In this document: positions 1-64,000 of the stretch, piece after piece
How the letters are laid out: the number at the start of each line of letters is the position of its first letter
How positions within the stretch are numbered: position 1 is the stretch's first letter
NCBI GenBank assembly: GCA_026025075.1
Contig: JAPEUI010000001.1
Location: 248,001-312,000 of the forward strand
Direction of reading: 5' to 3'
Origin: Vezdaea acicularis
Taxonomy: Eukaryota
Length of the DNA: 64,000 nt
Notes under the pieces: model-generated
Seen by the model: the letters and a program-made list of their open reading frames with translations, nothing else
The model's database searches: none
What the model was told of the DNA's origin: nothing
Program-made: the position numbers and the translations under genes

Positions 1-463
1 TCTTTTGATCGAGGCCTTTGGTCTACGCACGGAAGTCCTGCCATCGCGCTACGCTTTCACAATACCCGGTATTGCCGCTTTAAGGACTCCCGATTGGCCT
101 GTGTTCATTCCAGATTTGTTCCTCCTCTTGACAAGCACTTTTTGGGCTCCCTTCACCCTATGGCTATCCACAAGCCTCTTCGTTCCGTTGCTCTTCTCGT
201 ACTTCTTCAACTTGACTATCAAGACAAAGGGAGCAATTCGCTCGCATAGCGCTGCTTATAAGTTTGACCCTCTCACCTTCAACCTCACGAAGGCTTTGCT
301 CGCATACCTCGTCTATTATCAAGGGGTCAAGTTTGGAGGACTTCTCGGATACAACAGCGTGTACAAGGTTGAAGGTTCTATCCCAGGCGGCGCTGACGGC
401 CTTCTCATCGGCTCGGCCATAGGAGCCATCATTAGTGTCTACGAGGCGGTACTTAAAAAGTAA
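1..463 (+). CDS. 3' part of a hypothetical fungal membrane protein (5' end outside window)
   Basis: Open frame from the window edge to TAA at 461-463; several hydrophobic segments (LFLLLTSTFWAPFTLWLSTSLFVPLLFSYFF; GLLIGSAIGAIISVYEAVL). No family confidently recognised. Confidence 0.7.
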   Translation, partial: LLIEAFGLRTEVLPSRYAFTIPGIAALRTPDWPVFIPDLFLLLTSTFWAPFTLWLSTSLFVPLLFSYFFNLTIKTKGAIRSHSAAYKFDPLTFNLTKALLAYLVYYQGVKFGGLLGYNSVYKVEGSIPGGADGLLIGSAIGAIISVYEAVLKK

Positions 464-1272
464 AGGAAACAGGAGGATACAAGTCGTGTTGATAGGGGTA
501 TGTATGACAGAATGATTGGAAATGGTCATGGTACGGGGGGTCTTATATCGGCAGGTCCAGATGGTTTTTCCTTCTCTCTTTTCGTATGATAGTGACGTCT
601 GCTTCTTGATATGACTTCCTCGGAGGTTCGAGTCAGGGGCGTTAAGGCGTATCCTGAGATACCTTAGTTCAGTCCGCCTTGGGAGGATGAGATAGCTAGT
701 GTACCCATATTTAAAATTGATGTACCTACACAATAATTTGCGGACTGCTTGTCCATTATGCTCGAGAACTTCCAATAGAAATCGTGATACTATGCTTTAA
801 CTGAAGCCGGGAAAATAACTCAACACCCTTGATTACCACCCTACTCGTGCTCCCTTCACGGGCGTGATCGAGAACAGCATGCAATGTCACTCAGATCAGG
901 ATTAAATCCCTACATAAAATTCATGTGCAAGGCAATTTTAGAGTTTTTGTATTCTTACTGTTGTGCGGCCCAATTTGATCTGCAGTTGTGATTTAACAAA
1001 GGACGATGTAGAAGTTCGCGAAATGCCCCACCACGTTTTAACCACAGCTGCCTATGCTAAGACTTACTACGAAAAGACCACGGCATCTCCCTCCTTCTGC
1101 ATAATCCAAGATCTCATAAATTTAGCCTCACCTGATATACCCTTTAGCGTTTCAAGTGCCTGCGACTCACAACTTTAGGCCTTGTTCAGCGCCACTTCTA
1201 TCAGCAAACAGACCGCGGGGGGAATTTTCTTTCAAGGCAGGAGAGCGCTGAACAGCGCCACACATTCGCAAC

Positions 1273-2376
1273 ATGTCTCTCACAAATTGCCGGTACTATG
1301 AGGAGAAGTACCCTGAGATTGACAGCTTTGTTATGGTTAATGTCAAACAAGTCCGTGCTTTCCCTGCGAAGAGTCAATATATCGTGGGCACATGCTCACG
1401 AGATAATTTATTAGATTGCCGAAATGGGCGCTTACGTCAAGCTCCTGGAATATGACAACATCGATGGCATGATATTACTATCGGAGCTGTCACGGAGGCG
1501 TATTCGAAGTATACAAAAACTCATTAGGGTTGGAAGGAATGAGGTTGTGGTCGTGCTGAGGGTGGACAAGGAGAAAGGTGGGTGCTTTTTAGCTCGTTTT
1601 GGAGCCAGGACTGATACGGAATGTGGCTGCAGGCTACATTGATTTATCGAAACGTAGGGTATCGCCAGAAGATATTGTCAAATGCGAGGAGCGGTACAAC
1701 AAGAGCAAAACTGTGCACTCAATCCTAAGACATGTCGCTGAGAAGGTCGAAACTCCTATTGAGGGATTATACGAATCTATCGGTTGGCCTTTGAATAAGA
1801 AGTATGGACATGCGGTCGACGCTTTCAAGCTCTCAATAACGTATGTGAACGATCCCAGGTCCTCAATCGCTTGAAGCTCATCCATTTCTTAGAAATCCAG
1901 ATGTATGGAAAGACATTACATTCCCTAGCGACGTCATCAAGAACGAGCTCATCTCTCACATTGGCAAGCGCCTCACACCCCAACCAACCAAAGTGCGGTC
2001 CGACGTTGAAGTCACTTGCTTCGGCTACGAGGGTATCGACGCAGTGAAGACAGCTCTTCGCGCAGCAGAGGCCCAGAACAAACCGGACGCTTCAGTAAAA
2101 GTCAAGCTCGTATCACCACCCCTATATGTCCTTACAAGTCAATGCCTCGAGAAGAACACAGGAATAGAATTACTAGAAGAAGCTATTAAGAAGATTGAGA
2201 AAAACATAAATGCAGCAGGAGGTCATTGTGTGGTCAAGATGGCTCCAAAGGCCGTCACGGAGAACGATGATGCGGAATTGCAAGCGCTGATGGAGAAGAA
2301 GGAACGGGAGAATGCAGAGGTCAGTGGTGATGAGAGCGAAAGCTCTAGTGACGACGCGGTAGTGGAGGCTGCATAG
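1273..2376 (+). CDS. SUI2: Translation initiation factor eIF2 alpha subunit
   Basis: [15 protein letters not shown] start and the S1-domain [14 protein letters not shown] motif containing the Ser51-equivalent phosphosite; introns inferred at 1351-1414, 1578-1632 and 1841-1892 restore one frame. Confidence 0.97.
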
Positions 2377-2989
2377 AGGCATGGTGATCGCAAATGGAAA
2401 GGTGTATTCTCTCTTCAGGGTTAGGCTAGAGCATTTACTGCATACGAAAAGCATGATCAAGTATCTTCGGGCGAATCCTTAACTCTACCAGTATCTCAAG
2501 CATGCTATAGCAAAACTAAATTGAACAAGAGTGAAATTTAGTAGCTGTGCACGAAACCTTAGCCCCTGCGTTAGTTTCAACTTATTCGTTCCTGGTCCGT
2601 ACAGCTTCCTGCAAAAGGGGAAGTCTATCCGCTCTAGGATACGGTGGATACCTAAAGGATGCTCCCAAGTACATCCGAAAGGGTTGTCTTTATCTGACCT
2701 CAATACTACCTTCCAGATGCTCAGCACGAGGCCTTACGCTTCAAATAGCCAGTATTGCTTGTAAGATTCACCAAACACATTAAGGACCTCAAACACCAGT
2801 TCAAGATCGGGAGCTAGGTGCGCCTAAAATGATCCATAGTATAACAACTTAATCATAGTTAAAGAAAAGCTTGCTGCTTGGTCCTGCCCTAGATGACTCC
2901 CGGCCTAGACTTTTGAGTGAACGAGATGTAAGTCCGCCTCAGATATTGCAGTGTCGGTCCACGCCTCTAATGTATTAAAGCGGAACGCC

Positions 2990-3050
2990 AAAAGTCCATA
3001 TCACGTGATATCTCGCTTCTGCACGTGAGTAAGACTTTATGTGTTGCATT
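2990..3050 (+). promoter_or_regulatory. Solo copy of the phased double-E-box composite element
   Basis: AAAAGT 2990-2995, CACGTG 3002-3007, CACGTG 3022-3027, TGTTGCATT 3042-3050; same order and near-identical spacing as the copies at 35.07-35.58 kb. Function unknown. Confidence 0.7.
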
Positions 3051-3504
3051 TTCTCGAATCTGACAGCCCTAAATCCTGAAAGAAGGCCGCTAAGGAGCCA
3101 ATACACGCTCCTGGCGGACAGAAATCAAGGCTTGACAAATTTCGCCAAAAGTCAGACAAGACAAAGGATATGCTAGTTGACGGCGTGTGACTCTACACAT
3201 TTCTTTGTTCCACTTCGAGGCGCCATGCGACATCGTAGCTTCATGTGGAGTCGCTCCGGCTAATATCAATCGAGCGTACTGGTCGCATGGAAGCTTGCAC
3301 TGGAGACTGAAGCCGCGGTCTGAACCTGCATATTGATTCCCCAGGTCAAGCAAGCGCGCAAAAGATATAATGTGTAGCATTGGTTTTCCATCCGCCCCTT
3401 GCAATAGAGGCAGGTAGACATCTAGCCGACAAGCTGCCAATAATTAATGAAATGTCTTTACCTATGCTGTAACAGTACAAGCAGCCCATAACCTCCCGCA
3501 TCGT

Positions 3505-5864
3505 CTAAATTTCATAACTCCGGAACGCATCAATACCGGCCTCACTTAGTCTACCCACATCTGCTTTTTTGCCCATGAACCCCAGCTTCTCCATTCCTCC
3601 TACTGGCTTTACTTCCACTCCGCCCACCGGGCCGCCTCCACCCAGCCTTTGTCCATCTTCCCATTCACGAACTCGCTTCTTGAAAGCTAGCCTGTCTAAG
3701 AATAGCTGCTGCCTACCCCGTTCAAGCTCTCGTCGTTCGGCCTGAAGGACTGCCTCCATTTCATTGAATTGCTTTAGCTTAAGTTCGAACTTTTGAAGCG
3801 TGGTGTTGACAGCTTGGGAGACAAGGGTAGTCATAGTTCGCTCCTCATGAGAGGCAAGTGCGGAGGCGCGGGCAGCTGTTGCAGCGAGGGGGATAGTGAT
3901 CAGGGGGTTTGTGTGTGCGGATTCTGTTTTACGGACAAGTGCGGTGCTAGCAGTAGCTGAGTCCACTTCCATAGCATCTTCAGAATCACCTTCTTTAGCC
4001 TTGCCCTTTTCTTTGTCTGCGGTTCCTTCACGCGTAGGGGTGTTGGCTTTGACCTCAACTTTCTCTAATCGGCTCTGCAGCCCCTTTTTCATCTCCTCAA
4101 CGCTCTTCCCAGCTGCTGCGGCTGCTACTGTGGGATCGCTGAGACCAGCAAGGAATGCCACAACCGACATGACTGGGTTATCGGCCTGGGTAAAGGGTGT
4201 ACGTCCGCTAACAACACCGGTGCCCGCACCAGCAATTAAAAGGCTGCTTGTGCTCCCGCTCGTGCCAGGAGCAGGCTCTGCTTCCAAGTATTGATCTTCG
4301 ATCTCGAGCTGTAGGAATTTTAGCACGCACTCCTCCCTTGTCCGCGTCCCGACATGATCCGCAACACTATTCCAGTTGTCGTCGAATAGCTCCAATCCCT
4401 CAAGCAGCAGTAACGTCTCGGCGTCGGTCCACGGAGCATCGCGATCTGGCACTGAGGAATATGCTGAATCCTCGAGCTTTACAAAGTCGACGGAACTCGA
4501 CGAGCCAGGCATACGGCCTTCGAGGAAGCAGTTGGGGCAAAGATCATATTTGATTTTAGCCGCAGCGGTTGGGGATGGCGTCTCTTTCGTGGCAATTGAA
4601 GTGGGAGGTGACTTTGCCGAATGATAGCGTACTCTTGTGCAATCGACGCCACAAGAATAGCAATTGTAGGTCTTCTTTGGCTCTTTAAGAACATCATCAA
4701 GAGACTTAGTGGACCCCTCAGCTGTAATTGCAGTAGATTCCCCAGTCCCTGCCTCCCCATTGGCCTTGTTCTCGGCAGACGTTGAGGCGGCCTTGGGTAA
4801 AGTTATTTCTTTGCCTTTCTGGTCGTAGATATTACGACGAATCTCGAGATTGAGGTCAGCTTTTGTGGGAGGGGTGACATTAGCTGCACGTTCGGTTGGC
4901 GCGAAAGGCTTTCCTGGCGTGACTTGGGACTTGGGTGCCGGCTGAAATGCTTGAAGGCCACGGGGTGTGTCTGCTGTGATACGAAAGTGGCCAGTGAAGG
5001 GAGGTCCAATGACTGAAGGTCTGACATCAGCATCTACCTGGTAGTTTATTAAACCCCATTGCTCCAAGAACGCATGGGTGCGCATAATAGCACAAACGTC
5101 CCCCGCAAGGTTTCGTCGACAAGCTGTGACTGTAAGGTACTCGGCAGGATTCAGACGATATGTGTTGATCATGAAGTCCCGATAGTCCTTGTAAACGGCT
5201 GGAGTCTTGCTTCTGTTTCGATTATTGAAGAATTCTGGAAGAGCTTTCCTTTCAAGGTCATTTATCATGTGCATGTCAAACCATGTGCTGTAGCTCGGGA
5301 GGACGATAGAGTGGGTCTGTTGGATGAGGTGGGATCTAGCGGTAGTCTCCAAGGTTGCTTTGGTCTGCGTTGGCTGTCCTTCTCCAGAAACATCGCCAGC
5401 TCCATCGGTATTGTTCTCTTTACCAGTATCTTGTTGAGAACCGTTGTCTTGTTGAGAAGTCTCAATACCGCCCATCGGTTGGTCTTCCTTGGCGCTTTCA
5501 CTTAGTTCTTCCGGTCGAGGAGCTTCAGGTGCGTCTAAGGGGTTGTCTGAAACGCCTGTAGGGTTTGGCGTTGAGTCTGTTTTTATAAAAGCTGCTTGAT
5601 TTTCTACGCTATCACCCATAAGTATGTCCGTGCCTAAGAGACAAAGGACAGAGGTAAGCCTTTTAATTCTCACTCAGAAGGCAAAGGCGCATGGAATCTT
5701 AACATACCAGAAGCAGCAGCTTCTCCTTGCCTCCCATCGTCCGAGCCAGTCGGCATACTGCTAGTGTCCCCTTGCAGATGTGGCTGGGCGAGAATTGGAT
5801 TAGTATTTGGAGTGATAGCAGCAGCGGGAGAGTCGCCAAAGTCAAGTGAGTCTTCTTCCATCAT
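3505..5864 (-). CDS. SWI/SNF-RSC complex subunit of the SWI3/RSC8/Ssr2 family
   Basis: SWIRM domain (IVLPSYSTWF...YKDYRDFMINTYRLNP...FLEQWGLINY), ZZ-like zinc finger (CYSCGVDC...CPNC), SANT domain (WTDAETLLLLEGLE...W..VADHVGTRTREEC) and C-terminal coiled coil; intron about 5707-5634. Confidence 0.95.
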
Positions 5865-6221
5865 CTACCTCTCCGTAAGAGGAAGTCAGATGTATCCAGC
5901 AGCTCCACGGACGTCGATGTACTCAAAAGGTGATTGTACGAAGGGAATGCGCCTGAAGTCGCGCTCACCGAACGTGGAAAAGAGACGCGACCTTTTTAGC
6001 CTAAGATGAGAGACTTGTAGGAAAGGCAGTTCTAGCGTAGTAACACAAATGAGTGAATGTCGTGGGTCAAGTAATACGCCGTCCGGTCTGGTTTTGATGA
6101 TTTGACGATGGGTAGGGAAACTAGGGAATCGCGATTCTCACGCCTCGTCGCAAGGATGAAACCGTCGCCAACCACTTCCAGGAGACGAAACTTACTCACT
6201 CACGCTTTCGGCAATTTCCGA

Positions 6222-6231
6222 ATCACGTGAT
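6222..6231. promoter_or_regulatory. Palindromic E-box ATCACGTGAT in the divergent promoter between the SWI3-family gene and ETF-alpha
   Basis: Perfect 10-bp palindrome matching the RTCACGTG consensus of Cbf1-type bHLH factors; binding is inferred. Confidence 0.4.
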
Positions 6232-6346
6232 ATGAACTGAACCGAGCAAACCTCGGCAGTGGAAGTATCATTACACTGCCAAGAAACCATCCCTAGTTCT
6301 GGGGACGACGTGCTGAGAAGTGAAGAAGTTATCTCTCGCTGCAGTT

Positions 6347-7451
6347 ATGTTCAACGCATCTAGGGCATCCCTCTTTCGACAAGCACAGAACTCTCTACGA
6401 AGAAATCGACGTAATCATTTGTCCTCAGTTTCTTTACTTTCAAGATTACTGTCGACACTTGCCATACTAGAGCAAAGGGAGGGAAAACTACAGTATGCAT
6501 CTCTCAATGCAGTCACTGCAGGCAAGAAGCTTGGAGGGTCAATAACGGGTTTCATGGCTGGGAGTGGTATCAAAAGTGTCGCGGAGGAGGCTTCGAAGGT
6601 CGAAGGTCTAGATAAGATCATCATGGTCGAGAACGAAGCGTACGACAAAGGACTACCGGAGAACTTTGCACCTTTACTAGTAGAGAACATCAAAAAAGGC
6701 GGCTTTACACACATAATAGCTGGGCACTCGGCATTTGGAAAGAACCTCATGCCACGGGTGGCCGCCCTACTCGACTCGCAGCAGATTTCCGACATTACGT
6801 CGATAGAAAGCGAAGACAGTAAGATTCCCTTTGCAACAACGAGAACACCGCGTTGCTAATAATGAGTAAATAGCTTTCATTCGGCCTATTTATGCAGGCA
6901 ATGCGATTGCAACTGTGCAATCCAGCGACCCTATCAAAGTCATCACAATCCGAGGCACTGCGTTTGCATCTGCTGAAGCAGATGACAGCTCAGCTGAGAT
7001 AGTCGAAGGCGTCGATCCCAAGTTACCGAGTCCTACAGAGTGGATCTCTGAGGAGCTCACGAAGTCGGACCGTCCAGATCTCGCTTCTGCCGAGAGAGTA
7101 GTTTCTGGAGGTCGGGGGTTGAAGTCGAAAGCAGAATTCGACCGCATCATACCACCCCTAGCTGACGCTCTAGGAGCAGCAATAGGAGCCTCGCGCGCCG
7201 CTGTTGATAGCGGATATGCAGATAACAGTTTGCAGGTTGGGCAAACCGGAAAGGTCGTGGCGCCACAGCTGTATCTGTGCGCGGGCATATCAGGGGCTAT
7301 CCAGCATCTTGCGGGGATGAAGGACAGCAAGGTGATTGCTTGTATCAACAAAGATGCTGATGCGCCGATCTTCCAGGTGGCGGACGTTGGGCTCGTAGGG
7401 GATCTTTTCGAGAAGGTGCCCGAGCTGACCGAGAAGTTGAAGAACTCGTAG
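6347..7451 (+). CDS. etfA: Electron transfer flavoprotein alpha subunit, mitochondrial
   Basis: Arg/Ser-rich presequence-like N-terminus; VVSGGRGLKS, GASRAAVDSG, QVGQTGKVVAP, GISGAIQHLAGM and INKDADAPIF motifs; intron 6819-6873. Confidence 0.97.
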
Positions 7452-7500
7452 ACCGCAATGAGTCGTGGTAGATACCTGTACATAACCAACAACCTACGTC

Positions 7501-8331
7501 TCAACCCTCTCCCCCTTCTCTCACGTCTTGAATGACCCGTCCCTTATCAGTCAACACTATCTCCTCCGATGTTTCCTCTCCCCTGACTGTGTATCTCAAT
7601 CCCACGCCAAATTGCTCTCCCATCTTTTGGCTCACCCATCTGTTCCATATCAGCTGTCTCACTACCCCTTCTCCGTCGACCATGCAAAATGCTAATGGTA
7701 AACCACTACGCCCCACCGCCTCTCTCACACCCTTAGTCGCAGGCTTCATGCTAACGAGTATGGCAACTGTGTTCTCGTTCCGCCAACCAGTCGGCGCTCC
7801 CGCGAAGGCCCCTTCGAGCTCACGGATCGTAGAAGGCGATGAGGTGCGGCGAAGAGCCTTGCACTGAAGGAGGACCGGGATGCTATTGTTCGCCTTCAAG
7901 GTCTCTAGGGGATTACTGGGATTCTCTCCTGCTTTGGTAGAATTCCTTGCCAGGGATGGAATTGTCCAGTGACCTCGTAGATCAATGCCGCGATCAGAAC
8001 GCCCACCCGTACGCGTAAGTGTGAATCCAAGACGGCGGAGGGAAGCCAGGACGGTATATTCGTAAAGCGTGCCTATATAGACAGTGCTTGCCTTGGACAA
8101 CGAGGTTGCTGTGGCGTGAGCGAGAAATGAAGTCATAGAGTGGTGACGGGACGATACATCGGTCAAGGGGGAGGCTGTTGGAGGTTTTGGTACCGGTTGT
8201 GTCGTGACAAGCTCCTCATCGTTGTTCTCTAAAATCAGATTTGGAGCTGCAGCGGAAGATTGGCGGGTGAGAGCTGGTGGCTGAAGGTACGCTGCGCGGA
8301 ATAGTCGCCGGATTGTCGTCGCTCGAAGCAT
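7501..8331 (-). CDS. RRG7: RRG7-like mitochondrial protein (DUF2034, restriction-endonuclease-like fold)
   Basis: STVYIGTLYEY...GGRSDRGIDLRGHW...LLQCK...IRELEGA motifs; presequence-like N-terminus; single 276-aa ORF. Confidence 0.8.
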   Translation of the reverse strand: MLRATTIRRLFRAAYLQPPALTRQSSAAAPNLILENNDEELVTTQPVPKPPTASPLTDVSSRHHSMTSFLAHATATSLSKASTVYIGTLYEYTVLASLRRLGFTLTRTGGRSDRGIDLRGHWTIPSLARNSTKAGENPSNPLETLKANNSIPVLLQCKALRRTSSPSTIRELEGAFAGAPTGWRNENTVAILVSMKPATKGVREAVGRSGLPLAFCMVDGEGVVRQLIWNRWVSQKMGEQFGVGLRYTVRGEETSEEIVLTDKGRVIQDVREGGEG

Positions 8332-8524
8332 TATATCATTTGGAAAGGAGCGCAGGAAGTTTTAGAGCTCACATTGCGAAGTCGGGAGTCTCCGTGCCAA
8401 AGCAACATTCAAGCTCCGAAAGTGGAACCGTACTCTTGGGAACCTTTATTTATTCCGCACGACCGCCGACTTCAAACCTTAACCTTCACCCCTACATCCT
8501 CCACCCTTTTCCGATTTCAGTACT

Positions 8525-9022
8525 ATGGCAGACCGTCTAACGCAATTACAAACATGCCTCGACCAACTATCAACGCAGATGTACGCCTCAATACGATACA
8601 GCTTGTTATCACACTCCTCGTCCACAATTCCAACCCAACCCCCCCAACCGTTCCAACCTAACATTCAGCCTTCATCCGTCGATCAGTCCAACCCCGGTGC
8701 CTTTATAGACCCTGAGGCGTCCTTAGATGCAAATATGCATGAGCTGTCTCGAGATCTTATTCTCAAAACGACGCAAATCATAGCCCTCATCAGCGTCCTC
8801 CCTGGAATTGGAAGTAGTCGGCAGCAGCAAGAGGACAGGTTGAAAGAGCTAGAGGAAGAACTAAAGGAAGTGGAGAAGGAGAGGCAAGAAGCCGTGAAGG
8901 AGAGAGAGAGGCTGGTCGAGGTTGTGGAGAATGTTATAGCGGGCGTAGGAAAGAGGAAGATCACGAAAGGGAAGGGCGAGGACGAAATGGAGGTTGAGCG
9001 TCTAGGAGACAAAGGTCCATGA
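8525..9022 (+). CDS. MED21: Mediator subunit 21
   Basis: MADRLTQLQTCLDQL N-terminus, ELSRDLILK...LISVLPGIG and a C-terminal coiled coil typical of Srb7/Med21. Confidence 0.93.
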   Translation: MADRLTQLQTCLDQLSTQMYASIRYSLLSHSSSTIPTQPPQPFQPNIQPSSVDQSNPGAFIDPEASLDANMHELSRDLILKTTQIIALISVLPGIGSSRQQQEDRLKELEEELKEVEKERQEAVKERERLVEVVENVIAGVGKRKITKGKGEDEMEVERLGDKGP

Positions 9023-9265
9023 GTCGACAACCACAAAACATTAATTCGGAGGACGGTGGGTCTTGCTGCACATCTTCTACGGGATTTCAGGAAGCATGGG
9101 AGGGAGTTTGGAGAAAGGGCGTCTACACCGGTATAGGTAATAACCCCGATCATGAAAAAGGACCATAAGAAGTACTGCTGGGTCGCACCATCAATTACTG
9201 AAGATATAGTCCGCAATACGACGCTAGACGATACATGATATCAAATGTCTACCTTACGACTCCAC

Positions 9266-11495
9266 TTACTTTGAGGAGTCCCTCATTTCCGTAAAATGCT
9301 ACAAGAGTTAGCCATGTCGAGGGGTCGCTAAATGGGACACACACCTGTTGCTGTCCTAATGCTAATTTCCCTCCAACATCCTCCAAGAAGTCAGCAGGAG
9401 CTATTATTAAACGAATCTTCGACTCACATCGATTATGGTCAAAACCAGTGAATAGTTATTGTACAGAAATCTCTCTCTCTTCCGGACGTCCCCTATAGCT
9501 TTACTGACTTTTTCTAAGAAAACTTCATATTCCTTCCGTAGCCGACTTAAGCTGTTGGAAACGGGTTCGTCATCGCCAGCCTCACTGCTAAGGGCTAGTA
9601 TGCCATGTAAAAGTTGTGCGAATCGTTGCGTCAAGGCGTGTGGTGCTGCAGACTGCTTTGCTGTGTCTGCGGCTGTGAGAGTCAGGGCAGACATCGCACT
9701 TCTACCGGTTGAACCGCCTGCTCGCCGAATCGAGTCGCAATGCGAGTCCATTACAACCTGAAAGCGTGGCCAGAGGAGCATATTCGTGCCGTTAATGTAC
9801 GAGTCCATTGCAGGTACCTTACGCCGTTGGAGCTCAAAAGCAAAATGTTGATTGAGACGGACGCAAAGCAGCGTACCCAGGCAATCGACGGTGGGCTCGA
9901 TCAGCGATTTCGTCAATGAATGACCAAGCACGAAAGTAGGTTCGAAGATCTGCGTAAATTTCCGAGATACTTGGTGGAAGGTGTTCCCCGAGAAGAATTC
10001 AGTAAGGAAGGAGTACTCAGTAGAGGCGTTGTCAAGGAGAGCTAGATTAAAATTTCGAAAGGGAACTTCGAGATAATGGGCCGATTTATCTTCTTCAGCC
10101 AAGTACGAAGAAATAGCCGTCCGATTGTCCGTCTTGAGCAGCTCCATGCGTCGTCCTATACCGTGGGCATCCAGGGATGCTTGTGCGACATTGCCTATGA
10201 AATGTCAGGAGGACGCGTTGACATCGGTGTAAAGTCAGTACCTACCTTTTCTCGAAGACTCATCCGGACCAAAAACATCGTTCTTGTCAATTATCGGGAC
10301 TCTGATCTTCTCAAGAGCTTTCTGATATCGAGTAAAGTGATTCGTGTAGTACCACCTCATCGTGTTGATATACGCTTGTGACACTTCTTCGGCAAGTTTT
10401 GGATGATGTTTTGCAAGGAAAGAGAATAGGTCTTTATATTTGAGAAGTGACTGTTGCTGAATGATCTGAGCGTTGATGTTCGGAGACCGCAAAGCCTTAA
10501 TCTGGGCCACTAGATAATCCCGTATCCTCTCCAAGGCTCGGGATATCAAGCTCTTCAGGATGGGTTGTATATCTTTGACAGCTTTGATGGATGGTTCGCT
10601 ATTTGCCCGGCTTTCAACCGTTTTATTGCGCTTCTCCACCTCCGCCAACGCCTTTACCCAGCTATCATCAATTGGGCCATCTGAGATCTTACGCACTATA
10701 GCCGGGGAAATAGATATCTCTTCCACTGCCGGGCCTAAGAGCTTTTCAACTGTTTTGCGATTCTCCAATCGAGTGCTTAACGCTGAAGATCGATTTTGTA
10801 AACTTTCTATCTCTGTAGATACGGCACCCAAATCGGATTGAAAGCTTCCCAAGTACATGTTGACGGATTTCAAAACCTCGTCGCAAGCCTTGAAAGAAGG
10901 GACTGTCAGTAGTTAAGAGAAATAGGGGGGCGTGGATTCCTATCGTACCGCAATTGAACGATGTAAATCTTCGAACTTGTCCTTCTCTCGCTCATCTAGT
11001 GAATTCAGTCACAGCCCCCTATTCCTCAGGTTCAAGGAGTCACCCACATTCTTCCACTGATTGGCTTGGGGTTTTGGAGGCTGATATATCTCTGGTTTCA
11101 TTATTGCGCCCTTCGACTCTAGCAAGCTCCTTTAGGCTTAATCCCGCAAAGTCTAATTCACCAAGGTCTTTCTCTTCGGGCGTAAAGTTTTTAGTCCGCA
11201 GCGGCCGTCCAACGATCCCCTGAAGCACGTCTAAAGGGTCTGGGATATCATCGGTCGGAGTATGGACGGTGGAGTGTCGTAGGGCGGAGCCATTCGGTTG
11301 GCGAGCTGTACTCGGCAATGAGGACGATGAGGAGTTGAGAGGAAGCGAAAGAGATGATGATCGAGGACTATATCCTGATCGAGAAGGAATTGCATTTGGC
11401 CCTAAGTGACTTGGGCGTCGAGGCGCAGGAGAGAAGGCCCTACTCTGAGATGGGGTTGATGGAGTTGAATGCCCTGAAAGTCTATCGAGCCACAT
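9266..11495 (-). CDS. VPS52: GARP complex subunit Vps52 (Sac2 family)
   Basis: FQSDLGAVSTEIESLQ, PNINAQIIQQ, AYINTMRWYY, EVPFRNFNLALLDNASTEY and LLWPRFQ motifs over several exons; last exon HFTEMRDSSK ends at TAA 9268-9266. Confidence 0.92.
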
Positions 11496-11897
11496 AATTT
11501 CGTTGTACTAGAGTATGGTAGAGTCTCCTGCATGTCAGCCAGCCGTCGGTACGGCTTGGCCAAATTGTTTTACCTCATTGCTAATGCCCGAGTTCCCATT
11601 CAGATAGGTATTTAGAGAATCTTCAATTCGGGCGCCACAGCCGACAGGTGTGCAATATTACTGGAAAGGGCCTAGCGTTTGTAGGGCCCAAGCTAACATT
11701 TCACTGGCAGACTGGATTCGCTTCGTTTCGCACTGGAACGTTTTCCTGCTCTTCACAAGCCCAATTATTCTTCAGTGCCCTCCACTTCTACCCTCGCCCC
11801 TCTTCCCATACAACAGAGCATTCTCCTTCGCTCTACGCCGCTTCTTTACGGTTTTCCTTCTCGTCTTACTCAATATCAAAAGTCTTTTTCCATAGCC

Positions 11898-12619
11898 ATG
11901 GCGGATGATGCTCAGGTATGTTTTTGGTTTTCTTTGCGCCCCACTATTTGCCCCGCCTTGACTCAGCGCGCTCAAAACCCGTCCATTGCGGCTCTCTTGT
12001 CTTCCCACTGGCAGATCCTGACATGATTCAAAACCATAGCATGAACACACCTTTGAGTCGGCCGATGCCGGTGCCTCGACCACCTATCCCATGCAATGTT
12101 CTGCCTTGAGGAAGAACGGGCATGTCGTGATCAAGAATCGCCCCTGCAAGATTGTCGAAATGTCCACTTCTAAGACTGGCAAGCATGGCCACGCAAAGGT
12201 CCATCTCGTCGCAATCGATATCTTCACTGGGAAGAAGTTGGAAGATCTCTGCCCATCCACTCACAACATGGATGTTCCCAATGTCACTCGCAAGGAATAC
12301 CAGCTTGTAGGAATTCGGGCGCCTTGAAAGTTGGAATGAGCCCACTGACGCATAATCATAGCTGGATGTCTCCGATGATGGTTTCTTGAGTTTGATGGCT
12401 GACGACGGCGAGACCAAAGATGATGTCAAGACCCCTGACGGCGAAGTTGGCGAGAAGATTGACAAGCTTTTCAAGACCGAGGAAAAAGACGTCAGTAAGT
12501 TTGAAATGAGCTCTCTATAGGACGTTTCGCCTTTATTGATTGTAATAGATGTCATTGTTCTCACTGCCATGGGCGAAGAGGCTGCTATTGAATGCAAGGA
12601 AGCTCCGCTCAAGGCTTGA
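11898..12619 (+). CDS. HYP2: Translation factor eIF5A
   Basis: Hypusination motif [12 protein letters not shown]; introns 11916-12039, 12307-12361 and 12495-12548. Confidence 0.97.
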
Positions 12620-13197
12620 GCGTTCGACAAGGAACGCTCAGCTTATGAAGTCAGGACCGATATGACAGTACTCGCCGGCCCGGGCAGGGTTTTTCTTATT
12701 TAGAAGAATGTGTCGTTTGTATGAAGAGCGGGTCAGGCTTGAAAAAGACGATACTCATTCCTTTGTCGATCTCTCCTTTCAGACAATCTGGGAAGCGGGG
12801 AATCTGTAACCTTTGTTGCAATCAAGCTCGGGTCAATAGCTCTTGGTCAATTGTGCTGTTTCGAATGTTTCCCATAAGCTGCATGCATTCATTATTTTAC
12901 TCTTGTCAGGAAGCTCAGGTCTGTGGGCATAACTGGGAGATGCCTATCATGCACGAAATCAGGATTACAAGTAAATTCAAGCCAAGAGATATAGAAGAGA
13001 CTCTGAACGAGCAGAATGACCGTCGTATGCAAAAGAGTGAAGTTGTGCCGTCATATGAGTACTTCGCAAATCATGAATTTTTCTGTTCTGACATTTTAAC
13101 TTTGAGCATGTAGACTTAGCCCTGCCCTGACAGCTTCTTTTGACTGCATCACCCAAGATGCGACGTTTTGTGACCCCAGGCGACTCGACACTTCAAA

Positions 13198-15274
13198 ATG
13201 GAGTACAGGCGAGGAGAGGTATGCGGAGTGGATAATTGCCGGAGCAGGCAATACTACGAAGAAGGAGGCCAATGGATCTGTCGTAATGGGCATCAGAAAG
13301 AGGTGAGCGCAGTCGCTCATGCTGGAGATATATCTAATTCTCTCCAAGGGATTTCGCGTCGTAGAGGATGAAGATGCCTTTGGAGCACAGGGCAGAAAGT
13401 CGAGGCGTAAAGAGGAGAAAGAAAAGGCGGCGCGGAGTTAGTAAATTAATCCCCCGGCACAGTTGATGTACGAGCTAAATGGTATGTCCGCGTAGTCTAC
13501 TCGGGAAGAAGAGCGTTTGAGCTGTTCCTTCAGTGCTATCAGCTTGTCCTATGGAAGCAGGTGCACTGGCTCATATCGGTGAAAGACTTTCCTCCTGAAC
13601 TCGAGGTACTTGCCCGTCTATGCTCCGAACGGAGATGTGAGGCGCCTGCTCTGACCAAGACAGGCTGTCGTGAAAGATCTCTGGGCGCTGCGGCTCCAGT
13701 TGCTACGAGACAAGACAGAGGACCTCTCGGACTCGGAATCACAGCAGACTTTCTACACGTCTGCAACTGAAACCCCTGACTCCAGCTCGGGGGGTGAAAG
13801 GCGAAAGGGAAGGGCGCGATGGACAGGCAAGGATGTGCCTCAACTGATTGAGACGCTTGCTCTGTGTTATCTCGGGACGCTCTTATTGAGGTTGCCCATC
13901 AGCCTGGGAGACCTTCAACTGTAAAGCCTACCAGTAACTCGAGACGAACAAGTAGCTATACTTACACGTGCAACAGATGGGCTTCGGAACAAGAAATCAC
14001 CTTTGTACGCGCCATACGCTTCATACCGAAAGAGATGCTATCTCACCTGCCCCCGAACCTGATCATCTCACTGGATTCACGGGTCCGCCTCCTCTTCCTC
14101 AATCAAACGAACGCTGCTAATCATTCCCAGGCCATCATGCAACCACAGGTCTTGCACAAAACCGTCCTCGAGCTGGTCCTCCTCTTCAACCGTAGTTTCG
14201 CCATGGCCATTCCCCCTTTGAACTGGCCACTCCTCCTCTTCCGCTACATCAAAGACCTCTGCCTTCCCCGTACGCCCCCACCTCCAATCCTTCTTCATCT
14301 CCGCCCTCCCCCTCCTCCTCTGCAAACCAGCCACAAGCTAAGATGACCCAGTGGACACCTACATGGCCGTCAAACGCCTAGCCTCCATGCTCAGCTACGA
14401 ATTCCAATTCCGGCCCCAACGCCACCGCTACCGCATCATCGAATACCCCGAGACGCGCCTCATGAGCCTCGTCCTCGTCGCTATCAAGCTCTCTCAGTCC
14501 TTCGCCGCTGACGACGACAACAACATCCCGGTCCAGCCCGCCACCGACACCGAACCCGCGGCCCTCGCTATCGACTGGGCGCAATGGGCGCGACTCCGCA
14601 CGCGAACTGTTACGCAGCCGACGAAAGGCGAGTTGCTCCGCACGACAGAGGAAGATGTGTTCAAGATGAGTGGGGAGGGGGCAGATGCGTATCTGGACTG
14701 GTACGAGGATATGTGGGTTAGGGACTTTGAACCCCATCAGAGGAGCAGTACGTCTCACCCCTCCTACCGCCCCCCTAAAGAAAACATGCGAGACTGACAA
14801 AACCGCCGTAAAGTCCCGAAAGCAATCCTCGACATGTTCCCCACCTCCGGCCCAGCCGTCGATCCCCGCTTTCCTCCTCTCCCGCATTCACCTCCTCTTC
14901 CCTCACGTCCTCCTCCCTCACATCCTCCCTCCCACTCCCCCTTCCACCCCTCCCACCCCACCCTCCTCCCCTCCGTCCTCGCATCCCTCAAACCCCTCTC
15001 ACCGTCCTCCACCCCTTCCTCTAACCGCCCCGGCACCTCCTACCGCACCTACCGCACCGAAACCGAGCTGCCCGACAAGGCGAAACCCCTCTTCGCCGCC
15101 GCAGCGGAGTTGGTAGGCGTGCATGTGCGCACGCTGGTCAAGGCGGTGTATCAGGCGGAATTGAGACTACGGGCGTGGAAGGAGTGGGAGGGGCGGAGGA
15201 GGGAGGAAGAAGAAGGTGCAGAAGAGGAGGGTGCGGAAGCGGGGTGGAGTGAGGAGGGTGATTCGACTGAGTGA
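13198..15274 (+). CDS. RRN7: RNA polymerase I core factor subunit Rrn7 (TFIIB-like)
   Basis: N-terminal zinc ribbon CGVDNC...WICRNGH; FELFLQCYQLVLWKQ, DLWALRL, TLALCYLGTLLLR, YPETRLMSLVLVAIKL and DAYLDWYE blocks joined by about seven short introns. Confidence 0.85.
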
Positions 15275-15315
15275 GGAGGGTGATTCGACTGAGTGAGGAG
15301 GGTGATTCGACTGAG
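15247..15315 (+). repeat. Perfect 22-bp tandem repeat, three copies plus 3 bp (GAGTGAGGAGGGTGATTCGACT)
   Basis: Identical units at 15247-15268, 15269-15290 and 15291-15312, overlapping the RRN7 stop codon. Confidence 0.95.
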
Positions 15316-15714
15316 CTGGGCGAGAAGTAGAGAATGCCGTTCCCCCTGGTTCGGGCCGTGTATCAAGCGGAACTCAGGCTCAGCGCGTGGGGTGCGTGGG
15401 CACGGCGCAGGAGGCGGGAGGCGGGAGGCGGGAGGAAGAGGGTGCGGCGGGGGCGGGGGATGTGGGGAAGGGATAGGAAATGCACTTTCCACTGGGATGT
15501 CGACTCTACACTGAAAACCCCGAAGAGGGGATATAGAGGGTGGAAGGAGAACAGAGAACGCAAAAGATGAGAGATGAGCAATGAAGACTTGGATGCATTT
15601 TCTGCGCTACAGTATACTACTACTAGACTACTACTATACCAATCAAACAACCCACCCTCCCGCGACCGCCTGGTCGCTGTGCAAAGGTGAAAGTGTGATG
15701 CTGTAGACTCTGAT

Positions 15715-15862
15715 ATTCCATAGACATAATCCATAACCATGACAGCGCCGATGCAAATATCCATACCCATACCCATACCAACGCCAATGTCCATGCCATA
15801 CTCATGACTATACCCATGCCATACGCCGCGCTATGCAATGCTATGCAATACCATGCAACGCC
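15715..15862 (+). repeat. Degenerate CCATAC/CCATG/ATGCA low-complexity repeat tract
   Basis: Recurrent 5-6-bp units (ccatacccatacccatacc; ctatgcaatgctatgcaatac) between the convergent RRN7 and GH92 3' ends. Confidence 0.6.
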
Positions 15863-15915
15863 ACAAGAAAAACCCAAAAAAGCCGCCTTGTGCAAAGAAC
15901 AGAAAAAAGGGGAGG

Positions 15916-18772
15916 TTATGCGGGTTTCATCACTACCGCAGCAGGAGGAGGAGGAGAGGGAAGAGAGGGGGGCGGCAACGACGACGGTGTAGACAGTCCA
16001 TCTTCCTCTGAGTCCAGACTTCTTACGGACTCGGTGACAGGGGGGTCCTTCTTCAGCTCATCTTTCTGCATTCCATCTTTTTCCATCGCATCTTTCTCCA
16101 GGTCGCTGACTACCCCACGACGTTTCCTGCCGCAGACCCACATCCACTTCCGGCCCGCACTCTTGTCCGTCCTCGGACGACCCCACACGCGACGCCAGAC
16201 GCAGAGAGAAAGCGTGGACAAGAGTCCCAAAAGCACAAGTCCCATGACGGCAAACGCGACGGCGCGCTTGCGACTCTCCCGCTTCTTGGTAGCGACATAG
16301 GTCAAATAGGCCTCGCTGGCGAGACTCGGGGGCAACTCCCCCGCGGCGTCCCAGGGGGCGGGATGGGGGCCCATGACGAACTCCAGCGAGCCCCCGGACG
16401 CAAAAAGGGCGGAATGCGGAATCCAATTGCGGGGCCAGGGCTGGCCGTTGAGGGAGAGGGACTGGACGTAGAAGGCGGCTGCGGAGCGGTTGAGGGCGGA
16501 GATGGACACAGATTTCCCGCTGGGGAGGGCAACGGTTAAAGAGTCGAACCAGGGGCTGCCGACCAGGAAGGTGGTTTGGCCGGTCAGCGGATACAGGCCG
16601 AGCATCTGCCAGAGCAGCCAGGATTGCATGGCGCCGGCGTCCGAGTTGCCGGGGAGGAAGGCGGGGTTGCTGGCGCCGTAGTAGGCCTGTGCGATGCGGC
16701 GGCTGCGGAGGACGGAGAGGTCCTGGCGCCGCGCAAAGTGGAAGAGGTAGGGGCTCGTGAAGCTGGGTTCGTTGCTGGGGTTGAGGATGGATTTCTCGAA
16801 GCGCGGGTCGCCGTGGGGGTTTCCGCCGGGCTTGAGCAGGGAGTCGAGGCGGCTGACGAAGGCGGCCGCCCCGCCGGTGTAGTTCACGAGAGTGGCCATG
16901 TCGTGGTGCGCGTAGAACGACAGGTCCCAAGGGAGGGCCTCGTAGAAGTCGTCGGCCCAGTAGCAGCCCTTGCAGCTGAGCGGGTCCTGCTTGAAGAAGG
17001 ATCCGTTCGCGAAGCGCGGCATCACGAAGCCCGAGTAGCCCAGCGAGCTGGCCGAGCGGTCCCAGTGGTTGCGCCAGTTGCGCGAGCGCTGCAGGTACTT
17101 GTCGGCGTCGGCGGCGAGGCCCAGCCCGGCGGCGACCTGCGAGAGGCAAAAGTCGTTGGCGGCGTACTCGACGGCGCGCGTGACGCTGCGGTTGAAGTGG
17201 TCTTTGGCGACGTAGTTGAGGGCGTGCCAGTCCGGCAGCGCGCCGCGGCCTTCCTTCGTGGATGAGTCCATGGACATTGGGTCGAAGTTGTTAGCCGGCG
17301 TCACCTCGGCGTTCTTCAGCATGGCCTTGTAGCCGTCCGCCCAGTCGATGCCGGCCGTCACGCCCTTGACGTAGGCGTCGGCGAGGACGTTGTCGGCGTT
17401 CGTGCCACCCTGGATGCGCCCGTTGTAGTTCGAGGACCGCGCGTCCGGCATGTAGCCCTCGTGCCGGTAGATGTCGATGAGCGAGCGGATCTGCTCGGCG
17501 TGCGCCTGCGGCTGGAGGATTTGCATCAGCGGCATACTCGTCTGGTAAAGGTCCCAGAGCGTGTAGATGTCGTCGTAGTAGGGCTCGGTGGAGGACCAGA
17601 GGGGGTTCTCGCCGGTGCGGTTGCTGGGGAGAAGGTGCATCCCGTAGAGGGAGGTGTACAGGAGCTCCAGATTCGTCTGGTTCTTGTCGGTGGTGGTGAC
17701 CTTGCTGAGAACGTCGGTGTTCCAGACTGCTTGGGTCGCATCTACGAGGCTGGACAGAGATGCAGACGCTGGAATCTCGTCGTTGACAAATTGGCAGGCT
17801 TTGGCGGAGCTGATGAAGGAGACGCCGACTCTCGACTTGATGCTAGTCTCATTGAAGGAGAAGACGGCTCCGACTCTCTCCGTGCTCGCCGCAATATCAC
17901 GAGTGCCGTACGAACTCAACGTGCTGCCGTTGCCCGTGAACGTGCGGACCGTCGACGGGATATCAAAGTAGCCACAGAAGAATATCGTCCAGTTCGGCGC
18001 TAAGAAAAAAAGTCAGCCATGAAGTCTTCCGGGTCAGCTGAAGCTGTTTCGAGAGATACATACATCTGTTCCATCCGTTGTTATACACACCACTCCCCTC
18101 CCACCTCCCCTCCCCCGTGACCGTCAGATTGCCGCTTACATAATTCTGGCTGAGCCCTTGCCCCCTAAAGCTTGGCAGCAGATGACTGACATCCACGACA
18201 ACACTTCCTCCTCCTTGCGGAAACCCATACTGGTACAACCCCGCATGATCCGTCGCCGCAAGCTCAACCGTCACGTTCGACGCCAGCGTCGTCTTGTAAT
18301 ACCCCACCGTCGCCTCGTCCGGGCCCGCCCTCGCCACGCTCATATCTGCCAGCGGGTTCGTGACGTTGCCGACGGCAGGCATCTGGCTGACGACGCCGTA
18401 CTTTGGGGCGCCGCCCGTGCCCGATTCGTGCAGCATGCTGAAGCCGACGATCTTGCCATTGGGGTCGTAGCCCGCGTATTCGTCGGCCTGTCCCAGCCAG
18501 AGGTCCGGCCCCAGCTTGACGACGCCAAAGGGTCTTGTGGGGCCGGGGAACATGTGGCCTGCGCCTTCTGCACCGAAGCTATGAAGGGGCAAAAGACGTC
18601 AGCGGTGTAGGAAGAAGGGAGGAGGGGAAAGGGGGGGGAGGCTTGGCAGAGGGGTCACCCACAATGGTCGGACATATTGCGTGTAATCGGCGCCAGCAGC
18701 AGCGGCAGCTACAACACATAGCAGGATCAGGAAGACCCATTGTACAAAAACCAGAAGCCGGAACGAAGCCAT
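15916..18772 (-). CDS. Glycoside hydrolase family 92 (putative alpha-1,2-mannosidase) with signal peptide and C-terminal transmembrane helix
   Basis: Signal peptide MASFRLLVFVQWVFLILLCVVAAAAA; PFGVVKLGPD, GFSMLHESGTGG, QGGTNADNVLADA, NEPSF and PGNSDAGAMQSW motifs; two introns near 18660-18580 and 18063-18000; hydrophobic AVAFAVMGLVLLGLLSTLSLCVW near the C-terminus. Confidence 0.92.
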
Positions 18773-21400
18773 AACGAGTGGAAGCGCTCAGAACGCAAAG
18801 GTGCCAAACAGCGTACAAGCCCTCAAAGACAGCGCCCGCGTTGTCTCTTATGGGGGAAAGGGCATGGAAGGGGAACGCCCGGTCGAGAACGAATGGAAGA
18901 AAGAATCTGCACGCATGTGGTGCGGGTCGAGGGGCCGACGGGGCCGTGTTCGGCGGGGATGAAGCCAGGTGGACGGCGGGCGTAGGGCTGGTGGCTTGAG
19001 GTGGGAGGGGAGTGAAGGCTGCACTGGAACTAGGGCTAGATGTCACCGGCCCTCACGCATGACGGGATAGGAAGGAGCGGCAGGCGGTGCCAAGGACGAC
19101 GCTGGAAATGCGGGTATGAGTTAGTTTGACAAATGAATGAAATGACCGGCAGGCCGAGTGAGTGTATGAACAAGAAAATGACAACGAGAAGAACACGGGG
19201 GGAAAGACAGCGGAGGGTAGGAAGTTCAGCTCACACCCAACGTCCTCGGACCTTCCCATTAAGCGCGTCGAGAAAGGCGCTGCCTCGCTCGAAGCGCGTA
19301 TATAGCCCCAACCGCTCCCAATACCTCGAACAGAAGTTGACAGGTGAAGTCCCCCCCCTGAACACAGCATGGCCCCCCCCCCTCCGCATCGCCTGGGCCA
19401 GCAATATCCACCTGTTGTGGTGCAAAGGAAGGGTAGTTGTCTGACCAGCCGCGGAAACGTCAGGAAAACGTCCGCGCCAACCATTGCCGCCCGTTTCTCG
19501 AAGCGGCCTCGCGCCCCTTGCGTGATCGCAGCCGTCACCACGGCGCTAAGCCGCATCGAGCCGGATCCCTCTCCATCGCGCGCTCTGGCTGGACCCGTCC
19601 CCGAGAACCCGCGAAAAGGGGCGCCCGTGGCCGTCCGTAGCACGTCCGTCCTGTACCGATTGGGGTGGAAGTGTTAATTGCGCGAGAGCGAGGGACGATG
19701 GCGTGCATGTTTACCGGCGGCTAAACTCCCCTCTCACTCTTTCTCTCAGCCGCGCGCACGCGGTCCGGGGAAGAAAAGGAATTTTCGCTGTCCGTCTTTC
19801 TTTGCTTTTCGCTTCCCACGTGCGCGCCGCGGCGGCAGCGGGCTGAAGAAAGGGGGGCGCGCGCCCGGCAAAGAAGAAAGCAGAAAAGGGGTGTAAGAGG
19901 GGACGCCAACCCTTGTTTGGCGTAAGCGCGCCCACCAGCTGCGGAGGTTTGTTGGTTGACAGCTGCTGCCCTTTTTTCCCACGTTGCGCACCGCATCGCA
20001 CCGCCTCACCACCCCAAAAAGAGAACAGATGCAAGGAGATCCTACGAATGACGCACGGGGTCTGGTCAGCTTGACAGAGACGTGCTGAACAAGCATCAGC
20101 AGCAGTCATCGCCCCAGCGAAGCCCCTCAGCTCGCACCGACTAACAGACTTTCTCAGCCAATCCGCAGGGACCGTCTCCCCACGTTCTTGGCGCCTCCAT
20201 TGGGTCGCTGGGTCCTTGGCGCCAAGAAAAAAGCTTCGGCCAAAGCTTAGCAGCGTGGTGGTGGTGGTCAGCGCGTCTTTTGGCTCCTGTGTATCAGAAA
20301 GCGCACCATGTCTGCTGAGTTCGCATCCACTCGACTGGGCACAGTTGTTGTTGTTCCAAACTCTCACAAAAGCAAGCGTCTCAGAGCAGTCTCACACCGC
20401 GCTGCTGCTACTCTCGTCGTGAAAGGTCTCCGTGCGGAACAAACCAAACTCTTCCTCCGCGGCGATCTCTCCCAACTCCACCCACGCGCGCGAGCGAGCG
20501 CGGCCGACTCGCCCATACAAACCTCATACACACAGCAAAGCAAAAAGTCAAACTCATGCCCTCGCTCCAAATTTCCCCCACCTCCAAACCCTCACACCAG
20601 TCCCTCTTCCCACGCGAACTCCTCCTCCATCCACTCAGCACTCCCCCCGATGACGAGCTTCACGCGTGGCGTCCGTCCCAAGCCCCCCATTACACCTTCC
20701 AAAAAGGGTACGTGTACTACTGTAAGCCCATCTAGCCACATATCCATCGCCAAAAAGAGCTCGGAAAGGTGATCGAAATGTGTAAACAACGAAAAAGTGA
20801 GCGAACCCGCAACACAAATGGCGTGATACCTCCCCTCCCTCCGTCCCTGCCAGGTCGAGACCCTCGAGACCAGGGGCTGGTCGGAAGAGGTTTAGGGCAT
20901 GTCACAACAGGCCTAGCGCGCGCTGGAAGGGGGAAGTAGTCTCACAATCGATTCCGTGACCAATTCACAATACTCCAAGCCAATCCAATTCTCAGAAGGC
21001 GTAGGTGAGATTCACTCGATAGTCGATCGATCGACGATGGGTTGAATGGGGCGATATGCGCGAAGCAGATGGCGCCTTCGCCTTCAAACTTTTCCCAGCC
21101 TCTCCGGTCTCGCGAAGAATGATCGGAAACAAGTGAGAGCAGCAGAAGAATGCGTGGGGAAACTATGATTATGACTAGAAGGTTTTGTTTAGGGTGAATT
21201 ACGCCGACGAGTGATGATGCTAATTTTGCCAATGCCAGCCTCGACGCCGCGGAGACAAGAGAAAGAGAGAGAGAGAAAGAGATTGAAATCCAAGCAGGCA
21301 AGTGGGCAGGGGGCGACCGGTATGCCCGTCTGCCCGTCCGCCCGTCCGTCCATCCATCCGGCGAAATGCTACTCAAACAGAAAAATATCCTTCCTGCACT

Positions 21401-24400
21401 TTTACATGAGCGCTAGCTGCTGGTCGATCTGGTCGTCCAGGAACTGTCGCCTCTCGCCACTGAGTTCCGTCTGCAGTCTTTGCTCGACAAGCGCTCGCAC
21501 TGTCAAGAACTCGTGAGTATCATGTTTGAGGAGCTACTTTCTAAGAAAGCGTGCACATACCTTGCTTCTTCGTCACGTTGTTCAAGTCCACCTCGTGCAG
21601 ACACGCCTGCACCGCTTCGACGATGGTGCTGTCCTCGATGCCACCCCGGCCAGAATAGTCGTTCGGGTTGAAGCTCAACTGACTCCTTCGTGGCGATGTC
21701 ATCTGCATCAGGTTGTCCGTGCTTCTCTGCTGCTGATGCCCTCCGTAAAGCTCGCTCATATTTCCCGCGGACATCATACGATTCGGCTGGGGGGTCTGTG
21801 GGCTGGCGTAGCCCGTGAGTTGCGAGTATCCCGACTGGCGGTGGTTTCCACCGAAAGGTGCGGGAGAGGGAGGCATATGCGCCGAGTGAAAGTTGGTGAG
21901 GATGGTCGATGCAGGCTTCACAGACGAGTAGACCGAGTTTCGCTCGTCCATCTCAAAGGCCTCGTCTTGGTAGGCAGGCAGCTCGGCCTTCTCGTTGCCC
22001 CGACGACCAGGCAGGTTATGGCGTAGAGCATAGTCATCCCACCGTTGCAACGGTATGCTGCGAGGATCAAAAGGCGTATCATCGACCGCAACCACCTTCG
22101 TGCCCTTCTCGCCAATGACGATTCGCGTGTTACCCCACGTGAAGTTGTCCTGGTTCCAGAAGGAATAGATGGGCAGAATGAACGAGTAGATAGGAAAGGC
22201 TAGCATATAGATGATCATCCACCCGACATGCTGCCACTGCCGCTTGATGATGAAGATGATCGCTTGGAGACCGTACACAGACGCAATCATGATGATGGAG
22301 ATCAAGGGGAATTGACCAGAGTGCGTCGAGACCCTGTAGATCAGATATCCGAGGTAGGCACAGGTAGCAGGCAGGATGATAGTACCAAAAAGATCGATGA
22401 ACACGACGAAGCGCATGCTGAAGCAGCAGAAGCCACACATGTCGCTCAGCCATACGAGTTCTCCAAGATTGTGAATCGTCGAGTTGATCCATCGTCGTCT
22501 CTGCGAGAGCAGGACGCTCCACGTCTCAGGGACAGCAGTACTGGCGTAGGCCTCGGGAACGAACTTGTAGGACATCTTGGAAAAGTACTTCGTCATGAGT
22601 GTCGTCAGATATCGATCTTCTCCGAGCGAGAGCAAGTTCTTCTTATGTAGCGTATCTACGTTGCCATCGCTGTACTCACGTAAAACGTTGTCGGAGATGA
22701 CCAGAGGCTTCCCTTTGTCGGCAGTTCGGAGTCGATACATGCAGAAGCATCCCGGCAAACAGGTGACGCTGCCAAACAAGCTCTCGAAGGACTTGGCCAG
22801 GTGATGAGAGATGTAGTACTCGTACACTTGTATCATGGTCCACCAACTTCCCTCTTCGTTTTCCAAGCTAGTCTCTCCGCAGATACCGGCGATCTTGGCA
22901 TTGTTGGTACAAGCCGCGACTAGATGGTTCAGCGAGTCCTCGCGGACGTTCGTATCTGCGTCGACCATGAAGAGATACTCGTAGAGCTCCGGATCGACCC
23001 CGATGATGTTGTTGATCTGATGGAACATCTCCAACTCAAGCGGTGACATGGGCCTGCGATGATGGACACGATTGAGAAAGCTGAGAAGTAAAATCTGGGA
23101 GTCGCGTTTGCCCCGATTCCCGGGCTTCGGGCGAGACTGCTCAGATTCCTTGCCGACTTTGACGACGACGATATATGGAACGACGTTGCCTTCGTATTCG
23201 TAGAGACCCGAGTATACTTTTCCGTAGTTGAGCTGCTCACTTCCTTGGCCAACACTCTTAAACTGCAAGGCAGGCGGATCGATCTTGGGGTCTACGCCAA
23301 GGATATCGAGAACAATTTTTGGCGTGGGCCGATCATTACCACCTCCAACAATCATACCGTCGCAGATGACGCAGATGAGCTTACGCTTGTTGTCGTATTG
23401 CAGGGCAGTTAACGAGTCGAGGCCCTTTCTGAGCTGATCTTCGCCCTCGGTGTAGGCCGGGACCTGACAGATCACGAACCTGTCTTGAGGAGTCGGACGG
23501 TTCTTGGATCTCAACTGCAGCGCAGCCAAAAACTTGGTAAGGATGACTGCGCAGAGGACGATGGTGAAGGACAGCAAGATGTAGTTGTTGACCTGACATC
23601 TGGCAGCCTTTCGAAAGTCGGTGGTGCCTGCGTAGAAAGCATTGTCGAGGCACTGGAGGTTCTTTCCGCTAGTGGTGTAGTTCAGCTGAGCTTCCCACAG
23701 TGGTGTAATATCCGTTCCTGGATTTTCCTTCACCAGCTTCTCCACCTCGGGGTCGAGGAAGTGGTATGCACTCAAGTCGTTCTGCCTGTCCGTGGTATGG
23801 AAATAGTTGGTCAAATCGTAAATCTTGTTATACAATATAACCCATTGGCGGTTCTGGTTCTGACCTTGTGACAAGATATCCTTCTTGGCCGTGACGAGAT
23901 CCCCCTTGTAGTACTCTTGAATCCGCGGCAAGAACTTCTGCACATACCAGTTGATGTCATGTAAAGCCGTCGTTGGATCGGCTTGGTACCTTGGGCCTGA
24001 TGTGTGCAGTCCCTCTGGATAGAGAATTGTGTCGTTGGTCTGAAGCTGAATAGACTGGTCCGTCACAAGGTTAGGACAGGCAATCGTGAGAGGAGGCATG
24101 AAATATTCGTCCAGGTTCAGTCCAGCAAAGGGTTGCATGTTATCCTTGGTGGTTTGGATGTTAGAGTCGCTGTGCTGCAATTTCCAGAACTTTGAGATGT
24201 CGTAAACCTTGCCATGGATGCTCACCCAAAAGTCATCATCTCCTTGATGGTAGCTGACTTCCTTCTGACTCCAGGCTTTGTCGTAGTTTGGACATAACAG
24301 TCTCCCGAACTCTATAATGTAGAACACCACGGTAGCGTTGAGAAGGAAGATGAAGAGCATGAGGACTAATTTTTCTCTCCAAGCCATGCGGACATCCGGG

Positions 24401-26740
24401 CGCTTCATTCTGCCTACAACTCGTAACAGAATCGAAGGTATCCAGAAGGTCAAAGCCCACACGACAGCTACCCAGATTCGGCGAGAAGGCTCCATGGGTG
24501 TTTGAGTGATGGTCTTTGGTTCTGCGAGCTCAGGGTCCATTTGGCCGACGAAATGGCCCACATCTTTGCCATCGTACAGAACTTCTCCATCATTGTCGTC
24601 GCCACGGTATCCAAGACCATAATCACCCCCAGCAACAAGCTTGCTCGGCGCTATGGATCGCGCTTGCTGGCCGGGTACAGGATCCAATGTTCCATGGCTC
24701 TGTTGATGCTGCAAAAGACGGTCGGTGCTTGCTTGCGCAGGGAAGTATTGCGCAGGAAAGAAACCACTGGCATTGCCGGGAAGATTGGTAGAGTACCCGC
24801 TTTCAAGGCCACCGTTGCCGGTGCCATCTTCAGGTTTGAGGTCGAGCATTTCCTCGGCTTCCCACCAAGCACTCTCACGCATCCAAATACGCTCATGGCC
24901 CACGACCACCTCGCCATTGCTCCAGCCACGTTCGAGTATCCAGCTTTCTATGCCGTCCTTGCCCTCTTGGCAGCCCAGTCGAGAGTATCTCGAGACAAAC
25001 TCGTCAATGTCAAAGTCAGCAGTGAAGTCCAGGTTCTTGTTGCGTCGGTTGGCCCATTCAGGTAATCTCCACGAGCGGAGTTGTCGGGAGACCGTACCAG
25101 CAGACCATGCGGATGTAGGAGAAGCTAGACCCGCAAGGCTTGCTGGCGAATCGTCGGTCGGATGCAACGCTAGCTGGTACCATACCCGGCTACTACCAAG
25201 GACGGAAGAGATATCGACACGGCCAAACTTGGCCACATTGACGCCTTCGCCGTCCACGGGGTACAGGATCTGCTTCAAAAAGCCACCGGCCTCAGCTTCG
25301 ATACCAATCTTCTCGAGGACACTCTCGCGTCGGTCCTTCTCGTACTCTCGATCTCTGCCAGTGGAGCCTGTCGATACCCCGAGGTCCGCTTCCGATTCGC
25401 TGACAGCGAGGTTCATTTCTCTGACGACTGATGAGCCGGCTGGGATGACTTCGACGCCGTCCTCTTTCATCTCGGCATTGATGCCAATGGTGTCATCAAA
25501 GACGCCACGTAACGCTATCGCTTTGCTCAGTGTCGGTCCAGGAATCTCCAGCACAGTTATGCTGACGGTATCTTCATCGTCCGTATTCGGAGTCCTTGTC
25601 CCATTGCCCATTCCACTCTCGCTCGAGGAATCCCCGTCTCGGGTGTGTTGCATGTCCGTGGCGATTGCCTGGTTAGCCTTCATGATGACCCAATCGACGA
25701 GTGCCTCATAGATACCGCCGATGAGCGACTCCCGTTCGGCCGTACTATTCGTTTGCACAAGGATGTCCGGCTCAATCCCCAATAGCCCAGCAACATCTTC
25801 ACAGATTTCTTCAATCACTTCGGCATCAACCAAGAACCCGAGTGTGTCTCCCAGCTTCAAAAGACCGGCAAGGACGGAGAGCAAGCTTCTTTGGGCTGCG
25901 CCCTTGATTCCGATGGATCTCAATCCGGCTCTAAAGTCTTCAGCAGCGGCCGCGTCGTCAGCAGCTCGTAAGTATGACGGCGGGTCATACGTTCCGGACT
26001 TGTTGAGTAGAGCATAAGCAGAGGAATGCTTCAAGCCGAGAAACTCTCGTTCTGCAGGCGTCGATGAAGATGTCAGAAGGTAATAGAAAACGTCGAATGC
26101 ACGGTAGCCAGATTCGGCAGGTATGTTGAGCAGTCCACGAGAAGTGTCAATCCCCGAGGTAGAAAGTCCTAGAGTCGCAGCTGTAAGGCCACCTGTGAGA
26201 CTGAAGGTGAATGTGGCGGCAAGGGCCGAATGATAGGATGCGGCCGGATTTTGAGGTGTCACGGCTCGCAGGAAGGGTCGAAGTGTCGACAAGGCAGTGT
26301 AGAGAGTTGAAGGGACAACCAAGGGTAAAGTCGGAATGAATGCGTTGAGAAGTGAAGGGGTTGACTCGTGTAAAGAGCTGTGAGTTGGTCAGTCTCGATC
26401 ATAGAGAGAGAGTTCTTCCTGGGCCTTACCCTAGAACGATACACCCGTCCTCTGCTCGCCTCCGGGCATGTTCCCATGCCCTTCGTCCAATCACTGCGTC
26501 CACCACGCCGCCCTCTCCCTCAGCGCCCGAGTTGGCAGCCGTAAGCCAAGTATTCACGACGAGACTTGTGCTTGTATCGAGCGGGTATGACTGGCTGGCC
26601 GTGTAGGCATTGTGGAGGGCATTTAGAAGTGATGTTGTGGAGACCTGAGCGGATTGCGGACCTCCTGGAAGGTTCCTGTTGCCACCTAGAAGGGAAGAGC
26701 TGTTGGAGTACATGGACATGCGATTCTGATGGCCTGCCAT
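21401..26740 (-). CDS. csmB: Class VII chitin synthase with degenerate myosin-motor-like domain (CsmB type)
   Basis: Short myosin-like N-terminus with no P-loop, cytochrome-b5-like domain, GT2 motifs [30 protein letters not shown] and QRRRW, and a C-terminal DEK_C domain; introns 26429-26378 and near 21560-21501. Confidence 0.95.
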
Positions 26741-28951
26741 AGCTGAAGATGTCGTGGTTGCTAAAATCAAAAAGTGTCAATAGATTTCGGCAACCCCAAA
26801 TAATGAAGGCTCACCCACCACCAAAGACCTTCAGTGATCAATAGCCTCTGTTTCTTGCCGCACCGATCGGCCAACCATCGAAATATGGTTTGGACGATTT
26901 AGAGAGACACGAAAGTGGTCGCGGCGGAACGGCAATTGAGCGTGTCGTGGTGAACAGGAGCACAGGGCGGCCTTCGCGTGTCCGGATTTAGAAACGAAGG
27001 GGATGGTGTTTCTTGGTCGCTGCAGTAACGAAGGGGAGCGGCGACGTAACGAAAGTTTGGAGAACGAACGAATATGAAAAGAGGAGCCACAACCGAGCAT
27101 CAAACGGCCCAAACGATTGACAGGCCGACGAGATGCTATGGAGAAACAAGAATGAGGAGGAGAATATTCGGATAGGAGAGTCGTGGCGTGAGTGAAGCTC
27201 TTTCTTCCTCCTTCGGCAAAGTTGGTGTCGGCCGCTTCGGTTCCTCGGACTTGCCCCCCTGCAACGACTGGATCTTGGTGGCCCACAGACCAATGGATAT
27301 GCCTCACACTGTATGACTTAGATCATAGAGCACATACGACGCAGTATGCGTAGCTACTCTTGTCAATGCATCGAGAAAGGGCAAATATCTCAGCTTTGCT
27401 TCCATGCTACTGATTCTTTGTTTACGACATTTAATCACATGTGTCAGGGGACGCCGCTTTCATATTTGACCTGTCATTTGCTCTCCCCTCAACTTCCACC
27501 CCATCACTTCAATTTTCAGTCCTCGCTGGTACTTTGCGACAATGCAAACAAGAACCAATCTCCGCATCGCACCACAGCTGAGCTGTTGCTATCGTTGATG
27601 CTGCTTTGCAAATTGTCGCCATCCACGCCCGTCTTGAGCTATGGATGATTCGTGCTCTCGGACCGGCCAGGGAGGCCGAGCCATTACGCGAAGCCTATTT
27701 TGGGCGGCGGCGATCCCCACACCACCACGGCCAATGCCACCCTCCCCTATCGCCGTGCAGCGAAACAGGTCTCACCCCGAGTGCCCGAGCGTGCAGACCG
27801 TGGGAAGGAGACGACGACGGGCGGATGGCTTTGAATACAGGAGACTCTCAACGCATGTCATATTGTCCACGCCGATAGCCTCCTCTTCGGCCCTTGCAAT
27901 CGATAGGAGAAGGCAGCCATGGAAGGTGATGCAGAGGCGTTTCGCTTGGAGGCCCCTTGGCCCCCTTCATTCCACCTCCCAGCGGCGCCCCCTGCATGGC
28001 CGCATAGCGAGCACCAATCCCGGAGAACGTGGACGGTTCAAAGCGGCATGGCGCGCCGGACTGGCCGAGGGCAAGAGCCCCCGAAGAGATTGAATTTGCT
28101 TTTCAACCGCCGAGCGGAGAGGCGGATGGGGGATCGGGCGCCCTCCGGAATGCGGAGAAGTCACCCCTGAAAGCGCCAAGGGATGGTCTCCCGCCGTCCG
28201 TAGTTTGAGTACTCGGGTGTTCGCTTCGCCGGGCCTCCCAGCAGCCGGTCGATGGCTGCGAGCGCTCTTTGTAGTAAACAGACCAGCAAGATAAACGTAG
28301 AAGAAGCTGCTATTCTTATGGTGGCGAGGTCGAGAGGCTCATGCCCTGGCGGAGGATCAGGGTCCACGCTCTGGGTGAGGGTGCGAGGGGTGCGAGGAGA
28401 CACCAACGCATCATCCCTGCCCTCGCTTCTCGGCTCTCCCTCCCAGCGGCCTCTGATGGTGTGTTGCCCCGAGTGAGCGAAAAATCCGCGATGCACTAAC
28501 GACGGTCATGGACGGCGATGGCCAGAAGGGCATCATCCGTGCACAACCTTCGTCCACCACGCATCTTCGTGATATCGCTGCTCTCTCTACCCAACAGCTC
28601 AAACAGAGCGGGTGATGTCCTTCGTTCTCTCCACAATCACCCTCGTTTGAATAGTCTCTCGCTGCTTCCAAAGATCCCAGTGACGTTTCAGTTGCCCGAG
28701 CATCGATTCGCTTGTTTTCTATTTTGAGTAGCCGAAAAGCTGCTTCACGCTCGCTCGACCCCTAGACCACGAACTTCACGAACCCTCTTCCTCTGCACTA
28801 ACGCCGTCGTTCGGACGCTTTCTCACTCGAATCGAAGGATTGACACGTCCGCCTCTCCTTGCGTTGCCCAACAAGGCTTGATCGCCCTCCGTGGGCACGG
28901 CTTCACCAGTCCTCTCTTCCATTTCTCTGAGAGGACCCTCCTTCATTCAAC

Positions 28952-31900
28952 ATGGCGTTCAATTCCTTTGGCAACAGCCCGCCAGCATACGCCCAACCGT
29001 CCTTACCTTCTCTTCCCTTGCATCTTCAATCCGACACCCATCTGACGGCCCATCTAGCCAGCCGTTTCCATGTCAACCTCCCCACGACACAACTCTCTTC
29101 TCATGCCTTGATCTCCCTCAACACCTATACTTCGTCCGCCAAGGGCCCTAACGATGGCAAGGAAGGGAGCGCAATGGCAGGCGCGGAGGAGATAGCGGGA
29201 CGAGCTTGGACAAGGCTTGGATCGCGAAGTGAGAACCAAGCCGTGCTGTTTCTGTAAGTGGTTGGCTAGTGGCTCTTCCGAAAGACTTCACTCTAGAATC
29301 GTTGCTAATACTTTACAATCCATCAGGGGAGAATCAGGTTCGGGAAAGACTACACTACGATCTCATCTCTTGTCCTCACTCTTGGTCTTCTCTTCGACAC
29401 CCCTCGCTACCAAACTCTCCCTGGCCGCATTCGTTTTCGATACCCTGACCACAACAAAGTCCGTGACCACCCCAACTGCGTCGAAGGCTGGCTTGTTTTA
29501 CGAGCTTCAATACGATACATCTTCCACCGTGCATCCGACGTTGATAGGTGGGAAATTACTGGATCATAGGCTAGAGAGAAGCAGGGTGGCATCGGTGCCA
29601 ACGGGCGAGAGGAACTTCCATGTCCTATACTACCTCCTCGCCGGGACGAGCGCTGCGGAGAAAACGCATTTGGGTCTAGACTCGGGCTCGTCTGCACCAG
29701 GAGGAAATGGAAATGCGGCTGGTAATCGTGCGTCGCTCACCCATGGACAAAAGAGATGGCGCTACCTCGGTCACCCCACACAGTTGAAAGTGGGTATCAA
29801 CGACTCGGAGGGCTTTCAACACTTCAAGACGGCTCTAAGAAAACTCGAGTTTCCTAGGAGCGAGATCGCAGAGATTTGCCAAGTTCTGGCCAGCATCCTC
29901 CACATTGGTCAGCTCGAGTTCATCACGAGCGAGCACACGACCCCTGCAGCGGACGACAGTGGAGGTTATTCCCATGAAGGGGGCGAGACTGTCACCGTGG
30001 TCAAGAACCGGGAGGTTCTCGCAGTTGTGGCAGCTTTCCTTGGTGTGAGCACCCAGGACCTGGAAACAAGTCTGGGCTATCGCACGAAGACCATCCACAA
30101 GGAACGCGTTACGGTCATGCTAGACCCACGCGGCGCCCGTGAAAATGCAGACGAGCTCGCCCGGACTCTCTATTCGCTCCTGGTCGCATATGTCATTGAG
30201 AATATCAATCAAAAGGTCTGCGCGGTCGAGGACACGGTGGGAAACACCATTTCCATCATTGACTTCCCCGGATTCGCGCAGTCCTCATCTACTGGGTCCA
30301 CCCTCGATCAGCTTCTGAATAATGCTGCTACCGAGTCTCTCTATAATTTCTGCTTACATAGCTTCTTCGAAGGAAAAGCTGAGTTGCTTGAGAGTGAAGA
30401 AGTCAGTGTCCGCGCTACAAGTTACTTTGACAATTCAGATGCCGTCCGAGGGCTTCTAAAGCATGGCAACGGCCTACTCAGTATCCTTGACGACCAGACG
30501 AGGCGAGGTAGGACCGATCTCCAGTTCCTCGAAAGTATTCGGAAACGGTTCGAGAACAAGAACCCGGCAATATCTGTTGGAAGTGCCACCGCAACGCTTC
30601 CAGGCAGCAACTTTGCAACTCACAATGCCGCTGCTTCCTTCACCATTAAACACTTCGCTGGAGAGGTGGAGTATCCTATCGCTGGTCTGGTGGAGGATAA
30701 CGGAGAAGTCATCTCGGGTGACTTGATGAATCTCGTCAACTCGACTAGAAGCGACTTTGTACGTGAACTCTTTGGCCAAGAGGCCCTAAATACCGTCACG
30801 CACCCGCAGGAAAAAGCAGCGATCATGCAAGCTCAGGTCAGCTCGAAGCCCCTCCGTATGCCAAGCATGATCCGGAAGAAGGGTCAGAGGCCAACCCGAC
30901 TTGGAACCCGAAAGACTAGCGGGGCTCAGGGGTTGGCAGACGACTCCCCCGATGACGCTAGCGAGGCCGGTGTCGCTAAACGGGGCTCTCCTGACGGCAA
31001 CAGGCCTCGGAAAGACGCGTCTGAACAAGGTGCAGCGGCCCAGTTCTTAACCTCTCTGGACACAATCGTCAAATCCTTAACGCAATCAAACACAAATCCC
31101 TACTTTATATTCTGTCTCAAGCCGAATGACAGACGCATTGCGAATCAATTCGACAGCAAGTGCGTGAGGATGCAAATTCAAACCTTTGGTATTGCAGAAA
31201 TAAGCCAGAGGTTGCGCAATGCAGACTTTAGCATATTCCTTCCGTTTGGAGAGTTCCTTGGTCTTGCAGAGGCAGACTCCATCGTCATTGGTAGTGAACG
31301 GGAGAAGGCTGAGACGTTTTTGGGCGAAAGGAGCTGGCCTGGCAACGAAGCTCGTGTCGGCAGTACTGGCGTATTCCTTAGTGAACGATGCTGGTCCGAG
31401 GTTGCCAAGATCGAGGGAAGGAGTCACGTAGGAGATGGCAGCATCAATGCGGGCGGCGAGGTTTACGAAGGAGGTACCTTCAGTGACTCCAAAGCCAAGC
31501 TTCTCCCCTCGAATGCGAACACACCTTCTCCTGGAGTCATGTACAGTGACGAGACGAAGCAACCGTTGTCAGGATACTTTGGAAGCAAGGATATCGATGG
31601 ACGGTCGGATGCAGGAGCTTCTGCTTATATCTCTGGAGATTTGTTCCGAAACCTCGAAACGCGTGAGCAGATGGCTGAGAAAGGAAACGAGAGGAAGATG
31701 GAAGAAGTTGATGATGTTGTCGTCACTGGCCGCCGAAAGCGCTGGATGGCCGTTGTATGGCTGCTCACTTTCTTCATACCGGACTTTGTTATCCGGTATG
31801 TTGGCCGCATCAAGCGGAAGGACGTGAGGACCGCGTGGCGCGAGAAGCTCGCCATCAACATGTTGATCTGGTTCAGCTGTCTTTTCGTCGTCTTCTTCAT

Positions 31901-34786
31901 CGGTAAGGCTCACTCTACTTTGCCACTTTTGGCGTTGCTCACCACTCTCTAGTTGTCTTCCCACAGTTGATATGTCCGAAAGAATATGTCTTTTCTGCTG
32001 CCGAGCTTTCTAGCTACGACGGGAAGGGGAAGGACGGAGCATATGTCGCAATTCGAGGCCAGGTCTTCGATCTCGGCGCTTTTATACCAACTCATTACCC
32101 GCCCATCATTCCTGAGAAGGATCTGAAGAAATACGCCGGTGTAGACGCAACAAGTCTTTTCCCCGTGCAAGTCTCTGCACTTTGCCAGGGCAAGCTCGGG
32201 CAGGTTGACCCAGCTGTGCAGCTTGATTACACTTCAAGCAACACCACTGGTGCTCCCACCTATATCAGCAACACAGACCCGAATTCTCGTTACCATGATT
32301 TCAGGGCGTGGACCAACGATTCTAGGCCCGACTGGTTCTTCGAACAGATGATCTATCTCCGAGGAAATTTCAAGAAGGGCGACATCGGATACACGCGCCA
32401 ATATGTCAAGACCCTCTCCGGAAAGCAGCAGTCTATTGCCATCCTTAATGACCGGGTGTACGACTTCACCGCGTATAGAAAGGGTGGTCGTGTCATCCAT
32501 TCTATTCCCAACTCGGATTCTGCTCCGGCCTCTGATGCCGCAGACTTCATGGATGACCTGGTCGTCGAACTATTCCAGGAAAGACCAGGCCAAGACATCA
32601 CGAAATACTGGGAAGCCCTCAAGATCGATTCCGGACTGCGATCTCGAATGCAGCTATGCTTAGACAATCTCTTCTACGTTGGCAAGGTGGACACGAGGAA
32701 TTCGCCGCAATGCCTCTTCGCTCGATACATTCTCCTGGCTATTTCGATCCTGATGGTCAGCGTAATTGGGTTCAAATTCTTCGCCGCTCTGCAGTTTGGA
32801 AGAAAGAATATTCCGGAGAACTTGGACAAGTTCATCATCTGCCAAGTCCCCGCGTATACGGAAGACGAAGAATCGTTACGCCGAGCAATCGATTCCGCTG
32901 CCCGTATGAAGTATGATGACAAGCGCAAACTGCTTGTTATCATCTGTGATGGCATGATCATTGGCCAAGGCAACGACCGACCGACGCCACGTATCGTCTT
33001 GGACATTCTTGGAGTCGCTGACACTGTTGACCCCGAACCACTAAGTTTCGAAAGTTTGGGCGAGGGTATGAGGCAACACAACATGGGCAAAGTGTACTCT
33101 GGACTCTACGAGGTGCAAGGCCACATCGTCCCATTCCTAGTGGTCGTCAAGGTGGGGAAGGCTACTGAAGTCTCAAAGCCTGGAAATCGCGGCAAACGGG
33201 ACTCTCAGATGATCTTGATGCGTTTCCTCAACCGCGTTCATTACAATGATGCCATGAGCCCTCTCGAGCTCGAGATGCATCATCAAATCCGCAACATCAT
33301 CGGTGTCAATCCAGTCTTCTATGAATTTATGCTGCAGATTGATGCAGATACCGTTGTGGCTCCGGACTCGGCGACCCGCATGGTGGCCGCCTTCTTGCAC
33401 GACACTCGACTTATCGGAGCCTGTGGTGAAACTGCTCTCACCAACGCAAAGTCATCCTTCATCACCATGATTCAAGTCTATGAATATTACATCTCGCACA
33501 ACCTTTCGAAAGCCTTTGAAAGTCTGTTTGGTAGCGTCACGTGTCTGCCGGGTTGCTTCAGCATGTACCGTATCCGTGCTGCTGAGACGGGAAAGCCCCT
33601 GTTCGTCCATACGAGTGTTGTGGAGTCGTATGCTGAGATTCGGATCGACACATTGCACATGAAGAACCTCCTGCACCTCGGTGAAGATCGATATCTCACG
33701 ACGCTTCTACTCAAGCACCATCCGAAGTACAAGACCAAGTTCCTCTTCCATGCGAACGCATGGACTATCGCCCCGGAGAGCTGGAAGGTCTTCATGTCTC
33801 AACGTCGTCGCTGGATCAACTCGACTGTACACAACTTGATGGAGCTCATCCCGCTGCAGCATCTGTGCGGTTTCTGCTGCTTCAGCATGCGCTTCATCGT
33901 GTTCTTGGACCTCCTCAGTACTATTGTCCAGCCGGTCACTGTCGCATACATCGCCTACCTTCTCGTGCTTATCGGAGAAAAATCGAGCGTGGTGCCCCTC
34001 ACTGCCTTCATTCTACTCGGCGCCATATACGGTCTCCAGGCAATCATCTTCATCCTCCGCAGGAAGTGGGAGATGATCGGCTGGATGATCCTGTACATCC
34101 TTGCCATCCCCGTCTTCTCCTTTGGACTGCCCCTCTACGCGTTTTGGCACATGGACGATTTCTCGTGGGGCAACACCCGCGTCGTCACGGGCGAGAAGGG
34201 CCGCAAGGTTGTCATCTCCGACGAAGGCATCTTCAAACCAGAGATGATCCCCCGCAAGAAATGGGATGAATACCAAGCAGAGCTATGGGATCAGCAAACG
34301 CAACACGGCGACGACCGGTCCGAAGTCTCTGGCTTCTCATACGGCACCAAGTCGTACGCTCCGCAGTCCGAGATCTACATACCACACTCGCGCCCCATGT
34401 CGCAGCTAGATATCCCTCGGCAAGGCTCACGGCTCAGCCTCGCGCCATCCGAAATGCTCGGCACGCATCATGGCTCCCAGTTCTTCGCGACGCACGAGAT
34501 GGAGATGGGCAACCTCGGCGGCGGTGGTCTGCCCTCCGACGACAGCATCCTGGCCGAGATCCGCGAGATCCTGAAGACGGCCGACCTGATGACGGTCACG
34601 AAGAAGAGCATCAAGCTCGAGCTGGAGCGGCGCTTTGGCTTGAATCTCGACGTCAAGAGAGCTTATATCAACTCTGGTGAGTTTTTTTTTTCCTGTGTTT
34701 TCATCTCAATACGCTCTTTTTTGGGATTTGTTTTGCTAATGCTGCCAATGTTAGCCACCGAGGCCCTGCTCTCTGGCCAGCTGTAG
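28952..34786 (+). CDS. csmA: Class V myosin-motor chitin synthase (CsmA type)
   Basis: Myosin motor with P-loop GESGSGKT and [13 protein letters not shown]; cytochrome-b5-like domain; IDADT, GEDRYLT and QRRRW; DEK_C tail; introns 29254-29326, 31903-31952 and 34677-34754. Confidence 0.97.
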
Positions 34787-35067
34787 CACCAATTCGCTTT
34801 TTTACCCTTTTTTTCCAATGGGGGACTTGTTTGCATAGGGGCTGGAGCGCTGGGACCTGGTTTTTTTTTTTACTTCTTTTTCTTGGGGCATTCATTGGTT
34901 TTAAAAGGGGGCATCTGCTAGCCTTAGGCTCGAACCAAAGAGACGTCATTCCACACGGGGGGCATGCAAAAGCTGGTGGTATATGTTTAATGCATTAATA
35001 GGCCTTTTTCTACATGCCTTTTTCTCGTGATTCCCTTCACAGTGCTCGCTGGCCCGTCTGTATAGTC

Positions 35068-35582
35068 GTGACGTATAAAGTGGTATGTCACGTGAGACTG
35101 AGGGAGAGCACGTGGGGTTGAGGTTTTTGCCGTTATGTTGGTGGCGGTCGAGATGAGGGCATTATGTATGGCAAGGGAAACGCATCGCCTCCATGGAGAG
35201 TATGTGATAAGAAAAGTTGTGTATCACGTGATGAAGAACTTAAAGCACGTGAGGGTGTGGTTTTGGTGTTGCATTATCTTTGAGCGCTCGAAAGATATGC
35301 CGCAGTCCATGCAGTTGGGCTGCAGTCGAACATAACGATCGAGACGCGAAAAGTCGCTCCTCACGTGGGAAGGATGAAGAAGCACGTGGAAGATCAGGTT
35401 TTGCGTTGCATTAGTTCATTTCACGACAAAGTGGGATTCAGATCGCAACAGAGCCGTAGAGGAAGGAAGCCGCAGAGGTTGTGCAGGTGGCGAGCGTCGT
35501 CTCATCAGTTGCGATGAGAAAAGTCTTATATCACGTGGTAAGCTCGATTTTACACGTGACTGATGGGTTTTTGTGTTGCATT
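35068..35582 (+). repeat. Array of four phased double-E-box composite elements separated by unrelated spacers
   Basis: CACGTG pairs at 35089/35109, 35225/35246, 35362/35383 and 35532/35553. Each has (A/T)AAAGT starting 13 bp before the first E-box and GGTTTT after the second; copies 2-4 end in YGTTGCATT (35267, 35404, 35574). Confidence 0.85.
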
Positions 35583-36454
35583 CTCGTGCCGTCGTGCGTC
35601 TGTTGCTCGAAAGGGGCAAAGCGCGGGCTCGGCAACCGCCCCAATGCGGCTGCGTTGGACTAGGCCACATTTGGCCACCTCATCAATATTTCGGGCGGAG
35701 CGGAAGGTCTTGGCGGGGGCGTGAGTCTGCGCTGGGCTGGTTGTGGTCGGGTTTTTGCTTCGTTGGAGCTTGAGCGTGGGGTTACTCGCTTCGAGCTGTT
35801 TTGGGGATTGGGTTTGAGATGGGAGGAGAGATGGGGAGGGGGGGCTTTGAGGGGTTGGTGGTGAAGGTAAAGGTGTGCTGGAGTTGGGTGTGAATTTCAG
35901 GATAGCCGTGCACGATTACTCGTTTAGATTTAGCAGCGTTCAGGGTCCGTCGGAATCCAGATTTTCGTTTTCTCGGCTGCTTTTTTCGGCGCGCGCTGCA
36001 GGAGGAAGGGAAGGGAAGGATATTCGATGCCGGCCCAGATGGGTTCCGTCGTATGGCAGAGCCCAGAGCCCAGAGCCTGTCTTCCATGGCGCGCCCGGCA
36101 GTATCGAAGGTCCGACCCTATCTCGTGCAGCAGGGCTGGCCCGCCCTTACAACTCCGCTCGTCTCTCTCTCTCTCTCTTTCGCTCGCAAGTCTCTAGCTT
36201 TCGTTGAATAGTCGTTCTTCCTCTCGTTCATCCTTCATTCTCTTCTACTCTTCGGGTTTTACTGCAATTGCCCACGCGTACGCTGCTAGGTACGCGTGTC
36301 GTTTTTAATTCGTTGGTTCCGTCGCTTTCTCGTCACTCGTTCATGACCTCGACGTCCGTATAGCAGCCTCGTCGTTTTTTCGGCGTAAACCCTCCGCACC
36401 CTCCCTCGACGCACGACCATCAACCCTCCTCACCAACAACGACCAACACTCACA

Positions 36455-37495
36455 ATGCCGTCCCTCTACGCTCTAATACCGCTCCTCCTCGCCCTCCCCC
36501 TCACCCACGCCACCACCTCCCCCAAACGCGGCCTCGTCTACGTCGCCCCCGCAAAATCCACCTCCGACAACACAATCTGGACGCAGCCGCCTTCAGACCT
36601 GACATGGTACTACAACTACCAAGACGTACCGACGGCGGCCTTCGCCGGCAACGGCCTCGAATTCGTGCCCATGCTATGGGGCGCCCCGACGAACCCGACG
36701 ACCAACACCTCCTTCCTGGACAGCATCAAATCGCAGCTCGCGGCCGGCGCCAATATCACCTCCGTGCTCTTCCTGAACGAGCCCGACGGGAGCAGCGCCA
36801 CCGGCGGCTCCGCCACGGACGCCATCACCGCCGCGCAAGTCTGGCAAACGCAGATCGAACCCCTCAAAGCGCACGGCATCAAACTCGGCGGCCCCGCCGT
36901 CACCGGCGCCCAGAACGGCTTCAATTGGCTCCAGAACTTCTTCAACGCCTGCGCCGGCAATTGCTCCGTCGATTTCTTGCCCGTGCACTGGTACGGCAAT
37001 TTCGAGGGTCTGGCCTCGCATATTGGGCAGGTCAGGGGTACCTATATGAATAGCAGCATCTGGGTCACCGAGTATGCCCTCCCGAATAGCCCGCTGAAGG
37101 ATACTCAAGGCTTCTTTAATACCAGCGAGGAGTACTTTGATCGTATCGAGTACGTTCTTTTTTCCCCCCCCTCTCTTTTCTTCCCCTTCCTTTTCCCTTT
37201 CCCCCCCCCCAAAGCTTCTCTTCCTATCAAACGATCAAGCTAACATGCAACTCCAAACAGCTACATCGAGCGCTACTCCTACTTCGGCGCCTTCCGCTCC
37301 TCCGTCTCCAACGTCGGCCCCAACGCCGCCTTCCTCACCCAGGACGGCAAGCTCACCGACATCGGCTCCTGGTACCTCGGCCGCGCCGCCACCGGCAACG
37401 TCCCCAAAGGCGCCGCGCCCTCGTCCCTGGGCAACCCGCTTACGGGATGGGCCCTTGGGCTTGTTGGACTGGTGCTCGGGTGCGTGCTGGTCTGA
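36455..37495 (+). CDS. GH128-family beta-1,3-glucanase-like protein, secreted and probably GPI-anchored
   Basis: Signal peptide; KRGL, TWYYNY, EFVPMLWG, FLNEPD, DFLPVHWY, IWVTEY and ERYSYFG motifs; intron about 37150-37260; hydrophobic C-terminus WALGLVGLVLGCVLV. Confidence 0.9.
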
Positions 37496-38144
37496 GGTGT
37501 TGGTGGTGGAAGGGTGAGGGGAGAGCTGGGTGGGCGTGGAGGAATGTGTGGGGGGGGGTTGGGGTGGGATATCAGCCTCTTCTGCAGCGTTCGTAGGGGT
37601 TGTAGACTATGGATTGGATGGCTACTGGGTCTTTTTCTTTCTTCTATAGGGCCAAGGCGTTTTTCTCATTGTTTCCTCTTCTTCTTCTTTTCTCGAATAA
37701 GCGAATAGACGGGGCCTTCTCTCGCAAAATACTAGATCAGCATATCCCCCATATCTCGCATCTCGCATCTCTGTATGAGAAGCATACCCGCCACTTCCTT
37801 CTCCCCTTCTTCCTCCTCCTCGCTCTTTCCATACTCAGACGAGCTAGATCCGCAGCAAGCAGCCCAGCTAACCCAGCCTTCCCCGCAGCACCGTATAGGA
37901 AAGGAAGATAAGAGCCAAAAACCGTCTCTTCTACGAAACCCGGAAAAGGAGAGAGGTGGGGGGGGAGGGGGGGTTCTACGGGGCTGGCATGGGAGGGAAA
38001 ATGCGGAATAGGCTGGTTCACAATCGAAATCGGGTCAAAGCAGTTAGGGGCAGGAAATCAGGTGTACGAACAAGGCCGCGCGGTGAAGATGATGACGAGG
38101 TTTGGAAGAGTGAGCTAGAGACTACATCCTACCACGCACACGCA

Positions 38145-39683
38145 CTAGCCCCTCACCAGCCCTTTCTTCCCGGCCTTCAGGGACTCAGCCTTATCCTTTT
38201 TCTTGCCGTCTTTCCTCGCTTTCTTGGGGTTTCCGGCTTCTGCAACTGGCACCAGTGGCACCTCCAGCTCCGCCTTACGCTTCTTGATTTTCTTCGCGGT
38301 GGTTTCAGTAGCGGTGATGGTGGTGGTGATGGTGGGATTGAGGGCTTGCGCGAGCGGCGCTTGCTCGACCGGCTCCGTCTTGTGCTTCTTAGCTTTCTTC
38401 GCAGCTTTTTCTGCGGCGGTGCTCTCCTTAAGCGTCTGATCGAGCGGCTCCGCCTTGCGCTTCTTAGCTTTCTCCTTAGTCTTTTCCGCCGCGGTATCCT
38501 TGAGGGCCTGCTCGAGCGGTTCCCGGGCCGCTTTGATGCGCTTCTGCTTTGCTCCATCGTCCAATTCCGGCTTGGCCTCTGCATCAACAAGGGGCTTCGC
38601 CTCGACGATATCGTTCTCGTCCACCCACAACTCTTCCGCAAGCCAGATGGGCAGAGCCATCGTCTCGGGGCCCTTGATGTGCAGACTACGTACGCCCCTC
38701 CAGCCCTTGGGCACGAACTTGTCCACCAGCTCCGCCACGACCGCTTGCACGTTCTCCGCGACCTGCTGGGGCGTGAAGCTCGTCAGGCCGATGCGCACGG
38801 CGGTGCAGGTTGAGGGCGAGAGGTGGATCAGTACTTGCGAGAGGGTGCGGGTGATCTCGTGGGCGATTTGTGGGGCCGTGGCAGGTGCGTTCTTGGTCTC
38901 CTCACTCTTCTTGCTGCTGCTGTCGCTGCCGCCATGAGAGACGGTGAGAGCCGCCTTGTTGCGTGCGGCGCGGGGGGGGGCGAAGTTGACCGGGATGGGC
39001 CGCTTCGCCGTTTGCTTGTAGAAAGATTTGCCTAGGATGAGGGGAAGTTCGGTAACGATGCGGTCGTCGGCTAGGAAAATGTCGTGCGAGTCTCGGAGTT
39101 GGCGCCGGGATTCGAAGGACTTGTATTTGGCCTTGAGCTTCTTGAGGTCGATGATTCGGGTTATACGAGAGCGGAGGGCGGCAGGGAAGGCGTCGGATGC
39201 GATGATGTCTTTGTATTGGCGTTGGGGGTTAACGGTGATGAGGCAGATAGTGGAATTTGAGGAGGCGTGCAGAGGGTGTGGTATTGTCCTGTTCATCGAG
39301 GATTAGGCTATGCAATATGCTCGTTCCCGCAATCTTTCGACTGACACTTTACTTGGCTTCAGTCTCTTCTTGTCAATGATGTGCCGCTTGGTGGTGAGCG
39401 TGAGCCACACTGGCGATGCTTCTCCGCTGAGAACCTCATCCTCGGCTTCGTCGTCGCTATTAGCGGCCAGTAGGTTCCTTTTGCCGGATTTGGTCTGTTT
39501 CTGCTTGGTCTCTGACTTGATGTGCTTGAGCAGCGCTGTAGACGCCTTGAGTGTCTGTTGGACTGAGTCAGTCCTTATTCTGTATCAGGCCGACATTTCA
39601 TATGACTATACCTGAGCTTTGTCTAATTGGTATGGAGAGCCAGACTCGACCTTTGTCGTAAGAGCTGTTGACAGAGGCGCCAT
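38145..39683 (-). CDS. Ribosomal protein L1 domain-containing ribosome-biogenesis protein (Cic1/Utp30 family)
   Basis: IPHPL...ICLI...PQR, LKAKYKSFESRRQLRDSHDIFLADDRI, LGKSFY...KRPIPV and VRSLHIKGPETMALPIW motifs; two introns near 39611-39557 and 39351-39289; Lys-rich tail. Confidence 0.9.
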
Positions 39684-41193
39684 CCTCGGTGTGAATACTA
39701 ATGGAGAGGTGCGCCAGGAAGTTCGGCGAAAATGTGTGGAATTCTCAAATTCTTAGCACTCGGGGAGGAAAAACAATTATGCGAAGTGCAGGGATCGGCA
39801 AAAAGTTCAAGGTTTCTGCCGGCGAATCAAAAGCCATAGATTTTCAACTTCAGCCATTACACAACCACGACCTTTCGATATCCAGTGAAAACTTGAGGTG
39901 TGCAAGTTCCAAGACAAGGCTAATTCATTGACTAGTTGTTCTCGCGGTCGACCTCGAAATTCGACCTGGCACAGGGCTTGCATGCGTTCTCACCGCCTTG
40001 ACCGCTCAGACCGAAGAGACCTGCGCGCGCGGAGAACTGGATGGGACCAGCTCCATGATATCTTGCATACGTATTCGCAGAAATGTTGCGACGGGCGACG
40101 GCAAGATAAGCCCTCTCCTTAGCGCTCGCCCATGCATGTGTCGCACCGTCGACGATGTTGGTGGTCAGTCGATCGACAGTGTGAAGTTTGCCCCGCGTTG
40201 CAGTGTCACGTTCCTCCAACCTGGCTACCCGCAGGTCTCTCAATTACTTCCAGAGGCTCCATGGTGGCTTCGACATGTCATGTTTGATATCCAACTACTA
40301 TGGGCCTTAGACATGGAATTGAATCACTGTTTGCTCGATACCTCTCGGCTGGTCAAGCCTGTGAGATCTGATTCGCGGCCTTTGCAATTCACACACGCTG
40401 AGAGTAACAGCAGTCGCACGCCAGGGCTAAAGTAGGTTTAAAGACCTCACCATAGCGGACAGTCTTCCTCTATGCGGAAACTGATAACGCCGATTACGTC
40501 GTATCTCGGCGCGTGCGCCTGCAGCACCCTAGCGACGGGGCATTATGGGCGAGGTTGGGGCTGCGGCGCGATGGGAGGAAACCTCGTGAAGTACCGCTCG
40601 CGTCTCGTCTGGCCGCGGTCGTGGTCATACACGTTCTCTTATATGACAGCTATTGACCGCACCGTCAAGCCGAATTGCCTCGATTTGTGCGACCGGTCGT
40701 GGCATCCCAACCTCAAACTTCCTGAACCGTCACCAGCCCTAAACACGCGGTGTGGAAAGTGCACGCAGGCACGGAAGTGGCCGAGTGACACCGGGCGTGT
40801 CTTCGCTTGAGGCTGGCGTGCAAAAGACGCGGTCTCGTCTCGCGCTTGAGTCGACCCGACCTCGACCATCCGCTCCTCTGCCCTTCCCACATATCTCCCA
40901 CCAAGGACGCTGGGTCTTCCTTTTCCTCCTCCACCACAAGACCTTCAATGCAAGTCGTAAGCTGTCGGAAGGCATAAAGAAGGTTTCCTCTCTCCAGTAT
41001 ATTCTCGGGCGCCCTCTCCTGTCTAAGCCGTCCTTCAACATTACCTCGCGACCTCTTCCCATCCTTCCTTGTTCACGCGCCTTCGCGTGTCAAAACGCAC
41101 CGACTTTCGGATGCACGCGGTCTCTTGACATTCGAAAGGCGAACGCAATCCCCAACACAGTCGTCCGCGTCCGAAGATACAATTATCCGCTCA

Positions 41194-42817
41194 ATGGAGG
41201 ACTCGGAGAGTACAGCCAATGCTGCTCCTTCCACGATCTCCACGACGACCACCACCGGTGTCAAACGTCCAGCTCCCTCGCTCTTGCCTGCCTTTGATCC
41301 CTTCACCACTTCCTCTCCCTTTAATCGACCCTCAAAACGCATTCGTGTTCTCGCAGAAGAAGATGACAGCCTTCCATCGTACCGTTACCCAACACCAATC
41401 CCCTCCTCGTCAATTGGTCCTCCACCATCGTCCCCGCGACTGCCGGCTCCGCGTGCACCCCTCCAACGAACACATTCTACCATGTCCGAACGAGCCCCCC
41501 TGAGCGCTGTCCCTTCAGTCACAGTGCCAGAAAGCGGCCAACCTCTACTCATGGGCAGGTCTACCAATTGCTCTCATTATCAACTCTCCGCCAATCGGCT
41601 CATCTCTCGAGTACATATCCAAGCCACATATATGCCTGCCCCAGATAGCGAAAGTTCAAACAAAATTGTGGTCCTCTGCATAGGCGCGAATGGTGCTACA
41701 CTTCACTGTGAAGGGAAGACGTACGAATTAGGAAAAGGGGACAGTTTGGTCTCAGAGACCGAGTTTACGGAGATCATGGTCGACGTGCAGGATGCCCGGG
41801 TTATCCTTGAATGGCCTATCATTGATGTTGGAGGTCATGTTTCGGGCCTCTCTACCAGCTCGAGTTCACCTTGGGTCGATGACAACTCTCCGTCAAGACG
41901 TGGTGGTCCGACTATTGCTGCTGCTGACTTTCGTGCTGGTATTGGCTTGCACATCCAGTCACCAATCTCTCCTCCTCGCTTCGTCTTCCCTACCTCTTCA
42001 ACCTTTGTGGACTCTGATCCAGTGCCAGCTGGCGACATCATCCACGTCTATGAAGATGAAAGCGAGTCCGATGGTCATGCAGAACCAAGGGAGGCTGAAG
42101 GTACACAGTCCACGCAATATCCTACCCAGGCCTCGGCTTCATTCTCCCAAGAACATCCTGAAGGGACTCCAGTGAGTAGCTTTGAACCATCCCAAGACTT
42201 CTCCGACGATCCGAATGAAGAAAACGATCCCCTCATCACCTCCTTCGGGCCTCAGGGAGACAATTTGCTGCCCCGTATGGCTTCCATCACAGCGGGCGCT
42301 TCACCGGAAGTGTCGGCTCGTGGTCGAACAATGGAAAAGACGGGAGCGAAACGTCCTCGCAGCTTGTCTGAGTCCACGAATGAAGCAGATAACACTGCAG
42401 TTGTTAATCATGCTATCAACCAGCTTGCCTTCTCTCGCCTATCCTCTACTCCTCTCTCTGTCATCATGAACAATCTCCCTGCTCACCTCAAGGGCGAAGA
42501 GGACGCTAGCTCTCAAGAAAACAAAGGCCTCACTCTGGAGAACCTGAAGAAAGTTCTGGACGCAACCCAGTGTATCGGAGAGATTGCTCGTGAGGGCAAG
42601 GATGCTGCAGGAAGGCCGCTCGAATGCGAGTATTATTATATTCCGGCTGAGGACACTGATGAAAAGAGAAGAGAAGCTGTCGTCGATGGTCTTCAGAAGC
42701 CAGGACTGAGAGCTTGCAGAAAGCAACATAAGGTTTGTCTATCCTGCCTTATTGGACTTATGAAGTCGATATTGACCCGCGTAGCAATATTTCTGGAGAA
42801 AGCCCAAGAAACTTTAG
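41194..42817 (+). CDS. TOS4: FHA-domain transcriptional regulator of the Tos4/Plm2 family
   Basis: YPTPIPSSS, FHA core GRS...ISRVH...NG, and C-terminal IGEIAREGKDAAGRPLECEYYY...KPGLRACRKQHK; intron 42733-42784 yields the conserved QYFWRKP end. Confidence 0.88.
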
Positions 42818-43825
42818 CACTAGACCAGTCGCCATTACCGCCCGAAAGCTGTTAAGACTAAAAGGTCAAAGAAAGGTGATAGGGCTGTGCTGCGTCGAGA
42901 AAATGTCAAGGTCGATCTTCTAGTCGGCATCGATCACCAGGTTTCAGAGGTTTCATGTCTCCGATCTATTCCTACATCCCCATCCATTCATCTCACCTTG
43001 TCATCTTGTCACCTGGTCTTTCCGTATCTTCACCCATTTCTCTTTTGCATTTCCAACGGTATCTGCATAGCGAAGCGTCCTGTTTTGGCCGGTCAGACCT
43101 CTCACAGCGTGCTATTTGCATGGAAGGCGGCGCGAGCGTCTGATTTTTTTTCTAGCTTCATGTACGGGACGGTCCTCGATTCATGTATGCCTAAATCTCC
43201 GAATTCCCCAATTCCGTCTCCATCTTTCCCCATTTCGCGACTGGCCTCAAACCGAGCACTAGAAGCTAGAAAACAGAGCTCATGAGTCTTTGGTCAATCA
43301 ACATGAATGCTTCCTCCGAAGATCCTTCCCATGAAAGCGCCCCCAGAAAGTCTATCTGAATGCACAGCGTGATTTGAGCGCGTAGATCCCCCTCATCAAC
43401 GCGTTGGGTAGCCGTGGGCATGCCCGCAACAACTTCCCTGTCGGCAATCCGGCGCTCCGGCAGAATGACGTCCTCGCGCTTCCAGCCCCGCCGCTACCCG
43501 CTGGACCCTCACAAACCAGGGCGTCTTTTACCCCACATTCCTGGGCCGGCGGTAGCGGCCGGGCGCCGCGCGCTGTACTGCCGGGGGAAAAACATGTCCT
43601 GCTATTCTTGAGTGAAGTGACCTGGCTTACTCCTCTTATTGTCCCCTCGTTTCGTCACGAGGATTTGAGAAGCTCGGGCAACGGACGCGTCATTAGTTGC
43701 TTCCGCTATTTAAAAAGCCGAGGTCGGGAACGAGACGAGCGGGCATAGCTACTCCTTTCAACAAAGCACCCCAATAGACTTTCAATCCTAAGAACATACA
43801 AGCTGAAGGTATATCACCAGACGTA

Positions 43826-44398
43826 ATGGCGTTTGCACAACAAGCCACAGCAACACAGGATAGCGTAACCAGCGCTCGAGACATCGTTGGTCAGTCGACG
43901 CAGACTTTCTCACAACAAGCTCCAAGCTACACCTCCGCCCTCACACCCGAGCCCCCGACCTACGTCTCCGCCACTGAACCCCTTCCCATCAGTAGCAGCA
44001 GTGCCACTAGTACCACAACTACCACCAACACCAACACCAGGAGCAGCACAGCGCCCGCCTCCTCCTCTCCTCTCTCTAAATCCCCACATCGCCCACTCCC
44101 AACACAATTCCGACCCACGCTCGCAACGCGCAGCTCGCACCACTACGCGCAGGCCAGTGCGGCGTCTAGAGAAGAACGGGCGTGGAACCAGGCGAATGCG
44201 TTGAAGAAGGCCGGAAGGGGCGAGATGGTGGGTTTGGGGGAGTTGGGGAAGAGTAGGGAGGGGATGGGGAGGGGACCTAGCTTTGATGAGCAGGAATATA
44301 GGAGGGTCATGCAGAGGAAGAGTGTGGCGCTTGAAGAGAGAGGGTTGGGTGAGATGCGGGCGGAGGTGGATGGATATAGTTCTGGGGTTGGGGAGTGA
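43826..44398 (+). CDS. Hypothetical low-complexity protein (190 aa)
   Basis: ATG-initiated ORF with TATA-like TATTTAAAA at about 43707; Ser/Thr/Pro-rich first half and charged second half; no domain recognised. Confidence 0.55.
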   Translation: MAFAQQATATQDSVTSARDIVGQSTQTFSQQAPSYTSALTPEPPTYVSATEPLPISSSSATSTTTTTNTNTRSSTAPASSSPLSKSPHRPLPTQFRPTLATRSSHHYAQASAASREERAWNQANALKKAGRGEMVGLGELGKSREGMGRGPSFDEQEYRRVMQRKSVALEERGLGEMRAEVDGYSSGVGE

Positions 44399-45245
44399 GG
44401 GATGGGGTGGGATGATGAGCAGCGAAGTGATATGTGCAGAGGCGGTTCAAAGGTTTAGGAAGAAGGCTTTTTGAAGTGGGTTATTGTTTCCGCTAGGCTT
44501 ATTGCTTTCTAACGTCGAGGTTGGCGTTGCGGGTTGGCTTCTCGACTTTTCTCTCGACTCAAAGGTTCTTTCTTATTTGCTGCAGGCTGGACTTTGTTAT
44601 ATGAGGCCCCAAAGCCCTTAAGTAATGGAAGATTAAAGCCATCGAACACCCTTTCGGTTCTGATATTGAAACTCTGTTGTGGTCCGGCGATAGGCTGCAG
44701 CTGTCCTGGTCGATCCGTGACGCATATTACCTCTCCCAAATACCTTCATTCCCCAAGAATTTGAGCATATTTTCCTTTTCCCAATACAAGGATCCCCGAT
44801 AATTCAAGTGTAGTTATGTCTCCTGATATTCGTATTTACAGAGCTTCTCCTTTGAACAATAGACCGGATAATCGAGCCCATGTCCTACAGGAATGTTCCG
44901 AGACCAAAGAGTGTGATAAGATGTGTAAGTGGATGGAGGGAGCTGGAGGAGATACGCGAATACGCGAAAGGCATCCTGCAGATTTCAAGACCCCACTACG
45001 CGAGACTAATTCACGATCGAGCAAGGTCATGAACGTGGACGTCAAAAGACAACGCGCGTTCCTCCTCCAGAACAACACTGTGGGTGACTGCAAAACTCAA
45101 AATTCTGTGAACAAATGCGGGTTGCTTGCAAATCTCTCATATCTTTCCTACACAAACCCAATGTGGTGCCCTTAGATAGCACTTTTTCTGTCACCTTAGT
45201 GACATTCCATGCACCACGTCGGATGTTGGAGAGCTGAGAAAGTGA

Positions 45246-48200
45246 ATGGAGAGAAAAAGGAAGAGTGAGTAACCAAGAGTATCAGCGTAACTACAAGCGG
45301 ATTTGTAAGGGCAGAGGCTGATATTTCACCAATGAAGAGGAGCTGCGTGAGCTCAACTTGAAGGCATGGGATGGCGAACGGGGTAAGAGTCTTATAACCT
45401 CCTGCTAGCGGAATATATGTTGATTACGTCACCTCAGACCTCTTCAAAGTCAACCCGTCACTCGACTCTTCGCTGAAGAAGAATACTGCTTTCATTAAGC
45501 GGCTACGCACAGCGATATCTGCGCCTGGATTGAATACGTTTCTACAAGACATCCGCTCGTTGTCCCTTCACAAGTACCTCTCGGAGATCATAACAGCATG
45601 CTTCGAAGGCCTTTGCAAAGTCAAAACACCGGGCGAGATATCGGCCGCGGTAGAGATCGTTAGTGCACTTCACTGTCGGTTCGGACAGGAAGAGTTCACG
45701 GGTCAGCTGGGATGGTTGATGGGGCGGGCGCTTTCGACACCTGAGAAGCCACACCTGAAGAACTTATCACCTGAGGCGAAAGAGAAAGAGGAAAAGGAAC
45801 GGCTTGCAAGACAGAGAATACTCCTGAGAGTCGTGACTGAACTATGGCTTGTGGGGGTGCTGAGAAGCCTAGAGGACGTTGTTCGGCCTGACGACGCAGG
45901 CAAGGGCAAGGAAAATCTCCCAAGCACGACGACAAAATTGAGCGAAGGTGGAGCTAGGGCAAAGAACAGTGTTAACGGAGCCCGTCCCAATAACCATAAC
46001 GATGCGGAACCCTTTCCTCTCGAAGTGCTAAAGGACCTTCTCGGGCATGATCGTGAGCATGCGAATCTTCCACTGGTTGTGATCTTTGTCAAAAGCTTTG
46101 GATGGGAGATCTTGGGGGCTCGGGCAGAATCGGGCGAGGGTCGTAAAGCGGTTGCTGCAGATGGCACAGTAGCTGTTACCTCGGAAGGAGAAGATAGTAG
46201 TGCAGCGGAAGATACTTCGCCCGCAGAACCGACTTATAACGATGCTCCTATCGTATCTGGGGAACTACAATCTCGCTTTCGCAATGTCCTCGGTCGCTAC
46301 TTTGAAGATGTCAAAGTCCACCTTATCCGGAATCAGAAAGCCCTCGCGACACAGGCACGTCGCAACGCCGAGGCCTACGTTAAGTCGGGTGAGGTGTTTG
46401 AAGATCGACAAGGCAACCACGAGAAGGCAGTGAAGAGCCAAGAAAAGCTCATCGCAAATGCTCAGGTCTTGAGTGAAGTGCTGGGTAGCGAGATGCCAGA
46501 TCTCAAGGAATCTGATGAGGATGCGACTGGTGGAGACGGTGAGATTGGTCTTGTGAAAACAGGAGAGTACCTGCGCGGACAAGCCGAGGGAGCAGGAATC
46601 TGGGAAGACGAGGAAGAACGCCGGTTCTACGAGAATCTGGTGGACCTGAAAGATCGTGTTCCCGCCATCTTACTTGAAGACGCCAAGAAGAAGAAGCCCG
46701 AAAGCGATGAACAGGTCGGAAAGCAAGCAGAGGAGACCAAGGAAGATTCTGAGGCGGTATCTGCAAGTACAATCGAAGAGCCGAAGCAGACAGATGGCGA
46801 TGATCAGTCGACTGCGATTGCTAATAAGACAGTTGGCGCGCAAGTGGACGGTCTCCTAAAACGCCTCAAAGACGTGACAAGTAAGGAGATGGTCGACGAA
46901 ATAGCTATCGATTTCTGCTTTCTTAACTCCAAAGCTTCGCGTAATAGGATGTTGAAAGCTATATCGACGATTCCGAAGGGACGTACCGACTTGCTCCCGC
47001 TATGGTCTCGACTTGCAGCTACATTGGGCAAATACATGGCGGACATTCCCCAAGGCCTGATCGCCCACCTTGATGCCGAGTTCCGAAGTCTTCAACGTCG
47101 GAAGGAGAAGGGCTTTCTCGATCAAGTTCGGACCAGTAACATACGCTATCTTGCAGAGCTCACCAAATTCGGAGTTGTACCAGAGCATGTCATCTTTCAC
47201 TGCTTGAGAGTGTCATTGGATGAGTTCTCTCGGATGAACATTGAGATAATTTGCCATCTACTAGAAAATTGTGGTCGATATTTACTCCGAAACCCGGTCA
47301 CCTCCCCGCGGATGACGTCTTTCCTTGATACTTTACAGCGAAAAAAGGGCGCCCAGCACTTAGGCCAGCAAGAGCGAATGCTAATTGAGAATGCGATGTA
47401 CTACGTCAATCCACCACAAAGAGCCGCTATCCAGCAGAAAGAACGGTCACCGATAAGTCAATTCATCAGGAAACTTATCTATCTAGATATGAACAAGCGG
47501 AACAACCTCAAGATTATCAAGCAGATCAGAAAGCTTCACTGGGAAGATCAAGAGGTATTTGACGTTCTCGAGAGGGTGTTCTCCAAGCCCGGAAAGGTCA
47601 AATACAGCAACATCCACATTTTAGCAATCATAGCAGCTGCACTCTATCGGTACCACCAGGAATGGGTCATCACCGTAATCGATGATCTGCTAGAAAACAT
47701 CACTGTTGGTCTCGAGCACAACGACTTCAAGGCCAATCAACGAAGGATCGCCGAGGTCAAGTATCTCGGAGAGCTTTACACATACAGGATGGTCGACTCT
47801 CCGGTAATCTTTGATACACTTTACCGCCTTGTGACATTCGGCCACGATGGCGGTATTCCAAAGGTTGACAAATTCTGCCATTTGGACATGCCTGACGACT
47901 TCTTTCGCATGCGCCTTGTCTGTACCTTGCTTGATACGTGTGGGCAATTCTTTCGCAAGGGAGCCGCGGAGAAGAAACTCGATTTCTTTATCGTCTTTTT
48001 TCAGTATTACATGTTCACGAAGGACCCAGTTCCCATGGATGTCGAATTCATGATCCAGGAGACAATATCTAGTCTACGTCCAGAGGTCAAGTTGGCAGTT
48101 GATCTAAATGAGGCTAGTCAGCAGTTTGCCGCAGCCGTATCTCAGAACTACCAAGCTCCGGAGGAAGATAAACCCGTGGAAATAGACTCAGGAGATGAGC

Positions 48201-49146
48201 TGTCATCTGAAGATGATGATGACGAGGACGCTCATGACCAGCGACGGGATGCCGGGCAGTCCTCTAGTGATGAAGCTGAAGCAGAATTAAGCGGAGATGA
48301 TAATGAGTCCGATGCAGATTCCGAGGAAGAAAGTATAGTCGTTACCCGCCAGCAAGAGGAGCGCGATCCGGAGATTGAAGCTGAGTTTGACCGAGAATTC
48401 GCGAAGATGATGGCCGAGAGTCTTGATTCCCGCAAATTTGAGCGCAAGCCATTATTCGACGTTCCTCTACCCATGAAGAAGAATGCCCGAGAGATGGCTA
48501 CGACAGAAGAATGCCAGCCCGAGAGCGATATTGCACCCCCTAATACTATGGCATTTTCTCTTCTCACAAAGCGTGGAAACAGGCAGCAGGTATGCTCAGA
48601 GCATCCAACTATTTGGTACTTATTGCTAACACGTTATAGACGCGGACGGTTGAACTGCCTTCCGATTCACACTTTGCCGTGGCAATGAAGACACAGCAGG
48701 AGGCAGAACGTGCTGAACAGCAGCGCATCAAGAACCTTGTACTAAATTATGATCTTCGAGACGAAGACCTCGATGGTGAAGATGATTTTCTTTTCCCTCT
48801 CGAACCTAACCTCAATACTAAGAGCTTAGAAGGCTCCGAAAAGGCAAATGCCTCTGCCCCACGTACCGATAGAGCTGTCTCGAACCGGGCCGGACAGCGA
48901 GCACGTAAACTTCAACTCAGCGATGTTGATTGGTATGGACCCAAGGAAACTTCTTCTCCTAATTTAGCTCCCAAATCTTCTTCTCCTTCTACTATTCCAA
49001 GATCTTCCGGGTCTCGTTACAGAGGTCAGGGCCGAGATTCCTCTCGAGGGAGGGGTCCCGTTCGTGGCCGAGGTCTCCAAAGTGGATGAGCTGCATGAAT
49101 TGGCTAACAAGTAGACTCCTTTTGTGGGGGTCGCCATAGGACGTGA
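45246..49146 (+). CDS. UPF2: Nonsense-mediated decay factor Upf2 (MIF4G domains)
   Basis: LDSSLKKNTAFIKRL, NIRYLAELTKF, RRIAEVKYLGELY and DMPDDFFRMRLVCTLLDTCG motifs, acidic region, and MAFSLLTKRGNRQQ Upf1-binding tail; introns 45265-45337, about 45383-45438 and about 48590-48639. The 3' end is ambiguous (49089 if the last intron is retained, 49146 if spliced). Confidence 0.95.
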
Positions 49147-52100
49147 TTTGATCCCGCGGGCGCTATGGTCTTCTTTATGAAGAACTACCATATGTGTTAC
49201 CAACCATCGCAATACTCGACAGAGAGCCCTTTGAGGGTCGCCTTGGCACCGTGACTAGAGCGATCGCCTCGTCCTGCTGAGGCAGGAAGGCACCGCGCGC
49301 TTGAAGTTTCGACGCTTCGAAAGCTCTGCTGCGACAAAGATTTGCACTGTAGAGGCTTCTACGCTTCTTCATGTCGCTTCCAAGTCGTAGCAACAAGGCG
49401 AGAAAGTATCACAGGGGGCGAAAGGCGAGCGGAGGAGGTGGTGGTGGTGGTAGATGGGTATCAAATTAAAACTTTCCATTCTTCTGAGTTGTAGACTGCT
49501 CAATCAGGTCTACAACTGTCTCCAGTCACTCTTTCTGTCATCTTACGCTCCTTCAGCGGCAAAGCTAGAATAATAAGATAGTTTAGGACTTCTACCATAG
49601 AAGGGCTCTTCATGTTTCTTTCTCATTTGTGAGACCTAGGTCGATGGTCTTTGTGACTTTTCTGTCGATGTATGATTTACTATGTGGGTAGACTTATGAA
49701 TGATGGGAAGAAGGTCTTTGAGTTCTGCGCAACCACCTCGTCGATTTGGTCTGATCTCTAGAGAGACTGGTGACCCCCTTCTTCTTTGACATCTCCCATT
49801 GGCAGAGTGGTCGCTGGCAGACATTCTTGGACAAGCGGTCCATGGGTGCACTAGATACGCTCTGTTACAGCAACATCTATGAGATAGCTATAACTAACTT
49901 TTGCCTCGGCAGCTTGGACTTAGACCCACGGACTTAGATTTGAGAAGGTACACCGTTCACGCTTCTTCGCATCTAGCGGTTCCAAACGGTCTCTTTCAGC
50001 TACTATCCACATCCACACGCATGCCCCAATCACAATGAGATTCCCAACCTCATATCGTCTCACACACTCCAAACCCACCCATCTCTACATCTGCACATCT
50101 TCCCATTATACTGAATAATCAAAATTCCTCCTCAAGGGCCTTGACATTACCAATTAGTTCCCCAGCGTAAAGCCTAACCCATTATGTAAAAAGAGTTCTT
50201 ACCCCTCTCTTTTCTCCTCCCCCAAACATCCTAAACTCCATCATGCATGCATCCTAAACCTTAAATCGCGCGCGGGCGCGGCATGACAGGGGCCGTCGTC
50301 ACACCATGGTCTTGTCCGTAAAGCTCGCGCTTGTTGGTCTGCTTTGGCTTTAGGGATAGAGGGATGGGGGCTATGAGGTGGGTTTGTGGATTTGTGGGTT
50401 TGTGGGATGGTGAGTGGTGGGTGGGTGGGGTGCAAGCGAGAAGGGGGATGTGGTTGGGGAACAATGGATCTTTGGGTGCGAATGAGCAGGCAGTAAATTA
50501 GAGTTAAATTTTGGGGCTTCAGAATGGGGTGAATTATTTTTTTCTGAATTTTTTTCTGAGGAGATGGCTTCTTGAAGTTTTTGTTAGTGGGTTAAGGTAT
50601 ATCTTGGTCTTTTCTGGCTGTGAAACGGGCGGGGTAAGCCCACGGCATACGGCTTGTTTTCGGAGAGGAGTAAGAAATGCTTGGACGGGGCGTGAATGGT
50701 GCCAGAATTGATTCTATTGAGCATGGGAACACGCTCCCACTTACACAAAAGAAAACCGAGTCTAGTATTCAGACTTTCGATACATATTTTCCAGAGAGTC
50801 GAGGGGCGCACGTGTTCAGTCGACGGACCGAACTAAGGAAGGTCCAGAAAGACGCGACGATTGGACACGCTGCGACAAAAAAGTTTCATCGATGAATCGA
50901 TAACCCGTAAAAAGACATGGATACGAAAAGCCTCGAACATTCCGAGGCCACAGTGCTCACTATCGGGCTGCGACATACACTTGAACACACCTGACGTCTT
51001 CAGTATGCCGTCCCAATGAAGCAAAACCCCAAGCTGCGCAGTCCTGCGATCCTTGCGCGCGAATTACCTGTGCCCGAGCTATGGCCAGCGCCATGCCAGT
51101 GTCCGATGGCAGCGAAGCTTGAAGCTTCACTGTGAGATGACGTTCCCAACACGGCACCATGGACCTCAACCCCTTCTCGTTATCGAGAAAGACCTGGAGA
51201 CGTCAAGACGTCTCTGTCGGCAACGCAGAGAATCCGTGGTAGATCTACGCGATGCACCCCAAAAATAGCCTGCGGCATGATGGATCGTGGCTTACAGGCT
51301 GATCCCTGAGCCTCAAAGACAAGGCCAATACCGAGAGCGGCCATCACTGTAAGGATCAAGATGTCGTCGCCGTCCACTGCGTGTCACCTTTGTAGCGTTG
51401 ACTCCAAGACCCGACGGCCGAGGGGTTCCCTGCATGAGAGAATGCATTTCCTATGTTGGCCCGAAAAAATCTTCATGTCTTGTTCTTTTCGTGTAGCAAA
51501 CCTGACTCAACAAGCTACGCTCCACTACAGTTTCATACCGTGATCCCCTGAGTGTTAACGTCGCTGTTGCCAAACGCGGGCAAGCGGGAATTACTTGTTC
51601 CAGAAGGCGCACCAAGCTTCTGAACCCTAAAGCGCTTTCGGACGGTGGTGCCCTACCTAAAGCCACCTCCAACTTGCGACCATCACTTTCTTCCGCTTGG
51701 CCTTTATCTCTACCTTTCCCGTCACCTTTGCCCTATTGACTATCTGCATCTTGGTAGAGCCTTAGCTCGCCTTTCACTCGTTTATTCCTATAACACTCAG
51801 GAAGTCTTGTGAATAAATTGAAGCCATTGTATATAGGACGAAACTCAAAGCGTTCCAAGCATTCACTCGACATCTTCTTTGCTAATGCCTTGCCAACTTG
51901 GGAAACCATAACGTAACCTCCCCTCTAGCCGGTGGCTAGAACACGAGATATCAACACCTATCGGACCTAATATTTCGATACATCTTATTACTATCGCTCC
52001 AATTCCACTCAAGCCCTATCTGAGACAGCTTCGTTCTAGCAGATATCACGATTTATCTCCATCAATAGGCCTCGCAGGACGACGACCTCGTTTGCAACGG

Positions 52101-52463
52101 AGTATAGTTTGCTCGGATGCTGGTACCCGCCTCGTAGCGGACTGAGGTATGACTCCCCTATCTGATATATGCCCAAGTCTTGAGTCTCCGCTTGCCGACC
52201 CAAGCCACCAAGCACAATGTGATATTTCTTTGAAAACATACTTACATCTGGATATTCTGATGTAGACACGAGGCACCCTATTCTACAGCATTTCAACCCC
52301 TAGAGACTTAAATATAAAGTTGGACGAAGTTCCGTAAGGAGAGTACACGACAGAAGTTTCATAAGCCCAAACTTGAGGCTGTCGCCTCTTGTTTCACTTG
52401 AATGCTTCGTCAATATTACGACAAGGACAATCGACCATCTTCCCTGCTCAGATCGTACGGAGT

Positions 52464-54998
52464 ATGGACGGGAATGGGATCCCGCCCATCACCGCACCAT
52501 GGCCAGTCAGAGATATTGTCTATGTCTCAATCATGGGCACTGTCATGATTGCAGCTTTTCTCGAGTGGTTTCTATGGCTGGCCGCTTTCGTTTACTGCCT
52601 CATCAAATGCTTCCAGAAAGCCGAACACTGGACTATTAGAGTATTGGTAGTAGTGGTGATGGTTCTTTTCACGGCATTAAGAGCAATCTTCCTTCCAGTG
52701 ATGATGGTCACCCTCCCACTCCCTTCACAGGTCACCCAATACTTCCCGGAAAAAATGGTCAGCGCCCTGCAATGGTTTGCCTTCTGGACGTTTGCCGGTC
52801 TACTAACAGTGCCTTGGCTATTCTGTGTCTATCGGCTGGTTACTGAGTCTTTGGGACGTACAAAACGTATTAAGCATGTTCTTGACGAATCGACCGCACC
52901 GAAAGTCGTCATCGTCATGCCGTGCTACAAGGAGGTCCCTGAGGTCCTTGTCACCGCTATTGATTCAGTGGTCGATTGCGACTATCCCCCAACATGCCTT
53001 CATGTTTTCCTATCGTTTGATGGTGATCAGGAAGATGAATTGTACCTACAGACCATCGAGAAGTTGGGCGTCCCCCTTACACTAAAAAGCTACCCGCCGA
53101 GTATTGATGTGACGTATCGCAATTGTCGGATTACAGTATCTCGATTTCCCCACGGTGGAAAACGACACTGTCAGAAACGGACATTCAAGCTCATCGATAA
53201 AATCTATACGGAATATCTCAAGCGAAATGATAACTTGTTTATTTTGTTCATCGACTCGGACTGCATCTTGGATAAGGTCTGCATCCAGAATTTTGTTTAT
53301 GAAATGGAACTCAAGCCCGGAAGCAAGCACAACATGTTAGCCATGACCGGTGTTATCACTTCGACGACTGAGAAGAATACATTAATCACTTTGCTGCAGG
53401 ACATGGAGTATATCCACGGTCAATTGTTTGAACGGTCCGTTGAGTCAGGGTGTGGTTCTGTGACCTGTTTGCCTGGAGCCCTGACTATATTACGCTTCTC
53501 AGCATTTCGAAAGATGGCAAAGTACTACTTCGCAGACAAGGCAGAGCAGTGCGACGATCTTTTCGACTATGGAAAGTGTCATTTGGGGGAAGACAGATGG
53601 CTGACACATCTCTTTATGATTGGGGCTAAGCAGCGCTATCAGATACAGATGTGTACGGGAGCTTTCTGCAAGACGGAGGCAGTCCAGACCTATCAGAGCT
53701 TGCTGAAACAGCGAAGGCGGTGGTTCTTGGGGTTCATCACAAATGAAGTCTGTATGCTTACAGATATTCGACTTTGGCGAAGGTACCCGATCCTCTGCAT
53801 TGTCAGATTCATGCAGAATACCATCCGGACTACTGCCCTACTATTCTTCATCATGGTCTTATCCATCATTACTACCTCGAATAAGATCAAAAACCTTCCT
53901 GTTGGCTTCATTGCGGTATCTTTAGGCCTCAACTGGTTGCTTATGTTCTACTTCGGTCTTCGTTTAAGGCGGTTCAAAGCATGGCTGTACCCAATTATGT
54001 TCATTGTTAACCCATTCTTCAATTGGGTTTACATGGTCTATGGAATTTTCACCGCTGGCCAACGGACATGGGGAGGCCCTCGAGCTGATGCCGGCGCCGC
54101 CGACGGAAGTACGACTGCCCAGCAGGCAATTGAGCATGCGGAAGCAACCGGAGACGATCTCAACGTGGTTCCTGAAACTTTCAAACCAGCTCATGAGGAG
54201 CGGCTGAACAAAGAGCAAGGAGCAATTCCACAGATGCCATTACAACCGCCCGAGCGCGTGGAAGGGAGATTTGCCCCAGCACGAAGAGGTTCTGGTGGTT
54301 GGTACCACCAGGATGACTCTAATCAAACCCTTGCTGACACGCTCGGACGGAACGGTGTCATTCCCCGTATGCCGTTACAGCCGCGTGACTCATTCGACAG
54401 CTTCGATACCTCCGGGTCTGGTGCGAATTCTGTCTATATGCCTCGCCGGGTGGAGAGTTTGATGGGTGAGGAGGACAAGAAGAAGTACATGGTTGCTCAA
54501 TTCACTCAAAGAGACATGAGCGGATCTTTCCACTCTGAGATGTCCCGGCAAGGCCACGTGTACGAGGCTGGAGATGCGAACGAGAAGATCTCTTCTGGCG
54601 AGTCTAGCGATTTCTCAGACAGAGACCAAATTACCATCGCGCCGCCTAGGCAGGTTAGATCATATACGCCGCAACGCTCACCAGCTATTGAGCCAGCTGG
54701 TGAATTTGTTCCGCTCCCTGAGATAAACCGCGGCTCGTTCACGGTAGCTATGCCGGAGTCACCACATATTCCAGGCGAGAGACTTTCAAACGCCTCCTTT
54801 GCTGTCAGGAGGCCGCAGGGAAGTCCTCTAGCTTCAGCAAATGTTATTCGGCCCAGCGATGAAATTGAGGAGATGAGTCTGCCATCTCCACCCAGCCATC
54901 CTGGCGAATGGTCAGAAGAGAGCCCTCGAACTTCCACGGACACGCAGAGAGCTAGGAGGAACAGATTGACAAAGAGCCCAAGAAGGAGTAGGGCGTAA
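52464..54998 (+). CDS. chsD: Class VI chitin synthase (ChsD type, GT2)
   Basis: Uninterrupted ORF with N-terminal TM helices and FLSFDG, HGGKRHCQ, FIDSDC, TCLPGALT, LGEDRWLT, QRRRW and RTWGGPRAD motifs; no myosin or cytochrome-b5 domain. First in-frame ATG at 52464. Confidence 0.9.
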   Translation: MDGNGIPPITAPWPVRDIVYVSIMGTVMIAAFLEWFLWLAAFVYCLIKCFQKAEHWTIRVLVVVVMVLFTALRAIFLPVMMVTLPLPSQVTQYFPEKMVSALQWFAFWTFAGLLTVPWLFCVYRLVTESLGRTKRIKHVLDESTAPKVVIVMPCYKEVPEVLVTAIDSVVDCDYPPTCLHVFLSFDGDQEDELYLQTIEKLGVPLTLKSYPPSIDVTYRNCRITVSRFPHGGKRHCQKRTFKLIDKIYTEYLKRNDNLFILFIDSDCILDKVCIQNFVYEMELKPGSKHNMLAMTGVITSTTEKNTLITLLQDMEYIHGQLFERSVESGCGSVTCLPGALTILRFSAFRKMAKYYFADKAEQCDDLFDYGKCHLGEDRWLTHLFMIGAKQRYQIQMCTGAFCKTEAVQTYQSLLKQRRRWFLGFITNEVCMLTDIRLWRRYPILCIVRFMQNTIRTTALLFFIMVLSIITTSNKIKNLPVGFIAVSLGLNWLLMFYFGLRLRRFKAWLYPIMFIVNPFFNWVYMVYGIFTAGQRTWGGPRADAGAADGSTTAQQAIEHAEATGDDLNVVPETFKPAHEERLNKEQGAIPQMPLQPPERVEGRFAPARRGSGGWYHQDDSNQTLADTLGRNGVIPRMPLQPRDSFDSFDTSGSGANSVYMPRRVESLMGEEDKKKYMVAQFTQRDMSGSFHSEMSRQGHVYEAGDANEKISSGESSDFSDRDQITIAPPRQVRSYTPQRSPAIEPAGEFVPLPEINRGSFTVAMPESPHIPGERLSNASFAVRRPQGSPLASANVIRPSDEIEEMSLPSPPSHPGEWSEESPRTSTDTQRARRNRLTKSPRRSRA

Positions 54999-55514
54999 TT
55001 TTGACTACCTGAGTGGGTTTTAGCGTGGTAGGTTACTAGAGAAGGCGACAATGGCGATCCGCATTGGTACTTTAAAATTCTAGGACTGAGATTTATCCGT
55101 TGGTGATGGGAGCCTGGGTGCATTTACAGGCGTTTTCAGATGATGCATAAAGGGCGACGAGATGAAGAACTCTCCATATACTCAAATTGGCTGGAACCGC
55201 TACTGCAGCCATAAGCGCAAGGCGATTAGTATCATATTGGGTTCAATTTGAATTCTCCTGATAGATAGCTTAGCTAGTCAGGAATATCCAGCTCAAACTT
55301 GGAACGGCTGTGCTATGCATGCTTGGCCCAAGTTACATTTGTTGCCTTAGATTTCGTTCAATCCTCTTGGAGTATTGCACACTAACAAGGCAACATCAAA
55401 ATGCCCCACCATTGGCTGCTCTGGCACTGGTGGGGTGGCCTGTGAGGCTCTCGCGTAGCGCCCCAGTTATGGCAGAGATGCGAAACGTTGGCATCCCTAG
55501 CAACTTTGCACGTC

Positions 55515-55534
55515 AGAACTTTCTAGTATGTTCA
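55515..55534. promoter_or_regulatory. Heat-shock element upstream of hsp88
   Basis: AGAAC-TTTCT-AGTAT-GTTCA: alternating nGAAn/nTTCn pentamers, three of four perfect, about 300 bp before the ATG. Confidence 0.65.
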
Positions 55535-55828
55535 CGATAACTCTCGCTTGCTAGAAATTTAGCGGTGGGCTGTTCACTGCACAGACCAGGCACAACAACG
55601 AAGCTTTCCCACCGAGCCTCTACAACTCTTGTGTAACGATACACATCTTTCATTCTGACACTCACTTGTTGTCACGACCGGCTCCGGTTCAAGAAGTGGA
55701 ACTCACACATATACACATACGGAGTGAAAACATTAGACTGACAACATCCCACCAACTCGCTTACCTTATTTATCGGTCTATTTGCTGCCCCAATAATTCA
55801 GGCACAACCCGGCATTTGAACCGCCAAA

Positions 55829-58286
55829 ATGAGTGTCGTAGGAGTCGACCTGGGGACCCTCAATACCGTCATTGCGGTTGCAAGAAATCGAGGTGTCGAT
55901 GTGGTATGTAGCTCTTTTCTTCGATATCAGTTAATTGGTGGGATGCTGATGTGCTTCTTAGATCACCAATGAAGTTTCCAACCGTGCTACACCGTATGTC
56001 CCTGGCTCTATTCAATCTAAGCAAGGAAAGTATTGGCTAACTTTTCCCCCTTCAGATCACTCGTTGGCTTTGGCCCAAAAAGTCGATATCTCGGTGAAGC
56101 AGCGAAGACTCAAGAAATCTCAAACCTCAAGAATACCGTCAGCTCGCTCAAGCGTTTAGCTGGGCGCTCATTCAAGGATCCCGATGTACAGATTGAACAG
56201 GAATTCGTATCCGCTCCGCTCATCGATATCAATGGGAAGGTGGGAGCTGAGGTCACGTATTTGGGCAAAAAGGAGCAATTCACGTCAACCCAGCTATTGT
56301 CGATGTTCTTTAGCAAAGTAAAGGCAACCGCAGCCGCCGAGCTCAAGCTAGCTGTCAGCGATATTGCTTTGAGCGTTCCGCCATGGTTCACTGATGCACA
56401 GAGACGAAGCCTTGTCGATGCCGCTGAGATCGCCGGACTAAAAGTCCTTCGACTTATTAATGATACCACCGCTTCGGCGCTTGGCTATGGCATCACCAAG
56501 AATGATCTTCCTACCGCCGAAGAGAAGCCCCGCCGGGTGGCTGTTGTAGATATTGGTCATAGCAACTACTTATGCTCCATCGTTGAATTCAGGAAGGGAG
56601 AACTTGTCGTCAAGTCCACAGCCTGGGATCGTCACTTCGGCGGGCGAGATATCAACAAGACTCTTGTCGACCACTTTGCTAATGAGTTCAAGGAGAAATA
56701 TAAAATCGATATCAAGACCAATGCCAAGGCTGTGGTTCGGGTTAATACTGCTGTTGAAAAGCTTAAGAAAGTTCTATCTGCAAATGCATCAGCACCGCTG
56801 AACATCGAGTCTTTGATGAACGATGTCGACGTCAGCAGCTTCTTAAAGCGGGAAGAACTAGAAGAGTTAATCAAGCCTCTACTCGAGCGAGCTGTTGTGC
56901 CGCTGGAGCAAGCACTTGCAGACGCCAAATTAAAGATCGAAGATATCGACGCTGTGGAGATGGTAGGAGGATGCACCCGTGTTCCATCATTGAAGGAGTC
57001 TATCCAAAAGTTTTTCAAGAAACCGCTTTCATTCACGCTCAACCAAGACGAGGCCGTCGCTCGTGGGTGTGCGTTTGCTTGTGCTATTGCCTCACCAGTC
57101 TTCCGCGTTCGAGACTTCTCCATGCACGATGTCATCAACTACCCGATCGAGTTTACCTGGGAGCAGTCTGCGGACATACCTGATGAAGACACTAGTCTCA
57201 CCGTCTTCAATAAAGGGAATGTTATGCCCTCAACCAAAATCCTTACGTTCTATCGTAAGCAGGTGTTCGATCTGGAAGCTAAATATGCCAAACCTGATCT
57301 GCTTCCTGGCTCAACGGACCCATGGATCGGTCGCTTTGCTGTCAAAGGAGTAAAGGCCGATGACTTCATGGTTTGCAAGCTGAAGGCGCGTCTGAACGTC
57401 CATGGAATCCTAAACGTCGAATCAGGCTACCACGTCGAAGACGTCGAGGTGGAGGAGCCTATCCCCGAGGACAAGCCAACAAAAGAGGAAGGGGAGAAGA
57501 AACCCGACCCAGACGTAAGTTCTTCCCCCAATACAGATTCCTCTCCAAGGGGTAGCCCCCCACCCAAGCGTCACAAGACGTCTTGGAAATCAATGCTGAC
57601 TGGCAATAAGGCGATGGAGACCGACCAAGCAAATGGCAGTGCGGAGGCGAAGCCAAAGACAAGAAAGGTCAAGAAGCAAGTCAAGAAGGGCGATCTGCCA
57701 ATTGTTGCGGCGACGGCTAGTCTGGACGCGGCGACAAAGGAGCGCGATGCCGAGAAGGAGAACGCGATGATTATGGAGGACAAGCTTGTCTTGGACACAG
57801 AGGACAAGAAGAATGAGCTCGAGGCGTATATCTACGAGATGCGCAGCAAGATCGATGATCAATACGCCGAGTTCGCTAATGATGACGAAAAGGCAAAGCT
57901 GAAGGAAAAGCTAGAGCAAAGCGAGGTATGTCATGTCCCCCATCCTACTCCTGCTTTTATGAAAGGTACTAACCCCTTCTCCAAAGGACTGGCTCTACGA
58001 TGAAGGCGAAGACGCAACCAAAGCCGTATACACCGCCAAGATGGACGAGATCCGCTTCGTTGCCGGACCTATCGTGCAGCGTTACCTGGACAAGCAAGAG
58101 GCTGAGCGGCAAGCAGTCTTGAAGGCTCGAGAGGAAGAGAACGCGAAGCGTCGTGCAGAATTGGAGGCGAAAAAGGAAGCGGAAAAGAAGAAAGAGGAGA
58201 AAGAGGGCGGGAAGAAGGAAGATGAGGAGATGAAAGATGCGCCCCCAGTAGACCCCGCGGCTGAGGACGGCGAGGAGCCCAAATAG
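55829..58286 (+). CDS. hsp88: Hsp110-family Hsp70 chaperone (Hsp88/Sse1)
   Basis: MSVVGVDLG, NEVSNRATPSLVGFG, VDIGHS, TLNQDEAVARGCAF, KNELEAYIY and DWLYDEGED motifs; introns 55904-55961, 55994-56056, 57515-57610 and 57926-57986. Confidence 0.97.
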
Positions 58287-58827
58287 AGCGAAGAAACGGA
58301 TCACCACGATTAACGATCTCTGATGGATGACAAACGATAAACGGTATGGAGCAGGGCAACCCCTTGATCCAATTGTTCCTTTGACTCTGGCTCTTTAGAA
58401 GACCCTTTCGGCACAGCAGGCACATCTTCTTCTTCTCCTCTGCTATCTCCTTTTCTTTTCCCTCTCGTCTTGGCATCTGTCAGGTGCAGCGGTAGATGAG
58501 GCAGGCAAGCTTAGATGGATGAGGTGCGGAGAAATTTGATTGGTGGGGCTTTTGTAGCTAGCTGGTTATATACAACGGACTTGCATCTAATACGCTTGAG
58601 ACCTGACATTGAGATGATATTGCGCGCAGAGATCTAGAAAGAGAGGGGGGCTGCCAACCTATATGCTGTGCCACTTCCACCAGTGCGTTTCCACCGCGTC
58701 AACCACTTGAAAACCCCCTGGCCACGCATTCACGATCCATACGGAGGCGATCAACCCGGCGCCTGAACCCCCAAGCAGCTATCCAAAGTGCCATCTTCAT
58801 TCTTTGCGCTCTAGAGTTGTAGACAAA

Positions 58828-59214
58828 TTACACTTCCAGCTTTTCGTACTCTCCCCCGAGCGACCTGGACCACAGATGAGTCGCCTCCGCGATATGCACG
58901 ATCGGCCTCCACTCTGGCGAGGGTGTCTCCGGGGGGGTGGGCGGTAGCACTGGGGGCTGGAAGGGTAATGGGATTAATGGCGTCGTCAGCATTAGATCAT
59001 CTGAGCGTGGCTGTGACGCGGGAGGGAGTAGGTAGGGGTTGTCAGTGCTGCGTTCGAGGAGCTTGAGAGGGTCGAGTGAGAGGGCTCTTTTGTACTTCAA
59101 GCGCGCGGCGAGCAGCATTTCGATCGTAAGCGCGATGGTGCTGATGATCATGATGAGCGTCACGGCGAGGCAGGTGGAGGCGATGAGGGTGGCGAGATAG
59201 GAGAGGAAGACCAT
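58828..59214 (-). CDS. Hypothetical small membrane protein (128 aa)
   Basis: ATG-initiated ORF with a hydrophobic N-terminus of about 35 residues and a Pro-rich tail (PPTPPETPSP); no family recognised. Confidence 0.45.
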   Translation of the reverse strand: MVFLSYLATLIASTCLAVTLIMIISTIALTIEMLLAARLKYKRALSLDPLKLLERSTDNPYLLPPASQPRSDDLMLTTPLIPLPFQPPVLPPTPPETPSPEWRPIVHIAEATHLWSRSLGGEYEKLEV

Positions 59215-59519
59215 CTTGAGTGACGGTGATTTGGAAGCTGGTGGGGCAAGATGTTGCTTGACGAATGTGGGTGTTAACTGTTGGAAGGCGGTCGTTGCTG
59301 AGCAGATGAGTAGATGGCGATAGACATGCTCTGAGGGGGGAAAAGGGTTAGTGTTATAGTTGGGATGGCAGCTGCGTTGGAAAGTTTCTCACCTGACGCT
59401 GGAGACGTCTCCGTTGGACGAGGTAGGAGCATGAAGATGCGAATGCAGTACCGAGTGACAACCATGGATCATCTCGAGGTTATTCGGAATGGATCGATCA
59501 CTCCTCCACTATTCTTCGC

Positions 59520-60569
59520 TCAACTCACCAGCCTCTCGACTACCGCCATCTCCACCAACCCTTCTAAGAATCTTCTGGTCGCAACATCCCACCCTTCCCC
59601 GCCTTCTTCCGCCTTGGGCACAATTATCTTCACTTTCCCTTCGCCTCCAAGCACAAATGCGCCGCATGCAACCTTTGATACACGCGCGGCGGGACCTAAC
59701 TCGAGGGCTAGGTGCTGTTTGACGTACGCCGAGATCGCGCTGCTGAGGGGACCACCCGCAGATGCATGGGCACCATCACGGACCTTGCCGGTCGTAGAAC
59801 CTTGACAGAGTGCGGCTCCATGTGAAAGCAAGCGGGGGAAGTCGTCACGAGAGATGGTGATGTCGAGCGTCCTCAGAGAGGGCATTGCGGTCGGGAATGA
59901 GAGCGTGAGGGTGATATCTCTAAGGACCGTAGTAAGAATCTGTTGTGCTGCCGCCGCAGAGTTGCTGGTCAAACTTTGGAGGTCTGTGATGTATTGCTCA
60001 AGGGAGGAGAAAAGGGAGAATGTCGGAATGAGAAGAGAGGAGATACGAGTGTCAAATGTGCTGTTAAGGTAGGATATCAGCGTATCGCGGAGGGGTCCAG
60101 GCATGCGGACTAGGAGCAAGGGCAGGTAGGTAAAGTCCTTATTCGCGGGATCCTGTGAATAGCTCGAGAGGCGCTCTGGGGTACTGAGAAGGATAGCCGC
60201 ATAATGAGCACGCTCGTAAGAAACGTCGATATAGACTCCTCCTCTATCTTTAACCGTGAAGCCTTCTCCTTCCCCCTTCTGTATCGCACGCTGCTCCTCC
60301 ATCCAATCATCCGCAGAGCCTAGAATCCGCCATGTGCACCCGATCAATGCACCGCTCCGTGCTAAACCTTCGTCATTGCTGCTGCTGAGCCCCACGCGCA
60401 CACCTCGAAGGACTTCACCTTTGAGGATATCATGGAAGCGGCGGGCGTGGGATGCAAGAGCGGAATCGCTGAGAAAAAGGTGTGGTGTGTAGAGGGGTGA
60501 GAGCCGGTGGAGGGTTAAAGTCGTTTGATATAGAGGGTATGGTAGAAGAACAGGAGAGTCATCAGCCAT
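59520..60569 (-). CDS. fta1: Kinetochore Sim4-complex subunit Fta1/CENP-L
   Basis: YPLYQTTLTLHRLSPLY, LKGEVLRGV, LPLLLVRMP..LR...ISYLNSTFD and VSKVACGAFVLGGEGKVKI motifs typical of fungal CENP-L; first ATG at 60569. Confidence 0.8.
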   Translation of the reverse strand: MADDSPVLLPYPLYQTTLTLHRLSPLYTPHLFLSDSALASHARRFHDILKGEVLRGVRVGLSSSNDEGLARSGALIGCTWRILGSADDWMEEQRAIQKGEGEGFTVKDRGGVYIDVSYERAHYAAILLSTPERLSSYSQDPANKDFTYLPLLLVRMPGPLRDTLISYLNSTFDTRISSLLIPTFSLFSSLEQYITDLQSLTSNSAAAAQQILTTVLRDITLTLSFPTAMPSLRTLDITISRDDFPRLLSHGAALCQGSTTGKVRDGAHASAGGPLSSAISAYVKQHLALELGPAARVSKVACGAFVLGGEGKVKIIVPKAEEGGEGWDVATRRFLEGLVEMAVVERLVS

Positions 60570-60615
60570 AGTGAAGGAGTCAGGCCCTAAATGTGGGGTG
60601 ATGATCCGGAAGCAG

Positions 60616-60627
60616 ACGCGTTCGCGT
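60616..60627. promoter_or_regulatory. Tandem MCB-like elements (ACGCGT TCGCGT) upstream of CENP-L
   Basis: One perfect and one single-mismatch MluI cell-cycle box about 50 bp upstream of the ATG. Confidence 0.5.
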
Positions 60628-61640
60628 CGTAGGTGGAATTGGATCGGCGGAGATTGCCGATCAAGACAAAAGCCGAGGTTCTCTAGAAAAAGATACACTA
60701 CCTACAACTGAGTTATTCAGAATACTTAAGTTATGCCGGATGACTTCGTTAGTCTTATCACGAGTCAGACCACATTTCTCAACGCTGAATGGCTTGTGTT
60801 ACATGTGGACAGCCGGCAATAGGGTTTTTATAGAAGCTCCTGGCCGCATCGTCACTGACGTTGTGGCTTTCAAACGTCGTCTTTGGAGATTTCATTTAGT
60901 CCATGAGAAACGCTGGCATGCGAAAATCTTATCGTTGAGGCTCTTTCGTTCTGCTTTGTTTAATGTTGAAAGTTTCAACACTCCCTAGTTCCGCTAGTCT
61001 TTTTGTGCAAGCAAGACCTGTTGATGTCTACCCTTTGCCTTGCAACCGCTCGAGAATTTACGATGGAATGAAAATTCATATACTGGTTTCCCAACTTCAA
61101 AGTAGTGGAGAGTGAAGCGATCGCCTGAAGGCTCCTTTCACTGCGTTGCTTCAAAGATGGCACTCCAAGTGCCCTTCCAGCAAGGCGTCTACTGGAAAGC
61201 GTGTGGCGCTAAAGTCTCTACTATTACTAGGAAATGTGTATTGAGATGCCTGAGATTACAACTGATATTGAAGCTGCGACTCAAAGACGTGGTAACCCCA
61301 TCAGAACATGTTTCCCCTCACATCACTGGCTCTACTTGCTACTTCCCAACTGAGCCCTAGGCTGTGGCTTCCTTATAGCGTTGTCACCATACACCTGATT
61401 CTTCGACGACCCGCGGAAAGGTCCTCCTAACAAGCTTCATGGACCATGGTATTCGCTACTCGCAGGAACATTCACTTAATAGCTTCGTACAGTATGGTAT
61501 TCGCTATGGTATTAGCTATGATCATTCTTTCTGAATTTTACTTGGAAATACATGTTCATTCGTTAACACGTTAAGGATCAACTCTCAACACATTCTTCTT
61601 CTGTCAACTCACATATTGGCATCCATCTTGTCATCTCGCC

Positions 61641-63200
61641 ATGCCTCTGCGACCTTATCCAACTCAGCCTGCATCTAGCGTGGAGATGGCCGAGGACTTG
61701 AGGGCGATGGGAATTAAAACTAGAGGTCTTAGTTTTCCTAAAACGCCTCCTCTTCCTATGGGATCGCTTGAGGTCATCTTTCATCAGCCGACGGTGTCTG
61801 ATCCAGATTTGATATCACAAGTCCTTGTTGGCCTACCACCATTAATAGAAGCCTTTCCACTCTCCAACGTACGAGATGAGCTATTACCCATGGGTAATAC
61901 TCTCCATCGGCGTAAGAGACCAAGATTGAGTTTTAATCCTGGAATTGAATCCAGCGGGAATGCTTTAGGCCACCAGGAGGATGACGTGGCAAACACCTAC
62001 AGTTCAGACAGCGATCTTACATCGCAAGCGAGTTCCTCAGAATCGTCCTTATCGTTATCGTCCGTTTCTTCATCAAAGATCGGACCTGATCCTGCAGAGT
62101 CATCCGACAGTGACTCAGACTTTGGTTCTCAATCTGACTCTAGTAGTGGAAGCAGCGGCGGCTCTGGATATCTGGAGTACGTAAGAGAAAATGGTGAACA
62201 AGGCTTCGACACATATCATGGCGATAGTGCAGATGGGAGCGAATATGGAGCCTCGAGGAGTGAGCCCTCTAGTGAAGCTGGCCCTTCCGGATCCCCAAGT
62301 CCTTTACTTCCGCCTAGCAATGTGCGCATGTTCATGCTCTGCAACTGGAAGTTCTCTACATTCGAACCACTTCCATGGACAACGGCCGAGAAAGATCACA
62401 TCGAGAAAAGTCCACTCTATATCATTCTCTGTGATCCTCCTGTCGTTGAGTTTGGCGGGATCGCAACCTCCAAAGTCACCCTGGCGCTACTACCGCACCT
62501 TACAAAGCAAGATCTTCTCTCTCTAGCTCTCACCTGCAAGTCTCTCTATCGCCTTCTCAACGGTGGCCATCACGAAATTTGGCTCGGGCATCTCAGACTT
62601 TGCATCACCGGCCCGTGCACCATCAACAATCTGAGCTACCGTTCAAAGCTTGCTGGCCTATCCAAGTATCCCCTTGTCCGCGTGCGCCCGCCACGACATG
62701 ACCAGCTCAATGTCCATCAATGTACACGCTGCGGGCGCGACAGCTGCAAAGCCTGCATGCTACCAGAGTCCGCAGAGAATATCCAACGTCTCACTTCTCT
62801 TTCCCTACGCTTTCTCTGCCGTAAACACACCCCAATCATGGAAGTTGGCTGCGGTTGTCCATTCCCCGGGATCTGTCAGCATGACCAGCCGTCTGAGTTG
62901 CCGACGTGCGGATGTCACATAGGAAAACGACCATGGTTCTGCGTCAAGTGCGAGGAGGTCTTGTGGGAACGCAATCTCAAGTATTCGTATAGCATCGAGG
63001 TTCTGACTAGGGACGAAGAGGAAGAATCAAGGGGAAGGAAGAAGACCACCGTTACGGCTAGGAAGCTGGAGGATGGCAGAGAAGTCGAGATTGTGGACGT
63101 CAAACCTCCGTGTTTCTGTGGACAGGAAGGGGAGAAAAGGCGCGCGTGGTGTGATACCTGTGGCGGCAGAAGGGACGAGAGGATGATATTCGCCTTGTGA
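61641..63200 (+). CDS. F-box protein with Ser-rich N-terminal region and Cys-rich C-terminal domain
   Basis: F-box-like LLPHLTKQDLLSLALTCKSLYRLL...W followed by several CxxC pairs (CTRCGRDSCKAC, CVKC, CFC, CDTC). Start codon uncertain. Confidence 0.7.
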   Translation: MPLRPYPTQPASSVEMAEDLRAMGIKTRGLSFPKTPPLPMGSLEVIFHQPTVSDPDLISQVLVGLPPLIEAFPLSNVRDELLPMGNTLHRRKRPRLSFNPGIESSGNALGHQEDDVANTYSSDSDLTSQASSSESSLSLSSVSSSKIGPDPAESSDSDSDFGSQSDSSSGSSGGSGYLEYVRENGEQGFDTYHGDSADGSEYGASRSEPSSEAGPSGSPSPLLPPSNVRMFMLCNWKFSTFEPLPWTTAEKDHIEKSPLYIILCDPPVVEFGGIATSKVTLALLPHLTKQDLLSLALTCKSLYRLLNGGHHEIWLGHLRLCITGPCTINNLSYRSKLAGLSKYPLVRVRPPRHDQLNVHQCTRCGRDSCKACMLPESAENIQRLTSLSLRFLCRKHTPIMEVGCGCPFPGICQHDQPSELPTCGCHIGKRPWFCVKCEEVLWERNLKYSYSIEVLTRDEEEESRGRKKTTVTARKLEDGREVEIVDVKPPCFCGQEGEKRRAWCDTCGGRRDERMIFAL

Positions 63201-63406
63201 AGTGCGATCAGGAGAGCAATGGTTTGTAGGACGGGGCACTTTCGGATTTGTGCGATTCTTTAGCGCCTTCTTTGGCATAGATCACAAACAGGTAAATTTA
63301 ACTGACCCATTGAAGTTGAGAGTTGAGCACGAGGCAATAAGACTTCACTATTTCTCCATGCGCATTCATGTAAAGTGTGCGCACAGTGATCCTATACGAG
63401 GTCGCC

Positions 63407-64000
63407 CTACCAATCCAACCCACCACCATCACCGCCAACCTTAACCGTCTTTGCTGGCCCTTCAGTTAGATGGCTATGATCAATTGGCTTCCTCCCTTTT
63501 AAGCCCTTCAGCTTCTGATCCAGCTTTTTGAATGGATCCTCCCCACTGTCGCCCTTCTTCACCTTCCACTTCTGGGTCCCTAAGACCCCGTCCAGCTCCT
63601 CCACAGGCGGCAGCTTCGCATATACAAGCCCGTCCTCCCTCTCCTCGACAGGGAACGTCGCGATATTTACAGTATCGTCGTTTGTACACTTCCCCGCGCT
63701 GTCGCCGCTGAGCTCATAATTTCGCTTGTGGTATGGACAGCTGACCCAGAGCTTGCCCGTCTGAAGATCATCACCAATCAGGCCATCACTGAGCGCGAAC
63801 GCTCGCTTATGAGGGCACATCTGCTGCGTACAGTAGTACTTTCCCTTGACCTTAAAGACAGCGAGTTGTGTGTCGCCACGCTTTACATTTTGACTCGAGC
63901 CCGTGGCCGTATCGACGAATTTGGAGGCTGAAACAAGAGGCTGCCATGTCAGGCTGCTCCACTTGGTGCCGCGGAAATCGTCATGTGCAGATTCTTTGGG
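63407..64000 (-). CDS. niiA: NAD(P)H nitrite reductase, C-terminal Rieske domain (5' part outside window)
   Basis: VKRGDTQLAVFKVKGKYYCTQQMCPHKRAFALSDGLIGDD...WVSCPYHKRNYEL matches the fused NirD-like Rieske domain of fungal nitrite reductase; ends GLDW. Confidence 0.93.
   Translation of the reverse strand, partial: PKESAHDDFRGTKWSSLTWQPLVSASKFVDTATGSSQNVKRGDTQLAVFKVKGKYYCTQQMCPHKRAFALSDGLIGDDLQTGKLWVSCPYHKRNYELSGDSAGKCTNDDTVNIATFPVEEREDGLVYAKLPPVEELDGVLGTQKWKVKKGDSGEDPFKKLDQKLKGLKGRKPIDHSHLTEGPAKTVKVGGDGGGLDW

Follow-up and report, generated by a model that had tools for sequence, protein, structure and literature searches.

The sequence analysed here, called the window throughout, comprised 64,000 nucleotides of contig C1 (positions 248001–312000) in the 18.9-Mb, 315-contig genome assembly of a filamentous ascomycete. 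A tandem array of short units lay between a myosin-motor chitin synthase gene and a gene for a secreted glycoside hydrolase. The upstream neighbour was identified by its 3' part (31907..34786, + strand; Pfam Chitin_synth_2, Cyt-b5 and DEK_C) and ended ~280 bp before the first unit. The first exon frame of the downstream neighbour (36455..37243, + strand), which was recognised as a Glyco_hydro_cc enzyme by Pfam PF11790 and the translation of its start, began ~870 bp after the last unit. The chitin synthase belonged to a head-to-head pair of myosin-motor chitin synthases (21541–34786), which is an ordinary arrangement for such genes, and a further chitin-synthase-like glycosyltransferase was found at 52377–54998.

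A preliminary description of the array had recognised four units, and these were confirmed in place, with their spacings and periods. Unit 1 (35067..35136) had a left arm at 35067–35078, E-boxes at 35089–35094 and 35109–35114, and a degenerate right arm at 35125–35136. Unit 2 (35203..35273) had arms at 35203–35214 and 35262–35273 around E-boxes at 35225–35230 and 35246–35251. Unit 3 (35340..35410) had a left arm at 35340–35351, E-boxes at 35362–35367 and 35383–35388, and a consensus right arm at 35399–35410, and unit 4 (35510..35580) had arms at 35510–35521 and 35569–35580 with E-boxes at 35532–35537 and 35553–35558; no strand was assigned to any unit. The four E-box pairs (35089/35109, 35225/35246, 35362/35383 and 35532/35553) were spaced by 20, 21, 21 and 21 bp respectively, and the unit periods were 136, 137 and 170 bp. 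A solitary fifth unit occurred at 2981..3048 (E-boxes 3002/3022, 20 bp; likewise unstranded), flanked by convergent genes for eIF2-alpha (ORF 1849–2376, + strand) and a SWIRM/Myb protein like SWI3-RSC8 (ORF 3505–5673, - strand). When the window was searched with the paired-box pattern, 8 strand matches were obtained and 100 shuffles yielded 0; throughout the genome there were 47+39 matches, against 0+0 for a reversed-pattern control, and a chance origin is excluded.

Each unit was a dyad of ~70 bp, in which two CACGTG boxes were flanked by outward-facing copies of one motif, TTTTGCGTTGC, according to the formula arm-N8-TCACGTGA-N12/13-TCACGTGA-N8-arm. The first (GNGAYRN.AWAAGT) and last (GGTTTT..YGTTGCATT) boxes of the original consensus were not distinct, being the same motif in opposite orientations. 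A profile of 114 half-sites from 57 units read, outward from the E-box, TCACGTGA, ~8 free bases and TTT(T/C)G(C/T)GT(T/C)GC. In 94 of 140 half-sites exactly 10 bp separated the start of the arm from the E-box, and in 25 the distance was 9 bp.

Further genomic copies exist. A profile scan of the fetched loci identified 74 units, compared with 0 in ~100 kb of shuffled DNA; 70 units, in 27 arrays, exceeded the cut-off of 30 bits and the other 4 were left out of counts. Among the 70, the E-boxes were 21 bp apart in 47, 20 bp in 22 and 22 bp in one, and there were four additional dyads with a shorter, 10-bp centre. Units were solitary or arranged head-to-tail in arrays of 1–15, with periods mostly of 120–171 bp. 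The family was scattered at ~30 loci in 18.9 Mb, with ~17 multi-unit arrays on different contigs; the ~865 kb examined included essentially all exact 20/21-bp pairs, and not loci in which every unit is degenerate. Contig C1 was scanned along all of its 424 kb with a profile trained without it, which gave an unbiased count of 6 full units at three loci, together with isolated half-sites at two further loci and another next to the dyad at 151.8 kb; the corresponding numbers in 248 kb of shuffled DNA were 0 full units and 1 half-site. The three dyad loci on C1 fell within 132 kb, and contig C24 carried two. On contig C57 (L121:4600–5100), four right half-sites were arrayed with degenerate left halves, in which CAGGTG replaced the first E-box, and this array included a recent 116-bp duplication.

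Outside the genome, a 36-bit pattern that recovered 40 of the genome's own units matched 25 metagenome, 0 viral and 21 prokaryote loci, in collections with few fungi and perhaps without near relatives. These 46 loci had no convincing second arm (7/11 bases at best) and no dyad array, and several were simple repeats of 7–21 bp. No description of the dyad element was found in the literature searched, a scope that excluded most subscription papers. As far as these searches reach, the dyads constitute an undescribed family of cis-elements with an unusually strict grammar.

Both arms accompanied E-box pairs at particular spacings only. Genome-wide, 88 E-box pairs had gaps of 0–30 bp, compared with 19 for a control. 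Of the 59 pairs at 20/21 bp, 51 had both arms, as did the one 22-bp pair and a 10+10 E-box triple; all four single dyads with a 10-bp centre had them too (Fisher P = 4e-5 for this class). Not one of the 26 scored pairs at other spacings (13–19 or 25–46 bp) had both; three of the 29 such pairs were left unscored (on C53, C126 and C293), and a 31-bp pair at C1:210429, with one strong and one displaced arm, was counted as negative. Around solitary E-boxes on C1, only 2 of 82 sides passed the same arm cut-off. The arm-to-arm distance peaked at 42–46 (59 of 85), and a smaller peak occurred at 34. The centre admits just one or two helical turns and half-turns were not seen, as would be expected if the bound proteins were in contact along a single face of the DNA. 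This supports the helical phasing that had been proposed for the window array, natural variants with a 10-bp centre having retained both arms. A near-perfect palindrome on contig C60 (L171, C60:19940), with E-boxes 46 bp apart, was without arms.

Boxes and spacers differed markedly in their conservation. Between arrays, pairwise identity was 0.60/0.72 for the arms and 0.27–0.34 for the spacers, where composition alone would give 0.26–0.32; within arrays, arms were 0.72–0.76 identical and spacers 0.31–0.41. Since exact E-box pairs had served to locate the arrays initially, the conservation of E-boxes is partly ascertained, and two other anchors were used that lessen this effect without removing it. 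When units were found by their arms alone, E-boxes were exact in 101 of 118, or in 65 of 82 after subtracting one both-exact unit per contig, where uniform decay at the observed divergence would leave 40–53% exact (P = 8e-13 to 8e-7). When units were found by the linker alone, 18 of 26 E-boxes were exact. The best matches between arrays were of 68–81%, which implies that the boxes were kept at each locus after the copies had parted; values of 83–84% occurred only for a segmental duplicate, and for the 16 arrays, of 27, that had a match of at least 100 bp, no near-identical copy was present (68–84%). The combination of divergence between loci and exact boxes indicates that the family spread by duplication long ago, and that the boxes have been kept since. 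Selection on the boxes and on their spacing, as originally suggested, is supported by these comparisons. There was no signature of RIP, the dinucleotide indices of the arrays being like those of contig C1.

This pattern bears on the view that the units are hairpins or cruciforms, structured RNAs or a decayed minisatellite. One copy, at C160:1782, was a near-perfect palindrome with a predicted fold of -53 kcal/mol (z = -15.6). However, spacers were not complementary to their own partners (0.254, compared with 0.272 when shuffled; median 0.27), and the five units of the window folded with z-scores of only -2.0 to +0.2. No Rfam match was obtained in the window or at 30 loci, and no tRNA nearby; this speaks against a structured RNA and leaves a set of non-coding RNA promoters, one of the functions first considered, without support. 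Tandem Repeats Finder reported nothing at the array, and similarity along the unit was not uniform, since spacers did not align as the boxes did. The hairpin and minisatellite interpretations are largely refuted, and we regard them as scarcely credible.

The first two units of the window proved to be one copy of a dispersed cassette of ~250–310 bp that was colinear at seven loci. In the window, this cassette (35041..35288, + strand) consisted of unit 1, a linker, unit 2 and a terminal GAGCGCT, and aligned with six other loci; its best matches in the genome reached 73% across 242 nt and 72% across 222 nt. The linker included a conserved box with a GATGAGGGCATTATG core (35147..35175, + strand), for which there were 13 linker matches on 8 contigs; it was situated 35–39 bp past the second E-box in family members and, when as many as 3 mismatches were allowed, matched the genome 8 times, against 0 for a control. 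The preliminary description had found the bases between boxes and between units unalignable by eye. This agrees with the composition-level identity of the spacers, but not with the linker (35147–35175) or the cassette end (35282–35288), which align at the six other loci; nor can duplication be said to have played no part, given that units lie within a homologous, dispersed cassette. The seven-locus alignment had a mean column identity of 65%, and 27 of 28 E-boxes were exact in these loci, which had been ascertained by their E-boxes. Other arrays combined this core with linkers of unrelated sequence and showed local duplications of recent date.

Homology between cassettes stopped at the 3' GAGCGCT (35282..35288, + strand, in the window), and a sequence like TCTCAAG(A)GAGCGCT was present in ~9 of 13 aligned 3' ends. 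At the 5' end, AGCGCTC was found in three copies and was degenerate in the window (AGTGCTC at 35041). The two ends shared only 6–7 bp. AGCGCT was intact on both sides in one of the seven aligned cassettes, that on contig C68, and partial in two more; being palindromic, the pair at C68 could equally be a target duplication or a short terminal inverted repeat (TIR). Helitrons end in 5'-TC and 3'-CTRR and have a subterminal hairpin; no such ends were seen when the alignment was inspected by eye, the aligned ends being AGCGCT. No terminus of a known transposon was matched.

Defined ends of this kind (3' GAGCGCT-like in ~9 of 13, 5' AGCGCTC in three, both at C68), and a colinear cassette at unlinked loci, are what a selfish, non-autonomous element would leave: an AGCGCT-bounded cassette of ~300 bp, Crypton- or MITE-like, whose phased boxes would be sites of mobilisation with no role for the host. 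The AGCGCT ends are compatible with Crypton-type direct repeats without establishing them, fungal Cryptons having 6-bp terminal direct repeats and no TIRs (PMC3212892). Some dyads also occurred beside Ulp1-like genes of a kind typical of mobile DNA. Against this, there were no near-identical copies and yet boxes were mostly exact, unlike neutral decay after insertion; the core was found in unrelated linkers too and, free of cassette ends, in solitary dyads and in those with a 10-bp centre; and genuine MITEs in the same genome had contiguous TIRs and target duplications, one of them interrupting a linker. No tyrosine-recombinase partner was present among 108 frames near arrays. A purely selfish element is, in our view, an unlikely explanation.

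The Ulp1-like genes were duplicated, putative C48 peptidase genes on contigs C160 and C225 (L046, L047 and L048), each with dyads ~600 bp upstream. The two ends of C225 were the same as those of C160, and C225 appears to be an alternative path. A frame of 1230 aa next to the dyads on C160 had a sub-threshold Pfam match to C48 peptidase, and the ESM Atlas returned no usable match for it.

Comparison with a relative differing by ~5% in coding sequence (sequencing run X5) concerned the same question. A 1020-nt contig joined the end of the chitin synthase to the downstream intergenic DNA, and was ~590 nt shorter, near the length of the array, with the joint resting on a side of 22 nt and the intervening letters not shown. 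Family sequence was present on other X5 contigs. The gap hints at turnover of the locus, which would argue against this single locus being essential; the probable absence of the array from the orthologous site weakly favours a mobile origin, and positional conservation in a relative looks, on the same slender joint, to be lacking at the window locus.

A single paralogous site was observed in three states: with a decayed left arm, as a near-perfect palindrome (arms of ~48 bp and a 20-bp centre), and as a fold-back of ~330 bp. Dyads can, we infer, be made or restored by the copying of one half-site.

Several other repeats were associated with the arrays. A fold-back, non-autonomous, hAT-like element with an 8-bp target duplication adjoined the array on contig C82 (L038:3492–5153); its subterminal repeats were 66 bp long and its centre was AT-rich, it broke the assembly, and its ends were found also at the starts of contigs C1, C302 and C253. 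A separate family of MITEs, of ~240–270 bp with TIRs of ~30–36 bp, was represented at L040:3578–3849 and L035:8253–8491, and on C1 at L133, L134, L135 and L149. Two MITE copies were inside dyad arrays, and one of these split a linker with a TAT duplication. The arrays are probably older than the MITE and hAT-like insertions in or beside them, and perhaps accessible. A further dispersed repeat of ~105 bp was found beside dyads at three loci (L042:4834–4938, L046:1624–1728 and L036:6005–6066).

The arrays were intergenic, in every orientation of the flanking genes and without promoter bias. Of 28 contexts, 12 were tandem, 8 convergent, 4 divergent and 4 undetermined, which was like the background of 68 gaps on C1 (33/20/15 tandem, convergent and divergent); the coding model used for orientation missed exons at three loci at least, which Pfam calls correct. 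Convergent placement had Pfam support on both sides at window position 3001, on C5 and on C261. No function common to the neighbours was found by Pfam on nearby frames.

These contexts are relevant to the possibility of an enhancer wired by transposons, which would place nearby genes under a bHLH regulator (Cbf1, SREBP or Pho4) and a partner. Enhancers typically contain composite sites at a fixed spacing, several arrays were less than 1 kb upstream of genes (Utp13, a BMS1-like gene and the window hydrolase), and there is a precedent in the Helitron heat-shock elements of Caenorhabditis (PMC6927752). Yet promoter-facing contexts were not in excess, dyads occurred between convergent genes at the three loci above, neighbours were without a common function, and the largest array, of 15 units, had no recognisable gene on one side. 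A gene-specific form of the enhancer suggested at the outset is not favoured by so orientation-neutral a context, and the enhancer interpretation as a whole seems to us decidedly doubtful. A ribosome-biogenesis regulon, suggested by the GATGAG core, was also considered and rejected, as only two such genes were directly downstream of arrays. A subtelomeric location was rejected as well, because the sole telomeric tract among the fetched loci was on C120, whose E-box pair lacks arms. This locus (L043, C120:1–10000) was telomere-capped, with frames that were low in GC, interrupted by stops and of no Pfam family in the 2 of 7 scanned.

Among the proteins of this fungus is a Cbf1 orthologue (at C270:72958), matching yeast Cbf1 with E = 1e-19, which lends support, by homology, to the early suggestion that the array is a platform for several proteins. 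Seven bHLH matches were found in all, including this orthologue and two that we take from their sequences to be SREBP-like and Pho4-like; these two and the four others could read the E-box instead of Cbf1. An HP1-type gene with a chromo-shadow domain was retained. The sequencing runs containing the region were labelled moss metagenomes. The best named relatives of a CENP-L encoded in the window (59520–60701), in Trichoglossum, Pleopsidium, Glutinoglossum, Geoglossum and Pycnora, were only 41–44% identical, so that the lineage is deep and poorly sampled. CENP-O (L033:3297–4415) was directly beside the dyad at C24:67760; the occurrence of CENP-L in the window and of CENP-O beside a dyad is probably coincidence.

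The presence of both TCACGTGA boxes and a Cbf1 orthologue raises the idea of a point-like or proto-point centromere, in which Cbf1 sites would be equivalent to CDEI. Point and proto-point centromeres are defined in PMC13017519 and PMC12925627, according to which Cbf1 binds CDEI, length jumps of ~10 bp are tolerated in yeast centromeres (PMC12925627) and motifs can be co-opted from mobile DNA (PMC13017519). The ~17 multi-unit arrays on different contigs would also be appropriate. However, the arrays were 39–55% GC, and an 80-bp window with no more than 30% GC, corresponding to a core of at least 70% AT, lay within 500 bp in only 1 of 27. Nor was there one locus per chromosome, as three occurred on C1 and two on C24, and the HP1-type gene is retained. 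A centromere is accordingly a very improbable function.

A sequence-defined replicator or chromosome tether, by analogy with the dyad-symmetry element and family of repeats of EBV oriP, would account for other features. Fold-back rearrangements were centred on the element, its dyad symmetry would suit bidirectional loading, and its intergenic position was neutral to orientation, convergent genes included. Fungal replication origins occur once per tens of kb, and ~30 loci in 18.9 Mb, with three in the 424 kb of C1, are far fewer than this; moreover, no AT-rich unwinding element was found nearby. The paired palindromic dimer sites are 21 bp apart, centre to centre, as in oriP (PMC3798644), although the resemblance is geometric only. 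The replicator or tether, taken by itself, is rather improbable.

The explanation that we tentatively prefer, and which may have a little less than an even chance of being correct, is that the dyads form a gene-independent chromatin platform, restricted to this lineage, which was spread by a mobile cassette, retained by the host and acts as double-stranded DNA. The boxes and their spacing are preserved while the rest decays, and so the element probably has a job at the level of the chromosome. From the architecture, phasing, differential conservation and dispersal observed, the proteins and their effect on chromatin might be supposed as follows. Two Cbf1 homodimers would occupy the E-boxes on one face of the DNA, and a second factor, about two turns outward of each dimer, would read TTT(T/C)G(C/T)GT(T/C)GC; this arm motif may be similar to the CRCRAAA sites to which KilA-N/APSES and Ndt80-type proteins bind. 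A footprint of ~70 bp every 120–170 bp would leave too little free DNA for a nucleosome. An array could in this way keep 0.1–2.7 kb of intergenic DNA open or phased, and so might serve as a barrier or organiser regardless of its neighbours. New dyads could form when one half-site is copied by fold-back, local tandem duplication could give rise to new arrays, and single loci would turn over.

A related proposal gives the element a part in chromosome maintenance, as a replicator or tether or as an aid to segregation; a pair of Cbf1 dimers would act with a partner factor in an oriP-like geometry, at sites seeded by a mobile cassette and self-regenerating through half-site fold-back. We think this unlikely as matters stand, but if it were true, Cbf1 would have been recruited to chromosome mechanics a second time, independently, outside the budding yeasts. 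Filamentous ascomycetes are not generally known to have sequence-defined origins, boundaries or centromeres. Here there is a rigid grammar of four sites, with natural variants of one and two turns, at ~30 loci and indifferent to the direction or function of genes. The dyad is a short, exact and portable substrate with which to test a structural role for Cbf1 outside yeasts and to pull down the partner protein, and it is possibly a new part for plasmid maintenance or insulation. A host-retained chromatin platform would show clearly how mobile DNA can become part of the chromosome architecture of its host; if the dyads are only a transposon relic or an enhancer, they would still be a well-defined new repeat family, of modest interest.

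Four known systems offer comparisons. Like non-autonomous Cryptons and MITEs (PMC3212892), the cassette is short and has defined ends, with a 6-bp palindrome at both in the best copy. Unlike the contiguous TIRs of MITEs, the dyad arms are interrupted by non-complementary spacers, and, in contrast to both kinds of element, there are no young copies, the boxes are conserved far above the rest and the core occurs free of the cassette. In Helitron heat-shock elements (PMC6927752), a dispersed repeat likewise delivers clusters of binding sites, at positions that differ between species, whereas the dyads are composite, strictly phased, without Helitron-type ends and not linked to a regulon. EBV oriP (PMC3798644) shares with the dyad family its paired palindromic dimer sites 21 bp apart and its single and arrayed forms; the family differs in being chromosomal in its host, in occupying ~30 loci and in having a 10-bp variant, and the two have no sequence relation. 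Finally, the dyad family departs from the point centromeres of budding yeasts in its two E-boxes, its tandem arrays, its several loci per contig and its want of an AT-rich core, and its host, unlike those yeasts, is a filamentous ascomycete that keeps HP1; but both combine a Cbf1-type CACGTG with a second motif at a constrained distance, both tolerate steps of ~10 bp, and both may have originated in mobile DNA (PMC13017519, PMC12925627).
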